A stretch of DNA of 64,000 bases from Chloroflexota bacterium (GCA_027593235.1 JAQCIU010000009.1:44239-108238), one strand, 5' to 3'. Positions 1-64,000 are shown, counted from the stretch's first letter. The notes: generated by a model from the letters alone, not told the origin. A program made the numbers and translations.

Positions 1-408
1 CTAGCCGCGTGGCTGGCTGCGCGGACCAAACGGCTCCGGACGGAACGGATCGTCCCGTGCCTTCAGGAACGCCCCGAACCCACCCTCGGCCTGCGCCTTG
101 TCCAGGTGCTCCGTGTCGGGACCGTCGTTCTCCGCCTCGACGATCGCGGAGATCACGCCGTTCATGTTAAGCGCGGAACGCAGCCCCATCGCCTCGAGAC
201 CGTAGGTGGTGATCGCCTTGTTCAGCCGCACCGACTCCGCCGGCACCTTCGCCAGCCGCAGCGCCAGCTCGCGCGCGCGCTCCATCAAATGATCGTGCGG
301 CACCACCTCGTTGATCGCACCGATCCGCAGCGCCTCGGCCGCGTCGAAGTGATCGCCGGTCAGCGCGTAGCGGTGCGCGTTCTTCCAGCCGCAGAGAATC
401 GCGAACAG
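1..408 (-). pseudogene. enoyl-CoA hydratase/isomerase, C-terminal half only (5' part missing)
   Basis: LFAILCGWKNAHRYALTGDHFDAAEALRIGAINEVVP...RLNKA is a crotonase C-terminal segment; stop at 1-3. The Pro-rich N-terminus of ORF 1..522 is the antisense of the neighbouring gene. Confidence 0.75.
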
Positions 409-409
409 C

Positions 410-2212
410 GGCGCCAGCGCCGCCGGCGCGGGTCTCGCCGGCGCGGTACTGATCGGCTGTGGCGGAGACGACGATCCGGCCGACGGCGGAGGCGGTAGCG
501 GCGGCGGCGGCAGCAGTGCCACCGCGGCACCAACCTCAGCAGGCAGCGGAGGACCCGCTCCCGCCGATCAGGTGCGTATCGCCCCGGGCATCTACAACGA
601 GCCCGTGGCCGCAACCGCCGCGGAACTGGATCCCGCGAACAACGCCAAGTACGGCGGCACGTTGCTCACCCGCTACCTGGATCCGCCGCGGATGGACCTG
701 AACCGCACCATCTCCTGAACGATCTATCACACGCTCAACTACACCAATAACAAGCTGCTCCGAGGCAAGACCGGTGCTTCTGCTGACCCGTTCAACGTGG
801 AAATCGAGCCGGACCTCGCCGAGTCATGGGAAGCCGTCAGCGACGCGAACGATGAGTTCGTCTTCCATCTCCGCAAGGGCGTCTTGACGCACGAGAAGGA
901 GCCCGTCAACGGTCGCGAGTTCACCTCGGAGGACGTCGTCGCGACACTCGAGCTGATGAGAGCCGGTGGCACGCAGAAGGACGTCATGTCCGCGGTCACC
1001 TCCATTGCGGCCCCCGATCCGTACACCGTTCAGATCAAACTCGGCCAGTCACTCGCGGACTTCCCCACCACCCTCGCGTCGTGGGGCTTCATGTACGTCA
1101 AGGAACTCGCCGAGAACGAAGACCTCCGCCAGGAAGTCGCCGTCGGAACCGGCCCCTTCATTCAGGAGGAGTGGTCCCGAGGCGAGCGCAGCGTCTTCAA
1201 GAAGAACCCCAACTACTTCGAGGACGGTCTCCCCTACCTCGACGAGATCATCGCGATCGCCCAGAACGACGCGAACGCGCTGCGCGCCGCGTTCCAGACG
1301 GACAACATCTTCGAGTGGGCGCCGCGCGATCAGCCAGACCTCGAGGACATGGCGAAGACCAAGGACGACATGGTCGCCTCGATCTTCCCACGCTCCCGTG
1401 GCGCGAACGTCAACGGCTTCCAGTTCCAGATGAAGAACCCCACCTTCCAGGACGAGCGGGTGCGCCGCGCCCTCTCGCTGGCGTTCGACCGTGTCGAGTA
1501 CGACCTCGCCCGAAACTCCGGCGACAACCAGAACCCGGAGGGCCCGTACTCCAACGCACCGATGCCATGGCCGCAGCTCTTCGACGAGTACCCTACGGCC
1601 GCCGCCAACGGCCCCTGGTACCGATTCGAACCCGCCGAGGCATCCAAGCTCATGAACGCCGCCGGCTACACCGCCGACGCTCCGCTTGAGATGGAGATGC
1701 CTTCGTTCTACTACCGGGTCGAACTGGCGGAACTGGTGGTCCCCGGAATCGTCAGCGAACTGCCCGAGGTGAAGATCGCCTTCCGCGAGGTCGACAACCC
1801 GACTCACGTCACACTGATGTCGGACCGCAACTTCGACGACTCGATCGGCTTCCTCTGGGGTCCCGGCGGGTTCTCCATGGACCAGTGGGTCTACCCGTTC
1901 TACCACTCCACTGGTGGTACGAATTACGGCAGCATCAACGACCAGACACTGGACGCGCTCCTCGAGAAGAACCGCGCCACCACCGATCTTGAGGATCAGA
2001 AGGTCATCTGGAAGGACATCTTCGATCGCATCCACGATCAGGTGTACCAGGCGTGGTTCCCAGAACCACTCGTCCGCACCGCCTGGCCCAACTACGTGAT
2101 GAACTACCGCTACCACGGCTTGATGGGCAGCTACGTCTGCTACGTAAGCGACCAGGCACGATCGATCTGGCTTGACGACGGTGCCCCAGGCATCACCAAC
2201 GTCAACCGGTAG
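410..2212 (+). pseudogene. ABC transporter substrate-binding lipoprotein (family 5, DppA/OppA-like), 5'-truncated, with in-frame TGA at 716-718
   Basis: ORF 797..2212 has EPDLAESW, FHLRKG, GTGPF, DERVRRALSLAFDR. The same frame extends upstream through TGA716 to a lipobox LIGC (Cys 458-460) and Gly/Ser linker, with no start codon before TAG at 368-370. Confidence 0.75.
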
Positions 2213-2229
2213 ATCGGCACCCGAGGGAC

Positions 2230-2257
2230 CGGGCACACCGCCTTGGCGGTGTGCCCG
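2230..2257 (+). terminator. stem-loop downstream of SBP gene
   Basis: CGGGCACACCGC-cttg-GCGGTGTGCCCG, perfect 12-bp stem; no U-tract. Confidence 0.5.
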
Positions 2258-2286
2258 CCTCGCGAGCTCCAGAGGGAGGTGAGCAA

Positions 2287-2580
2287 GTGCAGGCACCCGA
2301 GGATCCCCGCTGCGATCAGGCAGTCACCGCCGAGGGCTATGGAGACGACTGTTGCGGCCCCCAGGCCGCCTGTGGAAAGCCTGCCGGTTGGCTACACGCT
2401 GAGTCAGGCCTCTCACTCTGCGACGAACACGAAACGAACGCCCGCAAGTACAGCTACAACAGCGGCACATGGCGCGTCGGCGACGTGGCAGTCTCCTACC
2501 CCGACGGCTGGCGCCGCATCGAGGGCAATCGGGTTACCGAGAATCCGCCAGCGCTGGAGGTCGTTCACATCGAGCGCTAA
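2287..2580 (+). CDS. small Cys/His-rich hypothetical protein (putative Zn-binding)
   Basis: Strong RBS GGGAGGT upstream of GTG; C-x12-CC-x5-CGKPA...LCDEH. Confidence 0.55.
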   Translation: MQAPEDPRCDQAVTAEGYGDDCCGPQAACGKPAGWLHAESGLSLCDEHETNARKYSYNSGTWRVGDVAVSYPDGWRRIEGNRVTENPPALEVVHIER

Positions 2581-2596
2581 CGCGCATCGACCCGGA

Positions 2597-3376
2597 CTAG
2601 AAGCGCGTGTACCCGCCGTCGATCACAAATTGATCGCCCGTGTGATAGGCGCTCGCGTCGCTCATCAGGTAGACCGCCAGCCCACCGAAGTCCGCGCCCG
2701 TCCCCCAGCGTCGCTCCGGAATGCGCTTCTTCACCGCGCCCTCGAACACCGCGCTGCCAAACGAGCGCTCCGTCATCGGCGTCTCGATCCAGCCCGGGAT
2801 GATCGAGTTCGCCGTCACCCCGTGACGCGCCAGTTCCACCGCCAACCCCCGCACCATCGACAGCATCGCGCCCTTGCTCGATGCGTACGGCTCGCTCCGC
2901 GGCGCCCCGTGGATCGTCGACACGCTCGAGGTGCCGACCAACCGCCCGCCCTCGCCGCGCTCGACCATGTGCTTCGCCGCCGCGCGGAACGTCCAGAACA
3001 CCCCGTCCAGATTCACCCCCAGCACGCGCCGCCACTCTTCGGTCGAGATGTCGATGAACGGCGTCCCGTTCCCACCAACCCCCGCGTTCGCCAACGCGCC
3101 GTCCACCTTGCCGAACTGCTCAACCGTGGCCGCGAACGACGCCTCAACTGCCGCCTCGTCTGACACGTCGCAGATCATCGCCGCGGCCTTCGCGCCGGTC
3201 GCCTGGAGCTGCGCCAGCGCCACCTCGTTCTTCGCCGGGTTGGTACCCCAGATACAGACGGCCGCGCCCGCCTCTGCTAGCGCCTGCGCCATCCCGAGGC
3301 CGATCCCACTGTTGCCGCCGGTCACCAGCGCAACCTTCCCGCTGAGGTTCATCGGTTCGTAGGCCATCGTGCTCAT
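2597..3376 (-). CDS. SDR family oxidoreductase
   Basis: TGGNSGIG, ANAG, YASSK, IIPGWIET, DGGY. Confidence 0.93.
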   Translation of the reverse strand: MSTMAYEPMNLSGKVALVTGGNSGIGLGMAQALAEAGAAVCIWGTNPAKNEVALAQLQATGAKAAAMICDVSDEAAVEASFAATVEQFGKVDGALANAGVGGNGTPFIDISTEEWRRVLGVNLDGVFWTFRAAAKHMVERGEGGRLVGTSSVSTIHGAPRSEPYASSKGAMLSMVRGLAVELARHGVTANSIIPGWIETPMTERSFGSAVFEGAVKKRIPERRWGTGADFGGLAVYLMSDASAYHTGDQFVIDGGYTRF

Positions 3377-3513
3377 CTCCTCTGGGTCGGATCGGTCGAT
3401 GTCTCGTCGCCCGGAATCCTACCGGAGTTGCCGTTCAGGCGACCGCCGTGCGATCTCTATGAGCAGACGCGCCCACGATCCGCGCGCCTGCCGCCGTACG
3501 AGAAAGGCACCCG

Positions 3514-4368
3514 ATGAGCGCAACCGTCGAACGCCAACTGCGCTCCTACATGGCCGAAGCCGCCAACCCCGATCAACCGAACGTCATCCACTCCACCGTC
3601 GGCGCGCAGGCGTTCGGCTTCCCCGACGCCCTCGTCCCCGGCTCGATCGTCTACGGCTCGATCGTCTACGGCTGGTGCACACCCGCCATCCTCGAAGCCC
3701 TCGGCCCGGCGTGGCTTCACGAGGGTTGGGCCGACGTCCGCTTCCGCCGCCCCGTCCACCCCGACGATCTGCTCACCGTCCGTCTCGACCCCGTCGGCGA
3801 CGACGCCTGGTCCCTCGAGGTCCTGCGTGACGCCGAGGAACTCGCGCTCGTCGGCACCCTCGGCCGCGGCATCCGCGGCGACCTCATCGACGGCTTCCAC
3901 GAATCGCCTCGCGTGCCCGCGATCCCCGTCCCCGATCCCCCGCCCGTCCTCACCCCGGAGAACATCCAGTTCGGCATCCAACTCCCGACCTACCGGACCG
4001 CACTCCCCTGGCCGGCTGTTCCGCCGAACGAGGCCTCACCGCGCCAACGGCTCGCCGGCGTCCTCCTCGATGGGACCGCGTACGCCAATCCCGCCGGCGT
4101 CTCCGGGCGCATGAGCTGGTACGGCCACACCTCATACGACTACGCCGGCCCCTCGATCCACACGCGCACCCAGGCGCAGCACTTCGCCCCCGCGCACGTC
4201 GATGAGCCCCTCGACATCGCCGCGTTCATCCAGGACGGCTACGCGCGCAACGGCCACCACTACATCGTCTACGACGGCACCGTCCGCAACGCCGCAGGCG
4301 ACACGCTCGCACACGTCCGCCACACGGTTATCTACCGCGTCGCGACCCGCTCGGAGGACGCAAGCTAG
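3514..4368 (+). CDS. double hot-dog fold (MaoC-like) acyl dehydratase-like protein
   Basis: NVIH...AQAFGFPDALVPG, VRFRRPVHP; RBS GAAAGG; contains a 15-bp in-frame duplication. Confidence 0.7.
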   Translation: MSATVERQLRSYMAEAANPDQPNVIHSTVGAQAFGFPDALVPGSIVYGSIVYGWCTPAILEALGPAWLHEGWADVRFRRPVHPDDLLTVRLDPVGDDAWSLEVLRDAEELALVGTLGRGIRGDLIDGFHESPRVPAIPVPDPPPVLTPENIQFGIQLPTYRTALPWPAVPPNEASPRQRLAGVLLDGTAYANPAGVSGRMSWYGHTSYDYAGPSIHTRTQAQHFAPAHVDEPLDIAAFIQDGYARNGHHYIVYDGTVRNAAGDTLAHVRHTVIYRVATRSEDAS

Positions 4369-5774
4369 CCCCGAGGATCGACCGGGCTCGGCGGCGTCCC
4401 GCCGCGCTCGATCGCCGCGCCGGCGCGCAGCAAGCGCGCCTCGTGGTGCCGCCCTGCCACAAGCTGAACACCCACCGGTGACGGACCGAGCGGCGTGTCG
4501 ACTATGCCCGTACTCACCGTCAGCCCCGGCAAACCCATGAACGGGAATGCGATCTGCAGCAGTTGCGCTTCCATCACCCGCTCGAACGCCGCGCCTGATT
4601 CGAACATCAGCAGATCCGGGAACGGCAGCTCCGAGGACACCGGGCACAGCAGGACCGGATACTCCTCAAGGAACAGTCGCCACTGACGTGTCAGCGTCGC
4701 CTGCACCCGCAGCGTCTCCATCATCTGATCGAGGTTGGGAGCCGGACAGCGCGCCTCCATGTGCGCGATTGCGAAGTTCGCGTCCGGATCGTCCTCGCGT
4801 GCAAACGCGCCATAGTCGCCCTGCCGGTACTGCCCCAGCCAGAGCCGCGCCTGGTGCTCCCCCGCCAGCCGGATCGGCGGCGTCTCCACCTCCTCCACCG
4901 TCCAGCCGTCAGCCTCCAGCCGGCGCGCGGCGTCGCGCACCGCCGCCTCGACCTCCGGCGCAACATCGAGGCCTTCCGGCGCGACGCACATCGCGGCGCG
5001 CTTCGGACCCAGTGGAAGCTCCACCGGCACCGCCGCGTAGCAGGGGTCGCGCAGGTTCTCGGCGGACATCGCTTCGAGGCCAAGTCGTAGATCCTCGATC
5101 GTCCGCGCGATCGGCCCCGCGACCGCCATCAACTGACCACCGATATTCCGGTCGCCGCCAGAAGCGTTGTGCTGAGGCACCCGACCGAGGGACGGGCGCA
5201 GGCCATGGATCCCACACGCATACGCCGGATAGCGCACCGACCCGGCGATGTCCGTGCCCTGACCGATCGCCCCAATCCCCGCCGCCACCGCCGCGGCCGC
5301 CCCGCCCGACGATCCCCCCGGTGTGAGCGCCGGATTCCGAGGATTGCGCGTGTGGCCGTGGACTCGGTTCCGCGTGAACCAGTGCAGCGAGAACGCCGGG
5401 GTATTGGTCCGGCCGACGATCACCGCGCCCGCCTTGCGGAAGTTCGAGACCACGGGGCTGTCGACCTGAGCGACGTTGTCCCGCTGGATCAGCAGGCCAC
5501 CCGTCGTCGCATGCCCCGCCTGATCCGTAACCACCTTGATCGTGACCGGCACGCCAGCGAGGGCGCCCGGATCCTCCCCGCGAGCGATCGTCTCGTCGAC
5601 GCGTGCCGCCTCGGCCAGCGCCTCCTCGGGGAACTCGTCGACCACCGCCGTGATCGTCGGGTTCACCGACGCGAGCCGTTCGAGGACCGATCGCGTCACC
5701 TCGACTGCGCTGATCTCCCGCGCACGTACGAGGCGTGCGGTCTCCGCCGCTGAGAGCTGCCACAGCTCGCTCAT
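4365..5774 (-). CDS. amidase signature family protein
   Basis: GVPVTIK, GRTN, PGGSSGG, GTDIAGSVRYPA. Confidence 0.93.
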   Translation of the reverse strand: MSELWQLSAAETARLVRAREISAVEVTRSVLERLASVNPTITAVVDEFPEEALAEAARVDETIARGEDPGALAGVPVTIKVVTDQAGHATTGGLLIQRDNVAQVDSPVVSNFRKAGAVIVGRTNTPAFSLHWFTRNRVHGHTRNPRNPALTPGGSSGGAAAAVAAGIGAIGQGTDIAGSVRYPAYACGIHGLRPSLGRVPQHNASGGDRNIGGQLMAVAGPIARTIEDLRLGLEAMSAENLRDPCYAAVPVELPLGPKRAAMCVAPEGLDVAPEVEAAVRDAARRLEADGWTVEEVETPPIRLAGEHQARLWLGQYRQGDYGAFAREDDPDANFAIAHMEARCPAPNLDQMMETLRVQATLTRQWRLFLEEYPVLLCPVSSELPFPDLLMFESGAAFERVMEAQLLQIAFPFMGLPGLTVSTGIVDTPLGPSPVGVQLVAGRHHEARLLRAGAAIERGGTPPSPVDPRG

Positions 5775-6517
5775 CGCGTCCCCTCGCGACGTGCCTCGAC
5801 GCGATCGATGAACTCCATCACCCGTGGCGCCACGACATCGACGGCGTCCGCCGCGCCGCCGTGGTCGGCTCCCGCAACCGCGAAGAACGTCGCGTCGTGG
5901 GCCGTGGTCGCCAGCGGCGGCATCTCGCGCGCGGCGTCGTTCGGGTCCTCGCTCCCCGCGAACATCAGCACCGGAAGCGCGGTGGTGTGAAGTGCCTGCC
6001 AGGCGCCTCGCCAGTCGCGAAGTGCCTCGAAGCTGTGTCGCATCGCGTACGGGAAGTCATCGAGTGAACGCGCGAACAGCGGGTTCGCACGCACCACCGG
6101 ATTCGACTCGACCGCCGCCCACTCGACCGCGGGCGCCTTGAGCGGGCTGAAGCCACCGATCGTCAGCGATCGGAACCGCTGCGGCATGTAGATCGCGATC
6201 CCGTAGCCGATCCAGCCGCCCATCGAATAGCCGAGGTAGTGCGCCGTCTCGATCCCCGCGTCGTGCAACACCGAGGCCACGTCCACCACCCGCGTCCGCA
6301 GCTCGTACGCCTCCGGGTCGTCCGGCTTGTCGCTCTTCCCGTGGCCTCGCGAGTCCACGAGGACGCACTGGTACTTCGGCGCGAGACGCTCGAGGTACCC
6401 GCGGCTCCGCCAGCTCTCCAGGCTCGACAGCAGGCCGTGCTGCAGCACCAGCGGCGGGCCGCTGCCTTCCAGCTCGTAGTGAATGCGGACACCGTCAGGG
6501 GCATTGGCGAATGGCAT
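5771..6517 (-). CDS. alpha/beta fold hydrolase
   Basis: HG, DSRGHGKS, GYSMGG nucleophile elbow, GADH; ATGA overlap with amidase. Confidence 0.9.
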   Translation of the reverse strand: MPFANAPDGVRIHYELEGSGPPLVLQHGLLSSLESWRSRGYLERLAPKYQCVLVDSRGHGKSDKPDDPEAYELRTRVVDVASVLHDAGIETAHYLGYSMGGWIGYGIAIYMPQRFRSLTIGGFSPLKAPAVEWAAVESNPVVRANPLFARSLDDFPYAMRHSFEALRDWRGAWQALHTTALPVLMFAGSEDPNDAAREMPPLATTAHDATFFAVAGADHGGAADAVDVVAPRVMEFIDRVEARREGTR

Positions 6518-6564
6518 GCGACGCTCCTCGCTGCGGGGCGGATGCTAGCAGCGGAGTCTCGCGC

Positions 6565-7722
6565 TCAGCGCTGCTCCGTCAGCTCATCTAGCAGCATCGA
6601 GGCCCCGATCGTTTCGTAGTGTCGGCGCGACGCGGCGATGTGATGCTTCATCACCTGCAGGTCGCGGTACGCCCGCTCGATCCGGTTGGCGCGAAAGATC
6701 GCTGGCGTCCCAACCGCGTCGTACAGGATCCCGACCGCCCGTCCCGCCTCGTGCACCGTGTGTGTCAGCGCCAGTCGTGCCTCCCGGTCACGCGCCGCGA
6801 AGTCGGGCGCGCCGTTCGAGGCCGCATCCCACGCCGCTCCGACGGCGTCGAACAGGAACGCGCGCGCCGCCCGCACCACCGCCTCCGCCTCGCCGACGGC
6901 AAGCTGTACGTGCGCGCGGTCCCGCAACAACGCTGGCGTCACCTTCGACGCGTTGTACTGGGCAAGCGTGTGCAGGTCATCCAGCGCCCCACGCGCGATC
7001 CCCACCGCGTTGCCCCCGTGCAGGCACCAGCCCCACATCTGGCTGAACGGCAGCCGGTAGCGCGGGCTCGTCGCGAACGGCCGCTCGTCGTTCCGCATCG
7101 TCCGATCGGCGCGTACGAACGCGTCGTCGATCACGAAGTCGTGGCTGCCGGTCCCGCGCATCCCCATCGTGTCCCAGTGATCGACAATCCGCCCGCTCTC
7201 CGGCGGCACGAACAGCACCCGGGTCAGCGGGTCGCCGTGCCCGTCGCGCAGCCGCTCACCCCCGGGACCATCGAGCACGAACACACCAACCGAGACCCAG
7301 TTCGCGTGCACGATCCCGCTCACGAAGTTCCAGTGCCCCGTCGCGCGGTACCCGCCGTCAACGGCGTACCCCGTGCCCTGCGGCTGAATCGCGCCCGCCA
7401 TCCGCAGGTTCTGGTCCTCGGACCGCATCTCCTCGATCGTCCCCGGCGAGAGCCAGCCGAGGAGCGCCGCCTCGTACGAACTGTTCGTCGCGAGCCAGCC
7501 CGCCGATCCGTCCGCACGCCCGATCTGCTCCACGGCCCGTATCGCCGTCAGCGGATCGACGTCCGACCCGCCGTGCTCGGCGGGCGTCAGCAGCGTGAAC
7601 AACCCCGCCTCCGCCATCGCATCCGCGATCGCGGCCGGGAGCTGTCGATCCGCCTCGATCTGATCGCCGGCGGCACGGATTCGCGGGGCAAGCCGGCGCG
7701 CGGCCTCGATGACATCGTCCAT
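6565..7722 (-). CDS. acyl-CoA dehydrogenase-like flavin-dependent monooxygenase (HsaA/DszC-type)
   Basis: GHWNFVSGIVHANW, WDTMGMRGTGSHD, IERAYRD; ATG 7722 preceded by TATCAT-6nt. Confidence 0.88.
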   Translation of the reverse strand: MDDVIEAARRLAPRIRAAGDQIEADRQLPAAIADAMAEAGLFTLLTPAEHGGSDVDPLTAIRAVEQIGRADGSAGWLATNSSYEAALLGWLSPGTIEEMRSEDQNLRMAGAIQPQGTGYAVDGGYRATGHWNFVSGIVHANWVSVGVFVLDGPGGERLRDGHGDPLTRVLFVPPESGRIVDHWDTMGMRGTGSHDFVIDDAFVRADRTMRNDERPFATSPRYRLPFSQMWGWCLHGGNAVGIARGALDDLHTLAQYNASKVTPALLRDRAHVQLAVGEAEAVVRAARAFLFDAVGAAWDAASNGAPDFAARDREARLALTHTVHEAGRAVGILYDAVGTPAIFRANRIERAYRDLQVMKHHIAASRRHYETIGASMLLDELTEQR

Positions 7723-7905
7723 CGCCGGATGATACGAGGCGCCGTCGGACCCGCGTGGGGCCACCCACCCCGCGGCGCTGTATCGATCCGGTCATCACTC
7801 TCGATATTACAAAGCGTATAGTGCGACTCAGGTGAGTCTCAGGCTGCGGCGCTGCTCGCAAGAACGCGAAACGAGCAGCCGCCGGTCGCACATCAGGGGG
7901 TCTTT

Positions 7906-8757
7906 GTGAAAGAGCTACGCGGTCGCAACGCCATCGTCACCGGCGCCTCCCGCGGGATCGGCGTCCACATCGCGCGTGCACTCGCCGACCGAGGCGTCAA
8001 CCTGATCCTCGCCGCCCGCACCACGGACGAGCTGGAAACGGTCGCGACCGAAATGACCGAGTTCGGTGTCCGTGCACTCGCCGTCCCCTGCGACATCGCC
8101 GACCCGCTCGCCCGCCAGGCGCTCGTGGATGTCGCGCTCTCCCAGTTCGGGTCCGTCGATCTGCTCATCGACAACGCCGCCATCGAATCAACCATCCACT
8201 TCCAACAGCAAACCGACGCCGAGTTCGACCACATGGTGGACGTCAACCTGCTCGCGCCTGTCGCGCTCACCCGTCTCGTGCTCCCCGGCATGCTGGAGCG
8301 CAAGCGCGGACACGTCGTCAACATCTCCTCGTTGGCCGGCAAAGCCGGCACGCCGTACGAGGTCGCCTACTCCACCACCAAGCACGGATTGATGGGGATG
8401 ACCCGATCGCTGCGCGGCGAGTTCCGCGACCGCGGAATCGGCTTCTCGGTCATCTGCCCCGGCTTCGTCTCGGACGTTGGCATGTACGCCGACAGCATGG
8501 TCGCCCATGGCATCAAAGCCCCCTGGACGCTCGGCACCTCCAAGCCGGAGAAGGTCGCCCGCGCGGTCATCAAGGCGATCGAGAAGAACAAGCCCGAAAT
8601 CATCGTCAACCCGAACGCCACTCGCATCCTGATGACCATCGCCGAGGCATCGCCGATGGCCGGCGAATGGCTGCTCGCACGCATGGGTGTGAACAAGGTC
8701 TTCCGACAGGGTGCCGAACTGCACGCGGCGGAGCAGGCGCGCGCCGCAACGCGGTAG
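7906..8757 (+). CDS. SDR family oxidoreductase
   Basis: TGASRGIG, DNAA, NISS, YSTTK, ICPGFV. Confidence 0.92.
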   Translation: MKELRGRNAIVTGASRGIGVHIARALADRGVNLILAARTTDELETVATEMTEFGVRALAVPCDIADPLARQALVDVALSQFGSVDLLIDNAAIESTIHFQQQTDAEFDHMVDVNLLAPVALTRLVLPGMLERKRGHVVNISSLAGKAGTPYEVAYSTTKHGLMGMTRSLRGEFRDRGIGFSVICPGFVSDVGMYADSMVAHGIKAPWTLGTSKPEKVARAVIKAIEKNKPEIIVNPNATRILMTIAEASPMAGEWLLARMGVNKVFRQGAELHAAEQARAATR

Positions 8758-8827
8758 TCCCCCACCCACGAGGCCGGGCGAATCCCCGCGTGCCACGACC
8801 TCACCAGGCCGGTACGCTGGTCGCCTG

Positions 8828-10324
8828 ATGGACGAACTCACCCACCTCGAAGCCGGCATGCCGATCGTCTACGGCGGCAACCGCGTCGCCCACGTCGACG
8901 CGGATCTGGCGAACGCCTTCTCCGAGGGCGATCGGCTGGTCGTCGTCCAAACAACCGGCGATCTGCTGCACATCCCCGCCGACGTCTGGCGGATCGCGCA
9001 GGACGCGGTCGGCGCCGCCTCGGACGCCTTCGCGCAGATGGGCTCCGTGACCGACGATCAGATCAGCGCATTCTTCGAGGCGTTCGCACGACGCCTCGAG
9101 GACGACGCCACCTTCGCCCCGATCGCCGCCGCTAACGCCGCCGACGTCGCCAGCGCACAGGCACGAGGTCGCACGACCACCCGCCTCGTGCTCAGCGCCG
9201 GCATGCGCGCCGACATGGTCTCCGGGCTCCGCATGTGGCGCGACGCTCCCGGCGGGAGCGGCGAGGTCGTCGAGGAGATCCAGCACGAAGGCTGGCGCAT
9301 CGAGCAGGTGCGCGCCGGGCTTGGCCCCGTCGGCTTCGTCTTTGAGGGCCGCCCCAACGTCTTCGCCGACGCCACCGGCGTGATGCGCAGCGGCAACACC
9401 GTCGTCTTCCGCATCGGCTCGGATGCCCTCGGAACCGCTCAGGCGATCGTCGAGCACGCGCTCGACCCCGCGCTCGCGGAGGCGGGCCTGCCCGCCGGCG
9501 CCGCATCGCTCGTTGCCAGCGCCTCGCGGGCAGCTGGCTGGGCGATGTTCTCGGACCCCCGTGTCGCCCTCGCGGTGGCGCGCGGCTCCGGCTTTGCCGT
9601 CGCTCAACTCGGCGCGGTCGCCCGTCAGGCCGGCCTGCCTGTCAGCCTGCACGGCACCGGCGGTGCCTGGATCGTCGGCGCAACCACGGCCGATGCCGCC
9701 AACTTCACCGCCGCCGTCGCCAACTCACTCGACCGCAAGACCTGCAACACCCTCAACACCTGCGCGATCGTCGCATCCCGCAAGGACGACCTCGTCCCTG
9801 CCTTCCTCGACGGCATCCGCCGCGTGCAGCAGCGCCAGGACGTCTGCGTGAAGCTCCACGTCGTCCAGGGCTTCGAAGACCTCATTCCTCGCGAGTGGTT
9901 CGCCGAACAGCCGATCGGCCGCGCCGAAGGCGACGTCGTCGAACCTCAAACCGAGCTGATCACCGCCGACCGCCTCGGCGAAGAATGGGAATGGGAAGCC
10001 AGTCCTGAGGTCACGCTCACGATCGTCCCGGACGTCGACACCGCCGTGCGCCTCTTCAACGAACAGAGCCCCCGGTTCGCCGCCTCGCTCATCTCCGAGG
10101 ATCGCGACGAGCACGAGCGCTTCTACAACCTGATCGACTCCCCCTTCATCGGCGACGGCATGACCCGCTGGGTCGACGGCCAGTACGCCCTCGGCCGCCC
10201 CGAACTCGGCCTCTCCAACTGGCAGTTCGGCCGCCTCTTCGGACGCGGCGGCGTCCTCTCAGGCGACTCCGTCTTCACCGTCCGCACCCGCGCCTTCCAG
10301 TCCGACCCGGACCTCGGTCGCTAG
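8828..10324 (+). CDS. glutamate-5-semialdehyde dehydrogenase-like (ProA/aldehyde dehydrogenase family) with N-terminal extension
   Basis: GFVFEGRPNV, LAVARGS, HGTGG, catalytic-position CNT, RWVDG, ELGLS. Confidence 0.75.
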   Translation: MDELTHLEAGMPIVYGGNRVAHVDADLANAFSEGDRLVVVQTTGDLLHIPADVWRIAQDAVGAASDAFAQMGSVTDDQISAFFEAFARRLEDDATFAPIAAANAADVASAQARGRTTTRLVLSAGMRADMVSGLRMWRDAPGGSGEVVEEIQHEGWRIEQVRAGLGPVGFVFEGRPNVFADATGVMRSGNTVVFRIGSDALGTAQAIVEHALDPALAEAGLPAGAASLVASASRAAGWAMFSDPRVALAVARGSGFAVAQLGAVARQAGLPVSLHGTGGAWIVGATTADAANFTAAVANSLDRKTCNTLNTCAIVASRKDDLVPAFLDGIRRVQQRQDVCVKLHVVQGFEDLIPREWFAEQPIGRAEGDVVEPQTELITADRLGEEWEWEASPEVTLTIVPDVDTAVRLFNEQSPRFAASLISEDRDEHERFYNLIDSPFIGDGMTRWVDGQYALGRPELGLSNWQFGRLFGRGGVLSGDSVFTVRTRAFQSDPDLGR

Positions 10325-10357
10325 GAACCCCCGGACCGCCCTCGCCGTTCTGCCTGT

Positions 10358-11758
10358 ATGCGCACTGCCCTCTACCTCGTCGTCGCTGTCTCGCTACTCG
10401 CCGTTACCGCCTGCACCTCGCATGACGGCGGCGACACGGCCACCGCAACCCCCACCAGCGCAATCGCCGACGCCGCCACTTCGACGGCCACAGCCACCGC
10501 CGTCCCGAGCACCTCGCCCTCACCGACCGTCCGCCCCGAACCGCGACGCGTCTCCCCCGGCGCCGATTACCCGACCGTCGGCCTCCGTCCGGACGGGCTC
10601 CCCGTCGCCGCCGAGGGCGCACTCGTGGTCTACGTAAAGGAGCTTCGAGGCGACTCCGCCGTCGAGGTAGTGATCTTCGACCTCTCCAGGGGCGAACGCC
10701 TGTCGTCGTTCTATCTGGAAGCGAACCAGCACTCCTCGGTGCAACTCGCGGGAAATCGAGTGATCGCCTCGTTCGGGAGCAAGATCTGGTCGTACGCCCT
10801 CGACGGCTCCGGCGGCGTCCTCCTCGATGACAAGCTGGTCACCTCCTACGTCCTGCCCTCCCCGGACGGCCGCTACCTCGTGGCCACCGGGTCAGACGAG
10901 GGTTACCCAACCTCGGTTTCTACCTTCGATCTCGAAAGCGGAAAGCGGCTCTTCCACGTCGACCTGCTCGATGAGTTCCCGGACTGGCAGGGCGAGCCGC
11001 ACCCCGTCCGATGGCTCACCACTGACACCGTCCTCATCGGCGGACTCTGCCATTGCGACGGCCCGGGCGGCGGATTCTTCGACGTCGTCGTCTCGGCGGG
11101 TGGAGGGGCCACCCGCGCCCCCGCCGACCTCCCACCTCCCGCGCCACGATCCGCCGTCATTACAGACCAGTTCGCACCCGGGTGTCAGCTCGTGGGCTAC
11201 GCCGGTGGCCGGACGATCGCGCTCGTCGATGCCGCACGAGGCGATGTCCTCGCCGAGGCACGCGCGTCTGCGCCAGTCTTCCTGAGCTACGAGCTGTCGC
11301 CCGATGGAACCGAGGTGCTGGTCGTCAGCCTCGACGCCGATCAGCCGCTGCGCGATCGACTCAACGAGCTGCTCGCCTCGGGCCGCTGCAGCGACGATGG
11401 CGGCATCGACTGGTCGACCACGGGTCGCACGCTCGGCCTGCTCCGCGCGGGGGGCGATGCACTCGAGGTCGTCGATTCACGGCTCGCGGTACTCGACCGC
11501 TGGTACCCCGACCAGCTCCCCGTCTTCGTCTGCGACGGCGAGGAGCGCGCGGGCGCGAACACCACCCCCTGGCTCCACCCCGCGCTCTGGCGCAGCCCGG
11601 TCGGCTTCGGCACCCCGTGGGGCTTCACCTCCGAGGCCTGCCAGGACAACCGCACCACAGTCATCGATATGCGCGTCGGCACGACCGTCGTCGACACCGC
11701 CGCCGAGGGCTATCGCGTGCTGGCCTTCCTCGACTCGACCCGCACCTCCGAGAACTAA
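10358..11758 (+). CDS. lipoprotein, beta-propeller (TolB/WD40-like)
   Basis: Lipobox VTAC, Thr/Pro linker, SPDG repeats. Confidence 0.65.
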   Translation: MRTALYLVVAVSLLAVTACTSHDGGDTATATPTSAIADAATSTATATAVPSTSPSPTVRPEPRRVSPGADYPTVGLRPDGLPVAAEGALVVYVKELRGDSAVEVVIFDLSRGERLSSFYLEANQHSSVQLAGNRVIASFGSKIWSYALDGSGGVLLDDKLVTSYVLPSPDGRYLVATGSDEGYPTSVSTFDLESGKRLFHVDLLDEFPDWQGEPHPVRWLTTDTVLIGGLCHCDGPGGGFFDVVVSAGGGATRAPADLPPPAPRSAVITDQFAPGCQLVGYAGGRTIALVDAARGDVLAEARASAPVFLSYELSPDGTEVLVVSLDADQPLRDRLNELLASGRCSDDGGIDWSTTGRTLGLLRAGGDALEVVDSRLAVLDRWYPDQLPVFVCDGEERAGANTTPWLHPALWRSPVGFGTPWGFTSEACQDNRTTVIDMRVGTTVVDTAAEGYRVLAFLDSTRTSEN

Positions 11759-13023
11759 ACCACCCCCTGCGCCCGGAGCTGCGCCACCTCGTCCGGCGCA
11801 AACCCCGACTCCTCGAGGATCGCGTCCGCATGCTCCCCGAGCAGCGGCGCCCGCCGCTGGATCTGCCACGGGCTCCCGTGGAAGAGATACGGCGCCCCCG
11901 GATAGGTGAACGATCGACCGAGGTCCGGGTGTGGCACCTCCGTCGGGAAACGGCGCGCCTTGAAGTGACGGTCCTCCATCACCTCCTCCGGCGAATAAAT
12001 GATCCCCACCTGAAACCCGCGCTGTTGCGCCCCCTCGAAGAACTCGTACGCGGACATGTTCTGGGCGAGCAACACCATCGCGTCGCGCCCCGCCTGGAAC
12101 ATCTCCCGGATCGCCGGATCCGTCGCGATCTTCGACAGGTCGAGGATACCGTGCGACTTCCCCATCTCCAGCAGCGGCGTCGCCGGGAACTGCTCGTCGA
12201 GCCCCCGCTCTGCCAGCCACTGCAGCACCATCTCGTAATCGCGCCCGCGGCGCGCCGGCACGCCCGTGTTCACCCAGCGCCCGTCACCGCACTGCACCTG
12301 CGACGGCGCCGAGGGGTTCACGCCCGCGTGCCGCCCCGTCTGCCGCTGCACCGTCTCCTCCGCGACCAGCCACGAGTAGCTCCCCGCCTCGGTCGTCACG
12401 TTCTGCGCGGCGTGCATGTCGACGTCGATGTGCTGCCCCGCGCCGGTCACGTCCCGGCTCACGAGGGCGACCAGCGCCGCCATCACCGCGTAGTGACAGC
12501 CCGTCTGGTAGCCCTGGTTGCCACCACCCCGCACCGGCGGCAGCGAGTGATCGTCATAGCCGCAGCTCCACGCGGGCCCGCCGCCGGCCAGCAGCGTCAG
12601 GTCCGTCGCCAGCTCGTGCTCGCGCGGCCCACCGCGCATGAACGGCGCCATCGAGACGCTGATCAGCTCCGGGTGCCCGGCGCGCAGCGACAGCGCGTCG
12701 ATCCCCAGCGCCTCCAGCCGCCCAGCGTCCTCGCTCTCAAGGAACACATCCGCCGTCGCCACCAGCCGCCGCAACGCCCCGCGCCCCGCGTCGGTCTCGA
12801 GGTCGATCGTGATCCCGCGCTTGCTCGTGTTGTAGTGCCAGAAATAGAGGCTGCGCTCGTCGCCCGGCTCGTCATCGAGGAACGGCTCGTAGCCCCGCGT
12901 CGCGTCGCCGCCCGGCGGCTCAACGAGGATCACGTCGGCGCCCATGTCCGCGAGCAGCTTCCCCGCGAACGCGATCCGGTCGTTCGCCAGCTCGATCACG
13001 CGCAGATCGCTGAGGGCGGTCAT
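11755..13023 (-). CDS. CaiB/BaiF family III CoA-transferase (BbsE-like subunit)
   Basis: LSDLRVIEL, LADMGADVILVEPPGGD, NTSKRGITIDL, APLLGEH. Confidence 0.9.
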   Translation of the reverse strand: MTALSDLRVIELANDRIAFAGKLLADMGADVILVEPPGGDATRGYEPFLDDEPGDERSLYFWHYNTSKRGITIDLETDAGRGALRRLVATADVFLESEDAGRLEALGIDALSLRAGHPELISVSMAPFMRGGPREHELATDLTLLAGGGPAWSCGYDDHSLPPVRGGGNQGYQTGCHYAVMAALVALVSRDVTGAGQHIDVDMHAAQNVTTEAGSYSWLVAEETVQRQTGRHAGVNPSAPSQVQCGDGRWVNTGVPARRGRDYEMVLQWLAERGLDEQFPATPLLEMGKSHGILDLSKIATDPAIREMFQAGRDAMVLLAQNMSAYEFFEGAQQRGFQVGIIYSPEEVMEDRHFKARRFPTEVPHPDLGRSFTYPGAPYLFHGSPWQIQRRAPLLGEHADAILEESGFAPDEVAQLRAQGVV

Positions 13024-14267
13024 ACGACCCCCTCCTCATGCAGTGAGACAAGCTCGGCCGCGCTGACCCCGAGCAGCTCGCCGAAGACGTAGTCGTTGTG
13101 CTCGCCGAGGCACGGCGCGCCGCGCTCGAGCTTCCAGTCCGTCTCGGAGAGGTGCACCGGCATCCCATCCACCCGTACATCCCCCATCTCCGTCTGCTTC
13201 ACCGTCGGCCACAGCCCCCACGCCGCCGTGTCGCCGTCGTGGTCGACGCGCTCCCCCGGCCGCTGCACCGCCGTCGCCGGCACCCCCGCCGCCTGCAACC
13301 GGCTCGCGAGGTCAAAGCGCTCCTGGTGCCGCGTCCAGTCCGTGATCCGCCGATCGAGGTCGTCCTCGTTCGCCAGCCGGTCCGCCAGCGTCGCGAACCG
13401 CGCGTCGTCCGCCCACGCGGTCCCGGCCACGCCGCAGAGCGCCTGCCAGTCCTGCTCGTTGCGGCACGAAATCCCGATCCAGTTGTCGTCGCCCTCGGTC
13501 TCGTAGATCCCGTGCGGCGTCATCGCCGGGAACTGGTTCCGGTTGGAGTTCGGGCTCCCCTCCCGGCGCAGCCCGCGCCCGTTGACGGTGTAATCGAGGA
13601 GTGCCGGTCCGTTGAGGCTCGCCCCCGCCTCGGTACAGCTCATGTCCACCCACTGCCCCTCGCCGGTCACGTTGCGGTGGTGCACCGCCATCAGGATCGC
13701 CATCGCCATGTAGTAGGCGCCCGTGTGATCCATGTAGCTGTAGCCCCAGCCCGCCGAGGGCTGCCCCGGAAGCCCGGAGGAGAACGTCAGCCCGGAGACC
13801 GCCTGCACCACCGGCCCCCACGTCTTGTAGTTCACGTACGGACCGGAGTGCCCAAACCCGCAGTTGGAGACGTAGATCACGTCGTCCTTCAGCGCCCGCA
13901 GCTCCTCGTAGCTCAGCCCCAGCCGTTCGAACACCCCGGCCGCGAAGTTCTCGCTCACCACGTCCGAGATCTTGATCAGCTCGTGCAGCAGCTCCTTCCC
14001 GCGCGTGGTGCGCAGGTTGAGCGTGATCCCCAGCTTCTCCACGTTGTGGTTGTTGAACGACCCGCCGAGGTTGATCCCGCGCCGCTCATCCTTGAACGGC
14101 TGCCCGCCGCGCAGGATGTCCCAGCGTCCCTCGTTCGTCGGATCCTCAATTCGGATCACCTGCGCGCCAAACGCCGCCAGGAACTTCGTCGCGCCCGCAC
14201 CGGCAAGCTGGCCGGTGAAATCGCAGATCCGCAGCTGCCCCAACGCCGTGCCATCGGACTCACGCAT
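13020..14267 (-). CDS. CaiB/BaiF family III CoA-transferase (BbsF-like subunit)
   Basis: LAAFGAQVIRIE, ENFAAG, GFGHSGP, YMDH catalytic Asp, APCLGEH; ATGA overlap with next gene. Confidence 0.9.
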   Translation of the reverse strand: MRESDGTALGQLRICDFTGQLAGAGATKFLAAFGAQVIRIEDPTNEGRWDILRGGQPFKDERRGINLGGSFNNHNVEKLGITLNLRTTRGKELLHELIKISDVVSENFAAGVFERLGLSYEELRALKDDVIYVSNCGFGHSGPYVNYKTWGPVVQAVSGLTFSSGLPGQPSAGWGYSYMDHTGAYYMAMAILMAVHHRNVTGEGQWVDMSCTEAGASLNGPALLDYTVNGRGLRREGSPNSNRNQFPAMTPHGIYETEGDDNWIGISCRNEQDWQALCGVAGTAWADDARFATLADRLANEDDLDRRITDWTRHQERFDLASRLQAAGVPATAVQRPGERVDHDGDTAAWGLWPTVKQTEMGDVRVDGMPVHLSETDWKLERGAPCLGEHNDYVFGELLGVSAAELVSLHEEGVV

Positions 14268-14407
14268 CGTCTCGCCTCTCTCGTACGCGGCGGAGCATAT
14301 CTCGAACGCCGTTTGAATCACGAACGCAATCCGATTGCGAGCCCACCGGGGCGCGCCTACGCTGCGGTCGCCCCGGTGGCACCGCCGCCCGGGGCCAGGA
14401 GGCCCAC

Positions 14408-15532
14408 ATGACCACCGCCACGTCCCCGCTCACCAGCCGCATCGCCGCCGCCGCCGACGACTTCCTCGAAATGCTCGAGCCCGAGCAACTCGAGGCCGCG
14501 ACGTTCGCCTTCGCCAACGAGGACGAGCGCACGCGCTTCTTCTACACCCCAACCGATCACGGCGGCATCGAGTTCGTCGACATGTGGCCGCAGCAACACG
14601 CCGCCGCCATGCGCCTGCTCGCCGCCACCCTCAGCCCCGGTGCCTACTCCACCGCCGCGACGATCATGGGCCTCGAGAACGTGCTCGCCGGCCTCGAGGG
14701 CTTCGTCGACTTCGACCACGACGCGGACGAGGTCCGCACGAGGAACCCGAACCGCTACCACGTCTCCGTCTTCGGCACGCCCGGCGAAGAGCCGTGGGGC
14801 TGGCGCTTCGGTGGGCACCACGTCTCGGTCAGCCTGCTCGCCGCCAACGGCGAGGTCCGCCTGCTCCCCAGCTTCCTCGGCGCCAACCCCGCCAGTTACG
14901 ACGGCGTCGGCGCGAACCACATCCGCCCGCTCGCCGCCGAGGAGGATCTCGGCCGTGAGCTGGTCCACCTGCTCAACGAGGAGCAGCTCGCGACCGCCCT
15001 CCTCTCGCCCACCGCGCCACCGGACCTGGTGACGATCAACAGCTCGCGGCTCGCGACGCCAACTCGTACCGAGGCGGCGCCGTGGAAAATCTGGCGGAGC
15101 CGTACCGCGGACGACTTCACCGAGGGCGCGCTCAGCGCCGTGCGGACCGCGGTCGATCGCCTCGGCGAGGAGCACCTCGCCGCCCTCGAATACACCGCCG
15201 AACCGAAGGGGATCCGCGCCAACGCCCTCGACTCCGGCCAGCGCGTCGCGCTCGCCGCGCTCCTCCGTCAGTACATCGCGCGCATGCCCGACGAACTCGC
15301 CGCGACAGAGTTGGCACGCATCGAGGGCATCGATGACGCCGCGATGACCTTCGCCTGGGCTGGTGGCCTCGAGCGCGGCCAAGGCCACTACTACCGCATC
15401 CAGGGACCCGGCCTCCTCGTCGAGTACGACAACACCCAGAACGACGCCAACCACATCCACGCCGTCTGGCGCGATCCGGAGCGCGACTTCGGCCGCGATC
15501 TCCTCGCGGAGCACTACTCCGCGGCGCACTGA
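14408..15532 (+). CDS. DUF3500 domain protein
   Basis: WGWRFGGHH, PSFLGANP, FAWAG, YYRIQGP, NHIHAVWRD...DFG. Confidence 0.85.
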   Translation: MTTATSPLTSRIAAAADDFLEMLEPEQLEAATFAFANEDERTRFFYTPTDHGGIEFVDMWPQQHAAAMRLLAATLSPGAYSTAATIMGLENVLAGLEGFVDFDHDADEVRTRNPNRYHVSVFGTPGEEPWGWRFGGHHVSVSLLAANGEVRLLPSFLGANPASYDGVGANHIRPLAAEEDLGRELVHLLNEEQLATALLSPTAPPDLVTINSSRLATPTRTEAAPWKIWRSRTADDFTEGALSAVRTAVDRLGEEHLAALEYTAEPKGIRANALDSGQRVALAALLRQYIARMPDELAATELARIEGIDDAAMTFAWAGGLERGQGHYYRIQGPGLLVEYDNTQNDANHIHAVWRDPERDFGRDLLAEHYSAAH

Positions 15533-15555
15533 TGCCTGCGAGGGCCGGAGCACCG

Positions 15556-15981
15556 ATGAAGCGCCCGCTCGCACATCGCCTGGACGTGCTCTTTCGCCTG
15601 CACGCGGACCTCGCCGCGACGCTCCCCGCGGAGACGCTCGCCTCCCACCTCGGCACGCTGCGTTCCAACACCATCGGCCAGCAGCTCTGGTGCGTCGTCG
15701 GTGGCCGCGAATCGTGGGCGAAAGCCATCCCCGCCGGCGCGTGGCAGGGCTTCGCCTGCTCACTCGACGAGCCGCACGACCCCGCGAGGGTGCGCGCCGC
15801 CCTCGAGGCCGGCGCCGCCCAGGTCCGCGCCGTGCTCGACGCCGAACGCTCCGACGCCGGTGAAACCCAGGCGCTCGGACTCCTCGAACACGAGGCCGGC
15901 CACGCCGGCCAGCTCCTGCGCTACGTCCTCGGCCTGGAGCTGCCGCTACCGAAAAGCTGGCAGGCCTACTTCGGCGTCTAA
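15556..15981 (+). CDS. hypothetical DinB-like protein
   Basis: RBS GGAG; SNTIGQQLWCVVGGRES, HEAGHAGQ DinB-like His motif. Confidence 0.65.
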   Translation: MKRPLAHRLDVLFRLHADLAATLPAETLASHLGTLRSNTIGQQLWCVVGGRESWAKAIPAGAWQGFACSLDEPHDPARVRAALEAGAAQVRAVLDAERSDAGETQALGLLEHEAGHAGQLLRYVLGLELPLPKSWQAYFGV

Positions 15982-16024
15982 CGCCGCTCCCCGAGGGCTA
16001 CAGGTCCGGAGCCGCCCTCGAGGG

Positions 16025-16441
16025 CTACGGGTCGAGGTTGACCAGCTCGCCCGCCACGAAGTCCAGCTTGCGGTAGTAGCAATTCCGCGCCTCGCCGGCC
16101 TCGTTCTTCGTGTGACAGATCCCGCCCGCGTTCGGACGCACCAGGTACAGCAACGAGTTCTGCTCGCAGTTCACCCGCACCTCCAGCAGATCGAACGTCT
16201 CGCCGGAGGTCTTGCCCTTCTCCCACAGCTCGTTGCGGGAGGTGCTCCAGAACACCGCGGACCGCGTCTCAATCGCCTTGTCCAGCGCCTGCTGGTTCAC
16301 GTACGCGACCAGGATCAGCTCCTGCGTGTCCGCGTTTTGCACCGCGCACGGCAGCACCTGGTTCGCTGGATCGATCGTCGCCAGCTTGTTGAAGTCCAGC
16401 GCGACCGCCGCGCCCTCTTCCAGTGCGTTGCTGCTGGTCAT
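16025..16441 (-). CDS. hisI: phosphoribosyl-AMP cyclohydrolase
   Basis: FWSTSRNELWEKGKTSG, NCEQNSLL, ICHT, CYY; variant of the HisI DCD.D / CH / CF motifs. Confidence 0.9.
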   Translation of the reverse strand: MTSSNALEEGAAVALDFNKLATIDPANQVLPCAVQNADTQELILVAYVNQQALDKAIETRSAVFWSTSRNELWEKGKTSGETFDLLEVRVNCEQNSLLYLVRPNAGGICHTKNEAGEARNCYYRKLDFVAGELVNLDP

Positions 16442-16468
16442 CTCGATCCCCCGGGTCGCTGCGAACGG

Positions 16469-16495
16469 AAAAATGAGGGGCCTCGCAGCCCCTCA
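16469..16495 (-). terminator. intrinsic terminator after MaoC pair
   Basis: Minus strand TGAGGGGC-tgcgag-GCCCCTCA followed by TTTTT. Confidence 0.7.
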
Positions 16496-16524
16496 CCATT
16501 CTGGGAGTCGAATCGGGTCTGTGA

Positions 16525-16956
16525 CTACCCGCGCGAAGGCACCACCACGATCGCCTTACCGGGCGCACCCTGCAGGCCGTCCTGGTTCACCACGTTTACG
16601 TCCAGGTACACGCGGTGCTCGCCGTCCTCCACCTTCTTCTCGGTGACCACGGCCTGTGTCGTCAGCGTGTCGTGCTTCTGGTTGATCGCGCGGAACTGCA
16701 TCGACAGATCGCGGACCTCGGCCTCGTCACCGATCCAGGCCTGCAGCGCGTTCATCACGTACGCCCAGCGCAGGTTGCCCATCCCGAACGCCTCGCCCTG
16801 GCCGGCCGCCTTGGCGACCGCGTCGTCCATGTGCAGGTACACGAACTCATCGTTCACCGCCGCGTAACGGTTCCAGTTCATAAAATCGGTCTCGCGGACG
16901 ACCGGCGGAACCTCTTGCCCGACCTCGACGTCCTCGAAGTACACGTTGATTGCCAT
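16525..16956 (-). CDS. MaoC family dehydratase
   Basis: YFEDVEVG, YAAVNDEFVYLHMD, hot-dog fold. Confidence 0.85.
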   Translation of the reverse strand: MAINVYFEDVEVGQEVPPVVRETDFMNWNRYAAVNDEFVYLHMDDAVAKAAGQGEAFGMGNLRWAYVMNALQAWIGDEAEVRDLSMQFRAINQKHDTLTTQAVVTEKKVEDGEHRVYLDVNVVNQDGLQGAPGKAIVVVPSRG

Positions 16957-16981
16957 CAGACTTCCCTTCCTTCGAGGCCGG

Positions 16982-17485
16982 TTAGTAGCGCACGCCGGTC
17001 GAGATGCGGCGCTTCACGAGTTGGCCGTTCTGGTTATGCCACTCTGTCTCCGTGAACGTGAAGATCGTCAGCCCGTGACGCCCCTCGCGCTCGTTCCAGT
17101 CCGACAGACGGGTCTTCGAGGTGATCACGTCGCCTGCCCGGATCGGCGCAAAGAACGTGTCCTGCTGACCGCCGTTCAGGATGTTCTCGCCCTTCTTCGG
17201 CGTCTGCCCGGGCACCGGCCCGGCGGACGCGCGCGCCGGGCGGTCGACTGGCCACGTGAACGGGTTGAAGTCGCGAGGCGCGATGATGCTGCCCCACGTC
17301 GTGCCCGCCGCGTACTCCTCGTCCCAGAAGATCTGCGGCGGCTTCTCCGGCCAGTACGTCGCGATCGCCCACTTTCGAATGTCCGAGGCGGTCACCGGGT
17401 ACGAGGTCGTCTCGGCCCCCCAGACGCCCTTGGCATCGATCATGTCCTGCGTGACGAGTGTCGTTGGCTGTTCGGTCGTGGTCAT
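16982..17485 (-). CDS. MaoC/FAS1-like dehydratase N-terminal domain protein (partner subunit)
   Basis: DIRKWAIA, DEEYA...WGSIIAP, LNGG, PIRAGDVIT, NQNGQLV. Confidence 0.85.
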   Translation of the reverse strand: MTTTEQPTTLVTQDMIDAKGVWGAETTSYPVTASDIRKWAIATYWPEKPPQIFWDEEYAAGTTWGSIIAPRDFNPFTWPVDRPARASAGPVPGQTPKKGENILNGGQQDTFFAPIRAGDVITSKTRLSDWNEREGRHGLTIFTFTETEWHNQNGQLVKRRISTGVRY

Positions 17486-17665
17486 CGCTTACCCTCCGCG
17501 AGTGCTCTCAGCGCGCACGATACTACGCAGAACCAAACATGAGTAGAAACCGCGGGCCGAAGCCCGCCGTCCCCCACCCTCATAGACGCGTGAGGAGCGC
17601 TTCCCGGATAATGGGGGGCACGCCAGCTTCCTATACGGAGGCTTGACGAGAGCGGAACCTGAATC

Positions 17666-20600
17666 GTGATCTTCTGCACAGCCTGTGGCAGCGAAGCAGA
17701 CGACCAGGCGCTGTTCTGCGATCACTGCGGTACCCAGCTCGTCGCCGCGCTTCCGCGCGTCTGCACCGAGTGCGGCCGCCGCAACCGCACCAGCGCCAGC
17801 TTCTGCAACGCCTGTGGCACCAGCCTCCAGGCCGCGCCCGCCGCAGCCGTCGCGCTCACCACACCGCCACTCACCGTCTCACCGACCCGCGTCGAGCCGT
17901 CGCTCCCTCCCGAGGTGCCCTCTGCCCCTGCGGCGTCGGCGCCAACCCCGGCGTCAGCGCCGGCGCCACCCCCACCCGTCGAGGCCGCGCCATCGCGTCC
18001 GCCACCGACGCCCGAGTCGGCAACGCTCGAACCAATCGCGGCGGCGCTCGAATCGGCCGTTCCCGCGGTCGAGGCACCGACAGGCACCCCGGGGCCCGAT
18101 CCGTCCGCGGCACCGCCGCCGTCCCGACCGCATCGCGAATCGGACCCTGCCACCCGTGCGCGTCGACCGGGCCCGCCCCCGCCGCCCTCCCGTTCTGCCG
18201 CCGAAAGCGCCAGAGAATGGGCCGCCTCTCGCCAGGCCGACATCCTCCTCTACCTCGGCGCATTCCTGCTCGTCGCCGCCGCGCTGCTCTTCGTCTCATC
18301 GCAGGGCAACGAACTTTCGTCCGAACTGCGCGTCTCGCTGCTGCTCGTCTACACCGTCGCCTTCACCGTCGCCGGGCTCCTCGCTCGCCGCACCACCCGG
18401 ATCCGCGAGGCCGGCGCCGTCTTCCTCGCGATCGGCGCACTGATCACCCCGCTCAACTTCCTCCTCATCTACACCGAGATCCTTGAGCAACGGGACGTCT
18501 CGCCTGATCTCGTCTGGCTGATCGGCTCGCTCTACAGCGCGCTCTTCTACGCCCTGCTCTGGTCCCGCGGCTACGGCAAGCTCTACGCCGTTCCCGCCGG
18601 GCTCTCCATCGTCAGCGCCTGGGCCGCGTTGGCCGCCGTCGTCGATCTCCCCGCCGAGTGGTTCGGCACCTGGTGGATCGGCTTCCTCGTGATCGCCTCC
18701 GCCGTCGCGGTCCGTGTCCGCTACTACGGCACCGAGGTCGCGGCGGTGCTTGGCGCATTGATCGCGCTCGTGCTGCTGGGCGAACTCATCGCCTCCGATC
18801 TCTTCCTCGGCGATCACGGCGCCGTCCCGCTGCCGTTCAGCTTCGCGCTCATCACCGCCTGGTTCGCGCTCACCGGCTGGTCGCTGCGCCAGCCGCTACT
18901 GCTGCCGTGGGGTGCGACCAGCGCGATCGCCATCGGCATCGCCGCCGTCCGTGCGCTCGGGCTCGCCGAGGACTGGGGCGCCTACTCCCCGCTCGCGATG
19001 GGCTTCGTCGCCGTCTACTCGCGTCGCTGGTGGGCCCGCTGGAACCTCAGCATTGCGCGCCTCGGCTGGCCGTACGCCGCCGGCTGCGCGCTCACGCCGC
19101 TCGCGCTGATCGGCGCCTACGACACCTCCGCCCACGGCGCTGTCTCCTTCCTCGTCGGTGCCGCCGTGCTCGCCTCGGTCGCCTGGCGCGACACCACCGA
19201 TGGCGTCCGCCTCCTCGACGAGGTGCCGCGTGGCACCCCCACCACCGTCGCTGAACGCACGGTGTTCGCCTGGCTCGGCTTCATCTCGCTGCTGATCGGC
19301 GTCGGCTACACCCAGCGCGAACTGGGCATCGCGGCTCAGAACACCGGCTGGAGCTACCTCGCGATCGGCCTCGTCACCATCGCCCTGCTCGCCCGCACGG
19401 GACGTCGCTGGAACCCCGCGCTCGCGGTGTTCGCGCCGCCTGCGATCCTCGCGATGCTCGTGTCGCTCGCCGACCCGGGCGAATACCCGGGCCACGTCGC
19501 CGTCCTGCTCGGCGTGCCGGCGCTCGCCTTCCTCGCCAGCTTCGCGATCACCCGCCGCTGGGGTACGACACTCGTCTCGGCCGCCATCGCCGTCTTCGCC
19601 GTCGCAGCCGCCTGGGACGCCCTCGGCTGGACCCCGTGGACGCTCGCCGTCGCCTACTCGCTTGCCGGGACCGCGCTGTTCGCGTCCCTCACGCCGCTCC
19701 GCAGCTACCGCCCCAGGAGCACGCCGACGATCGTCGCCATCCTCTCCTGGAGCTACCTCCTCATCGGTCCAATCGTCGCCTTCGGTGAGGTGCTCAGCGG
19801 CGAGAGCGGCGCCTTCTCGGTCGAACTTCCCGCCTACCGCGCTGGCCTCTACCTGCTCCTGCTGCTCGCCCCGCCGCTCGCCTACGAGGGCTGGCGCTTC
19901 CACAACTGGAGCGTCACCGCCGCCGCCACCACGCTCGCTGCGCTCGTCATCGCGCCGCTCTGGAACTCCTACGGGTGGCCGGCCTGGACGCTCTCGCTGA
20001 CCTACCTCGGCGTCGGTGTCGTCCGCTTCGCGACGATGACCGCCGTCCGCACCTACGCCCGCGACTGGCGGCAGATCCCGATCGTCTTCCTCTCCTGGGG
20101 CCTCACGCTCGCCGCGCCAATCACCGCCTGGATCGCCCTCGCCGATCGAATGGCCTCGGACGGCGGCGCCGCCGTCGAAATGGTCGAATACCGCGCGTTC
20201 ATCGTCGGCGTCCTCGCACCCGCGCCGTTGCTGCTCTTCGAGGCCCGCCGCCTCCGCGCCCGCTGGGCGCTCGTCTCCTCCTCGGTCGTCGCGATGGCGG
20301 CACTGCTGCTCACCATCGCCGTCTTCCGCTTCGACTCAGTGCACGCCTACACCGTGCCGGTCGGCCTCGATCTGATCGCCTTCGGCCTGATCGTCCGCCG
20401 CTCGGCCGTGATGATCGAACGCCATCTGATGCTCCACGAAGCCGTGCTGCTCCTCGGTGTCGCCATCATGCTCGTGCCGCAGGCCGCTGAAGGAGTCCAG
20501 CCGGAGGGCGCGGCCTGGGGTGGCGTCGTCCTCGTCGAAGGCATCGTCTTCCTGCTCGTCGGCATGGTGCTCGGCTCGCGCTGGCTGACCGTCGGCGGCG

Positions 20601-20896
20601 TCCTCGCCGTCTCCGGCGTCGCCATCCGCTGGCTGGCCGATAGCACGGGCGACACCATTCCCTACTGGCTCTCGCTCGGCGGCGTCGGCATGGGGCTGCT
20701 CGTCCTCGGCACCGTGCTGCTACTCGCCCGCGATCGCTGGATCGTGATCAAGAACGCAACCGTCACCTGGTGGCGGCGCAGCGCGACCCTCCGTGGCGTC
20801 GGAATCGAGTGGCCGGTGGTCGCTGCCCCGGCCGCCGTGATCGTCATCGCCCTGCTCGTCGCGTCTATCGAAGACTGGGTCCGCCGCGTCGCCTAG
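17666..20896 (+). CDS. double zinc-ribbon plus large polytopic membrane protein (DUF2157-like)
   Basis: Four CxxC pairs at N-terminus, Pro-rich linker, LLYLGAFLLVAAA, then more than 20 hydrophobic segments. Confidence 0.8.
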   Translation: MIFCTACGSEADDQALFCDHCGTQLVAALPRVCTECGRRNRTSASFCNACGTSLQAAPAAAVALTTPPLTVSPTRVEPSLPPEVPSAPAASAPTPASAPAPPPPVEAAPSRPPPTPESATLEPIAAALESAVPAVEAPTGTPGPDPSAAPPPSRPHRESDPATRARRPGPPPPPSRSAAESAREWAASRQADILLYLGAFLLVAAALLFVSSQGNELSSELRVSLLLVYTVAFTVAGLLARRTTRIREAGAVFLAIGALITPLNFLLIYTEILEQRDVSPDLVWLIGSLYSALFYALLWSRGYGKLYAVPAGLSIVSAWAALAAVVDLPAEWFGTWWIGFLVIASAVAVRVRYYGTEVAAVLGALIALVLLGELIASDLFLGDHGAVPLPFSFALITAWFALTGWSLRQPLLLPWGATSAIAIGIAAVRALGLAEDWGAYSPLAMGFVAVYSRRWWARWNLSIARLGWPYAAGCALTPLALIGAYDTSAHGAVSFLVGAAVLASVAWRDTTDGVRLLDEVPRGTPTTVAERTVFAWLGFISLLIGVGYTQRELGIAAQNTGWSYLAIGLVTIALLARTGRRWNPALAVFAPPAILAMLVSLADPGEYPGHVAVLLGVPALAFLASFAITRRWGTTLVSAAIAVFAVAAAWDALGWTPWTLAVAYSLAGTALFASLTPLRSYRPRSTPTIVAILSWSYLLIGPIVAFGEVLSGESGAFSVELPAYRAGLYLLLLLAPPLAYEGWRFHNWSVTAAATTLAALVIAPLWNSYGWPAWTLSLTYLGVGVVRFATMTAVRTYARDWRQIPIVFLSWGLTLAAPITAWIALADRMASDGGAAVEMVEYRAFIVGVLAPAPLLLFEARRLRARWALVSSSVVAMAALLLTIAVFRFDSVHAYTVPVGLDLIAFGLIVRRSAVMIERHLMLHEAVLLLGVAIMLVPQAAEGVQPEGAAWGGVVLVEGIVFLLVGMVLGSRWLTVGGVLAVSGVAIRWLADSTGDTIPYWLSLGGVGMGLLVLGTVLLLARDRWIVIKNATVTWWRRSATLRGVGIEWPVVAAPAAVIVIALLVASIEDWVRRVA

Positions 20897-20950
20897 CCAC
20901 GCACTCCCGCCCGATCGTCTATCGTCTGCTCGCGGAAGCGAGGTGGATCG

Positions 20951-21793
20951 ATGGCTGATCTCTCAGGACGGGTCGCGATCGTGACCGGCGCCAGTCGCGG
21001 CCTCGGCAAGGACATCGCGCTCGCGCTGGCGACGGCCGGCGTCTCCGTCGTCGCCGCCGCGCGCACCGACTCCGAGGGCGACTCGCGCATCCCCGGCTCG
21101 CTCGGTCACACCGTCGCGCTGATCGAGGAAGCCGGTGGCACCGCCAGCGCCGCTCACTGCGACGTCACCAGCCAGGCCGACATCGACGCCACCGTCGCCG
21201 GCGCCCTCGAAACCTACGGACGCCTCGACATCCTCGTGAACAACGCCGGCGTGCTGATCCCCGGTCGCGTCACCGAACTCCAGCCGAAGCACTGGGAACT
21301 CATCTTCCGCGTCAACGTGCACGCGCCGTTCAACTTCTGCCGCGCCGTCATCCCGCACCTCGCCGCCGGCGGCGGTGGTCACATCATCAACATCTCCTCG
21401 CGAGGCGCGATCGGTCCGGGCCCCGGCCCCTACACCGAGGCGCGCCCGACCGGTGGCGCCGCCTACGGCGCGACCAAGATCGCCCTCGAGCGCTTCAGCC
21501 AGGGCCTGGCCGCCGAGGTCTTCGAGGACCACATCTCCGTCAACGCCCTCTCCCCGCATCTCCCGATCTGGTCCGAGGGCGGTCACTTCTTCCGCAGCAA
21601 CAACGGCGAACCGGACTACGGCGGCTGGCGCCTCAGCGGCGACGTGATCGGCGACGCCGCCGTCGTCATCTGCGGCCAGCAGCCCGGCCACTACACCGGC
21701 AACATCCTTTACGACGAACTGGTGATGCTGAACGAGGGCGGTCTCACGCCCGCGCAGGTCGCCGCGCGCTACCCCGTCGAAACCGCGAACTAA
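20951..21793 (+). CDS. SDR family oxidoreductase
   Basis: TGASRGLG, NNAG, NISS, YGATK. Confidence 0.92.
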   Translation: MADLSGRVAIVTGASRGLGKDIALALATAGVSVVAAARTDSEGDSRIPGSLGHTVALIEEAGGTASAAHCDVTSQADIDATVAGALETYGRLDILVNNAGVLIPGRVTELQPKHWELIFRVNVHAPFNFCRAVIPHLAAGGGGHIINISSRGAIGPGPGPYTEARPTGGAAYGATKIALERFSQGLAAEVFEDHISVNALSPHLPIWSEGGHFFRSNNGEPDYGGWRLSGDVIGDAAVVICGQQPGHYTGNILYDELVMLNEGGLTPAQVAARYPVETAN

Positions 21794-21804
21794 GGAGCCC
21801 ACTC

Positions 21805-23073
21805 ATGGCCGTCGAAACCCGCCCGCTCGATCTCGTCGATGCCCTCCCGGAGGAAGTCGGCATGTCCTCGGAGCGCCTCAAGAACGTCACGCGGCTCGTC
21901 CAGCGCTACGTCGACAACGGCCTCTACTCCAGCGCGATCAGCATGATCGCCCGCCACGATCGCGTCGTGCACTTCGAGACCTACGGCAGCATGGACGACG
22001 AGGCCGGCAAGCCGATGACGCACGACGCCATCGTCCGCGCCTACTCGATGACGAAGCCGATCGCCTCGATCGCGCTGATGCAGCTCTACGAGGAAGGTCT
22101 CTTCCAGCTCAACGACCCGGTCTCCGCCTACGTCCCAGAGTTCACTGGACTCCAGGTGTTCGACGGCGGTGACGAGCACGACTTCCGCACCCGTCCACCC
22201 ATCCGCGAGATGTCCGTTCGCGACGTGCTCATGCACACCTCGGGCCTGATCGGCCGCGCCGATCAGAACCCCGTCGGCCGCATGTACGCCGCCGCCGGTC
22301 TCCACGGCAGCGAGTCCGAGGGCAACCTCCACGACATGATCCGCAAAGTCGGCGAACTGCCGCTCGCCTGCGACCCCGGCTCCGAGTGGAATTACGGCAT
22401 CTCCACCGACGTCGTCGGCTACCTCGTCGAGGTGCTCTCCGGCCAGCCGCTCGATCGCTACCTCGAAGAGCGCATCTTCCAGCCGCTCGCGATGCCCGAC
22501 ACCGGCTTCCACGTCCCCGAGTCGGAGTTCGAGCGCTTCGCCGCCTGCTACGAAAAAACCGAGGACGTCGTCGGCTCGAACGGCACCGGCAAGCGCTACC
22601 GCCTCCAGGACGCCCCCGCCGGCAGTCACTACACCACGCCCCGCACGTACTTCAGCGGCGCGGGCGGCCTCGTCACCACCGCCGCCGACTACATGCGCTT
22701 CAGCCGCATGCTCACCAACAGCGGAGAACTCGAGGGCGAGCGTGTCATCGGCCCGCGCACGATCGAGTTCATGGCGATGAACCACCTGCCCACCGGCGGC
22801 GATCTCGCCACCATGGGTCAGCCGCAGTTCGGCGAAACGACCATGGAGGGCATCGGCTTCGGTCTCGGCTTCGCGGTCCTGATCGATCCGGCGCGCGCCC
22901 AGCTCCTCGGCACGCCTGGCGAGTACTACTGGGGCGGGGCCGCCTCAACCGCCTTCTTCGTCTCGCCCGCCGAGGACCTCGCTGTCGTCTTCCTGACGCA
23001 GCTCCGACCGTCCTCCAGCTACCCGATCCGTCGCGAGCTGCGCATCGCCACGTACCAGGCCATCACCGACTAG
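21805..23073 (+). CDS. serine hydrolase, beta-lactamase family
   Basis: SMTK, LMHTSG, WNYG, YWGGAAST. Confidence 0.92.
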   Translation: MAVETRPLDLVDALPEEVGMSSERLKNVTRLVQRYVDNGLYSSAISMIARHDRVVHFETYGSMDDEAGKPMTHDAIVRAYSMTKPIASIALMQLYEEGLFQLNDPVSAYVPEFTGLQVFDGGDEHDFRTRPPIREMSVRDVLMHTSGLIGRADQNPVGRMYAAAGLHGSESEGNLHDMIRKVGELPLACDPGSEWNYGISTDVVGYLVEVLSGQPLDRYLEERIFQPLAMPDTGFHVPESEFERFAACYEKTEDVVGSNGTGKRYRLQDAPAGSHYTTPRTYFSGAGGLVTTAADYMRFSRMLTNSGELEGERVIGPRTIEFMAMNHLPTGGDLATMGQPQFGETTMEGIGFGLGFAVLIDPARAQLLGTPGEYYWGGAASTAFFVSPAEDLAVVFLTQLRPSSSYPIRRELRIATYQAITD

Positions 23074-23141
23074 CTGCGCCCCCACCCGGGGGCGCTGTCC
23101 GGCGGGCTGCCGGCAGGAGGTCGCTTCGCCGGACCGGCCTC

Positions 23142-23564
23142 CTAGACGCCGGAGTCCTTCATCGAGCCGGTCAGCGGGTCGCCGCCAAAGTCACGGAGAA
23201 TGCACACGATCTCCTGGTCGCCCTGGTCCCACGAGTCCGGTGTCGGGTAGAGCCAGCTGATGTCCAGCGCGGAGCTGTCGAAGTCGCGGCCGACGTACGG
23301 CTCGAAGCGCGACAGGCAGCCCTCGATCGCCGCATCCTCAACCACCGCGGCGCCCGGAAAGTCGCCATCCGGCAGGTCGAACAGCCCATAAACCTCAACG
23401 CCGTGCGGTTCACCGCAGTCCGTGGTCGTCACGTTCGAGACCTCGACGCCCGTGCCCGGATTCTCGAAGCAGTCGCCAACCTTCAGGCTGAACACGTTCC
23501 CATCGCCACAGGCACCGAGCACCACCGCGGCCATTGCCACCGCAACTATCGCGAAACGACCCAT
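23142..23564 (-). CDS. septum formation family lipoprotein
   Basis: RBS GGAGG; lipobox LGAC; LKVGDCF, C..PH..EV, PT..SW..GD..IVC. Confidence 0.8.
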   Translation of the reverse strand: MGRFAIVAVAMAAVVLGACGDGNVFSLKVGDCFENPGTGVEVSNVTTTDCGEPHGVEVYGLFDLPDGDFPGAAVVEDAAIEGCLSRFEPYVGRDFDSSALDISWLYPTPDSWDQGDQEIVCILRDFGGDPLTGSMKDSGV

Positions 23565-23693
23565 CTCGAACCTCCGACTCATGGAACACGTCTCGCGATC
23601 CTCGGTCGAGTCCGTGGCCACGCTTCGCGGGTTCACCCCAATACGTCCGCTATCATCCGCGCTCGACCCGACCGAGGACCACGGAGGACCCGC

Positions 23694-24242
23694 ATGCCCC
23701 GACTCGCCCCGCTCGACATGGATCACCTTTCGCCCGCGCAGCAGACGATCGTCGACAAGATGCTCAGCGGCCCTCGAGGTGGCATGCGCGGACCGTTCGA
23801 GTCGCTGCTCCGTCGCCCCGAACTCTGCGACCGTGTCCAGCACCTCGGCGCCTACTGCCGCTTCGACACCACGCTCGACCGCGACGTCTCCGAGCTGGCG
23901 ATCATCCTCACCGGCAAACAGTGGAAGGCCCAGTTCGAGTTCTGGGCCCACGCCCGTCTCGCCCGCGAAGCCGGCCTGCCCGATCCGATCATCGAGGCCG
24001 TCCGTACCGGCTCCCCGCTCGCCACCGACAACGCCGCATACCTCGCCGTCGCCGCCTTCGTCCGCGAGTACTTCGCCTCCAACCGTGTCGCCGACGCCAC
24101 CTACGAGGCCGCACGCGCCGCCCTCGGTGAGCAGGGCGTCGTCGACCTCGTCGGCCTCGTCGGCTACTACACCCTCGTCTCGATGACCCTCAACGTCTTC
24201 GAGGTCGGCCTCCCCGAGGGCGAACCAGAACTGCTCGCCTGA
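23694..24242 (+). CDS. carboxymuconolactone decarboxylase family protein
   Basis: RBS GGAGG; GPRGGMRGPF, ELAIILT, FEFWAH, DLVGLVGYY. Confidence 0.88.
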   Translation: MPRLAPLDMDHLSPAQQTIVDKMLSGPRGGMRGPFESLLRRPELCDRVQHLGAYCRFDTTLDRDVSELAIILTGKQWKAQFEFWAHARLAREAGLPDPIIEAVRTGSPLATDNAAYLAVAAFVREYFASNRVADATYEAARAALGEQGVVDLVGLVGYYTLVSMTLNVFEVGLPEGEPELLA

Positions 24243-24258
24243 TCCCAGGAGCTCCACC

Positions 24259-25200
24259 ATGGCGACGATCCAGACCGCGACCGGCCCCATCGACAGCGAC
24301 GACCTCGGGTTCACGCTCACCCACGAACACGTCGTCGTCGGCTCGCCCCCCGTGCGCCAGCAGTTCCCCGATCTCTTCGATCGCGAAGCGATCCTCGCGA
24401 TCGCCGTTCCCAACCTCATCGCCGCCCGCGAGGCTGGCGTCCGCACCATCGTCGATCTCACCCCGATCACCCTCGGCCGCGACGCCGGCCTGATCCGCGA
24501 CGCCGCCCAGCGATCGGGCGTCCAGATCATCGTCGCCACCGGCCTCTACTACTTCCCCGATCTCTACTTCGCCTTCGCCTCCATCGAGCACCTCACCGCG
24601 CTCTTCGTCCGCGACATCAACGATGGCATCGGCGACACCGGCGTCCGCGCCGGCGTCATCAAGTGCGCCACCCAGCCAGACATGAACCCCTTCAACGAAA
24701 AGGTGCTCCGCGCCTCCGCACAGGCGCACCGCCAGACCGGCGTGCCGATCGGCACCCACACCTTCGTCGCCAACCGCACCGGCCTCGATCAGACCCGCGT
24801 CTTCCACGAGGAAGGCGTCGATCTCGGCCGCGTCATCATCGGCCACTCCGATGACACCGACGACATCTCCTACCTCGAGGACATCATCGAGACCGGCGCC
24901 TACATCGGCATGGACCGCATCGGCATCCCCCGCCCCCGCACCAGCGAGGAGCGCGCCGACATGGTTGCCGCCCTCGTCGAGCGTGGCTACGCCAGTCGCG
25001 TCTGCCTCTCGCACGACAGCGGCGTCATGGAGGGCTACGACGAAGCCCTCAAGGCGGAGCGCTCCCCGGACTGGCGCTACACCTTCATCCCCCGCGAGTT
25101 CTCCGCCTTGCTCCGCGAGCGCGGCGTCAGCGACGACGCGATCACCCAGATGACCGTCGCCAACCCTCGCACGATCTTCGGACAGACCGAGCCGTACTAA
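24259..25200 (+). CDS. phosphotriesterase-like lactonase
   Basis: HEH, GVIK (carboxylated Lys), GTHT, IGH, LSHD metal ligands. Confidence 0.92.
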   Translation: MATIQTATGPIDSDDLGFTLTHEHVVVGSPPVRQQFPDLFDREAILAIAVPNLIAAREAGVRTIVDLTPITLGRDAGLIRDAAQRSGVQIIVATGLYYFPDLYFAFASIEHLTALFVRDINDGIGDTGVRAGVIKCATQPDMNPFNEKVLRASAQAHRQTGVPIGTHTFVANRTGLDQTRVFHEEGVDLGRVIIGHSDDTDDISYLEDIIETGAYIGMDRIGIPRPRTSEERADMVAALVERGYASRVCLSHDSGVMEGYDEALKAERSPDWRYTFIPREFSALLRERGVSDDAITQMTVANPRTIFGQTEPY

Positions 25201-25241
25201 CGCCGGCCACTACCGCGGCCGGCGGACAAAGGAGACGCCTG

Positions 25242-26708
25242 ATGGGCAAGCAAACCGCTTGGCGCGAGGACTACAACGCCCGCCTGATGGCCGTCGACGA
25301 CGCCATGCGCCTGATCAACGAGGGCGATCTCGTCAAACTCAACGTCGGCTCGCCCCCCACCATCGCCGCCCTCCTCGATCGCCGCGCCCGCGAACTCGGC
25401 GTCCTCGACATCCGCTTCCTCGCCCCGGGCTACCTCCCGCTCGTCGATTCACCCCGCGAGGCCGGCGAGCGCGAGATCGAGATCTTCATCGGCGACCCCT
25501 ACCGCCCCAGCCACGACGCCCACCGCAGCACCTACCTGCCAACAACCTTCATGCTCGGGCTCAAGGCCTTCGACGCCGGCCGCCCCGAGGCGCGCATCCC
25601 CGACGTCAACCTGGTCGCCTGCAGTCCGCCCAACGAGGCCGGTTACGTCCACTTCGGCCCAACCCACTGGCTGCGCAAGTCCTACCTCGAGCGCTGCAAA
25701 ACCACCATCGCCTTCGTCGATCCGGACATGATGCCCGTCCACGGCGACGTCTGGTCCCACGTCTCCGCCTTCGCCGCCTTCGTCGAAGACGCCCTCCCCC
25801 GGCTCGATCTCCCGAGGCTCCGCGAACGGATCGCCAGCGAATCCCCCGAGGCGTTCCGCGCCCGCCTCCTCCGCCTCACCGAGCTCGTTCCCGGCGAGCG
25901 CCTCGCCGCGATCCAGGACCAACTCCCGCTCATGGACCCCGCCGTCCTCGAGGACGCGATGAACCTCGGCCCGATCGACGACGCCGCGATGGGCATCGCC
26001 TCCCACCTCAAGGAACTGATCCGCGACGGCGACACCATCCAGGTCGGCGTCGGCACCCCCAGCGCCCTCATGTTCAACGCCGGTGCCTTCGATGAAGCCG
26101 AAAACCTCGGCCTCCACACCGAACTCGGCTCCCCCGGCCTCGCCAAGCTCTGGGATCGCGGCATCCTCAACCACTCGAAGAAGAGCATCCACAAGGGTGT
26201 CGGCGTCGCCGTCGCCTGGTCCGGCTGCGACGGCGAGGACCTCGCGATCATCCGCGACAACCCCGCCTTCGAGCTCTACGACCCGCACTACCTGCTCCAC
26301 CCCACGCTCATGTCCCAGAACAACCAGATGACCTCGATCAACAGCGCGGTCGCCGTCGATCTCCTCGGCCAGATCGCCAGCGAGGACCGCTATGGCGGCC
26401 AGATGATCAACGGCACCGGCGGACAGCCAGACACCCACCTCGGTGCCACCCTCTGCCGCAACGGCCGCGCCATCACCGTCCTCCGCTCCACCGCGGTCGG
26501 CGGATCCATCTCCAAGATCGCCGCCAAGCACGAGGCCGGCACACTCGTCACCATCCCCCGCTACCTCGCCGACACCGTCATCACCGAGTACGGCATCGCT
26601 CGCCTCCTCGACAAGAACCACCGCCAACGCGCCGAGGAGCTGATCAGCATCGCCCACCCGGACTTCCGCCCGGAGCTGCGTAAGCAGGCCCTCGCCCTCT
26701 GGGGCTAG
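25242..26708 (+). CDS. acetyl-CoA hydrolase/4-hydroxybutyrate CoA-transferase family
   Basis: DGDTIQVGVG, HTE, GTGGQPD, VITEYG, IAHPDFR. Confidence 0.9.
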   Translation: MGKQTAWREDYNARLMAVDDAMRLINEGDLVKLNVGSPPTIAALLDRRARELGVLDIRFLAPGYLPLVDSPREAGEREIEIFIGDPYRPSHDAHRSTYLPTTFMLGLKAFDAGRPEARIPDVNLVACSPPNEAGYVHFGPTHWLRKSYLERCKTTIAFVDPDMMPVHGDVWSHVSAFAAFVEDALPRLDLPRLRERIASESPEAFRARLLRLTELVPGERLAAIQDQLPLMDPAVLEDAMNLGPIDDAAMGIASHLKELIRDGDTIQVGVGTPSALMFNAGAFDEAENLGLHTELGSPGLAKLWDRGILNHSKKSIHKGVGVAVAWSGCDGEDLAIIRDNPAFELYDPHYLLHPTLMSQNNQMTSINSAVAVDLLGQIASEDRYGGQMINGTGGQPDTHLGATLCRNGRAITVLRSTAVGGSISKIAAKHEAGTLVTIPRYLADTVITEYGIARLLDKNHRQRAEELISIAHPDFRPELRKQALALWG

Positions 26709-26788
26709 CCCCGCTCCGCGATCGCGATCACCGGGCCACCGCGCCCGGCGCGCTACCTTCGAGGTCCACCCAACCGATTGGACCCGCC

Positions 26789-27637
26789 GTGCCTCGCTAC
26801 CCGCGCCTGCCACTCCTCGCCGCCGCCATCCTCGCGCTCGCCCTCGTCGCCGCCTGTAGCGGCGACTCCAACGACGACGCCGCCCCCGCCGTCCGCCCCT
26901 TCTCCGAGGTCCAGGCCACCGACTTCGTCTTCGAGTCCGATCCCAGCGATCCCAACCGCGCCATCTTCCGCATGGAAACCACCGAACCGATGATCTGCGC
27001 CATCGTCTGGGGCGAAACCGAAGCCCTCGGCAACTTCAACAACTCGCTCGCCATGAACGGCACCGGCATCGTCGCCCACGACGTCTTCCTCCCCGGAGCC
27101 GCGGCCGGATCGACCTACTTCTATCGGGTCCAGGGCTCGACCGCCGACGGCACCCTCTACCAGAGCCCCCTCGCCACCTTCACCGTCCAGGGCGACACAG
27201 CCGCTGCTCCGGGCGGCGCCGCCACCCCGGCCCCCGTCGGTGCCAACCTCGCCCCTGCCGGCACCGTCACCGCGGCCAGCAGCCAGTTCAGCGACGCCTG
27301 GGCCGGCGCCAACGCGATCGATGACGATCTCACCACCGAGTGGTCCTCGCTCGGCAGCGGTGACGACGCCTTCATCACCGTCGATCTCGGCCAATCGCAG
27401 CCAATCGGCGGCGTCGAATACCTCACCCGCAGCATGGCGGACGGCTCCGCCATCACCACCACCTTCACCGTCATCCCCGACGGCGGAGCACCACTCGGCC
27501 CCTTCGAGGCCAGCACACCCGCCCGCCCTGCCATCCACCTGCTCGACATCCAGGCGCGCGAACTGCGCTTCGAGGTCGAGAACAGCACCGGCGGAAACAC
27601 CGGCGCTATCGAGGTCCGCGTCTTCGCGCCCGAATAA
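26789..27637 (+). CDS. lipoprotein with FN3-like and discoidin (F5/8 type C) domains
   Basis: Lipobox VAAC; ASSQF...NAIDDD..TEWSS, ITVDLG, IEVRVF. Confidence 0.75.
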   Translation: MPRYPRLPLLAAAILALALVAACSGDSNDDAAPAVRPFSEVQATDFVFESDPSDPNRAIFRMETTEPMICAIVWGETEALGNFNNSLAMNGTGIVAHDVFLPGAAAGSTYFYRVQGSTADGTLYQSPLATFTVQGDTAAAPGGAATPAPVGANLAPAGTVTAASSQFSDAWAGANAIDDDLTTEWSSLGSGDDAFITVDLGQSQPIGGVEYLTRSMADGSAITTTFTVIPDGGAPLGPFEASTPARPAIHLLDIQARELRFEVENSTGGNTGAIEVRVFAPE

Positions 27638-27890
27638 CGCGGCCATCCCCCTCGGCGGTCGCCAGCAGCCCTCCGACCGGTACCTGAGTTCTGTCAGCGG
27701 TGCTATCGTTCGGCACGTGAGTCGTCGCGATCCCTCCCGGATCGGACTGCGCCCGCGGCGGGACGTGGTGCGAACGCGCCACCAATCACCGACCAAATAA
27801 GGTGCAACGACGGCTCAAAGAGCGCGGCTCGCCGCGCCGGACGTTGGCGGCGTCCGCATCCGCATCCGCCACTGCTATTCAGGAAGAATT

Positions 27891-29198
27891 GTGAACCGAC
27901 CAAAGAATCGTTGGCTCGCTGCCAGCCTCGGTGCCGTCGGGGCTGTCGCCCTCGTTGGTGCCGCGCTCGCCCAGCAGGGCCCGCCCCCACCCGGAGTGCC
28001 GCTCGCTGCCGGGCTCAGCAACCCGCGCGGCGTCAACCCCGGCGCTGCCGGTAGCGTCCTCGTCGCGGAGGGCGCCGGTGGTCGGCTCCTCAACGTCGCC
28101 GCGGACGGCACCATCACCGAACTGCTGACCGGCCTCCCGGTCGGAACCGTCGAGGTCGCGCCAGGCGAGGTCGAAACCGTCGGTATCTCCTCCGCCATCT
28201 CGGACGGCGGCACCGGCTACTACTACGTCGTCGGCGAATCTCTCGATGCCGGCTTCAGCGCCCTCTACCAGGCGAACGCAGGCGGCACCCCAACCCTCAT
28301 CGCCGATCTCGGCGCTTACGAGTAAGCCAACAACATCGACGGCGACACGCTGTTGACCGGCGATCCGGAGTTGAACTCCAACCCCTACGATCTCGTGCGC
28401 GCCACCAACGGTGACATCCTCGTCACCGACTCCGGCGCAAACGCGGTCCTCCGCGTCAACGCCACCACCAAAGCCATTACCCCGTTCGCCATCTTCCCCG
28501 CGCGGGAGAACCCGCTCTTCGCCGGTGGCAACGGCATCGGTGGCCCCTTCATGGACCAGGTCCCCACCGGGATCACCGTCGGTCCGGACGGCGCCTACTA
28601 CGTCGCCACCCTCACCGGGTTCCCGTTCCCAACCGGTGGCGCCCTTGTCTACCGTCTTGCTGACGGCAACGCTGATGGCGACGCCCTCGATGATGGCGAA
28701 AGCACCATCTTCGTCTCCGGACTCACCACCGCCACGGACCTCGTCTTCGACGGCAACGGCGATCTGCTGATCACCCAGTTCAGCACGAACATGCTGGCCA
28801 GCGCCCCCGGTCGCATCTCTCGCGTCTCGGACGGTCAGACCAGGACCATCGTCCACCTGCTGGTCACGCCGACCAGCCTCACCGTCAGCTCCACCGGCAG
28901 ACTGATCGTCTCCCAGGAGTTCGCCGGCATGGTCTCGGACGTGACTGACGTGTTGCCCGGTGGCTTCGGCGCCACCATCGTTCCGGGCGTCAACCTCTCC
29001 TCGTACGGTGGTGGCCCCGTCGCCCAGATTGCAGCGGAACTCGGTGCCGCCGGCGCCACCTCACTGGTGGTCACCGTGGATGGCTCCTTCGTCATCTACA
29101 TCGTCGGCGCGCCCGGCTTCGTGAACACCGCCTTCACCACGGCGTTCCCGGACGGGCTCCCGGCTGGTGCGGGCGTGCTGGTGATCGTCACCAACTAG
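27891..29198 (+). pseudogene. ScyD/ScyE-like secreted beta-propeller protein interrupted by in-frame TAA (28323-28325)
   Basis: ORFs 27891..28325 and 28353..29198 share a frame; signal peptide, GLSNPRG, ADLGAYE*ANN, SNPY, DSGAN, VPTGITVGPDGAYYV.TLTGFPF. Confidence 0.8.
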
Positions 29199-29213
29199 CC
29201 CCGCGTCGTTCCC

Positions 29214-29258
29214 GACAACCGACGGCCGGCCTCTTCCGAGGCCGGTCGTTTCGTTGTC
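29214..29258. terminator. probable bidirectional terminator between convergent genes
   Basis: ACGGCCGGCCTC-ttcc-GAGGCCGGTCGT followed by TT; outer GACAAC/GTTGTC. Confidence 0.65.
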
Positions 29259-29276
29259 CGCGCCACGCGTTCGGCG

Positions 29277-29894
29277 CTACTTCACCGTCACCAGTCCGGA
29301 CATGTACGGGTGGATCGAACACGTCACGAGGAATTGCCCTGCCCCGCTGAACGTCCGTGACCAGGACTCGCCTTCCAGCAACAGCGGTCCGTTCCAGCTT
29401 CCATCAACCGCGTCCGCATCGTGCGCGATCGGGTCGCGGTTCACCCACGTCACCGTCGTCCCCACCGCGATCTCAAGCGTCTGCGGCTTGTACCCATACC
29501 CCTGGATCACCACCGCCGTCCCCGCGACCGAGGTCGGCGCTACTGTCGGTGCCGCCGTCGCCGTGACCGCGGGCGTCGCCACAACCGTCGGTGCCGTTGT
29601 CGGAGCCACCGTCGCGCTCGCCGTCGGTGTCGCGAGCGAGGTCGCCGTTCCTGTCGGCGTCGCGCTCGCCGTCGGTGTCGCGACCGAGGTCGCTGTTCCC
29701 GTGGCCGTGCCAGTCGCCGTGCCAGTCGTGATCGCCGCGGTCGCGACCGACGAGGCCGTGCCGGCTGCGGTCGCGGTCGCCACCTCGGTGCCGGTCGGCG
29801 CCTCCGTCGGTGTCGCCGGTGCGGTGCCGCCGCAACCAGCGACCGTCGCAACCAGGCCGAACAGGACAATCGGGACGAGTCTGCGGAAGTTCAT
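29277..29894 (-). CDS. cupredoxin (plastocyanin/amicyanin-type) lipoprotein with long Thr/Ala/Pro linker
   Basis: Lipobox VAGC; TVTWVN.D..AH and CSIHPYM type-1 copper ligands. Confidence 0.85.
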   Translation of the reverse strand: MNFRRLVPIVLFGLVATVAGCGGTAPATPTEAPTGTEVATATAAGTASSVATAAITTGTATGTATGTATSVATPTASATPTGTATSLATPTASATVAPTTAPTVVATPAVTATAAPTVAPTSVAGTAVVIQGYGYKPQTLEIAVGTTVTWVNRDPIAHDADAVDGSWNGPLLLEGESWSRTFSGAGQFLVTCSIHPYMSGLVTVK

Positions 29895-30049
29895 GCCGAC
29901 GACGGTATGCGAGCGAAGGCCGTCGTTCGAGCCGGCTGGCCTCGCGGTATCCGCACTGGCAATCAGCGTCGTCGCCACCCGCGTCCTCCCTATACTCCAA
30001 CGCACGCGGCCACCATCGGTCGTGCGTGACCATGAGGGGACCCAGCACC

Positions 30050-30757
30050 ATGACACGAGTCGGACGCGTCGTGAGCTGCTGGCGGTACCCGGTGAAGTCG
30101 ATGGCCGGCGAACGCCTCGAGACCGCACCCGTCACCCTGCAGGGCATCCAGGCCGATCGGATGTACGCCTTCGTCCAGGCCGGCTCGCCAAGCCCCTTCC
30201 CCTGGCTCACCGGCCGCGAGCTCCCCGCGCTCATGCGCCATCAGCCCGTCTGGTCCGCCGCCGAACGCCCGCAACTCAGCGTCCGCACCCCGCAAGGTGC
30301 CGAACACCCCATCGCCAGCGACGACCTCCGCGAGGCCCTGGAGGCCGCCTCCGGCCGCTCCGTCTACCTGCTCCCCAACTACCGCGGCAGCTTCGATGTA
30401 GCCGCCATCACCCTGATGAGCACCGCCACCGTCGCTCACATCGCCAGCGACACCGACACCGACCCGGAGCCGATGCGTTTCCGCATGAACTTCTACGTCG
30501 AGACCGCTGACGGCACCCCATGGGGTGAGGACGCCTGGGTCGGACACACCGTCCGCATCGGCAACGACGTCCGTGTCGCAGTTACCGAACGCGACAAGCG
30601 CTGCGCGATGATCACCCTCGCCCCACACGGCGGCGATCCCCTCACCCGCGTCCTCACCATCGTCGCCGAACAGAACAACGCCACCGCCGGCGTCTACGCC
30701 TCCGTCCTCACGCCGGGTGCCGTCCGCGACGGCGACGACGTCACCCTCGAGGACTAA
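30050..30757 (+). CDS. MOSC domain protein
   Basis: WRYPVKSM.GE, DR, RFRMN, RC.M, GVYA.V..PG.V..GD. Confidence 0.9.
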   Translation: MTRVGRVVSCWRYPVKSMAGERLETAPVTLQGIQADRMYAFVQAGSPSPFPWLTGRELPALMRHQPVWSAAERPQLSVRTPQGAEHPIASDDLREALEAASGRSVYLLPNYRGSFDVAAITLMSTATVAHIASDTDTDPEPMRFRMNFYVETADGTPWGEDAWVGHTVRIGNDVRVAVTERDKRCAMITLAPHGGDPLTRVLTIVAEQNNATAGVYASVLTPGAVRDGDDVTLED

Positions 30758-30796
30758 CGAACCCATCGAGGACGCCGAGACCGACGAGGAACAGCG

Positions 30797-31669
30797 ATGA
30801 CCACTTCCCGCGCCACCCTGCCGGTGCCCGGCTTCGATATCGCCGAATCAGATGTTGCCTACGCCAATCCCGGCGACACGCCACTCCTCGCCCGCATCTA
30901 TCGTCCCACGGAGCCTGCGGCGGACGGCTATCCCGTGGCCGTCGCCGTGCATGGTGGTGCCTGGAACGCCAACGATCGGACAGTCAGCGAACTCGCCAAC
31001 CGCACCCTCGCCAGCTCCGGCATCGTCGTGGTCGCGATCGACTTCCGCCAGGGCCCGGATCACCAGCACCCCAGCGCCAGCAGCGACATCGTCGCCGCCG
31101 TCCGTTGGTCGAAGCTCCACGCAGCCGAGTACGGCGGCAACCCGGAGACCGTTGGGCTGATCGGCAGCTCTTCCGGAGGCCACCTTGCGCTGCTCGCGGC
31201 CATCCGCCCGCACGCCCCGGAACACCAGACAACGCCGGTCCTCGACGGCCAGCCCACCGGGACGGCATCCATCGACGGTACCGTTCGTTATGTCGTCGCG
31301 AACTGGCCGGTCTGCGACCCGCTCTACCGCTACCGCTACGCCGTCCGCATGCAACGCGATCAGCTCATCGCGTCGCACCTCGCGTACTTCGTCGACGAGC
31401 CGACCATGAAGGCCGCCAGCGTCCCGCGGATCCTCGATGACGGCGAAGCGCAGGAGCTGCCACCGCTGCTCCTCGTGCAACCAGGCGAGGATCAGAACGT
31501 GCCGCTGGAGATGACCCAGTACCTGATGCGCGCCTACCAGAAGCGCGGCGGCCACCTGGAGTACGCCTTCTTCCCCGGCGAACACCACGCCTTCACCTAC
31601 GAACCATCGGACGCCACCGCCGACTGTCTCGCCCTCGTCGCTGACTTCGTCCACCGCCGCACCAGCTAG
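30797..31669 (+). CDS. alpha/beta hydrolase (HSL-like esterase)
   Basis: HGGAW, GSSSGGH, D...H. Confidence 0.88.
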   Translation: MTTSRATLPVPGFDIAESDVAYANPGDTPLLARIYRPTEPAADGYPVAVAVHGGAWNANDRTVSELANRTLASSGIVVVAIDFRQGPDHQHPSASSDIVAAVRWSKLHAAEYGGNPETVGLIGSSSGGHLALLAAIRPHAPEHQTTPVLDGQPTGTASIDGTVRYVVANWPVCDPLYRYRYAVRMQRDQLIASHLAYFVDEPTMKAASVPRILDDGEAQELPPLLLVQPGEDQNVPLEMTQYLMRAYQKRGGHLEYAFFPGEHHAFTYEPSDATADCLALVADFVHRRTS

Positions 31670-31692
31670 CGCGGAACACCCCCGGACACAAA

Positions 31693-31719
31693 CAAGCGCC
31701 CGGCTGAGCCGGGCGCTTG
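31693..31719. terminator. stem-loop between convergent genes
   Basis: CAAGCGCCCGGC-tga-GCCGGGCGCTTG, perfect 12-bp stem. Confidence 0.65.
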
Positions 31720-31744
31720 ACCATCATCAGACGCTGCTTGCGCG

Positions 31745-31999
31745 CTAGATTCCGGTCCGCTTCCAGAACAGAACCATCTGCTTCTTGTCTTCCCAGGACG
31801 ATCGCACCTTGATCCCGGACTCCTTGCTCGCTTCCGCGAGCAGGCGCTTCACAGTGGACGGACGATCCGTCCGCTCCAGTACGATCTTCCCGGCCTGACT
31901 ACCCTCGATCGCCTGGCGGAACGCGCGACGCGCTTCTGCGGTCGATCGACCGCGGCCAACCTGCACTTGATCGGGGCTCAACGCTTCGAACTTGGGCAT
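31745..31999 (-). CDS. small basic hypothetical protein (84 aa)
   Basis: RBS AGGGAG; Lys/Arg-rich; followed by a hairpin terminator. Confidence 0.7.
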   Translation of the reverse strand: MPKFEALSPDQVQVGRGRSTAEARRAFRQAIEGSQAGKIVLERTDRPSTVKRLLAEASKESGIKVRSSWEDKKQMVLFWKRTGI

Positions 32000-32131
32000 G
32001 CGGTTACTCCCTGTATTGCCGGGATATCGTATCGCGAATCCACGGCCGCGAAGAATCACTATCTCACGGCACGCTATCTGCCGTCACCCATCGCTCCTCA
32101 GTCGCCAGATCCCGGACCGAGATCCCCCGAC

Positions 32132-32665
32132 CTAGATCCCCAGACCAGGCCGTCCCGCGAGCGTCAGCGCGAGATTGATCATGCCGAAGTGATTATTTCC
32201 GTGGTTGATAATCACCTGCCCGATGATCTCGTACCGAGCCAGGTTCCCGTTCGGCCTGATGTCCATTCGGCCGTCCAGAAACTCGTCGCTGTAGCCGCGA
32301 ATGGTCGGCACCACCGCCGCCGCTACATCACGCGCGTATTTCGCCAGTATCGGAGCCGCCGGGAATCGCAGTGCATACGCCTCTTCGGGCGTCATCCCCG
32401 TCCCCTGGTCTGCCTTCGGCAGCCCCCACGCCTCGTTCAGTCCCTGTTGCAGCCAGACCGGTTGCTCCCGCGCGAACGCGAAGTGCACCAGGTTGTCCGC
32501 CGTCCGCGCGATGTGCCACGCGTCGAAACCGATCGAGTTGCAGGGACCGTCCGGTCGGAAGTGCAGGTCCTCCTCGTTCAGATCCTCAATCGACGCAGCC
32601 GTCCGTTCCAGCAATTCGCCCACGTACTGCGCCAGGTAGTTCTGCAACGTCAACGCCTCGGCCAT
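32132..32665 (-). CDS. DinB family protein
   Basis: NSIGFDAWH.AR..D, H.N.HFG.I. Confidence 0.88.
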   Translation of the reverse strand: MAEALTLQNYLAQYVGELLERTAASIEDLNEEDLHFRPDGPCNSIGFDAWHIARTADNLVHFAFAREQPVWLQQGLNEAWGLPKADQGTGMTPEEAYALRFPAAPILAKYARDVAAAVVPTIRGYSDEFLDGRMDIRPNGNLARYEIIGQVIINHGNNHFGMINLALTLAGRPGLGI

Positions 32666-32903
32666 CCCGCACCCCCATCTAAAACGTCAGAGTGGTCCAG
32701 CCAGTCGGCTCGGTGCACACTCTGTCTGATCCACTGGACCGACGGAGGTTATCCGTTCACTCCGCCGCCGGTTGGCATCCCATTCGGCAAACCGTCGACA
32801 CAGACCGTAGTCGGTATAGAACGCTATAGTCACCCCCGCAGACAAGAAATCCCGCTCCGGGCGGCGTATGGTCGTCCGCGATGTGGCGCACTGGAGGATA
32901 CGA

Positions 32904-33902
32904 ATGGCTCGCAAACTCTCGATCGGCGTGAACTGGGCCGGCAACTTCGACATGGACGGCATCATCGACCAGGCGAAGATCGCCGATGACGCCGGCGTCC
33001 ATATCCTCAACATCGCCGAGGCCTGGGGACCGGACGCCCTCTCGCTGCTTGCCGTCGTGGCGCGCGAGACGAATCAGATTCAACTCGGCACCAGCATCAT
33101 CAACATCTTCTCCCGCACCCCCGGCGCCATGGCGCAACACTTCGCCACCCTCGATCACATCTCCAACGGGCGCATGGTGATCGGGCTCGGCTCCTCCGGC
33201 CCCCAGGTGATCGAGCACTTCCACGGCATCAAGTTCCGCAAGCCCCTCACCCGCATGCGCGAGTACGTCGACATCATCAACATGCTGATGCGTGGCGAGA
33301 AGCTGAACTACAACGGCGAGTTCTTCCAGCTCAGCCGCGGCTTCACCCTCCGCTTCGACACCCTCCGCGATCACATCCCGATCCACATCGCTTCCATCAC
33401 CCCCAAGTCCCTCAAGCAGACCGCCGAAATCGCCGATGGCTGGCTCCCGATCCACCTGCCGCGAGATCAGTGGAAGCCACAGACCGACGCCATGACCGCC
33501 AACATCGAGGCCGCCGGCCGGAAGCGCTCTGACTTCTTCATCCGCAACCCCCAGAGCGTCCACGTCACCGACGACGTCGAGGCCGCCCGCCAGCAGGTCG
33601 CCGGAACCACCGCCTTCTACATCGCCCGCATGGGTGACTTCTATTACGAGCACTTCATCCGCATGGGCTACGCGGACGAGGCCAACGCCGTGCGGCGTGG
33701 CTGGGAAGAGGGCGGCCCCGCCGGCGGTGCTGCGGCGCTCCCGCCGGATCTCGTCGACCAGCTCGGCACCGCTGGCACCGTCGAACAGTGCATCGAATCG
33801 ATGGAAGAGGCTGAAGAGCGCGGCTTCGACTGGCATTCCGTGAGCGTTGACGAACGTGACCCCAAGAAGCGCGCGGCGATCTACCGGCAACTGGTTGGCT
33901 AA
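32904..33902 (+). CDS. LLM class flavin/F420-dependent oxidoreductase
   Basis: RBS GGAGG; AEAWGPD, LGTSI, ATLDHISNGR, LGSSGP, EIADGW. Confidence 0.92.
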   Translation: MARKLSIGVNWAGNFDMDGIIDQAKIADDAGVHILNIAEAWGPDALSLLAVVARETNQIQLGTSIINIFSRTPGAMAQHFATLDHISNGRMVIGLGSSGPQVIEHFHGIKFRKPLTRMREYVDIINMLMRGEKLNYNGEFFQLSRGFTLRFDTLRDHIPIHIASITPKSLKQTAEIADGWLPIHLPRDQWKPQTDAMTANIEAAGRKRSDFFIRNPQSVHVTDDVEAARQQVAGTTAFYIARMGDFYYEHFIRMGYADEANAVRRGWEEGGPAGGAAALPPDLVDQLGTAGTVEQCIESMEEAEERGFDWHSVSVDERDPKKRAAIYRQLVG

Positions 33903-33956
33903 CCACCTCGTTCGTCGGCTCGCCCGCGTCGTCGCATCGCACGAGGTGAATCGCTG

Positions 33957-34556
33957 ATGGCCCGTGAGCCGCTCGAACAGGCCCTGTCGCAGCGCACGTT
34001 ATTGAAGGAAGCGATCGACGCCGGTGTCGGCGTTCGATTCCAAACCCGCTACGAACCGCCGGGACGGACCGCCGACACGTCCCGGCTCTCGCTCCTCGCC
34101 GCCAGCGAGACCGATCCGATCCTCGGCGAGCAGTTCGCCCCATTCCAGCGACGGCTCGTCGGCATGATCGTCGACTTCTTCGCCATCGCTCTGATCTGGT
34201 TTATGGGCTTCGCCGGCATCGCCGTCCTCGTCGTCCCCTTCTACACCATGCTCCCGGAGAACAGCCCCACCTACCTGGCCCCGGTCTTCCAGGCGTTCGT
34301 CATCTCCATCCCCTTCTGGTGCCTCTGGATGTTCAACGCGCAGGGCTGGGCGCCCTCCGGCCGCTTCACCTATCTCCGCGCCGTTGATGAGTTCGGAGCC
34401 GCCCCGGGCATCCGCCGTGGTCTCATCCGCACCATCGCCATGCTCGTCAGCGTCCTGCCGCTGGGTCTCGGATTCTGGGCTGCCGCCTGGCACCGCGAGC
34501 GTCAGACCTGGCACGATCGCCTCGCCGGCACCCGCGTCATCCACCTCCTGCGCTAG
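33957..34556 (+). CDS. RDD family protein
   Basis: RRLVGMIVD, GLIR, LGLGFW, RQTWHDRLAGTRV. Confidence 0.85.
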   Translation: MAREPLEQALSQRTLLKEAIDAGVGVRFQTRYEPPGRTADTSRLSLLAASETDPILGEQFAPFQRRLVGMIVDFFAIALIWFMGFAGIAVLVVPFYTMLPENSPTYLAPVFQAFVISIPFWCLWMFNAQGWAPSGRFTYLRAVDEFGAAPGIRRGLIRTIAMLVSVLPLGLGFWAAAWHRERQTWHDRLAGTRVIHLLR

Positions 34557-34659
34557 ACCCTCTTCACCCCGGGCACTTGAGGCGCGGCCGAAAAGCCGTC
34601 ATCATCAAGGCACACGGAAGTCGCACTGGACGGCGGCCGATCGCGGCAGGGGGAAAAAC

Positions 34660-34959
34660 ATGGCAATCACCGGAACGTGGAACCTCACACTCAAGACCCC
34701 GATGGGGGACCGCCCCGTCACCGTCAAGCTCAACAACGAAGGCAATGACCTCAGCGGCACCTTCGAATCCCCGCAGGGCAGCCAGTCCTTCGAGGGCGGC
34801 ACCGCCAGCGGCGACGAAGCCGCCTGGAGCACCATGTTCAACGGTGCCATGGGCGAGATGAAGCTCGACTTCGTTGGCGCTGTCGAGGGCGACACCATCG
34901 ACGGCACCGTCCAGTTCGGCGCATTCGGCCCCGGCACCTTCAGCGGCACGCGCGCCTGA
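34660..34959 (+). CDS. small beta-rich hypothetical protein
   Basis: Purine-rich RBS; GTWNLTLKTPMG...G.FSGTR; host-like codon usage. Confidence 0.75.
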   Translation: MAITGTWNLTLKTPMGDRPVTVKLNNEGNDLSGTFESPQGSQSFEGGTASGDEAAWSTMFNGAMGEMKLDFVGAVEGDTIDGTVQFGAFGPGTFSGTRA

Positions 34960-35047
34960 GCGACCGCTCGGAACGGGCGCCGCGCCTCCCGCACCCTCGC
35001 TCGGTCGGGTAGGCTGCGGACGCCCGCCAGCCAGCCCAGGAGGCCAC

Positions 35048-36193
35048 GTGACCCCGCAACCGTTCGCAGTCCGCTTCACGGACGACGCGGTCGCCGATCT
35101 GCGCCAGCGCCTCACCGCCACCCGCTGGCCCGCCGAAGTCGAGGGCAGCGGCTGGGATCTCGGCACCAACCTCGCCTACCTCCAGTCGCTCTGCGCTTAC
35201 TGGCGCGACAGCTTCGATTTCGAAGCTGCCGCTGCCACCCTCAACCGCATGCCCCAGTTCACCACCGCGGTGGATAACTACAACATCCACTACGTCCACG
35301 CCGAAGGTCAGGGCCCAGACCCACTCCCGCTCGTCTTCACCCACGGCTGGCCCGGCACCTTCTACGAGGTCCACAAGATCCTCGATCTCCTGACCAACCC
35401 CGCCGCCCACGGCGGCGATCCCGCCGACTCCTTCACCGTCGTCGCGCCCTCCCTCCCCGGCTACGGCTACTCCCAGGTCCCCACCACCACCGGTTGGGGA
35501 CAGGCCCGCACCGCCGCGCTCTGGGACGGCCTCATGCAACAGCTCGGCTACTCGCGTTACGGCGCGCAGGGTGGCGACTGGGGTGCCGTCGTCACCGCCC
35601 ACCTCGGGCACACCTTCCCGCAGCGCGTCGTCGGCTCGCAGATCAACATGCCGTTCCTCGGCCCGATCGGCGATCGCACCCCGAACACCGACGAGGAGCG
35701 CGCCTACCTCCAACGCGCCGGCCAGTGGCAGGCCGCCGAGGCGGCCTACCAGGCAATCCAGCGCACCAAACCGCAAACCCTCGCCTACGGCCTCACCGAC
35801 TCCCCCGCCGGACTCGCCGGCTGGATCACCGAAAAGCTCCGCTCCTGGTCCGACTGCAACGGCGACCTCGAAACCCGCTTCTCGAAAGACGAGACGCTCA
35901 CCAACATCTCCATTTACTGGTTCACCAACACCATCAACTCCAGCACCCGCTACTACTACGAAAGCGGTGCCGACCCGGCCAACCGCCTCACCCACACCAT
36001 CGAGGTCCCCGTCGGTGCCTCCATCTTCCCCGCTGAGATCGGCGGACTGAGCGCCCCCCGTAGCTGGGTCGAACGCGGCTGCGAACAACTCACCCAGTGG
36101 TCCACCCACGACCGCGGCGGCCACTTCGCCGCCATGGAAGAACCGGAACTCCTTGCCCAGGACATCCGCTACTTCTTCCGCCCACTCCGCTAG
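35048..36193 (+). CDS. epoxide hydrolase (EHN family)
   Basis: RBS GGAGG; HGWPG, SLPGYGYS, QGGDWG, GGHFAAME. Confidence 0.93.
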   Translation: MTPQPFAVRFTDDAVADLRQRLTATRWPAEVEGSGWDLGTNLAYLQSLCAYWRDSFDFEAAAATLNRMPQFTTAVDNYNIHYVHAEGQGPDPLPLVFTHGWPGTFYEVHKILDLLTNPAAHGGDPADSFTVVAPSLPGYGYSQVPTTTGWGQARTAALWDGLMQQLGYSRYGAQGGDWGAVVTAHLGHTFPQRVVGSQINMPFLGPIGDRTPNTDEERAYLQRAGQWQAAEAAYQAIQRTKPQTLAYGLTDSPAGLAGWITEKLRSWSDCNGDLETRFSKDETLTNISIYWFTNTINSSTRYYYESGADPANRLTHTIEVPVGASIFPAEIGGLSAPRSWVERGCEQLTQWSTHDRGGHFAAMEEPELLAQDIRYFFRPLR

Positions 36194-36238
36194 CTCCCCC
36201 GGCCAGCAACCCGCCACCCCCAAACCTCCGAGGTACCA

Positions 36239-37558
36239 GTGCCGCCCGACGACCTCCTCTCCGCCTCCGCTACCCGGCTCGCCGGTCTCATTCGCGATCG
36301 CCACGTCTCCTCGATCGAGGTCGTCCAGGCCCACCTCGATCGCATCGCCGCCGTGAATCCCCAGCTCAACGCCGTCGTCCAACTCGCCCCCGACGCCCTC
36401 GCCCGCGCCGCCGTCGCCGATCAGGCCATCTCCCGAGGCGAGCCCGTCGGCCCGCTCCACGGCGTCCCCTTCACCGCCAAGGACTGGCTGGAAACCGAGG
36501 GCCTGATCTGCGCCGCCGGCTTCGAGGAACGCGCCACTTACGTCCCGTCCCGCGACGCCACCGTCGTCGCGCGCATGCGCCGCGCCGGCGCCATCCTCCT
36601 CGGCAAGACCAACGTCGTCACCGGTGCCCCCGTCTACGACCGCCCCAACAACCCGCACGACCCCGCGCGCACCCCCGGCTCCAGCAGCAGCGGCGAGGCC
36701 GCGATCATCGCCGCCGGCGGATCCCCCTTCGGCCTCGGCAGCGACTCCGGCGGCAGCATCCGCTGGCCAGCGCACTGCTCCGGCATCGTCGGACTCAAGC
36801 CCTCCACCGGCCTCGTCCCCAACACCGGCCACTTCCCCCGCATCGGCCACATGAGCGACCCCCGTACCGCGATCGGGCCGCTCACCCGCTCCGCCCACGA
36901 CCTCGCCCCCCTGCCCCAGGTGCTCGCCGGCGCCGATCCCCGCGATCCCGGCGCCTTCCCCGTCGGCATCGGTAACCCCGAGGACGTCGATCTCAGCACC
37001 CTCCGCGTCGCCGTCTTCACCGATCTCCCCGGCGCCCGCCCCACCCCCGAAACCATCGACGCCGTCGCCACCGCAGCCCGCGCCCTCGCGGCCGCCGGCT
37101 GCTCCATCGAGGAAGCAGCACCCCCCCGCCTCGATGAGTCACTCCCGATCACCCGCGCCTACTGGGCCCGCGTCCAGTCCGTTTCCTTCCGCGAATGGAT
37201 CCCCAATCAGCAGGGCACCCTCGACGCCGCCCGCATCGAGGAAGCGCGCTTCGAATGGGAGCGCTTCACCCGCTCCCTCTACACCTTCATGGAGCGCTAC
37301 GACGCCATCCTCTGCCCCGCCGCACAGCGTCCCGCCCCCGTCCACGACGACTGGACGCTCCACGAGTACCTCTACACCCTCCCCTTCAGCCTCACCCGCC
37401 AGCCCGCCGCCGTCGTCCCCTGGGCCACCTCTCCCGAGGGCCTCCCGATCGGCGTCCAGATCGCCGGGCGCACCTGGCGCGACGACGTCGTCATCGCCCT
37501 CGCCGTCGCCCTCGAGGACGCCCGCTCCCCCCTCGCCGTCCCCCAGGTGCCGCGCTAG
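36239..37558 (+). CDS. amidase signature family protein
   Basis: HGVPFTAKD, GKTN, GSSSSG, GSDSGGSIRWPA. Confidence 0.9.
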   Translation: MPPDDLLSASATRLAGLIRDRHVSSIEVVQAHLDRIAAVNPQLNAVVQLAPDALARAAVADQAISRGEPVGPLHGVPFTAKDWLETEGLICAAGFEERATYVPSRDATVVARMRRAGAILLGKTNVVTGAPVYDRPNNPHDPARTPGSSSSGEAAIIAAGGSPFGLGSDSGGSIRWPAHCSGIVGLKPSTGLVPNTGHFPRIGHMSDPRTAIGPLTRSAHDLAPLPQVLAGADPRDPGAFPVGIGNPEDVDLSTLRVAVFTDLPGARPTPETIDAVATAARALAAAGCSIEEAAPPRLDESLPITRAYWARVQSVSFREWIPNQQGTLDAARIEEARFEWERFTRSLYTFMERYDAILCPAAQRPAPVHDDWTLHEYLYTLPFSLTRQPAAVVPWATSPEGLPIGVQIAGRTWRDDVVIALAVALEDARSPLAVPQVPR

Positions 37559-37589
37559 CCGCCCCGACCAGACCTGCGGAGAGCGCCCG

Positions 37590-38318
37590 ATGCCCCGTGA
37601 ACGCCACATCGATCTCGAACGCGCTGGCGCAACCATCCCCGCCCTCCTCTGGCTCCCCGAGGGTGGCGCACCGCCCTACCCGCTCGTGCTCGCCGGCCAC
37701 GGCGGCGGCGGCCACAAGACCGACGCCTTCATCGCCGGCCTCCGCGATCGCCTGCTCCCGGCCGGCGTCGCCGTCGCCGCCATCGACGCCGTCGCCATCG
37801 ACGCCGTCGGTCACGGCGACCGTGTCGAGGCCGCACCAACCCCCGAGGACGTCGTCCGCGTGATCGCCCTCGCCGCTAGCTACGACGCCATGACCGCCGA
37901 CTGGATCGCCACCCTCGACGCCCTGCTCGCCACCGGCGACTTCCAGTCCGCCGCCGTCGGCTACGCCGGCCTCTCCGGTGGCTGCCTCTTCGGCCTGCCT
38001 TTCATCGCCGCCGACCAGCGCATCGCCGCCGCCGTCCTCGGCGCCTGCGGGTACGAGGGCGCCCCGCTCCTCGACGCGGCCCCGGCGACGTTCGCGCCGA
38101 TCCTCCGCGCGGCAGCGCAGCGGTACGACCGTCCGGCGTTCTTCGTGCTCCAGGAACAGGACGATTTCTTCCCACCGACCGGCGGGCGCGCGCTCTTCGC
38201 GGATCTCGCGAGCGCGGACAGGGAACTACTCGCGTCGCCCGGCACCCACACACAGGTACCCGTCAGCGCCGTCGATCGAATGACAGATTGGCTCGTCGCG
38301 CGGCTTGTCGCCGGCTGA
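37590..38318 (+). CDS. alpha/beta hydrolase (dienelactone hydrolase-like)
   Basis: GHGGGGHK, IDA.GHGDR, GLSGG, PGTH; contains a 15-bp duplication. Confidence 0.85.
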   Translation: MPRERHIDLERAGATIPALLWLPEGGAPPYPLVLAGHGGGGHKTDAFIAGLRDRLLPAGVAVAAIDAVAIDAVGHGDRVEAAPTPEDVVRVIALAASYDAMTADWIATLDALLATGDFQSAAVGYAGLSGGCLFGLPFIAADQRIAAAVLGACGYEGAPLLDAAPATFAPILRAAAQRYDRPAFFVLQEQDDFFPPTGGRALFADLASADRELLASPGTHTQVPVSAVDRMTDWLVARLVAG

Positions 38319-38326
38319 CCCCGAAC

Positions 38327-38839
38327 TCAGGCGACGCGGACGAGTGCTGACTGGCTCAGCCGCCGTACCTCGTCCGTCGCCTTCGCGATCGTGAACGTCA
38401 GGTACAGCATCGACTGCACGCTGTACTCATTGATTGGCGGCTCGCCCTCGGCTGCCAGATCGCGGCCCGCCACATCCCGCAGTGTGATCCCGCGGTACAC
38501 CCCGTCCTCGCCCCGGTCCCACGAGGCGTAGACATACCGGTTCCGCCAGGACAACGCGTCCTCCGCGTCTTCCTTCACCAGCTCCGCCACGGCTTCCAGC
38601 ACCGCGTCGCGGAACTTCCGGTACGCGCCCTCTTCCGCCAACCGCCGCACCTCAAGCACCAGCGGCCGCGCCGTCAGACCATGCAGCCGCCCTGGCGGCC
38701 CCGCCAGGTTGCGCACGCCCGTAAACGCGAGCGCCAGCAGCGCTCGCTCCAGGCGCGCGGACTCAATAACCAGGCGCCCGATCTGCTCGGCAACCTGGCT
38801 CAGCGCGGGATCCATCGGGCGCGTTTTCCAGTCGTCCAT
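38327..38839 (-). CDS. hypothetical protein
   Basis: 170-aa helical ORF; IG.L.I..A.LE...RN..(Y)A.W loosely resembles HEPN-like proteins. Confidence 0.55.
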   Translation of the reverse strand: MDDWKTRPMDPALSQVAEQIGRLVIESARLERALLALAFTGVRNLAGPPGRLHGLTARPLVLEVRRLAEEGAYRKFRDAVLEAVAELVKEDAEDALSWRNRYVYASWDRGEDGVYRGITLRDVAGRDLAAEGEPPINEYSVQSMLYLTFTIAKATDEVRRLSQSALVRVA

Positions 38840-38920
38840 GCAACGACTATCGACGTGATTTGGCGCCCCGCGAGCGGCCCAGCCTGCCGATCGTCCCCGC
38901 TCTTTCGATACCCTCGAGGT

Positions 38921-39221
38921 ATGTCCAGCGACAGAGAGCCCCGGATCGGCGCGGTCGCGCTCGGCGTCGTCGTTCAGGACGGCCACCTGCTCCTCGAGCC
39001 GATGGCGAAGTGGCTCAACGTCGGCCTCGTCTGGCGCCCGATCGGCGGCTATATCAACTTCGGCGAGCGCGCCGCCGAAGCCGTCGTCCGCGAATTCCGC
39101 GAAGAACTCGCGCGCGACGTCGAGGTCATCCGCCTCATCGAGGTCTACGAGAACCTCGTCACCTTCCCCCTCTCCAGCGGCCCGCTCGAGGTCCACGAAA
39201 CGTCGTTCATCCACGAACTGC
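38921..39221 (+). pseudogene. NUDIX hydrolase, 5' part (IS30-interrupted)
   Basis: Nudix box GGYINFGE...AVVREFREEL; stops at IS end. Confidence 0.85.
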
Positions 39222-40446
39222 TGCGGACTCAAGCGGTCAACGCAACAGCCTCGGCGAACTTCTCTGATGGTGTGTGGAAGCCGAGCGTCTGTCGAGGACG
39301 TCCGTTCAGCTCATCGGCAACCGCATCGAGCTGCTCCTGCGTGACATTCGCGAGGCTGGTGCCCTTCGGGAAGTACTGACGGAGCAGCCCGTTGGTGTTC
39401 TCGTTCGAGCCCCGCTGACAGGGACTGCTCGGATCGCAGACGTAGATCTGCAGCCCGGTGTCGAGCGTGAACCTGGCGTGCTGCGCCATCTCCTTGCCCT
39501 GATCCCAGGTCAGCGAGCGCACTAGCTGTTCCGGGATCGTCGCGATCCGGTCCTTCAGCGCGTCGAACACCGCCTCGGAAGTGCGCCCGTTCGGCAGCCG
39601 TACCAGCACCGCGAAACGAGTGCTGCGCTCGACCAGCGTCGCGATTGCTGAGTTCCCTTTCCCGAGCAGCAAGTCGCCCTCCCAGTGACCGGGTACCGCC
39701 CGGTCCTCGGCTTCGGCCGGACGCTCGCTGATGTGCACCGCGTCGCGCAGCTGGCCCTGCCCGTTCACCGCGTGCGGCGTCCGCGGACTGCGCACCTTCC
39801 GCCGCGAGCGCAGGTACTGCGTGAGCTGCTTGCGCAGCGTGCCGCGGGGCTGGATGAACATCGAGAGGTAGATCGTCTCGTGCGACACGCGGAACTCCCG
39901 GTCGCGGCAGGCGTGGGCCAGCCAGCCAGCGATCTGCTGCGGCGACCAGCGTAATTGCAGCAACGCTTCGACCGCGTGCCGCAGCTGAGGGAAGCTCCCG
40001 AGCTTGGTCGCCTTCGGTCTGCGCGCGCGCTTGAACGCGGTCCGCTCGGCCTCGCAGGCGCGGTATTGGCCACGCCCGCCGTTGCGGGCCACCTCGCGGG
40101 AGACCGTCGATGGAGCCCGCCTCAACCGTCTGGCGATCTGCCGGCAGGAGTCGCCGGCGACCAGTCCCCGCGAGATCTCTTCACGCTCAGCCGGCGAGAG
40201 TCGTAGCTCGGACCGCCGCAACTCCCGCGGCTGTCGTCCGCCGGTCGAGGCGATCAGCCGTCGCAGCATTCCCATGTCGCGTCTCACGCCGCGACTGATC
40301 GATCGCAGCGACTCCCCGACACCGTACCGCCGCCAGATCTCCGTCTGCTCTCGTTGGCTCAGCCCACCACGTCTCATCGGTCACCCTCCTCGTCACGAAC
40401 ATCCTGTTCGTTCGACGAGGTGGTGCGTTGATCAGTTGAGACCACC
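39222..40446 (-). mobile_element. IS30 family insertion sequence
   Basis: 26-bp imperfect terminal IRs (39222-39247 and 40421-40446, 19/26 match); 2-bp GC target duplication (39220-21 and 40447-48). Confidence 0.9.
39229..40377 (-). CDS. IS30 family transposase
   Basis: HTH STVSREVARN, WSPQQI, SHETIY, GHWEGD, TWDQGKE, QRGSNENTNGLLRQYFPKG. Confidence 0.96.
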   Translation of the reverse strand: MRRGGLSQREQTEIWRRYGVGESLRSISRGVRRDMGMLRRLIASTGGRQPRELRRSELRLSPAEREEISRGLVAGDSCRQIARRLRRAPSTVSREVARNGGRGQYRACEAERTAFKRARRPKATKLGSFPQLRHAVEALLQLRWSPQQIAGWLAHACRDREFRVSHETIYLSMFIQPRGTLRKQLTQYLRSRRKVRSPRTPHAVNGQGQLRDAVHISERPAEAEDRAVPGHWEGDLLLGKGNSAIATLVERSTRFAVLVRLPNGRTSEAVFDALKDRIATIPEQLVRSLTWDQGKEMAQHARFTLDTGLQIYVCDPSSPCQRGSNENTNGLLRQYFPKGTSLANVTQEQLDAVADELNGRPRQTLGFHTPSEKFAEAVALTA

Positions 40447-40448
40447 GC

Positions 40449-40627
40449 GCTTCGTACCATCCAATCGCCCCACCGACCTCGAACCACTCCCCTCGTTCGA
40501 ACAAGACGCCGCACCGGGCAACGCCCACTCGTTCGCTCACTGGCTCCCAATCGACGAACTACGCGCGGGCGTGCACCCCGTCTTCCCACCGTCACTCGTC
40601 ACCATGCTCACGCCGCTGTTCGGGTAA
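40449..40627 (+). pseudogene. NUDIX hydrolase, 3' part
   Basis: Removing the IS and one GC copy gives in-frame HEL-RFVP...AHWLPIDEL...PVFPP.L; 159 aa reconstructed. Confidence 0.8.
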
Positions 40628-40682
40628 CCGCGTCCTGTCGCTACTATCAGCGCACACAGCGCGCGAACTCCGAGGCGGCACA

Positions 40683-41651
40683 GTGAACATCTTGATCATG
40701 ACCAGCGTCACGATGATGGACGTCGATGACGCCATCCTTGATCGCGTCCGCGATGCCGCCGGCCACGACGCCGAAATCGCCGTCACCACCAGCCCCGGCG
40801 AAGCCCTCGAGGCCGCCGCCGACGCCGAGGTCATCTTCGGGCGTATCGACGAGCAGCTCTTCCAGCACGCCACCAAGCTCCGCTGGGTCCACGCCAGCAC
40901 CGCCGGCGCGGACGCCTACCTCTTCCCCGCCTTCAAGGAGAGCGACGTCCTGCTCTCCGGCGACAAAGGCCTCGTCGGCAGCCACCTCGCCGAAACCGCC
41001 TTCGGCCTCCTCCTCGCCCTCACCCGGCGCATCGATCACGCCCTCCTCGCCGGCCCGGCCTCCTGGGATCACCGCGTCGACTACCGCCGTCAGGAGTTCG
41101 AACTCGAAGGCCTCACCATGGGCATCGTTGGCTTCGGCGGCACCGGTCGCCACATCGCGAAGCGCGCCGCCGCCTTCGGCATGCACTGCATCGCCGTCGA
41201 CCGCGATCCCGTCCCACCCACCGCCGAGGTACCCACCGTCTGGGGATCGGATCGCCTCGATGAGCTGCTCGCCACCTCTGATGTCGTCGCCTCCGGCCTG
41301 CCGCTGACCGAGGACACCCGTGACCTCTTCGACGCTCGCGCCTTCGCCCTCATGAAACCCACCTCCATCCTCGTCAACGTCACCCGCGGCGAAGTCGTCG
41401 ATGGCATGGCCCTCGTTCAGGCGATCGAAGACGGCCAGATCTACGGCGCCGCGCTGGACGTCGCCCCCCAGGAACCACTCCCCGCCGCCCACCCGTTGTG
41501 GACCACGAAGAACGTCGTCATGACCCCGCACACCGCCGGTGCCAGCCAGCTCCGCGTCGGCCGTAACCTCGATCGCTTCTGTCGAAACCTCACCCGATTC
41601 CGCGCCGGTGAACCGTTGGAAGGCGCCATCGACAAAGAACTTGGATACTAG
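40683..41651 (+). CDS. D-2-hydroxyacid dehydrogenase
   Basis: GFGGTG, LVNVTRG, ALDV..EPLP, TPHTAG. Confidence 0.93.
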   Translation: MNILIMTSVTMMDVDDAILDRVRDAAGHDAEIAVTTSPGEALEAAADAEVIFGRIDEQLFQHATKLRWVHASTAGADAYLFPAFKESDVLLSGDKGLVGSHLAETAFGLLLALTRRIDHALLAGPASWDHRVDYRRQEFELEGLTMGIVGFGGTGRHIAKRAAAFGMHCIAVDRDPVPPTAEVPTVWGSDRLDELLATSDVVASGLPLTEDTRDLFDARAFALMKPTSILVNVTRGEVVDGMALVQAIEDGQIYGAALDVAPQEPLPAAHPLWTTKNVVMTPHTAGASQLRVGRNLDRFCRNLTRFRAGEPLEGAIDKELGY

Positions 41652-41681
41652 GAGCGGACATCGACGCCTTGAGGAGCCTCC

Positions 41682-41870
41682 ATGAGCAATGAATCCCCCA
41701 TCACCATCAGCGCCTTCGACGAGCGTTGGTGGGCCGGCATGCTCGCCCGCCGCCGTATCGCCCACCAGCTCGAAGAGGGTGAAAGCGGCGACTGCAGCTA
41801 CCCGGACTGCGCGTGGCACGGCGTCACCCCCGGCGAGGCCAATGCACCATCGCCCGCATCGCCACCCTGA
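41682..41870 (+). CDS. small His/Cys motif protein, paralog A (homology continues past TGA to TAG 41946-48)
   Basis: RBS GAGGAG; 20/40 ungapped identity with 50522..50833. Confidence 0.7.
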   Translation: MSNESPITISAFDERWWAGMLARRRIAHQLEEGESGDCSYPDCAWHGVTPGEANAPSPASPP

Positions 41871-42009
41871 CGCTCGACCTCTGCGAGTCATCTCGCGGCG
41901 CTCCAGGTTGGAGACGCCACCCCCTTCATCCCCGAGGACTACACATAGGGGCCACCCGGCCCCGCTGAACCGCCCGCTGCTCCCCGACCCTTCCCCCACG
42001 AGGTGACCC

Positions 42010-42561
42010 ATGGCTCGGCTGCCGAACCTGCTCAACCGCGCCGAGGTCCCCGCCGAACTGGTCGACGCGTACGACCGCGTCGCCGCGCTGCGCAACGGCG
42101 CGGTCTCCGGCCCCTACGGCATCCTGCTGCACAGCCCGGAACTGGCCGAGCGCGTCGCCGCCCTCGGTGAGTTCGTCCGCTGGAACTCCGCCCTCACCCC
42201 CGTGCAGAGCGAAACCGCCATCATCACCGCCGCCCGCTACTGGAACGCCGACCTGATGTGGGGCGCCCACGTTCGCATCGGCCGCGAAGCCGGTATCCGC
42301 GAAGAAGTGATCGCCGCCGTCGGCACCCGCGCCGCCCTCGACGGACTCGCCCCGGGCGAAGCCGCGATCGTCCAGTACGTCCGCGAACTGCTCGAAACGC
42401 ACCGCGTGCAATCCGCGACCTTCGAGGCCCTGCGCGACGCCGTCGGCGAGCGCGGTGTCGTCGATCTGACCGGCCTCGTCGGCTACTACGCGGTCGTCGG
42501 CTTCACCCTCAACGGCTTCGAGGTCGAGCCACCGGCTGGTTCGGAACCCCTGCCGGCATAG
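42010..42561 (+). CDS. carboxymuconolactone decarboxylase family protein
   Basis: GPY..LLHSPELA, E.AII..AR, W.AH, DLTGLVGYY; paralog of 23694. Confidence 0.88.
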   Translation: MARLPNLLNRAEVPAELVDAYDRVAALRNGAVSGPYGILLHSPELAERVAALGEFVRWNSALTPVQSETAIITAARYWNADLMWGAHVRIGREAGIREEVIAAVGTRAALDGLAPGEAAIVQYVRELLETHRVQSATFEALRDAVGERGVVDLTGLVGYYAVVGFTLNGFEVEPPAGSEPLPA

Positions 42562-42623
42562 CCGATCGCTCCGCGGTACGCCGCCGGCCGGCGACCGCAC
42601 GTTCCGCAGCGAGAGGACGCCCG

Positions 42624-43703
42624 ATGGCCGACTTCCCGACCGTGCTCGACGAGATCACGCCTGCCTTCTTGAGCGAAGTCCTCGGCAGTGATGTCTCCGC
42701 CGTCACCGGGTCGCTGGTCGCCGCGCAGGGCGCCGTCTCGACCGCCGCGCGCCTCCAGCTCACCTACGCGCCCGGCGCCGCCGGCCCGCCCGCCGTCTTC
42801 GCCAAGTGGTCCGCACCCATCGAGGCCGTTCGTCGCATGGCCGCCCAGAACGGCATGTATCGACGCGAAATCCGCTTCTACAAAGACCTCGCCGCCACCT
42901 CGGACATCCAGACCCCGCACTGCCACTTCGCCGGCTGGGACCGCACCACCGACGAGTTCCTGCTGATCCTGGAGGACATGAGCGCCAGCCGTGTCGGCAA
43001 CTTCTACGCATCCGCGCTCGCTGACGTCACCGCCGTCGTCGTGGCGCTGCCGCCATTCCACGCCCGCTGGTGGAACCATCCAGACCTCGCAAAGCTGCGC
43101 TGGCTCTTCCCGCTCGACCATCCCGCGGCGTCGGGCGGCCTCCAGGCTGCGTTCACCGCATCGCTCGATCGCACACGCACGCGCTTCCCCGACCAGTTCG
43201 ACGGCGCACTCGGCGCCGTCTCCGCCGCAATCGTCGACCGATATCCCGCGATCGCCGGTCGCTTCGCCGCGCGCCCCGTCACCCTCACCCACGCCGATCT
43301 CCACCTTCAGCAGGTGTTCTTCCCCGGCGCCGAAGGCGGTCACTTCGCCGTCTTCGACTGGCAGACGATCGGACGCGGCTTCGGCGGTCAGGATCTCGCC
43401 CGCATCATCGCGATGAGCCTCACCACCGACGCCCGCCGCGAGCACGAACGCGCGCTCGTTGCCCGCTACCACCAGGGCCTGCTCGCCGCTGGGGTCCGCG
43501 AATACGATCTCGCCGCCTGCTGGGACGACTACCGGCTCGGCATGATCTGGAGCGCGCTCCTCAACGTCGTCGCCGGTGCCTCGATCGATCGTGCCGCCAT
43601 GGACGCTGACGCCGCCGCGTACGGAACCACGCTCGGCGCGACCTTCTTCGGTCGCATCGACGCCGCGCTCGCCGATCTCGATGTGGTCGCGCTGCTGCCC
43701 TAG
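42624..43703 (+). CDS. phosphotransferase (APH/ecdysteroid-kinase-like)
   Basis: REIRFY, LILED, HADLH, FDWQ, DLA. Confidence 0.85.
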   Translation: MADFPTVLDEITPAFLSEVLGSDVSAVTGSLVAAQGAVSTAARLQLTYAPGAAGPPAVFAKWSAPIEAVRRMAAQNGMYRREIRFYKDLAATSDIQTPHCHFAGWDRTTDEFLLILEDMSASRVGNFYASALADVTAVVVALPPFHARWWNHPDLAKLRWLFPLDHPAASGGLQAAFTASLDRTRTRFPDQFDGALGAVSAAIVDRYPAIAGRFAARPVTLTHADLHLQQVFFPGAEGGHFAVFDWQTIGRGFGGQDLARIIAMSLTTDARREHERALVARYHQGLLAAGVREYDLAACWDDYRLGMIWSALLNVVAGASIDRAAMDADAAAYGTTLGATFFGRIDAALADLDVVALLP

Positions 43704-43746
43704 CGCATGCGTCGCCCCGTGATCCTCCGCGCCGTATCATCACGCG

Positions 43747-43977
43747 ATGGTCGACCGTCGCGGCAGACTCGAATCCGATCCGTTCGCCTTTACCGTCACC
43801 CGCGATCAGCTCGTACGCATCTCCCGCGCGGGCAAACACGTCACCACACTCGGTGCGAACGCCTCGGCGCGGTTCCTCGCCGCCGTCGAAGACACTGAAG
43901 AGCCGGCGCGCCAACAGTTGATGGCGCGCGCGACCGGCAACTACAAGCGCGGAAACGAGCGTCGAGGGCGTCCGTAG
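43747..43977 (+). CDS. small hypothetical protein
   Basis: Q.LMAR.TGNYKRGNER C-terminal motif; TATCAT-6nt-ATG. Confidence 0.7.
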   Translation: MVDRRGRLESDPFAFTVTRDQLVRISRAGKHVTTLGANASARFLAAVEDTEEPARQQLMARATGNYKRGNERRGRP

Positions 43978-44025
43978 CACGCACGATCAGCGCACCTGAA
44001 CTACCCGCGCGATGACGGTATCGGA

Positions 44026-44958
44026 TCAGGCCTCGGGTGCGATGCCCCGTGCCTCGATCTGTGCGCGAACCGCCTGGCCGATCCGTGACGGATCCAGCTC
44101 CTGGATCCGTGGTCCGTCGTCCCGCCGGTACGGCGCGTAGGGGTCAGCGTCGAAGAAGTCAGAGTCGTAACTGGCCACCCACCAGACGTTGAACGCGATG
44201 CTCGCCGTCATGATCGCCGCGCTCGCCACCGCAAGCCACCAGTACCGCGGCCCGACCACCAGCGGTTCCGGCCGCCGATTGGGGAGTTGCTCCTGCAACG
44301 GCTCCGCTCGAACCACGACGGTCCCGGCCAGCTTGTCGTGCCATGTCTGATTGCGATCGTCCCAGAGCGCCCACAGGAACCCCAGGCCAAAGAACAGGAC
44401 GCTGAACGTCCGCATCGAGTAGCGGATCAATCCGTGCACCACCCCCGGACGTCGCCCGTCCAGCCGCACGACCCGGATGCTGCTCGCGGCTTTCCCCGGC
44501 GACCAGCCGAAGGAGTCAAGACTCCACTGCACCAGCAGCATCAGCATCGTGATCACCGCGGTCGCCACCGCAAACCCACGTCCGGATCCAACCTCCGCGG
44601 CGTTCTCACCGTCGGGACCCGCCGACGCCACCAGGCCGACGATCAGTACGATCATCACCACGTAGATCGCTGCGATCAGCGTGACCCAATCGAGGACCAG
44701 CGCCCCCAGCCGCTTCCCGAACCCGGCCAACGGGAGCTGCACACCGCCAACGTCGGCGAACTTCGTGCCGTACGGGTAGGTCCGAACCCCGCTGCTCGCT
44801 GGGATGGCGCCGCCTGACACGACCTGCGTCGCCGGCGTTGCACCGCTCACCGCGTAGCCGCAGCGCGCGCAGAACCGCGCATCCACGGGAAGTTCCCCGC
44901 CGCATTTCAGACAGAAATACCAGGAGCGCGCTGATGTCATCGTCTGTATGGTCGACAC
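44026..44958 (-). CDS. zinc-ribbon plus RDD family protein
   Basis: CLKC/CARC, KRLGALVLD, SPGK, QTWHDKLAGTVV; start could be 44940. Confidence 0.85.
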   Translation of the reverse strand: MSTIQTMTSARSWYFCLKCGGELPVDARFCARCGYAVSGATPATQVVSGGAIPASSGVRTYPYGTKFADVGGVQLPLAGFGKRLGALVLDWVTLIAAIYVVMIVLIVGLVASAGPDGENAAEVGSGRGFAVATAVITMLMLLVQWSLDSFGWSPGKAASSIRVVRLDGRRPGVVHGLIRYSMRTFSVLFFGLGFLWALWDDRNQTWHDKLAGTVVVRAEPLQEQLPNRRPEPLVVGPRYWWLAVASAAIMTASIAFNVWWVASYDSDFFDADPYAPYRRDDGPRIQELDPSRIGQAVRAQIEARGIAPEA

Positions 44959-45009
44959 TCTGACCAGATTCTTTCATCCGCGCAATCGGAACCGGGCTGG
45001 GACTGACGT

Positions 45010-45678
45010 ATGGACTTCGCCGGCCTACAGTTACTCGGCTTCGCATTCGTGATCCTTGGCGGCCTCACTGGGCTGATCTGGGGCCTCACCACCAGCGGTT
45101 CGCACTTCCCGACAGCACACCTCGATCAGCAGTTCGGCATCACCACCGCCACACCGGCACGGCGCCTCACCGCCAGCGTGCTGGAGGTGGCACTGTTCGT
45201 CTGCACCTTCGCTATTGGCTGGGTGATCTGGTTCCTGATCGTCGCGCCACGTGGTCAGACCCCGGCCAAGGTGCTGCTATCGACCTACGTGATGCGCGAG
45301 GATGGCAGCCGTGCCGGCGGCTGGTACATGTGGGGCCGCGAGGCCTTGGTGAAGTGGCTGCTCTTCTCATTCCTGAACACCTTCACCTTTGGCGTCGCTT
45401 CCACCCTCGCCGCGCTCTGGTGTCTCTGGGATGACGACAAGCAGTGCGGCTGGGACAAGGTGATGTCCTCGTACGTCGCCTACTCTCCACACGACCCACC
45501 GTCCCGCCGCACGGATATCGCGGCGGATCCCGGTCCCGGCGCCACCGCTGGCCCGCCCACCATCGCGGAAACGCGCCCATCCGATCGGCTACGCGAACTA
45601 CAGCAACTGCGCGCCGACGGCATCATCACCGCCGAAGAGTACGAGGAACGTCGGCAGCGCCTGATCGATCAGCCGTAG
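45010..45678 (+). CDS. RDD family protein with C-terminal SHOCT domain
   Basis: RRLTA, GQTPAK, Q.GWDK; LRELQQLRADGIITAEEYE. Confidence 0.85.
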   Translation: MDFAGLQLLGFAFVILGGLTGLIWGLTTSGSHFPTAHLDQQFGITTATPARRLTASVLEVALFVCTFAIGWVIWFLIVAPRGQTPAKVLLSTYVMREDGSRAGGWYMWGREALVKWLLFSFLNTFTFGVASTLAALWCLWDDDKQCGWDKVMSSYVAYSPHDPPSRRTDIAADPGPGATAGPPTIAETRPSDRLRELQQLRADGIITAEEYEERRQRLIDQP

Positions 45679-45767
45679 TCGCCACACGCGGGTTGCGACC
45701 TCTGGCGGGCGCAGAGCGGCGCGCGGCGTGGTGCGGGTGGTACCGGCGCGGCAGGACGCCGCGCCCC

Positions 45768-46964
45768 TCAGTTGGCCGCCGCTGGCACACCGTCAGCCAG
45801 CGCCTGCTCCACGCCCCGCGCGGCCCGCTCGATGTCGTCCTCGTTGTTGAACACGTGCAGCGACAATCGCGTCGCATCCCGCTCCCGCACCACCCGGCAG
45901 ACCACGTGGTGCTCCGACTGGAGCCAGGGCCCAAGGTCGGCGGCCGGCACCCCCGCCGTGGTGAAACAGAACAACCCCGTGCGCGCTTCCTCCGTGCGTG
46001 GGCTGTCGATCGCCACGCCCTCGATCCCGCTGAAACGCGCCTCCGCGAATCGGCTCAGCTCACGCACGCGATCGAACACAGCCTGCGGCCCGGAGACCAG
46101 GTAGCTCTCCACCGCCTGCACAGCGCCCGCCACCAGCACCGGCGGCACCGCCGCCAGCTCGTACTTCCCGGGGACATCCCCCTTCGGCGCGAAGCCGCCC
46201 TGATGATCCCACTGCTCCGCGTAGCTCACGTCGACGATCGATGGCGTGACCCGCGGCAGCGCCTCCGCGCTCACGTAGAGCGCGCCGATCCCGCGCGGCC
46301 CGCCCAGCCACTTCTGCGCCGGGATCGCGTATGCGTCCACGCCCAGCGCGTGCACGTCGATCGGGATGTGACCGCCCGTCTGCGCGCCGTCGATCACCAC
46401 CAGCGCCCCAACACGGTGCGCCGCCTCCGTGATCGTCCGCACCGGCAGCAACTGCCCCGTCGCGTACGCCACCTCGGAGATCATCACCACCGACGTCCGC
46501 TCGTTGATCGCCGAGGCAAAGCGCTCGAGGATCGCGCCGTGCGAATCGTCCGGTGCCACCGCGACGAAATCCACCTCGATCTGGCTCAACTGACCCGCGT
46601 GGTAGAGCGGCACGACGCCCGATCCATGCTCCAGTGAGCTCGTCACGATCCGGTCGCCGGCGCTCAATGCCAGCCCCGCCAGCACCGTGCTCACACCCAC
46701 GCCGGTGCTCGCCGTGATCGCCACCTCCTGTGGCTCGGCGCCCAGCACCTGCGCGAAACCGGCGCGCAACCGCTCACGCTCCTCGCGTGCCTTGTCCATC
46801 GCGACCCGCGTCGTCGTCCCGTGCTCCAACTCGAAGTCGAGCTGCGCCCGGATCGCGTCCGTCATCGCCCGCGACGGCGGCGGCGCGAAGCCGGTGTTCA
46901 GATACGTGTAATGCTCCAGCGCCGGGATATCCGCCCGCAACGCAGCCCAGCGCTCAGCCGTCAT
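45768..46964 (-). CDS. aminotransferase class V PLP enzyme (cysteine lyase/epimerase-like)
   Basis: YLNTG, EH.S, IDGAQTGGH, QKWLGGP, RLSLH.FN. Confidence 0.9.
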   Translation of the reverse strand: MTAERWAALRADIPALEHYTYLNTGFAPPPSRAMTDAIRAQLDFELEHGTTTRVAMDKAREERERLRAGFAQVLGAEPQEVAITASTGVGVSTVLAGLALSAGDRIVTSSLEHGSGVVPLYHAGQLSQIEVDFVAVAPDDSHGAILERFASAINERTSVVMISEVAYATGQLLPVRTITEAAHRVGALVVIDGAQTGGHIPIDVHALGVDAYAIPAQKWLGGPRGIGALYVSAEALPRVTPSIVDVSYAEQWDHQGGFAPKGDVPGKYELAAVPPVLVAGAVQAVESYLVSGPQAVFDRVRELSRFAEARFSGIEGVAIDSPRTEEARTGLFCFTTAGVPAADLGPWLQSEHHVVCRVVRERDATRLSLHVFNNEDDIERAARGVEQALADGVPAAAN

Positions 46965-47001
46965 CGCATCCCCTCACCCACTCGCTGGCTCGAGCCTCGC
47001 G

Positions 47002-47931
47002 CTACGCGTTCGCCGGCTTCTCGTCCTCGGCGCCCTTGCCCGTCGCCAGTGGCCGGTCGTGCGGTGCCGAGGCGTACGCGCCGCGGAAGTCGCGGAACGG
47101 CCCGTCGCGCCATTCGAGCGCTGCCTTCAGCCCCTGCTCCCGCGAAATCCGGCCAAACTCACCCGCCGCCGGGCGGTGCTTGCTCATCGCCTCGACATCC
47201 GTCCCGGACATCAGCCCGGTGCGGATCCCCATGATCTCGTACTGCCGGTTCACCGCCCGCTTGTTGTAGGCCAGCAGGTCGTTGTCGATGTGACCCAGCC
47301 GCTCCGCGAACCGCTCCGTGAACTCCTCGAGCTGGTCGCCGGGCACCGCGTAGGTCGCCCAGCCCATCCACTCCATGTCTTTCCCGGAGAACGCGTCGCC
47401 CGTGTACGCGAACAACCGCGCCTTCGCCGGCGGCAGGAACCACGGCGCCCACATCATGTCCATCGTCCCCATCGCCCGCACCGGCGGGTACCCCACCTGC
47501 GCGTCCTCGGCCACGATCCGGAAGTCGCAGATCGAAGCCAGCTCCGTACCGCCCGCCAGGCAGTAGCCGTGGATCTGCGCGATCACCGGCTTCGACAACT
47601 CCCAGATCATCCAGTTCGCCAGGATCGTGTGGCGTGACCAGTCGTAGTGGTTCGGGTGCGTCGAGCCCGTGTCCGGCATCAGCGAATGCGGCTCCACGTA
47701 CTTGCTCGGCTGCGGGTTCGGAGTCAGGTCGTAACCCGCGCTGAACGCCCGTCCCGCCGCCTTCAGGATGATCACGCCCACCTCGCGGTTGGCCTCCGCC
47801 TCCCGCATCGCGTGAAACACCTCGGCCCGCAACTCGTGCGAAAGCGCGTTCAGCTTCTCCGGTCGATCGAGCGTGATCCGGGCGATCCGGCCCTCGGTCT
47901 CGTATTGAATGAAGTCATAGTCGGGCGCCAT
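47002..47931 (-). CDS. enoyl-CoA hydratase/isomerase family
   Basis: LDRPEKLNAL, AFSAGYDL, KPVIAQIHGYCLAGG.E. Confidence 0.92.
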   Translation of the reverse strand: MAPDYDFIQYETEGRIARITLDRPEKLNALSHELRAEVFHAMREAEANREVGVIILKAAGRAFSAGYDLTPNPQPSKYVEPHSLMPDTGSTHPNHYDWSRHTILANWMIWELSKPVIAQIHGYCLAGGTELASICDFRIVAEDAQVGYPPVRAMGTMDMMWAPWFLPPAKARLFAYTGDAFSGKDMEWMGWATYAVPGDQLEEFTERFAERLGHIDNDLLAYNKRAVNRQYEIMGIRTGLMSGTDVEAMSKHRPAAGEFGRISREQGLKAALEWRDGPFRDFRGAYASAPHDRPLATGKGAEDEKPANA

Positions 47932-48116
47932 CGTCTGTCCTCTCGCGCGAACCATCTCGCTGCGGCGCCAGCATAGCCCCCCGCGCTGGTTCGCGCGGAG
48001 CGCGGTCCCGCAGTGGCTCGGCACCCGCAGTCCAACCGCTGCGGCAACCCGATTCTCGCTCGCCACGGGTCATCTGGGTGCTAGATTCCCCGCAGACAGA
48101 GCGATCGGAGCAACAC

Positions 48117-49289
48117 ATGGGCTGGTCAACGACACAACGCTTCGGGCTCACCCACCATCGGCCCCAGCTCAGCTACAAGGGCTACACCCTCGTCATCCCG
48201 CTCTCCGGCGACTCCGTCTTCCTGATTGACATGGACGGACGCTTCGTCCACCGCTGGCTGTTCAAGGGCTTCTCGCCGATGAAGGCGGAGCTGCTGGAAG
48301 ACGGCCACCTCCTCGTCATGGGCATCGAACACGCCCTCCGCCCCACCACCCCACCGCCAGAGGTCGGCGCACCCGCCGAGCCCTTCGAGACGCGGATCCG
48401 CCGCCTCGGTGCCAACTGCTCGCTCCTCCTCGAGGTCGGCTGGGACGGCGTCGAGCTCTGGCGCCACGCCGATATCGCCATGCACCACGACTTCAAGCGC
48501 CTCCCCAACGGCAACACCGTCTTCCCCGTCTGGGTCGAAATCCCCGAGGACCTCACCCGCCAGGTCAAGGGCGGCACCAAACTCCCGAAGGAGAAGCTCC
48601 CCGCCAGCCTCCTCGGCGACGACATAGTCGAGATCGATGCTGCCGGCAAGGAGCTCCGGCGAATCGAAACCTGGCGACACTACGACCCCCGCAAGGACCC
48701 GATCTGCCCGCTCGAAGGCCGCATCGAATGGACGCACGTCAATGCCGTCGACGTGAACGCCGAGGGCGAAACGGTCATCTCCTGCCGCAACAACAGCCGT
48801 GTCTCCGTCTTCTCACCGACTGGCGAGCTGACCTGGAACTACGGCGCGCCCGACACCGCGCACCAGCACCACGCCACCTTTGTCGCTGACGGCCGCGTCC
48901 TGATCTTCGACAACGGCGCACACCGCGTCCGCGGCGGCCCCACCTCGAAAGTCATCGAGGTGGACCGCGCAACCAACGAGGTCGTCTGGAGCTACCAGGG
49001 CACGCCCGCCGAGCAGTTCTTCAGCGGCCACATCTCCGGCGCCACCCGCCTCCCCAACCACAACACCCTGGTCTGCGAAGGCACCTCCGGCCGCCTCTTC
49101 GAGGTCACCCGCGCTGGCGAGGTCGTCTGGGAATGGTGGAACCCTGTCTACAACCCGCGGCCCAACGGCGAATCGATGGGCTGGCTCTTCCGCGCCTACC
49201 GCTACGCCCCCGACTACTCCGGCCTCGCTGGCCGCGATCTCGACCCCGCCCGCCTTGCCGACCTCAACCGCCTCTACCAGCTCCCCTGA
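48117..49289 (+). CDS. aryl-sulfate sulfotransferase (ASST) family protein
   Basis: HHDF, WTHVN, ISCRN, HQH, IFDNG, RLPNHNTL. Confidence 0.85.
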   Translation: MGWSTTQRFGLTHHRPQLSYKGYTLVIPLSGDSVFLIDMDGRFVHRWLFKGFSPMKAELLEDGHLLVMGIEHALRPTTPPPEVGAPAEPFETRIRRLGANCSLLLEVGWDGVELWRHADIAMHHDFKRLPNGNTVFPVWVEIPEDLTRQVKGGTKLPKEKLPASLLGDDIVEIDAAGKELRRIETWRHYDPRKDPICPLEGRIEWTHVNAVDVNAEGETVISCRNNSRVSVFSPTGELTWNYGAPDTAHQHHATFVADGRVLIFDNGAHRVRGGPTSKVIEVDRATNEVVWSYQGTPAEQFFSGHISGATRLPNHNTLVCEGTSGRLFEVTRAGEVVWEWWNPVYNPRPNGESMGWLFRAYRYAPDYSGLAGRDLDPARLADLNRLYQLP

Positions 49290-49293
49290 CCCA

Positions 49294-49363
49294 CGAGGAC
49301 CCGGCAACCCCCGAGGACCCGGCGGCCTCCGAGGATCGACCCGCGTCCCCAACGCACGAGGAC
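49294..49363. repeat. degenerate ~18-bp tandem repeat (CGAGGAC core, 4 copies)
   Basis: Cores at 49294, 49312, 49330, 49357. Confidence 0.55.
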
Positions 49364-49422
49364 GGCGCAACTGCCGCGCCGTCCTCGCTGGACACCAGCC
49401 GCCGGCCATCCGGCCGCGCGAG

Positions 49423-49926
49423 CTAGCGAACCGTCAGCTCGTGGATGAAGAACCCGCGCTCCTCGTCCGCCGTCTGCGCGCTGTAGTCGATCCACACCTC
49501 CGAGGGGTAACCGGCCCCCGCGTACACCGTCCGGATCTCGGCCGCGTCCTGATCGATCGCGTCCTGGATCAGCGCAAACAACCCCGTCACCGTCTGATAC
49601 TCCGCGAGCCGATCCGCCGGCAGCACCGCGCCGTCCTCCGTCGCGCCCGCCTCGATCGCCCCGTCCCGCACCTCGAGGTCAACGCGCACCACGTACTCGA
49701 CGATGCAGAAGCACTGCCAGTTGAACGTCATGTCGTAGTTGTCGGCCCCGTGCAACGCCCACAGCGCGCGCGCCACATCGAGGGCTGCCTGCGGGTCCGT
49801 CAGGCTATTCGGATCGGCCATCTCCGTCGGCGTCGCCGACGGCTCATCCGCCTTCGCGGTCGCGCTGCACCCCACCGCGATCGCCGTTAGCACCACCAGC
49901 GAAACCAAGAGCAACCTGCGCATCAT
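49423..49926 (-). CDS. lipoprotein, DUF6174-like
   Basis: Lipobox AVGC; W...G..NY, CFC, TV.GLF..IQ, GYP, DEE. Confidence 0.75.
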   Translation of the reverse strand: MMRRLLLVSLVVLTAIAVGCSATAKADEPSATPTEMADPNSLTDPQAALDVARALWALHGADNYDMTFNWQCFCIVEYVVRVDLEVRDGAIEAGATEDGAVLPADRLAEYQTVTGLFALIQDAIDQDAAEIRTVYAGAGYPSEVWIDYSAQTADEERGFFIHELTVR

Positions 49927-49995
49927 CGCCTCCCTCACCCGCTGCCTGAACAACGAGCGACGAGGCCAATCGGTTCCCCGAGGTCGCGCCGTGCG

Positions 49996-50478
49996 CTAGC
50001 GAGCGCGCGCCGTCCGCAGCGTCGCCGCAACAAACGCCGCCTTCTGGTTGCTGTACTCCTCGCGATCGAACCGGAACCGCTGCTGCAGCGCCCGCTTCAA
50101 CGCCGCGTACCCGGCCCGCGCCTCCGCGCTCCGCCGCAGCTCGTCCCGAAAATCGAGGTGGTCCTGCCACTGCCCCTCGCCCGGAACATAGGCATGCACG
50201 TGCACGTCTTCGCGATTGAAGTATTGGCGTCGCGGGATTCCGAACTCGCCTCGTGCCTCAAACCCGAGGCCGCTCATCGCCTCGACGATCGCGTACCCCG
50301 CCTCGAACGACCGCAGCCCCGGCATCAAATCGATGATCGGCTTCGCCAGCAGGCCCGGTACGGCCGTGCTGCCAACGTGCTCGACCACCACCACCGCGTC
50401 CCCGCACGCCTCGAGGATCCGCGCCGACCAGCTCGCCGCCAGCTCGCGCCACGCCGGATCGTGCGGCGCCAGGATCAC
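49996..50478 (-). CDS. GrpB family protein
   Basis: HDPAW, EHVGSTAVPGL.AKPIID, HVH, FRD.LR, Y.ALK; start uncertain (up to 50547). Confidence 0.88.
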   Translation of the reverse strand: MILAPHDPAWRELAASWSARILEACGDAVVVVEHVGSTAVPGLLAKPIIDLMPGLRSFEAGYAIVEAMSGLGFEARGEFGIPRRQYFNREDVHVHAYVPGEGQWQDHLDFRDELRRSAEARAGYAALKRALQQRFRFDREEYSNQKAAFVAATLRTARAR

Positions 50479-50521
50479 CTCATCGGCACGGTGCGGGGGC
50501 GCCCCGCCCGAGGCCGCATCC

Positions 50522-50833
50522 TCAGAACGTGTACTCGAACTCCTCATCGTCCTCGTCGTCTCCCTCGATCACGTCGCGCTCGTACACGAAGCGCCCGCCC
50601 ATCGCGGCGATCCCGAGCCCGTCGAGGTGGCTCAACGCGACACTCCGCAGTACCGGTACCGGGTACGAGGCCAACAGGTTGTCCTCGCCGGGACGCTGAC
50701 CGTGCCACGCGCACTCTGGCCAACTGCAATCTTCCATGTCCTCGCCCGGGTGCTGGTGCTTCGCCATCCGGTTGCCCAGGTGCCACTGCCACCAGCGAAT
50801 CTCGCCGCCATCCCGATCCATCGCCTCGTTCAT
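50522..50833 (-). CDS. small His/Cys motif protein, paralog B, with acidic tail
   Basis: RBS GGGGAGGT; RWW...HQ...DCSWPECAWHG..PGEDN; ends EGDDEDDEEFEYTF. Confidence 0.75.
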   Translation of the reverse strand: MNEAMDRDGGEIRWWQWHLGNRMAKHQHPGEDMEDCSWPECAWHGQRPGEDNLLASYPVPVLRSVALSHLDGLGIAAMGGRFVYERDVIEGDDEDDEEFEYTF

Positions 50834-50943
50834 CCCATCGACCTCCCCGTCGAGCCAAGTGCCACGCAATCCCACGGCGCCCATCGTCGCACCGCGCGCC
50901 CGCGCCGACGACCGCGCGACGCCCCACTCTCGAGGTACCCCGC

Positions 50944-51591
50944 CTACAGCACCTCGCGCAGCAGCTCCGTCAGCGTCCGGTGCGTCGGCGCTCCCGTTGC
51001 CACCAGCCGCTCCCGAGGTGCGTGCCCATCCTCCACCAGCACGCAGTCGATCCCCATCGCCGTCGCCACCTCGAAGTCGTGCTCCGTGTCCCCCACCAGC
51101 AACACCCGCTCCCGAGGCGTCTCGATCTTCCCGAGGTGCGCCAGCCCGTGATCCAGCTTCGAGGCCGCGTGGTGATCGTCGATCCCCACCAGCGCGCTCA
51201 TCCGCCGCCCGATCTCGAAGTGCGCCGTCACGGTGTTCAACATCCCCTGCTCCGAGGCCGACAGCATCGACTGCGTCACCCCGCGGCGGTGCAGCGCCTC
51301 CGTCGAGGCGTGCGCATCCTCCCGCAGCCGGTGCTCGCGCCACCGCGCGTCATACTCCGCGATGAACTCCACCGAGAGCGCCTCGAACGGCTCCCGATCC
51401 AGATCGAACCCCACGCGCTCGTAGTAGCCGCGCACCGGGAAGCCGAAGACCTCCTGGTACCGCACGCGATCGATCCCGGGCAGCGCACGCCGCCCCAGCA
51501 TCAGGTTCGCCACCTCGACCACCAGGTCGACGTCGTCGAACAGCGTGCCGTTCCAGTCCCAGATCACATGGTCGTAGCGCACGTCAGCCAA
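50944..51591 (-). CDS. HAD family hydrolase
   Basis: WDWNGTLFDD, LSAS, K, VGDT.HD. Confidence 0.92.
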   Translation of the reverse strand: MADVRYDHVIWDWNGTLFDDVDLVVEVANLMLGRRALPGIDRVRYQEVFGFPVRGYYERVGFDLDREPFEALSVEFIAEYDARWREHRLREDAHASTEALHRRGVTQSMLSASEQGMLNTVTAHFEIGRRMSALVGIDDHHAASKLDHGLAHLGKIETPRERVLLVGDTEHDFEVATAMGIDCVLVEDGHAPRERLVATGAPTHRTLTELLREVL

Positions 51592-51630
51592 TCCCCTCGC
51601 ACGCCACGACCTGCCTGCGCCAACCGCCCG

Positions 51631-51957
51631 CTATTTCAGCGGCGAGAAGTCCGTCGGCGCCATGATCCGGTTCTCGATGTGCGCCACCAGCGCGCCGTTC
51701 CGCTCGGACTCCTCGCGCGCCGTCTGCCACGCCGGATCCGATCCGAATGCCCGCCACGCCGCATCCCGCTGTGCCATGTCCTCGAACGCCAGCATGTACC
51801 ACAGCTCGTCGCTGCGGCCGCCGATCGTGTTGCGCCAGTAGCCAACGTTCTTCAGCCCGTGCTTCTCGAACAATGCGCACGTGTGGTCCCGGAACCGCGC
51901 GATCAAATCCGGAAGCTTCCCCGGAGCGGCACGGTAAATCCGAAGCTCGTAGATCAT
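51631..51957 (-). CDS. NIPSNAP family protein
   Basis: YELRIY.A.PGK, F.KHG, W.AF.SDP.W, PTDFSP. Confidence 0.92.
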   Translation of the reverse strand: MIYELRIYRAAPGKLPDLIARFRDHTCALFEKHGLKNVGYWRNTIGGRSDELWYMLAFEDMAQRDAAWRAFGSDPAWQTAREESERNGALVAHIENRIMAPTDFSPLK

Positions 51958-52197
51958 CTGTTTGTTCCTCCCACCGCCACGTTGGCGGCAACGCTCGGCA
52001 TGCTACACAGCCAGCAGCCACGCCACCGCTGCGCTCTCCAACCGGCCGAGGACTCACGCACCACACCATCGATGTCGCCGCGCGGAATCAGCGCGAGATC
52101 GTCAGTGGCGACCACCGCGCGAATCCTATCCCACGGCTCACCGTCGCCTTGATATTCTGCCCTCCGTGCCGGTCCCGATCAGCCCACGGAGGTACCC

Positions 52198-52707
52198 ATG
52201 CGCGAAACTCCCGAGGATCTCCAGCGCCTGCAAACGATCCTCGACCAGTCGCACGCGCGCGGCGGCGCGCACCTGCGTTCGATCATCACCGAGGAACGCC
52301 GCCTCTCCGCACAACAGATCGTCGATCGACTCCCCGCCATGAGCCTGCTCACCCTCGCCACCACCACCCGCGATGGCGCGCCGATTGCCGGCGCCGTCGA
52401 TGGCATCCTCTATCGCGGTGAATTCTGGTTCGGCTCCGCCCCGCACTCGCTCCGCTTCCGGCACATCCGCGAACGCCCCCGCGTCAGCGCCACCCACCTG
52501 CCCGGCGAACACCTCGGCGTCACCGTCCACGGCACCGCCCACATCGAAGGTGTCCCGGCGGCCCTCCCGGATGAGTTCCAGGCCGTCTGTGTTGAGATCT
52601 ACGGCGAAGCCTGGCACGAGTGGGGTGACGAGGCGATCTACGCTCGCCTCGAGCCGCAACGCATGTTCGTCTTTCACATGGACCCGGACGCCGCGACGGC
52701 CCCCTGA
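52198..52707 (+). CDS. pyridoxamine 5'-phosphate oxidase-like (split beta-barrel) protein
   Basis: RBS GGAGG; LATTTRDG.P, R.RHI..RP.VS, V.VHG.A. Confidence 0.85.
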   Translation: MRETPEDLQRLQTILDQSHARGGAHLRSIITEERRLSAQQIVDRLPAMSLLTLATTTRDGAPIAGAVDGILYRGEFWFGSAPHSLRFRHIRERPRVSATHLPGEHLGVTVHGTAHIEGVPAALPDEFQAVCVEIYGEAWHEWGDEAIYARLEPQRMFVFHMDPDAATAP

Positions 52708-52738
52708 CCGGTCAACCAGACCCGGTCCCGGCAGATCG

Positions 52739-53410
52739 CTACCCGCGCTGTGCGACGGCGTAGTGCCGGCCGCTGCGGTCGCGCGACTCCTCCACCACTA
52801 GCTCGTTCGCGCGCAGCACATACGCCATCGCCTGCGCGGTCCGCCGGCTCGTCGGCGCGGCCACCGCCAGATCCGCCGTCGTCCAGCTCGCCGCCAGCGT
52901 CGCCGGCAACAGCTCCAACAGCTCGCTGACCGCCTCGAAGCGTCGCGTCCCGCGCACCTGTCGCAACCGCCGGTCCATCACACGGCGCTCGCCACGGCGC
53001 CCCGGCTCACGGAGCTGCTCCTCGTCGATCAGCAGCACCTCAAGCACCAGGTTCGGATGGTCCAGCAACGTCGGCAGGCTCGTCAGCTCCGCGAACAAAT
53101 CCAGGATTGATCCACGTCGCGGCGAACGCCGCGGTCGCTTCCCCGTTCCCGTGATCCACGTCTCGATCGCGATCGGATGCACGATCCGGATCTGGTGATC
53201 GCCCAGCAGCCGATCCAGCTTCTTGCCCAGCGCGCCGAACGACCCCGTCTGGATCTCGATCAGCTCATCGCCGTCCGCCGTCGGCCGCACGATGTCGACC
53301 ACGAAGCCGCTCAGCGGCACCTCGAAGCGGTCGCCCGGCTGCGCCAGCAGCTCCTTGATCGCCGCATGCAACGAACCTTCGTTGAGCGTCCCAATCTCCG
53401 AGGGCGTCAC
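52739..53410 (-). CDS. hypothetical protein, PD-(D/E)xK-like N-domain plus C-terminal wHTH-like segment
   Basis: GTLNEGSLHAAIK, FEV....VVDI, LIEIQT; GTG overlaps the ArsR TGA (GTGA). Confidence 0.7.
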   Translation of the reverse strand: MTPSEIGTLNEGSLHAAIKELLAQPGDRFEVPLSGFVVDIVRPTADGDELIEIQTGSFGALGKKLDRLLGDHQIRIVHPIAIETWITGTGKRPRRSPRRGSILDLFAELTSLPTLLDHPNLVLEVLLIDEEQLREPGRRGERRVMDRRLRQVRGTRRFEAVSELLELLPATLAASWTTADLAVAAPTSRRTAQAMAYVLRANELVVEESRDRSGRHYAVAQRG

Positions 53411-53817
53411 GCCTTCGGCCGGCTCCCCGCGTCCCCTGTACTGCTCTCGGCGTCCCCGCCATCCACAACCGGCTGCGGGCCAAGCATCCGGCCGAGCGTG
53501 GAGACCGCCCAGGGATCCACGCGGTAGTAGACGTTCGAGGCGTGACGCTTGCTGGTCACCAGCCCCGCCTCGCGCAGCACCTTCAGGTGGTGGCTCACCG
53601 TCGGCTGCGACAGCTCCAGCCCGTCCACCAACTCGTGCACGCAGGCGTCGCCGTTCCGCGCCGAAATCATCGAGAGCAGTCGTACCCGCGTCGGATCGGA
53701 AAGCGCCCGAAACGCCTCGGTCACGCACGCCAGTTCGCCCGCTCTCAGTTCGCCCGCAAGCAGCGGATCGGAACCCGTCAGCGCGCTCAGCGGCGATCCC
53801 TGCGTCGGTTCATTCAT
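53407..53817 (-). CDS. ArsR/SmtB family transcriptional regulator
   Basis: FRALSDPTR, CVHEL, LSQPTVSHHLKVLREAGLV, VYY. Confidence 0.93.
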   Translation of the reverse strand: MNEPTQGSPLSALTGSDPLLAGELRAGELACVTEAFRALSDPTRVRLLSMISARNGDACVHELVDGLELSQPTVSHHLKVLREAGLVTSKRHASNVYYRVDPWAVSTLGRMLGPQPVVDGGDAESSTGDAGSRPKA

Positions 53818-53851
53818 ATCGACGTTGCTCGATATTGACGTTCATCGATGT
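53816..53851. promoter_or_regulatory. putative ArsR operator: two overlapping palindromes
   Basis: ATATCGA-N6-TCGATAT (53816-35) and ATATTGA-N6-TCGATGT (53832-51), overlapping the ArsR start. Confidence 0.7.
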
Positions 53852-53943
53852 CAGCGCGATGATGCTCCGACTGCCCACCCGCGTCAACACCTGCGTTCAG
53901 CTCGGGCGCCGCGTGATCAGCCACGCGCTCGCCGGAGGGGCCA

Positions 53944-55209
53944 ATGTTCTCCCGCAGCTTCCTGGTCCTCTGGGGCGCGATGCTCGTCGCCATGGCCGGG
54001 ATCGGCATGGTCTCCCCGCTGCTCCCGGTCTATGTCCGGGACGAACTCGGCGGCCCGGAGATTGCCGTCGCCCTCTCCTTCTCTGGACTCGCCATCTCCC
54101 AGATCATCGCCGCCCCATTCGTCGGTCGCCTTGGTGATCGCTACGGCGTGAAGCCGTTCATCGTCGGCGGCTTCCTGATCTACGCCATCGGCGCGCTCGG
54201 GTACCGACTCACCGACAGCTGGGAGTTGGTCGTCGCCTTCCGCGTCCTCTCCGGCTTCGGTGCCGGCTCCATCTTCCCGCTCACCCTCGCCTACGTCGGT
54301 CGCCTCGCCCCTGAGGGCCGCGAAGGCAGCTACATCGGCGTGTTCGCGGTCGCCGAGGTCACCGGCTTCGGGCTCGGACCGCTGCTCGGTGGCGCGATCC
54401 GTGACGCCATCGACGCCGATGCCGCCTTCGTCGCCATGGCCGCCATGCTCGCCGTCACCGGCCTCACCACCCTGCTGCTGCTCCCCGCCGAAGAGAAGGA
54501 ACCGGTCGGCGAACCATCCCGCCGAAACGTCGCCGAGGATGGCACGCCCGCCCTCCCCTGGCGCCGGCTGCTCCGCCGCCTCGATGTGCAGGCCGGCGTC
54601 ATCGCCAGCATCGTGATCGCGCTCGGCTGGGGCACCGCCGGCACCTACATGGCGGTCTTCGTCGTCAGCGATGACGGGCTCGGCACCGATAGCGCTCTCT
54701 TCGTCGGCGTGCTCCTCGGCCTGCGCTCCATCCTCGGCGCCGTCTTCCAGCCAATCGCCGGCTTCGCCGCCGATCGCCTCAACCGCATTTGGCTCGTGCT
54801 CGGCGGACTCACTGTCGCCGCCGTCGCCCAGTTCTTCATCCCCGATCTGCCGCGCGACCTCACCGAAACGTCAGTCCTCGGCGGCACCATGACCATCGCC
54901 CCCTGGCTGCTCGTCACCATCGTCGTCGTCGGCATCGGCGAAGCCTTCGCCTTCCCCGCTGAACAGGCGATCTTCGTCAGCATCGGTCGCAAGGTCGGCA
55001 TGGGATCGATGATGGGGCTGAACCAGATGGGCGGAGGCCTCGGCTTCCTCGGCGGATCGTTGGTCGGAGCGGCAGTGGTCAGCACCATCGGCATCGATGC
55101 TGTCTTCCGCGCCGCCGGCGTGATCACACTCTTCGGCGCGCTGCTCTTCACCGTGATGATGCGGCGCGCGCTCGCCCGCTACGCGCCGCCGCCGCGCTCC
55201 ACCACCTGA
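53944..55209 (+). CDS. MFS transporter
   Basis: GRLGDRYG motif A; about 12 hydrophobic segments. Confidence 0.92.
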   Translation: MFSRSFLVLWGAMLVAMAGIGMVSPLLPVYVRDELGGPEIAVALSFSGLAISQIIAAPFVGRLGDRYGVKPFIVGGFLIYAIGALGYRLTDSWELVVAFRVLSGFGAGSIFPLTLAYVGRLAPEGREGSYIGVFAVAEVTGFGLGPLLGGAIRDAIDADAAFVAMAAMLAVTGLTTLLLLPAEEKEPVGEPSRRNVAEDGTPALPWRRLLRRLDVQAGVIASIVIALGWGTAGTYMAVFVVSDDGLGTDSALFVGVLLGLRSILGAVFQPIAGFAADRLNRIWLVLGGLTVAAVAQFFIPDLPRDLTETSVLGGTMTIAPWLLVTIVVVGIGEAFAFPAEQAIFVSIGRKVGMGSMMGLNQMGGGLGFLGGSLVGAAVVSTIGIDAVFRAAGVITLFGALLFTVMMRRALARYAPPPRSTT

Positions 55210-56447
55210 TGAGCACCATCCACCCGGCCGCTCCGCTCTCACCGGCGCCGGGCGGCATGCTCGCGTCGTTTCAGGAACCGGAGTTCCGCAAGGTCTGGCT
55301 CGGCGCGGTGCTCTTCGGCCTCGGCATGTGGATGGAACGGCTCGCGATCGGCTGGTTCATCCTCGACGAAACCGGCTCCGTCTTCCTCGCTGCGCTCTCC
55401 TTCGCCATCCGCACCGTCCCCAACCTCGTGCTCGGCCCGATCGGTGGCGCCGCCTCTGACCGCCTGCCACGCGCACGTGTGCTCGCCGTCACCTCCTGGA
55501 TCCGCATGCTCGCCGCCGCGCTCATGGCGCTCGTCGTCCTCGTCGATGTCGCGACGATCCCCGCGCTGATGGTGCTCGTCTTCCTCACCGGCGCGACGAT
55601 CGCCTTCCAGAACACCGCCCTCCAGCCGTTGCAGGCGGAAATCGTTGGACCGGCGCGCCTCAGCAACGCGATCAGCCTCACCTCCCTCGGTCAGCGCTCC
55701 ATCGGTGTCATCGGCGCGCTGAGCGGCGGCATCTTCATCGCCTGGCTCGGACCAGCCGCCACCTTCCTCATCGGTGCGCTGCCCCTCGCCGCTGCCGCGC
55801 TCGTCTTCGGTCGCGTCCGCCCGGCCGCTCGCCCGCCCCGCGCCGGCACCCGCTTCGCCACCGAGGTCCTCGACGGGCTCCGCCTCGCCATCCGTACCCC
55901 CATGGTCCGGCTGCTACTCGGGATGATGATCCTCGTCGAAATCCTTGGCTTTTCCTTTAACGGCCTCCTCCCCGCCGTCGCGGAGCGGGTCCTCGAGGTC
56001 GGCCCGGAACGCCTCGGCGTGCTCACCGCTGGCGTCTCCGTCGGTGCCATGATCGGCACCCTCTTCCTCGTCGTCGTCGGCGATCGCCTCCCCCGCGGCC
56101 TGATGCTGATCGCCGTCTTCGCGACCTTCGGCACGCTCCTGCTCGTCCTCGGCAACTCGACCGTGTTCTGGCTCTCCGTGCTCGCCGCTGGCGGTGTCGG
56201 CGCCTCCGCCGCGATGGTCGACGCGCTCGAGTGGATCATGCTCCAGCACAGCGTCCCGGAAGAGCTCCGCGGCCGCGCGCTTGGTGGCTGGAACTTCGCG
56301 ATCGGCTGGGGCTGGATTGGCCCGATCGCCCTCGGCGCCATCGCCGATGCCACCACCGTCCCCACCGCGCTCACCCTCAGCGGGTCACTTCTCGTCGTCG
56401 CCGCCATCGCCGCCCTGCTGCTCGCGAAGCCCCTGCGCGCCCGCTAG
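55209..56447 (+). CDS. MFS transporter (EntS/DUF894-like)
   Basis: GAASDRLPR, L.NAISL, VPEELRGR; TGATG coupling. Confidence 0.9.
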   Translation: MSTIHPAAPLSPAPGGMLASFQEPEFRKVWLGAVLFGLGMWMERLAIGWFILDETGSVFLAALSFAIRTVPNLVLGPIGGAASDRLPRARVLAVTSWIRMLAAALMALVVLVDVATIPALMVLVFLTGATIAFQNTALQPLQAEIVGPARLSNAISLTSLGQRSIGVIGALSGGIFIAWLGPAATFLIGALPLAAAALVFGRVRPAARPPRAGTRFATEVLDGLRLAIRTPMVRLLLGMMILVEILGFSFNGLLPAVAERVLEVGPERLGVLTAGVSVGAMIGTLFLVVVGDRLPRGLMLIAVFATFGTLLLVLGNSTVFWLSVLAAGGVGASAAMVDALEWIMLQHSVPEELRGRALGGWNFAIGWGWIGPIALGAIADATTVPTALTLSGSLLVVAAIAALLLAKPLRAR

Positions 56448-56562
56448 CGCCACATTTCACACGGATCTCCCTCAAATGGGGCACGCGACCGTTCGCGCGG
56501 CCATCGACAATTCAGGACGAACCGCGCCACCACAGGCGAGGCGCGCCGCCCGGGGGTCCTTG

Positions 56563-57231
56563 ATGTCCACCGCCGTCCGTTGGCTACTCGCTCCGCTCGC
56601 CGCGCTACTCCTCGTCGGCTGCATCAGCGTCGAGGTCGACGGGCGCCCGTGGAACGGCGAGCACGGCTCCGGCTTCCTCGTCACAGAGACCCGCGGCCTC
56701 TCGGACTTCACCAGCCTCAGGGTGTCCGCGGCACTCCGCGTCGAAGTAACGAACGGGCCGCCCGCGGTCGAGATCCACTTCGACGACAACCTCATCGGTC
56801 GCGTCGAGGCCACCGTCCGCGCCGGCCAGCTCCGTCTCACCTGCTCCGACTGCTCACCGTCGACCGGTGCCCTGATTCGGGTCACTACCCACGCCCTCAC
56901 CACCCTCGATGTCGGCGGCGCCAGCCGCGTCACCCTGCGCGGGTTAGACGCTCCCCGCTTCGATCTGATCCTCAGCGGCGCCAGCCTCGCGATCATCGAT
57001 GGCGCCGTCGAAGCCCTCTCAATCGAGGGGTCGGGCGCCTCGCGACTCGATGGCGTGAACCTCGTCACGTCCGCCCTCCAGCTCGATCTCAGTGGCGCAA
57101 CCCAGGTCGATCTGCAGGTCACCACGCGCGTGACCGGTGAGCTGTCCGGGGCATCCCGCCTCAACTTCACCGGCAGCCCGCCCGCGCTGATCGAGGTCGA
57201 CACCAGCGGTGCTTCCTCCATCGAGCGCTGA
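56563..57231 (+). CDS. DUF2807/GIN head-domain lipoprotein
   Basis: Lipobox LVGC; GSG..VTE.R; repeated SGAS. Confidence 0.8.
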   Translation: MSTAVRWLLAPLAALLLVGCISVEVDGRPWNGEHGSGFLVTETRGLSDFTSLRVSAALRVEVTNGPPAVEIHFDDNLIGRVEATVRAGQLRLTCSDCSPSTGALIRVTTHALTTLDVGGASRVTLRGLDAPRFDLILSGASLAIIDGAVEALSIEGSGASRLDGVNLVTSALQLDLSGATQVDLQVTTRVTGELSGASRLNFTGSPPALIEVDTSGASSIER

Positions 57232-57265
57232 CGCGCAGTCTGAATCCGGAACGGGGACCACCGTG

Positions 57266-57949
57266 ATGCGGCTCAATCGCCCCCGCACATTCCTCATCCC
57301 ATGGCTGATCGCCGCGGCCGTCGTCGTCACCGGCTGCGTCAGCGTTGAGATCGACGGCGACGCCTGGAATCCCAGCGAACGCGGCTCCGGTCATCTCGTC
57401 ACCGAACAGCGCGTCGTGTCGACATTCCAGTCGGTCCGCGTCTCCGACGGACTGCGTGTGGAGATCGACCGTGGCCCGGCGACCGTCGAGGTAACCCTGG
57501 ACGGCAACCTCATTGGTCGCCTCACGACCGCCGTCATCGGCGGCCAGCTAATGATCTCGTGCGACGACTGCGCACCAACAGCCGACTCCCTGGTCCGGCT
57601 GACCACGCCCAACCTAGACCGGCTCGTGGCCAGCGGTGGCAGCCGGATCGTCGCTGCTGATCTCGAAGGCGATCGACTCAGCCTCGAACTCAATGGCGGT
57701 AGCTATCTCGAGATCGGCGGCTCGATTAATGAGCTGACGATCGACGGCTCCGGCGGCTCCGAGATCGACGCCGTCACCCTCGTCGTCACCCGACTCCACA
57801 TCGACCTCAGCGGCGGAAGCCGCGCCCTGATCGAGGTCATCGAACGCGTCGACGGAGACCTCTCCGGCGGCTCTCACCTCGAACTCACCGGGACCGCATC
57901 CCCCGCCACCGTCGTCGACGTCAGCGGCGGTTCCTCCGTCGACCGCTAG
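57266..57949 (+). CDS. DUF2807/GIN head-domain lipoprotein (tandem paralog)
   Basis: Lipobox VTGC; repeated SGGS; shares C.SVE.DG..WN and SC.DC.P with upstream gene. Confidence 0.8.
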   Translation: MRLNRPRTFLIPWLIAAAVVVTGCVSVEIDGDAWNPSERGSGHLVTEQRVVSTFQSVRVSDGLRVEIDRGPATVEVTLDGNLIGRLTTAVIGGQLMISCDDCAPTADSLVRLTTPNLDRLVASGGSRIVAADLEGDRLSLELNGGSYLEIGGSINELTIDGSGGSEIDAVTLVVTRLHIDLSGGSRALIEVIERVDGDLSGGSHLELTGTASPATVVDVSGGSSVDR

Positions 57950-57962
57950 CCGGTCGCTACCC

Positions 57963-58095
57963 CTGCGCGGAGTGCGCCACTCCGTCTCGGCCAAGCTTCT
58001 TCCGCGTTACTTGAACGAGTACATGTATCGCTACAAACACCGGAAGGACGACGGTCGATGTTCGAATCGCTACTTCTCTCGGCGGCTCGTAGTCG
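57963..58095 (+). mobile_element. IS1595-family transposase C-terminal remnant
   Basis: LRGVRHSVSAKLLPRYLNEYMYRYKHR, then frameshift to MFESLL; lower GC. Confidence 0.7.
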
Positions 58096-58607
58096 AGCCG
58101 TTCTCAGCCACTCTTCGCGATCTTGCGGAGGTTCTTGGTGAAGTCACCGTGCGTGGGGACGGAACCGACCCTGCCTCCACCCCCTACCGGGAGGAAGCCG
58201 GACTGTTCCGTAGTGATCTGTCTTTCTTCCCCGAGCGCTCGTGGGACCTGATCGAGTCGTTTCAGCCATACCACCGAGCGGCACGACCTGAACTCGAACT
58301 GCTCGGAATCCTCGACGAACTCGTACGGATCGACAAGCACCGCTTCGTCATCGCGCCGGAACGCCTCGTCAAGCTGGAAATGTCGCCGACCGAGACGCGG
58401 ATCATCCGTCAGAGACTCGACGAGCCACACCGCCAGTGGGTCCCCTCGCGCGTTTACCGCGACAACTTCGAGCCACGAGGAACCTTCGACATAGTTATGT
58501 ACCCACCCCTGCGAGGGCAGCGGGGTTTCAGCGCCCTTGAGTTGGGCGACATACACGATCTCATCGCGAACGAATTAATCCCAGCCTTCGCGGGCTTCCT
58601 CGCGTAG
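58096..58607 (+). pseudogene. 5'-truncated hypothetical (passenger-like) gene fused to IS1595 remnant
   Basis: IESFQPY...LGILDELVRIDKHR; atypical codon usage; no start of its own. Confidence 0.5.
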
Positions 58608-59005
58608 GGCGACAAATGGACGGCGGACAGCCATCACGCGGTCCGCCCGCCGCGTTCGCAATGCCTGTCTAGGCGAGGCCCTTCTACAGAGCAGCAATAG
58701 TCACCCGCTCGCCCCTAGCCCAACCACTCCCTCGGGGCGATACCCCTTCGGGAGTACCCCGGATCGCCAGCAAAACCCCGCCGTTCGTCGCCGTCGGGAA
58801 CCACGTCGCGCGATCCGCCGTCCAACCACCCGCCGTGGCGAGAAACTCGCTGGCCGACCAGCTCCCACGCCCAGCCGATCGGACTACCCAGGAATCACCC
58901 GATCGAGGGACGCCGGAACCACTTCCCCGGGCCACGATGCGGTGGCAATCATCACCAGCTCTGCGATGCGCTCCACCGCCCATCGCCCCGCCGAACGGAC
59001 CAGCA

Positions 59006-61261
59006 ATGCACGACCTGAACTCCACCGAGCGACTCGCTCGTGGCTCCGCGAGACATCCCTGGATCACCCTGTTGATCTGGGTCGCCGTCATCGGCGGATC
59101 GCTCTTCGCCGCCATCGACTATCTCGACCTGACTGACGATGGCGATGTCACCGCCAGCACCGAAGCAAACACCGCCGCCGAACTGCTCGACTCGCGCTTC
59201 CAGACCAACGGAACAGCCATTCCAGACGGGATCCCCGTCAACCAGAGCGCCCCGTTTGGCAATCAGGAATTCGTCATCCTCGAAGCCACCGACAACGCTG
59301 ACCCCGCCGCCTTCGAAACCGCGGCCACCGATCTGGTCACCGCGCTCCGCGCCAACGACCGCATCGCCGTCGTCCAGAGCTACCTCGACGACCAGCCCGG
59401 CTACCTCAGTGAGGACGGCCACGCCGCGCTCATCGCGGTCACCGGCGACGGCCTCGAAACGGTCGCGGTCATCGGCGCCGTCGAAGCGGCTCACCCCGGA
59501 TTCCGCGTCACCACCATCGGCAACGACAGCATCAACGAGGAGTTCAACACCCTCGCGGAGGAGACTCTCCTCCGTGGCGAGCTCCTCGGCATCTCACTCG
59601 CCCTCGTCATCCTCCTGCTGGTCTTCGGCGCCGCCTTCGCCGCCGGCCTGCCGATCGTCCTCGCGATCGTCGCCATCGTCGTCGCCGTCGGCGCCACCGC
59701 CCTCGTCGGACAGGTCTTCGACCTCTCCACCTTCGTCGTCAACATCATCACGATGATCGGGCTCGCCGTCGGCATCGACTATTCGCTCTTCATCGTCCAG
59801 CGCTACCGCGAAGAACTCGACAACGGACTCGACAAGATCGACGCGATCACGCTCGCCGGCGGCACCGCCAGCCGCGCCGTCCTCTTCTCCGGACTCGCCG
59901 TCGTGATCGCCCTCTCCGGGATGTTCATCATCCCCGACTCAACCTTCAACAGCTTCGGCGCCGGCGCCATCCTCGTCGTCATCGCCGCCGTCGCCGCCGC
60001 GCTCACCCTGCTCCCCGCCGTGCTCAGCCTCATCGGCCGCTCGGTGAACTGGCTGACCCTGCCCATCATCGGCCGCCGCCGCTCCCCCGAGATCGAAGGC
60101 GGCGTCTGGTACCGCATTACCGCCGCCGTCACCCGCCGGCCCGCCATCACCGCCGGCTTCACCGCCGTCGTCCTGATCGCCGTCGCCAGCTTCTACCTCA
60201 CCATCAACCTCGGCTCCAACGGCATCTCGTCGCTGCCCGACGCCAGCCCCGGACGCCACGCCTTCGAGGTCCTCAACGCCGAGTTCACCAACAGCCCCAA
60301 CGAAGCCAAGATCGTCATCGACACCCCCGACATCGAAGACCCCCGCGTCATCGAGGCCATCGGTGCCCTCGAAGACCTCCTCGCCGGCGACGACGCCTTC
60401 GGCGCCCCCGTCTTCACCCCCAGCCTCAGCGGTGACCTCGGCCTCATCGAAGTCCCCATGAAAGGCGACTTCTCCTCCGCCGAATCCCGCGACGCCCTCT
60501 CCCGGCTCCGCAGCGACTACATCCCGGCCAGCCTCGCCACCGTCGCCGGTGTCGCCGCCGTCTACGTCGGCGGAGACGCCGCTGACGACATCGACTACGT
60601 CGGCGTCATCGGCGACTACACCCCGATCGTCTTCGCCTACGTGCTCGGCTTCAGCTTCCTGCTCCTGCTCGTCACCTTCCGCTCGATCGTCGTCCCGCTC
60701 AAAGCCGTGCTCATGAACCTCTTATCCGTCGGCGCCGCCTACGGCCTGCTCGTCCTCGTCTTCCAGCACGGCATCGGCGCCAGCCTGTTCGGCTTCCGCC
60801 AGACGGAAGTCATCGAACCCTGGCTCCCGCTCTTCCTCTTCACGATCCTCTTCGGCCTCTCGATGGACTACCACGTCTTCCTGCTCAGCCGAATCAAGGA
60901 GCGCTACGACGAAACCGGGGACAACCACCACTCCGTCGCCTTCGGCCTCCGCTCAACGGGAGCCCTCATCACCGGAGCCGCCATGATCATGGTTGCAGTC
61001 TTCGGCGGCTTCGCCACCGGCGACCTCCTGATGTTCCAGCAAATGGGGTTCGGATTGGCCGTCGCCGTCATCCTCGATGCGACGGTAATCCGCTCCGTGC
61101 TGGTCCCAGCAACCATGGATCTGCTGGGCGATCGGAACTGGTACTTCCCGGCGTGGCTGGAGTGGCTCCCCGAGATCCACATCGAAGGTCGCCCGCGTCC
61201 GGCACTCGCGGAAGCCCGAGTTGGCGGGCCGGAAGCGGCCGCTGTGGCGGCAGAGCGCTAG
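59006..61261 (+). CDS. MMPL family (RND) transporter
   Basis: GLAVGIDYSLF..RYREE, FGLSMDYHVFLLSRIKE, LDATVIR. Confidence 0.95.
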   Translation: MHDLNSTERLARGSARHPWITLLIWVAVIGGSLFAAIDYLDLTDDGDVTASTEANTAAELLDSRFQTNGTAIPDGIPVNQSAPFGNQEFVILEATDNADPAAFETAATDLVTALRANDRIAVVQSYLDDQPGYLSEDGHAALIAVTGDGLETVAVIGAVEAAHPGFRVTTIGNDSINEEFNTLAEETLLRGELLGISLALVILLLVFGAAFAAGLPIVLAIVAIVVAVGATALVGQVFDLSTFVVNIITMIGLAVGIDYSLFIVQRYREELDNGLDKIDAITLAGGTASRAVLFSGLAVVIALSGMFIIPDSTFNSFGAGAILVVIAAVAAALTLLPAVLSLIGRSVNWLTLPIIGRRRSPEIEGGVWYRITAAVTRRPAITAGFTAVVLIAVASFYLTINLGSNGISSLPDASPGRHAFEVLNAEFTNSPNEAKIVIDTPDIEDPRVIEAIGALEDLLAGDDAFGAPVFTPSLSGDLGLIEVPMKGDFSSAESRDALSRLRSDYIPASLATVAGVAAVYVGGDAADDIDYVGVIGDYTPIVFAYVLGFSFLLLLVTFRSIVVPLKAVLMNLLSVGAAYGLLVLVFQHGIGASLFGFRQTEVIEPWLPLFLFTILFGLSMDYHVFLLSRIKERYDETGDNHHSVAFGLRSTGALITGAAMIMVAVFGGFATGDLLMFQQMGFGLAVAVILDATVIRSVLVPATMDLLGDRNWYFPAWLEWLPEIHIEGRPRPALAEARVGGPEAAAVAAER

Positions 61262-61285
61262 GCAAACCCACCGTTCCCCAGGGAC

Positions 61286-61311
61286 AACGGGCCGCCATCA
61301 GGCGGCCCGTT
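61286..61311. terminator. probable bidirectional terminator between convergent MMPL genes
   Basis: AACGGGCCGCC-atca-GGCGGCCCGTT. Confidence 0.65.
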
Positions 61312-61339
61312 TCGATCTCATCCCGTCCGTTTTCGCGCC

Positions 61340-64000
61340 TTAGATCGGGCGCCCGCGCGGGGCGATCAGGACGAGAAGCGGGGGGAGGACCATGAGGGCG
61401 GCAGTGGCCGACAGCATGATCATGACGGCGGTGAGCAGGCCGTAGGTGGCGAAGAGTGGCATGGGGGCGAAGGACATGACGGCGAAGCCGATGACGCTTG
61501 AGAGGGCGGATCCGATGAGGGCGGATCCGGTGCTCGCGGCGGCGCGTTGGGCGGCGTCGATGCGGGAATCGGTGGCGGTGAACTGCGCGGCGTGGATGGC
61601 GGGAGCAGAGGCGGTGCGTTGGGTTGGGTGGACTGGGGGGTGGGCGGTGAGTTCCTCGCGGAAGCGCATCGTGTAGTGGATGGCGTAGTCGATGCCGACG
61701 CCGATGGAGATGGCGCCGATGGTGGCGGTGACGAGGTTGAGGGTGAAGCCGGCGATGTACATGAAGGCGTAGAGCCAGGCGACGACGAGCAGGATGGGGA
61801 CGATGCTGGCGACGGCGTAGCGGATTGAGCGCATGGCGAGGGCGACGACGAGGAAGCAGAGGACGATCGCGATCGGGAGGGAGCGTTGGAGCGCTCGGTA
61901 GGTGGCGTCGAGGCTGGCTTGGCGGGTGAAGGGGCCGCCGGTTAGCGCGACACGCGCGTTGGGGTCAGCAGCGCGGAGCGCGGTGTTGAAGGATTCGAGG
62001 AACGGGGTGAGTTCGTCCTGGGCGGCGGCGATGGTTTCGACGGCGCGGGTTCCGGGGAGCTGGATGGAGATCCGGGCGGCGGCGGGAGCGGATTGGTCCC
62101 GCCAGACGATCTGACGGACTTCGTCGGCGGTGTAGCGGAGGCGGTCTTCGTCGAGGGAGATGCCCTCGGTGGCGGCGACGGCGAAGAGGGCGGTGAGCTG
62201 CTGGGGGGTGTCGGCGATGCCGTCGAGGTCGTCGTCGGTGAGGGCGACGCCGGTGACGGAGGCGACGCGAGCGATGGCGGCCGTCGAGGCGAGCGTGGCG
62301 GCCGAGAGGTCGGCGGGGCTATCGCTGACGATGAGGCCGCCGGCGGCGTCACGCGCGAAACGTGTCGAGCCCGAGCCGTCGAGGCGCGCGAACTGCTGAT
62401 CGATGACGGCGATGACGGCTGGGTCGGAGAGATCGGCCTCGATTAGGAAGATGGTGGGTTCACCGCCCAGTTCGCCGACGTGTTCGTCGAGTTTGTCGAG
62501 GCTGACGACGAAGTCGGTGTGGGAGGAAAAGAAGTCCTGGACGTCGAAGGCGGCTTCGACGCGGACGGCGAGGAACGCGGCGGCGAGCGTGAAGGCGAGC
62601 ACCAGCGGTAGGACGACGCGACGCTGGCGGCAGAGTGCGCCGATCAGGCGGGCCGAGAGGCCGAGGATCAGGCCGTCGGTCCCGGTGGTGGCGGTGGGTG
62701 ACGAGGGATGCGCTGCCTCCGTGGTCGTGGCACCCGTGAGGGCAGCCTCGGAGGGGGTCGCAGCCGCAGCCCCCGTGAGCGCCGGCGACATGGGCGCAGC
62801 GGCGGAGACCGGCGCAGCCTCAGAGGCCATCGGAACAACGGGAATGGCCGAGGCCGCCGAATCATCAGAGGGGGGCGCAGCCTCGGAGGAGGGCGCAGCC
62901 TCGGAGAGGGTCGCGGCCTCTAGGGGGGGCGCAGCGCCGGAGGCTTCCGTGCCATCGGCGGTGGCCGAGGCCTCCGCCCCAGCGGGCGCTGGCGACGCCT
63001 CCCCAGCTCCGGAAGGTGTCGCACCGGCGGGGGTGGGTGACGTCGTCGCAGCGGCGGAGGGCGGAGCGGGCGCATAGGCCCTGACTCGCGGCGAGGCAGC
63101 CGCGCCTCGTTCGGTCGGTGAGATCGGCGAGGGTGTCACGGGCTCGGAGGCTGCCACCGTACCGGAGGTAGCCGCATCGGCGGGGGTGGTCGGGGGCGTC
63201 ACGGCCTCGGAAGGTGTCACAGCCTCGGAAGTCCCCGCAGTCCCCGCAGTCCTCGCAGTCCCGGCAGTCCCAGCAGTCCCAGCAGTCCCAGCAGTCCCAG
63301 CAGTCCCAGCAGTCCCGGCAGTCCCGGCAGTCCCGGCAGTCCCGGCAGTCCCGGCAGTCCCGGCAGTCCCGGCAGTCCCAGCAGTCCCGGCAGTCCCGGC
63401 AGTCCCAGCAGTCCCAGCAGTCCCAGCAGTCCCAGCAGTCCCAGCAGTCCCAGCAGTCTCAGTGGTCCCCGCGGCCCCGGCGGCCGCAGCAGTCTCGGCG
63501 ACCCCAGCGGTCTCAGTGGTCTCAGTGGTCTCAGTGGTCTCAGTGGTCTCAGCGGTCTCAGCGGTCTCAGCGGTCTCAGCGGTCTCAGCGGTCTCAGCGG
63601 TCTCAGCCTCGGAGGGGGTCGCAGTCCCGGAGGGCCGAACGGGCGAGGCCCGAATTAACTGGGACGGCGCGGCGAGCGGCGCGGCGGAAGGACCAGCGGG
63701 TGAGGGTGCGGCAAGCGCTCGGGGGGCCGGCGCGGCGTGCGTGAGGACGGGGGAGCGTCGGAGGATGGAGATGGGGAGGGCGAGGAAGAGGAGCAGGTAG
63801 AGGGCGATGGCGGCGATCCCTACGGCGGGGACGACGATCACGGCGAGGACGGCGGCACCGGCGCAGAGGGAGGCTCCGAGGGTCGCGGCGATCCGCAAGG
63901 TTGCGCTGCGGGCGGCGGCAGACGAAGCGGCGGCTCGCGGGGCGCCAGCTGGCGGGATGGCGGCAGGCGGGGCGGCGGCGGACGAGGCGGCCACTGGCGG
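61340..64000 (-). CDS. MMPL/RND family transporter, 5'-partial, with large low-complexity insertion
   Basis: TGG, SIGVGIDYAIH..RFREE, PLFATYG; frame open to window edge. Confidence 0.85.
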   Translation of the reverse strand, partial: PPVAASSAAAPPAAIPPAGAPRAAASSAAARSATLRIAATLGASLCAGAAVLAVIVVPAVGIAAIALYLLLFLALPISILRRSPVLTHAAPAPRALAAPSPAGPSAAPLAAPSQLIRASPVRPSGTATPSEAETAETAETAETAETAETAETTETTETTETTETAGVAETAAAAGAAGTTETAGTAGTAGTAGTAGTAGTAGTAGTAGTAGTAGTAGTAGTAGTAGTAGTAGTAGTAGTAGTAGTAGTARTAGTAGTSEAVTPSEAVTPPTTPADAATSGTVAASEPVTPSPISPTERGAAASPRVRAYAPAPPSAAATTSPTPAGATPSGAGEASPAPAGAEASATADGTEASGAAPPLEAATLSEAAPSSEAAPPSDDSAASAIPVVPMASEAAPVSAAAPMSPALTGAAAATPSEAALTGATTTEAAHPSSPTATTGTDGLILGLSARLIGALCRQRRVVLPLVLAFTLAAAFLAVRVEAAFDVQDFFSSHTDFVVSLDKLDEHVGELGGEPTIFLIEADLSDPAVIAVIDQQFARLDGSGSTRFARDAAGGLIVSDSPADLSAATLASTAAIARVASVTGVALTDDDLDGIADTPQQLTALFAVAATEGISLDEDRLRYTADEVRQIVWRDQSAPAAARISIQLPGTRAVETIAAAQDELTPFLESFNTALRAADPNARVALTGGPFTRQASLDATYRALQRSLPIAIVLCFLVVALAMRSIRYAVASIVPILLVVAWLYAFMYIAGFTLNLVTATIGAISIGVGIDYAIHYTMRFREELTAHPPVHPTQRTASAPAIHAAQFTATDSRIDAAQRAAASTGSALIGSALSSVIGFAVMSFAPMPLFATYGLLTAVMIMLSATAALMVLPPLLVLIAPRGRPI
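63231..63608. repeat. 9-bp coding tandem repeat (about 42 units)
   Basis: 25 units of mostly GTCCC[A/G/C]GCA (63231-63455), 6 degenerate units, 11 units GTCTCAG[T/C]G (63510-63608); encodes (TAG)n/(TAE)n/(TTE)n tripeptides. Confidence 0.95.

Follow-up and report, generated by a model that had tools for sequence, protein, structure and literature searches.

A small Cys/His/Trp protein family of Dehalococcoidia with a candidate selenocysteine codon in one of its two paralogs

Two small open reading frames in a 64 kb stretch of DNA from a Chloroflexota bacterium (GCA_027593235.1, JAQCIU010000009.1:44239-108238; hereafter the window) share a block of 40 residues rich in His, Cys and Trp, which raised the question of whether the two frames, designated A and B, are genes of a common family and where the protein encoded by A ends. 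The analysis described below led us to conclude, with a probability of roughly 0.6, that A and B are paralogs and that codon 63 of A is recoded, most likely as selenocysteine (Sec), B being the Sec-free paralog.

Two paralogous genes flanking a syntenic block

ORF A (41682-41870, + strand) encodes 62 amino acids up to its TGA, while B runs on the opposite strand from an ATG at 50833 to a TGA at 50522 and encodes 103 amino acids (50522..50833, -). A six-frame motif scan identified both as the sole motif copies in the window. The gapless block with 20 of 40 identities described in an earlier note on this DNA was recovered by pairwise BLASTP, which aligned residues 15-54 of A with residues 13-52 of B (E = 1e-12). 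The strong ribosome binding sites claimed for both genes correspond to Shine-Dalgarno-like sequences read ahead of either ATG, namely GAGGAG (41671..41676, +), located 5 nt before A with AGGAG kept in the aligned loci L005 and L003, and GGGGAGG (50842..50848, -), located 8 nt before B.

Homolog searches for A retained two of three candidates. The identity of A is 79% to L005 and 66% to L003, and codons 1-62 (41682..41867, +), in which a conserved PTTISxF motif and the RWW helix occur together with C38-x4-C43-x2-H46-G, showed pN/pS values of 0.16-0.28 and a dN/dS of 0.19. For B, 15 of 18 candidates were homologs, which are 91-117 aa long and begin at a position equivalent to the ATG at 50833. 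Given homologs with 54-79% identity, conserved neighbours and dN/dS ratios of 0.14-0.42 wherever dS was unsaturated (the range also found for B, for which there are 22 B-type sequences), A and B are real genes; alignment and dN/dS together mark them as genuine paralogs under purifying selection, and their ortholog identity lies within the range of the flanking enzymes.

Contrary to the earlier assumption of unrelated contexts, the two genes are convergent and stand at either end of a gene block whose synteny is kept in relatives, where they are separated by 4.4 kb (L003) and ~15 kb (contig CBDFJZ010000006.1). The duplication is old, in agreement with the previous view that it was not recent: the window and L003 each carry both paralogs, and so does the contig of L001/L005. 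B was also correctly placed within a spurious 273-aa ORF (50522-51343, -), the 5' part of which runs over a HAD gene (50944-51591). The protein combines an N-terminal module shared with A (RWWQWHLGxRMxxHQHP...CSWPxCAWHG) with a segment SLPxxxPRSVAxxHL...FVYERDV and an acidic tail, a hypothetical nucleic-acid mimic in the view of the earlier note, which is variable in length and missing in P0015/L003. Its stop codons across loci are TGA, TGA, TAG, TAG and TAA, and no conserved sequence was found behind them across the five B loci. Upstream of B, alignment revealed a conserved non-coding motif, CGGTGnGACGATG (50882..50894, -), at four of the five loci (window, L001, L002 and L003), which is possibly part of a promoter; the ATG within it is not a start codon, since L001 has it in another frame and in L003 a stop comes after it.

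A lineage-restricted family outside named domains

The profile search suggested by the earlier note yielded further members, with 32 family proteins among 8,000 scored candidates and all loci in Dehalococcoidia MAGs, although the family is tiny, with matches in 7 of 1.84 billion cluster representatives. Pfam and NCBIfam models gave zero matches to A and B at E <= 10, and the best hit of a PDB sequence search had E = 0.51, which agrees with the previous impression that this is not a named family. Two AlphaFold models were run and both were poor (pLDDT 56 and 52), yielding no confident fold. Across 27 aligned sequences, C-x4-C-x2-H-G is invariant together with WW, L, R, P and PG. From the supposedly invariant pattern H-x9-C-x4-C-x2-H, the C-x4-C-x2-H part thus held, whereas the first His did not, as it is replaced by Q in P0018 and followed by x8 in P0031/P0032 and by x10 in P0020. 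Within the 27 sequences, C38, C43, H46 and H70 do not vary, and neither does H28, which is, however, Q in P0018.

As part of the best explanation, A and B would represent a small family confined to the lineage of marine-type Dehalococcoidia, with cytoplasmic products of ~90-105 residues. Both paralogs are predicted to comprise a Trp-rich helix (RWW..L..R...HQ), a Cys/His knuckle (C-[SR]-[WY]-P-x-C-x-W-H-G-xx-PG), and a Pro-rich linker leading to a second module (RS..A.HL ... F-[VI]-x-E). Residues C38, C43, H46 and H70, joined by U63 in A, may bind a soft metal or work as a thiol/selenol redox centre, and, judged from these sequence patterns, a metal or redox function of the family can be inferred.

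A conserved in-frame TGA and the frame behind it

The main feature of the locus, missed by the earlier note, is the conserved TGA of A together with the frame behind it, which is itself conserved and coding-like, is related to the second half of B and coincides with a SECIS-like hairpin. The TGA (41868..41870, +), codon 63 and the candidate Sec codon, occupies the identical codon in the three loci with DNA (window, L005 and L003). All ten A-type sequences, comprising eight database clusters (the window's own included) and two locus translations, end at ..PP, and every database entry seen for A ends at 61-65 residues. Behind the TGA the frame continues for 25 codons (RSTSASHLAALQVGDATPFIPEDYT; 41871..41945, +), which show homology to B's C-terminal half, up to a TAG at 41946..41948 (+) that we propose as the true stop. 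L005 carries a TAG after 24 codons and L003 a TAA after 25, so that 24-25 codons are open in all three loci with ends within one codon of each other; open frames of 24 codons are common by chance, following 29% of the TGA trinucleotides of L003, 54% of those of the window and 59% of those of L005. No start codon inside the extension is conserved in the three loci.

Comparison with L003, the relative with 50% GC, revealed substitutions by codon position of [3,3,9] and [3,5,11] within the extension, with binomial p = 0.03 and 0.024 for two comparisons that are not independent of each other. The corresponding pN/pS values were 0.22-0.30 in the frame of A and 1.5-4.9 in the other frames, while the pair formed by the window and L005 ([4,4,4]) was uninformative. 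Reading through the TGA raised the number of residues aligned with B by BLASTP from 40 to 63 and improved E from 1e-12 to 1e-15. With a profile built from the C-terminal halves of B only, the three post-TGA peptides ranked 6th, 8th and 9th among 3,216 six-frame peptides (E = 0.006-0.04), with one unrelated peptide scoring amid them (E = 0.023). S65, H70 and L71 are invariant across the 27 A and B sequences. At p ~0.03 and E = 0.006-0.04 from three sequences, these comparisons provide moderate evidence for coding conservation behind the UGA, and the protein probably continues past position 41870.

Hairpins over the extension

The extension is overlaid by two hairpins, which together form the minimum-energy structure in all three loci. 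P1 (41883..41896, +) starts 12 nt past the TGA, consists of a 5-bp stem with the loop UCAU (-6.3 kcal/mol), encodes A-S-H-L-A and is identical in the three loci. The SECIS-like P2 (41897..41918, +) comprises 4 bp, a bulged A and a 5-bp upper stem with the apical loop GGU 35 nt past the TGA; its energy is -13 kcal/mol (z = -3.9) in the window and ranges from -8.2 to -13 kcal/mol across the three loci. Two changes were found in P2, both C>U transitions retaining the pairing as G-U, and no compensatory pairs were detected in P1 or P2 among the three DNA sequences, as helix changes were restricted to G-C to G-U. Third-position changes affected one of 12 hairpin codons versus 40 of 62 in codons 1-62 (Fisher p = 7e-4). 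No Rfam family matched the hairpin region and no terminator-like T run was found nearby. A C-rich, G-poor spacer of ~90 nt separates the hairpins from the CMD gene starting at 42010, and the order 2-hydroxyacid dehydrogenase, A, CMD on the same strand is kept in 3/3 loci.

The rules for bacterial SECIS elements, as stated in PMC13188914, comprise a loop of 3-9 nt with G in its first two positions, 4 bp or more in the upper stem, a distance of 16-37 nt from the UGA and an energy of <= -7.5 kcal/mol. P2 satisfies the four consensus constraints given there, and all three loci passed our own implementation. As the rules by themselves are unspecific in the GC-rich window, where 86 of 200 random TGA trinucleotides pass, the weight of the SECIS case lies on the frozen synonymous sites.

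Gene A as a putative selenoprotein

The conserved TGA, the coding-like, B-homologous extension, the frozen hairpins and the fit to the SECIS rules led to the conclusion that A most likely encodes a selenoprotein of ~88 residues. Codon 63 would be decoded as Sec under the direction of the conserved hairpin with its GGU loop 35 nt downstream, giving a product ..SPASPP-U-RSTSASHL.., and B would represent the paralog without Sec, bearing the acidic tail. The lineage has been described as rich in selenoproteins, with two Dehalococcoidia MAGs (49 and 46 genes) among the ten selenoprotein-gene-richest bacteria listed in Table 2 of the BSepDB paper (PMC13326102). Within the 64 kb window, neither selA, selB, selC or selD nor any tRNA was found. 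None of the 32 family members or 7 representatives carries a Cys at the Sec position, where B shows a gap or a variable residue (P/L/A/T/H/F), no full-length A-type protein with Cys for Sec was found among proteins of 34-205 aa, and UxxC or CxxU motifs are absent around the TGA.

It is conceivable, albeit unlikely, that A founds a selenoprotein family in which Sec, instead of replacing a Cys, was inserted into the Pro-rich linker joining two modules common to A and its Sec-free paralog, and that the gene acts as a selenium-dependent switch. In the presence of selenium, SelB would read the UGA to give an 88-residue protein with a Cys2-His2-Sec centre, while selenium depletion would leave a 62-residue product ending in Pro-Pro-stop; the fate of the ribosome at this UGA could also determine how strongly the CMD and kinase genes behind it are expressed.

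Assessment of alternative explanations

The arrangement in front of the CMD and kinase genes could also mean that A does stop at its TGA and that the hairpins act as a cis-regulatory RNA or DNA element (attenuator, processing site or operator, for example), which may be linked to slow termination after the conserved Pro-Pro. The PP ending of all ten A-type sequences, the almost invariant hairpins, the C-rich spacer, the conserved order on one strand and the missing Cys homolog would all suit such an element. We nevertheless regard it as rather improbable, because third-position bias and low pN/pS (0.22-0.30) appear in the frame of A only and include codons outside the hairpins, the extension aligns with the C-terminal half of B including the invariant S, H and L, the downstream stop lies at the same place in three loci, and the region shows neither a T run nor an Rfam family. 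Evidence for translation of the extension applies equally to read-through without Sec, in which a near-cognate tRNA, favoured by the UGA-C context, by the Pro-Pro in front of it and by the hairpin starting 12 nt behind it, would yield products of 62 and 88 residues. The TGA-C context is present in 3/3 loci, both a Cys homolog and a redox motif around the TGA are lacking, and the SBP_bac_5 gene holds another in-frame TGA (716-718) that has no hairpin. TGA is, however, a normal stop in the window, where it ends 14 of 56 likely genes, and programmed read-through by near-cognate tRNAs is rare in bacteria. Since P2 moreover shows the GGU loop and spacing of the SECIS consensus, and the lineage is reported to be selenoprotein-rich (PMC13326102), we judge this explanation to be of low probability as well.

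Similarity of the post-TGA region to B could alternatively be a relic if A were a decaying, truncated copy of B. This is very improbable, as A possesses its own conserved N-terminal motif and has retained TGA, frame and sequence although synonymous sites are saturated (pS 0.83-0.88), with low pN/pS both in codons 1-62 and, against L003, in the extension. Even less credible is the alternative raised in the earlier note that A and B are RiPP precursors, for which their small size, their Cys- and Trp-rich composition and their position outside named families would speak. It was not borne out: genes of the radical-SAM, YcaO, lanthipeptide, P450 or protease/transporter kinds were not found next to either gene in the window or in L001-L005 (three loci holding A and five holding B), where the neighbours are of housekeeping type (dehydrogenase, CMD, kinase, HAD, GrpB and NIPSNAP). 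There is no leader/core pattern either, conservation being full-length over both modules with variation only at the extreme N-terminus and in the acidic tail, and each type is present in a single copy per genome region.

Significance

If A is a selenoprotein, its family would escape the usual search strategies, which depend on Sec/Cys pairs. It would enlarge the selenoproteome of marine Dehalococcoidia, which are already reported to be selenoprotein-rich (PMC13326102), and would offer a natural pair of Sec and Sec-free paralogs to probe the role of selenium in a tiny Cys/His/Trp protein. Annotation pipelines would then currently cut A short at 61-65 residues. Selenium aside, the value of a conserved family without known domain and with a narrow taxonomic range is modest until a function is found.

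Comparison with known systems

The first part of A resembles TnaC-type leader peptides, which stall at the stop codon, in being a short ORF with a conserved Trp and a conserved Pro right before the stop, as well as in the conserved RNA stretch and C-rich spacer before the next gene. It differs from them in that the frame behind its stop is coding-like and homologous to the paralog, conservation extends across the entire 62-residue part, in the manner of a folded domain, and B carries the same module without such a stop context. Small Cys/His zinc-binding modules such as knuckles and ribbons likewise show invariant Cys, Cys and His residues preceded by a helix, and in the A/B family one more His is conserved (H70, with H28 almost always kept as well). 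Zinc-binding anti-sigma factors carry an H-x3-C-x2-C motif; the C-x4-C-x2-H spacing of the family differs from such zinc motifs, and no Pfam zinc-finger model matched it at E <= 10.

A comes closest to those bacterial selenoprotein genes whose SECIS hairpin lies within the coding region, above all to the small, computationally predicted families of unknown function in Table 1 of PMC13188914. In the portions of this table used for the comparison, all families carry domain identifiers (some cd/PTHR), whereas A matches no Pfam or NCBIfam model; A also lacks UxxC/CxxU and a Cys homolog at the Sec position, so that Sec looks like a one-residue insertion into a Pro-rich linker. What A shares with these genes is a conserved in-frame UGA with coding conservation continuing behind it, a stable hairpin that lies 16-37 nt downstream, has G-G/U in its apical loop and shows frozen synonymous sites, and a small protein with conserved Cys residues in a lineage reported to be selenoprotein-rich.

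Identification of A and B and of their family

Both ORFs named in the earlier note are present in the window, namely A at 41682–41870 (+), which codes for 62 residues up to its TGA, and B on the minus strand, which runs from an ATG at 50833 to a TGA at 50522 and codes for 103. Their reported similarity was reproduced by BLASTP, with 20 identities over 40 gap-free columns (A residues 15–54 against B residues 13–52; pairwise E = 1e-12), and a six-frame motif scan found no third copy in the window. Purine-rich Shine-Dalgarno-like sequences were likewise recovered ahead of both starts, as was the enclosure of B in a 273-codon ORF, the upstream part of which overlaps a HAD-hydrolase gene; the B homologs start at the position matching the 50833 ATG. 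With a G+C content of 68.5%, the window is one in which long spurious ORFs are common. Promoter and terminator scans gave nothing around A or B. Four of five loci (window, L001, L002 and L003) share a conserved non-coding motif (CGGTGnGACGATG; 50882–50894, minus strand, in the window) some 50 nt ahead of the start of B, a possible component of a promoter belonging to B itself.

Using B as the query afforded 15 homologs of 91–117 residues and 55–71% identity from 18 candidates, and A gave two 62-residue homologs (73–74% identity) from three candidates. The profile search that had been proposed, run with a 27-sequence profile, retrieved 32 proteins among 8,000 scored candidates from a collection of 5.8 billion clusters. 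Extending a profile search to all 1.84 billion cluster representatives of any length returned seven proteins, each of at most 117 residues, so that, at HMMER's sensitivity, larger proteins do not carry the motif as a domain. The family is indeed unnamed, as had been supposed, with no match in Pfam or NCBIfam at E ≤ 10; searching PDB sequences by profile gave only chance-level matches (E ≥ 0.51), and the ESM Atlas held no usable match for B. Two database members stand out. P0021 is a 78-residue variant that has PWW in place of RWW at its start and ends shortly after the HL motif. Its contig measures 6.98 Mb, and the family may accordingly extend beyond the small-genome marine lineage. In P0024 the first 34 residues are B-type and an unrelated, AT-rich-looking tail follows, so that a chimera or a frameshift in the prediction is probable.

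Among 185,579 species genomes scanned, five loci (L001–L005) were found in four assemblies, every one titled Dehalococcoidia bacterium MAG. The genes flanking A and B in the window are 54–95% identical to those of the five loci, which indicates that the window and these MAGs come from related organisms. The degree of conservation of A and B is about that of their neighbour genes, with ortholog identities of 79% and 66% for A and 54–79% for B, and the dN/dS analysis suggested earlier gave values of 0.14–0.42 wherever dS was unsaturated. Locus L003 (50% G+C) retains both genes despite saturated synonymous sites relative to the window (pS 0.88–0.94). Both the possibility that A and B are spurious ORFs and the possibility that A is a decaying pseudogene were rejected. 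L003 also differs greatly in base composition from fairly close relatives: its G+C content of 50% compares with 68–69% in the window, L001, L002 and L005, while the proteins shared with these relatives are 59–91% identical and gene order is preserved.

Genomic context

A lies on a single strand between a D-2-hydroxyacid dehydrogenase gene and a carboxymuconolactone-decarboxylase-family (CMD) gene, which is followed by an EcKL-type kinase gene, and this arrangement recurs in all three loci in which A is known (window, L005 and L003). NIPSNAP and HAD genes precede B in all five B loci, with an opposite-strand hydrolase gene inserted between HAD and B in L003. A GrpB gene comes directly after B in two of the five (window and L004) and farther downstream in two more (L001 and L002); the L003 stretch has none. 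The two genes converge across one syntenic block, at a distance of about 9 kb in the window, 4.4 kb in L003 and about 15 kb on contig CBDFJZ010000006.1. Given how closely these genomes are related, synteny establishes A and B as real and old, not as functionally linked. The alternative that the two are dispersed RiPP precursors was abandoned, as neither a RiPP-type enzyme nor anything else suggestive is encoded near A or B. In addition, a transposase-like gene with HTH_38 and rve integrase core domains (39229–40377, minus strand) sits just upstream of the dehydrogenase–A–CMD group and has no match in the related loci, and the HAD-hydrolase gene upstream of B is apparently split in L001 (7256–7895, +) into two ORFs at 7256–7528 and 7560–7895.

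Probable coding sequence beyond the TGA of A

Judged from sequence comparison, gene A seems to continue past its TGA (codon 63; 41868–41870). In a DNA alignment of the three A loci, conservation is higher just 3' of this codon than within the ORF. If the TGA is taken as sense, the frame runs on for 25 more codons in the window (41871–41945), 24 in L005 and 25 in L003, and the extensions end within one codon of each other at TAG (41946–41948 in the window), TAG and TAA, respectively. The conserved extension peptide is U-RS[TN][SA]ASHLA[AV]LQVGDA[TS]PF.., the window's version following Arg64 being STSASHLAALQVGDATPFIPEDYT. By comparison, B orthologs stop at TGA, TGA, TAG, TAG and TAA, with nothing conserved behind.

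Four lines of evidence argue that the extension is translated. Against L003, substitutions at codon positions 1, 2 and 3 number 3, 3, 9 and 3, 5, 11, five codons carry a synonymous change only, and pN/pS is 0.22 and 0.30 in the frame of A and 1.5–4.9 in the two other frames; the binomial probabilities of the third-position excess are 0.03 and 0.024, for comparisons that share a branch. A BLASTP alignment of read-through A with B crosses the TGA, with 28 identities in 63 columns (E = 1e-15). Moreover, a profile was built solely from what follows the shared motif in 22 B-type proteins and searched against every stop-to-stop peptide, 3,216 in total, from the window and L001–L005. The top five ranks went to the B genes, and ranks 6, 8 and 9 to the post-TGA peptides (E = 0.006, 0.034 and 0.038), with one unrelated peptide at rank 7 (E = 0.023). 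The post-TGA peptides align from residue one onward with the RSVAxxHL...F segment. Finally, three residues encoded after the TGA (S65, H70 and L71) do not vary in the joint alignment of 27 sequences. No start codon is conserved in the extension among the three A loci, so that its translation would require the TGA itself to be decoded. The A-type sequences, 10 in number (eight database clusters, one of them the window's, and the translations from L003 and L005), all end at ..PP, indicating that gene callers met a stop there each time.

Conserved hairpins behind the TGA

Two hairpins follow the TGA on the plus strand: P1 (41883–41896), which begins 12 nt after the TGA and has a 5-bp stem and the loop UCAU, and P2 (41897–41918), in which 4 bp and a bulged A lie below a 5-bp upper stem capped by the loop GGU. 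In all three A loci the pair is the fold of minimum energy, and P2 alone reaches −13 kcal/mol (z = −3.9). Across their 36 nt the hairpins show only one or two differences between genomes, with pairing retained as G-U, and third positions changed in one of 12 hairpin codons versus 40 of 62 upstream codons (Fisher p = 7e-4); such near-frozen third positions mean an RNA or DNA constraint in addition to that on the protein. The C-rich, G-poor spacer from the hairpins to the CMD start (41919–42009, +) is conserved in its first third (..CCCTT..) and not in the remainder.

The bacterial SECIS consensus, as set out in the available part of the 2026 review PMC13188914, comprises an apical loop of 3–9 nt with G in the first two loop positions, an upper stem of at least 4 bp, 16–37 nt between UGA and loop, and an energy of at most −7.5 kcal/mol. 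P2 satisfies all four rules in all three loci, at a spacing of 35 nt. Such rules discriminate poorly in GC-rich DNA: in our implementation they were also satisfied by 86 of 200 TGA trinucleotides drawn at random from the window, and the weight of P2 consequently rests on its conservation and not on the rule match. Rfam returned no family at E ≤ 1 in 38000–54000, and in 41840–42015 gave two chance matches only (E = 7.7 and 8.8).

Proposed decoding of the TGA

We prefer the reading that the TGA of A encodes selenocysteine, at a probability of roughly 60%. Selenocysteine decoding is plausible in the class, given that two Dehalococcoidia MAGs, with 49 and 46 selenoprotein genes, rank among the ten bacteria richest in such genes (PMC13326102, in the part available). 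That the TGA is a true stop backed by a regulatory RNA is unlikely in our judgement: the constraint on the hairpins would suit it, and the substitution pattern of the extension together with its similarity to the B C-terminus speaks for translation. Slightly less probable again is read-through of the TGA without selenocysteine, which would also yield the extended protein. Against selenocysteine, cysteine occurs at the proposed Sec position in no homolog, B-type proteins showing a gap or a variable residue there; the family profile searches retrieved no full-length A-type protein with cysteine, A has neither a UxxC nor a CxxU motif, the 64-kb window carries neither sel genes nor a tRNA, and the comparison covers just three A DNA sequences, among which compensatory pairs were not found. 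On the other side stands P2 as a conserved SECIS-like element.

Genome-wide reassignment of TGA was rejected, since 14 of the 56 likely genes end in TGA, several of them, by their coordinates, in 4-nt stop/start overlaps. TGA is usually the dominant stop in GC-rich bacteria, and stop use among the 56 GC3-filtered ORFs of the window (TAG 33, TGA 14, TAA 9) looks unusual at 68.5% G+C. A screen for recoded TGAs with loose composition filters, covering the window and four of the five loci (L003 being omitted for its different GC content), gave 20 candidates, of which only the TGA of A (window and L005) and one in a solute-binding protein gene looked genuine by eye; a stricter filter missed A itself. 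The latter gene encodes a family-5 solute-binding lipoprotein (SBP_bac_5; window 371–2212, +) with an in-frame TGA at 716–718. Its lipobox, Gly/Ser linker and first conserved strand lie upstream of this codon, across which its alignment to PDB chain 8upi_A runs, and no hairpin of −7.5 kcal/mol or below occurs within 75 nt downstream; the gene may be a pseudogene or misassembled, or its TGA may be read through.

Conserved residues and putative function

In the 27-sequence alignment, the invariant residues (A numbering) are WW, L, R, C38, P41, C43, W45, H46, G47 and PG. The first histidine of the motif (H28), which had been taken as invariant, is not: P0018 has Q at this position and a histidine four residues later. 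Loop length varies by one residue either way. B-type proteins also conserve H18 and H28 (B numbering; P0029, with N at 28, being the exception), and a conserved N-terminal PTTISxF motif is particular to A-type proteins. The acidic tail varies among B-type proteins, some of which lack it. By inspection, neither a signal peptide nor a membrane segment was found. AlphaFold2 models were of low confidence (mean pLDDT 56.2 for B from 17 sequences and 52.0 for read-through A from 27) and showed a helix over the RWW..HQ segment, otherwise short helices only.

Going by residue conservation, A and B may represent a small cytoplasmic module in which the Cys-x4-Cys-x2-His knuckle and the SHL histidine, joined in A by Sec63, would form one site. 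Our best inference is that this site would bind a soft metal or form a thiol/selenol redox centre.

Comparison with known selenoproteins

Nearly all selenoproteins have cysteine homologs, and selenoprotein searches are built on this relationship, according to the parts of the selenoprotein literature available to us; this pattern speaks against selenocysteine in A. In the accessible full-text literature on selenoproteins together with SAR202, Dehalococcoidia or Chloroflexota, no description of the family was found; supplementary tables and BSepDB may list it. The Pfam and NCBIfam models identifying the selenoprotein families of Table 1 in PMC13188914, as far as that source was available, do not match the A/B family. 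Set beside these known families, A is a candidate for a new selenoprotein family whose paralog, B, lacks Sec.
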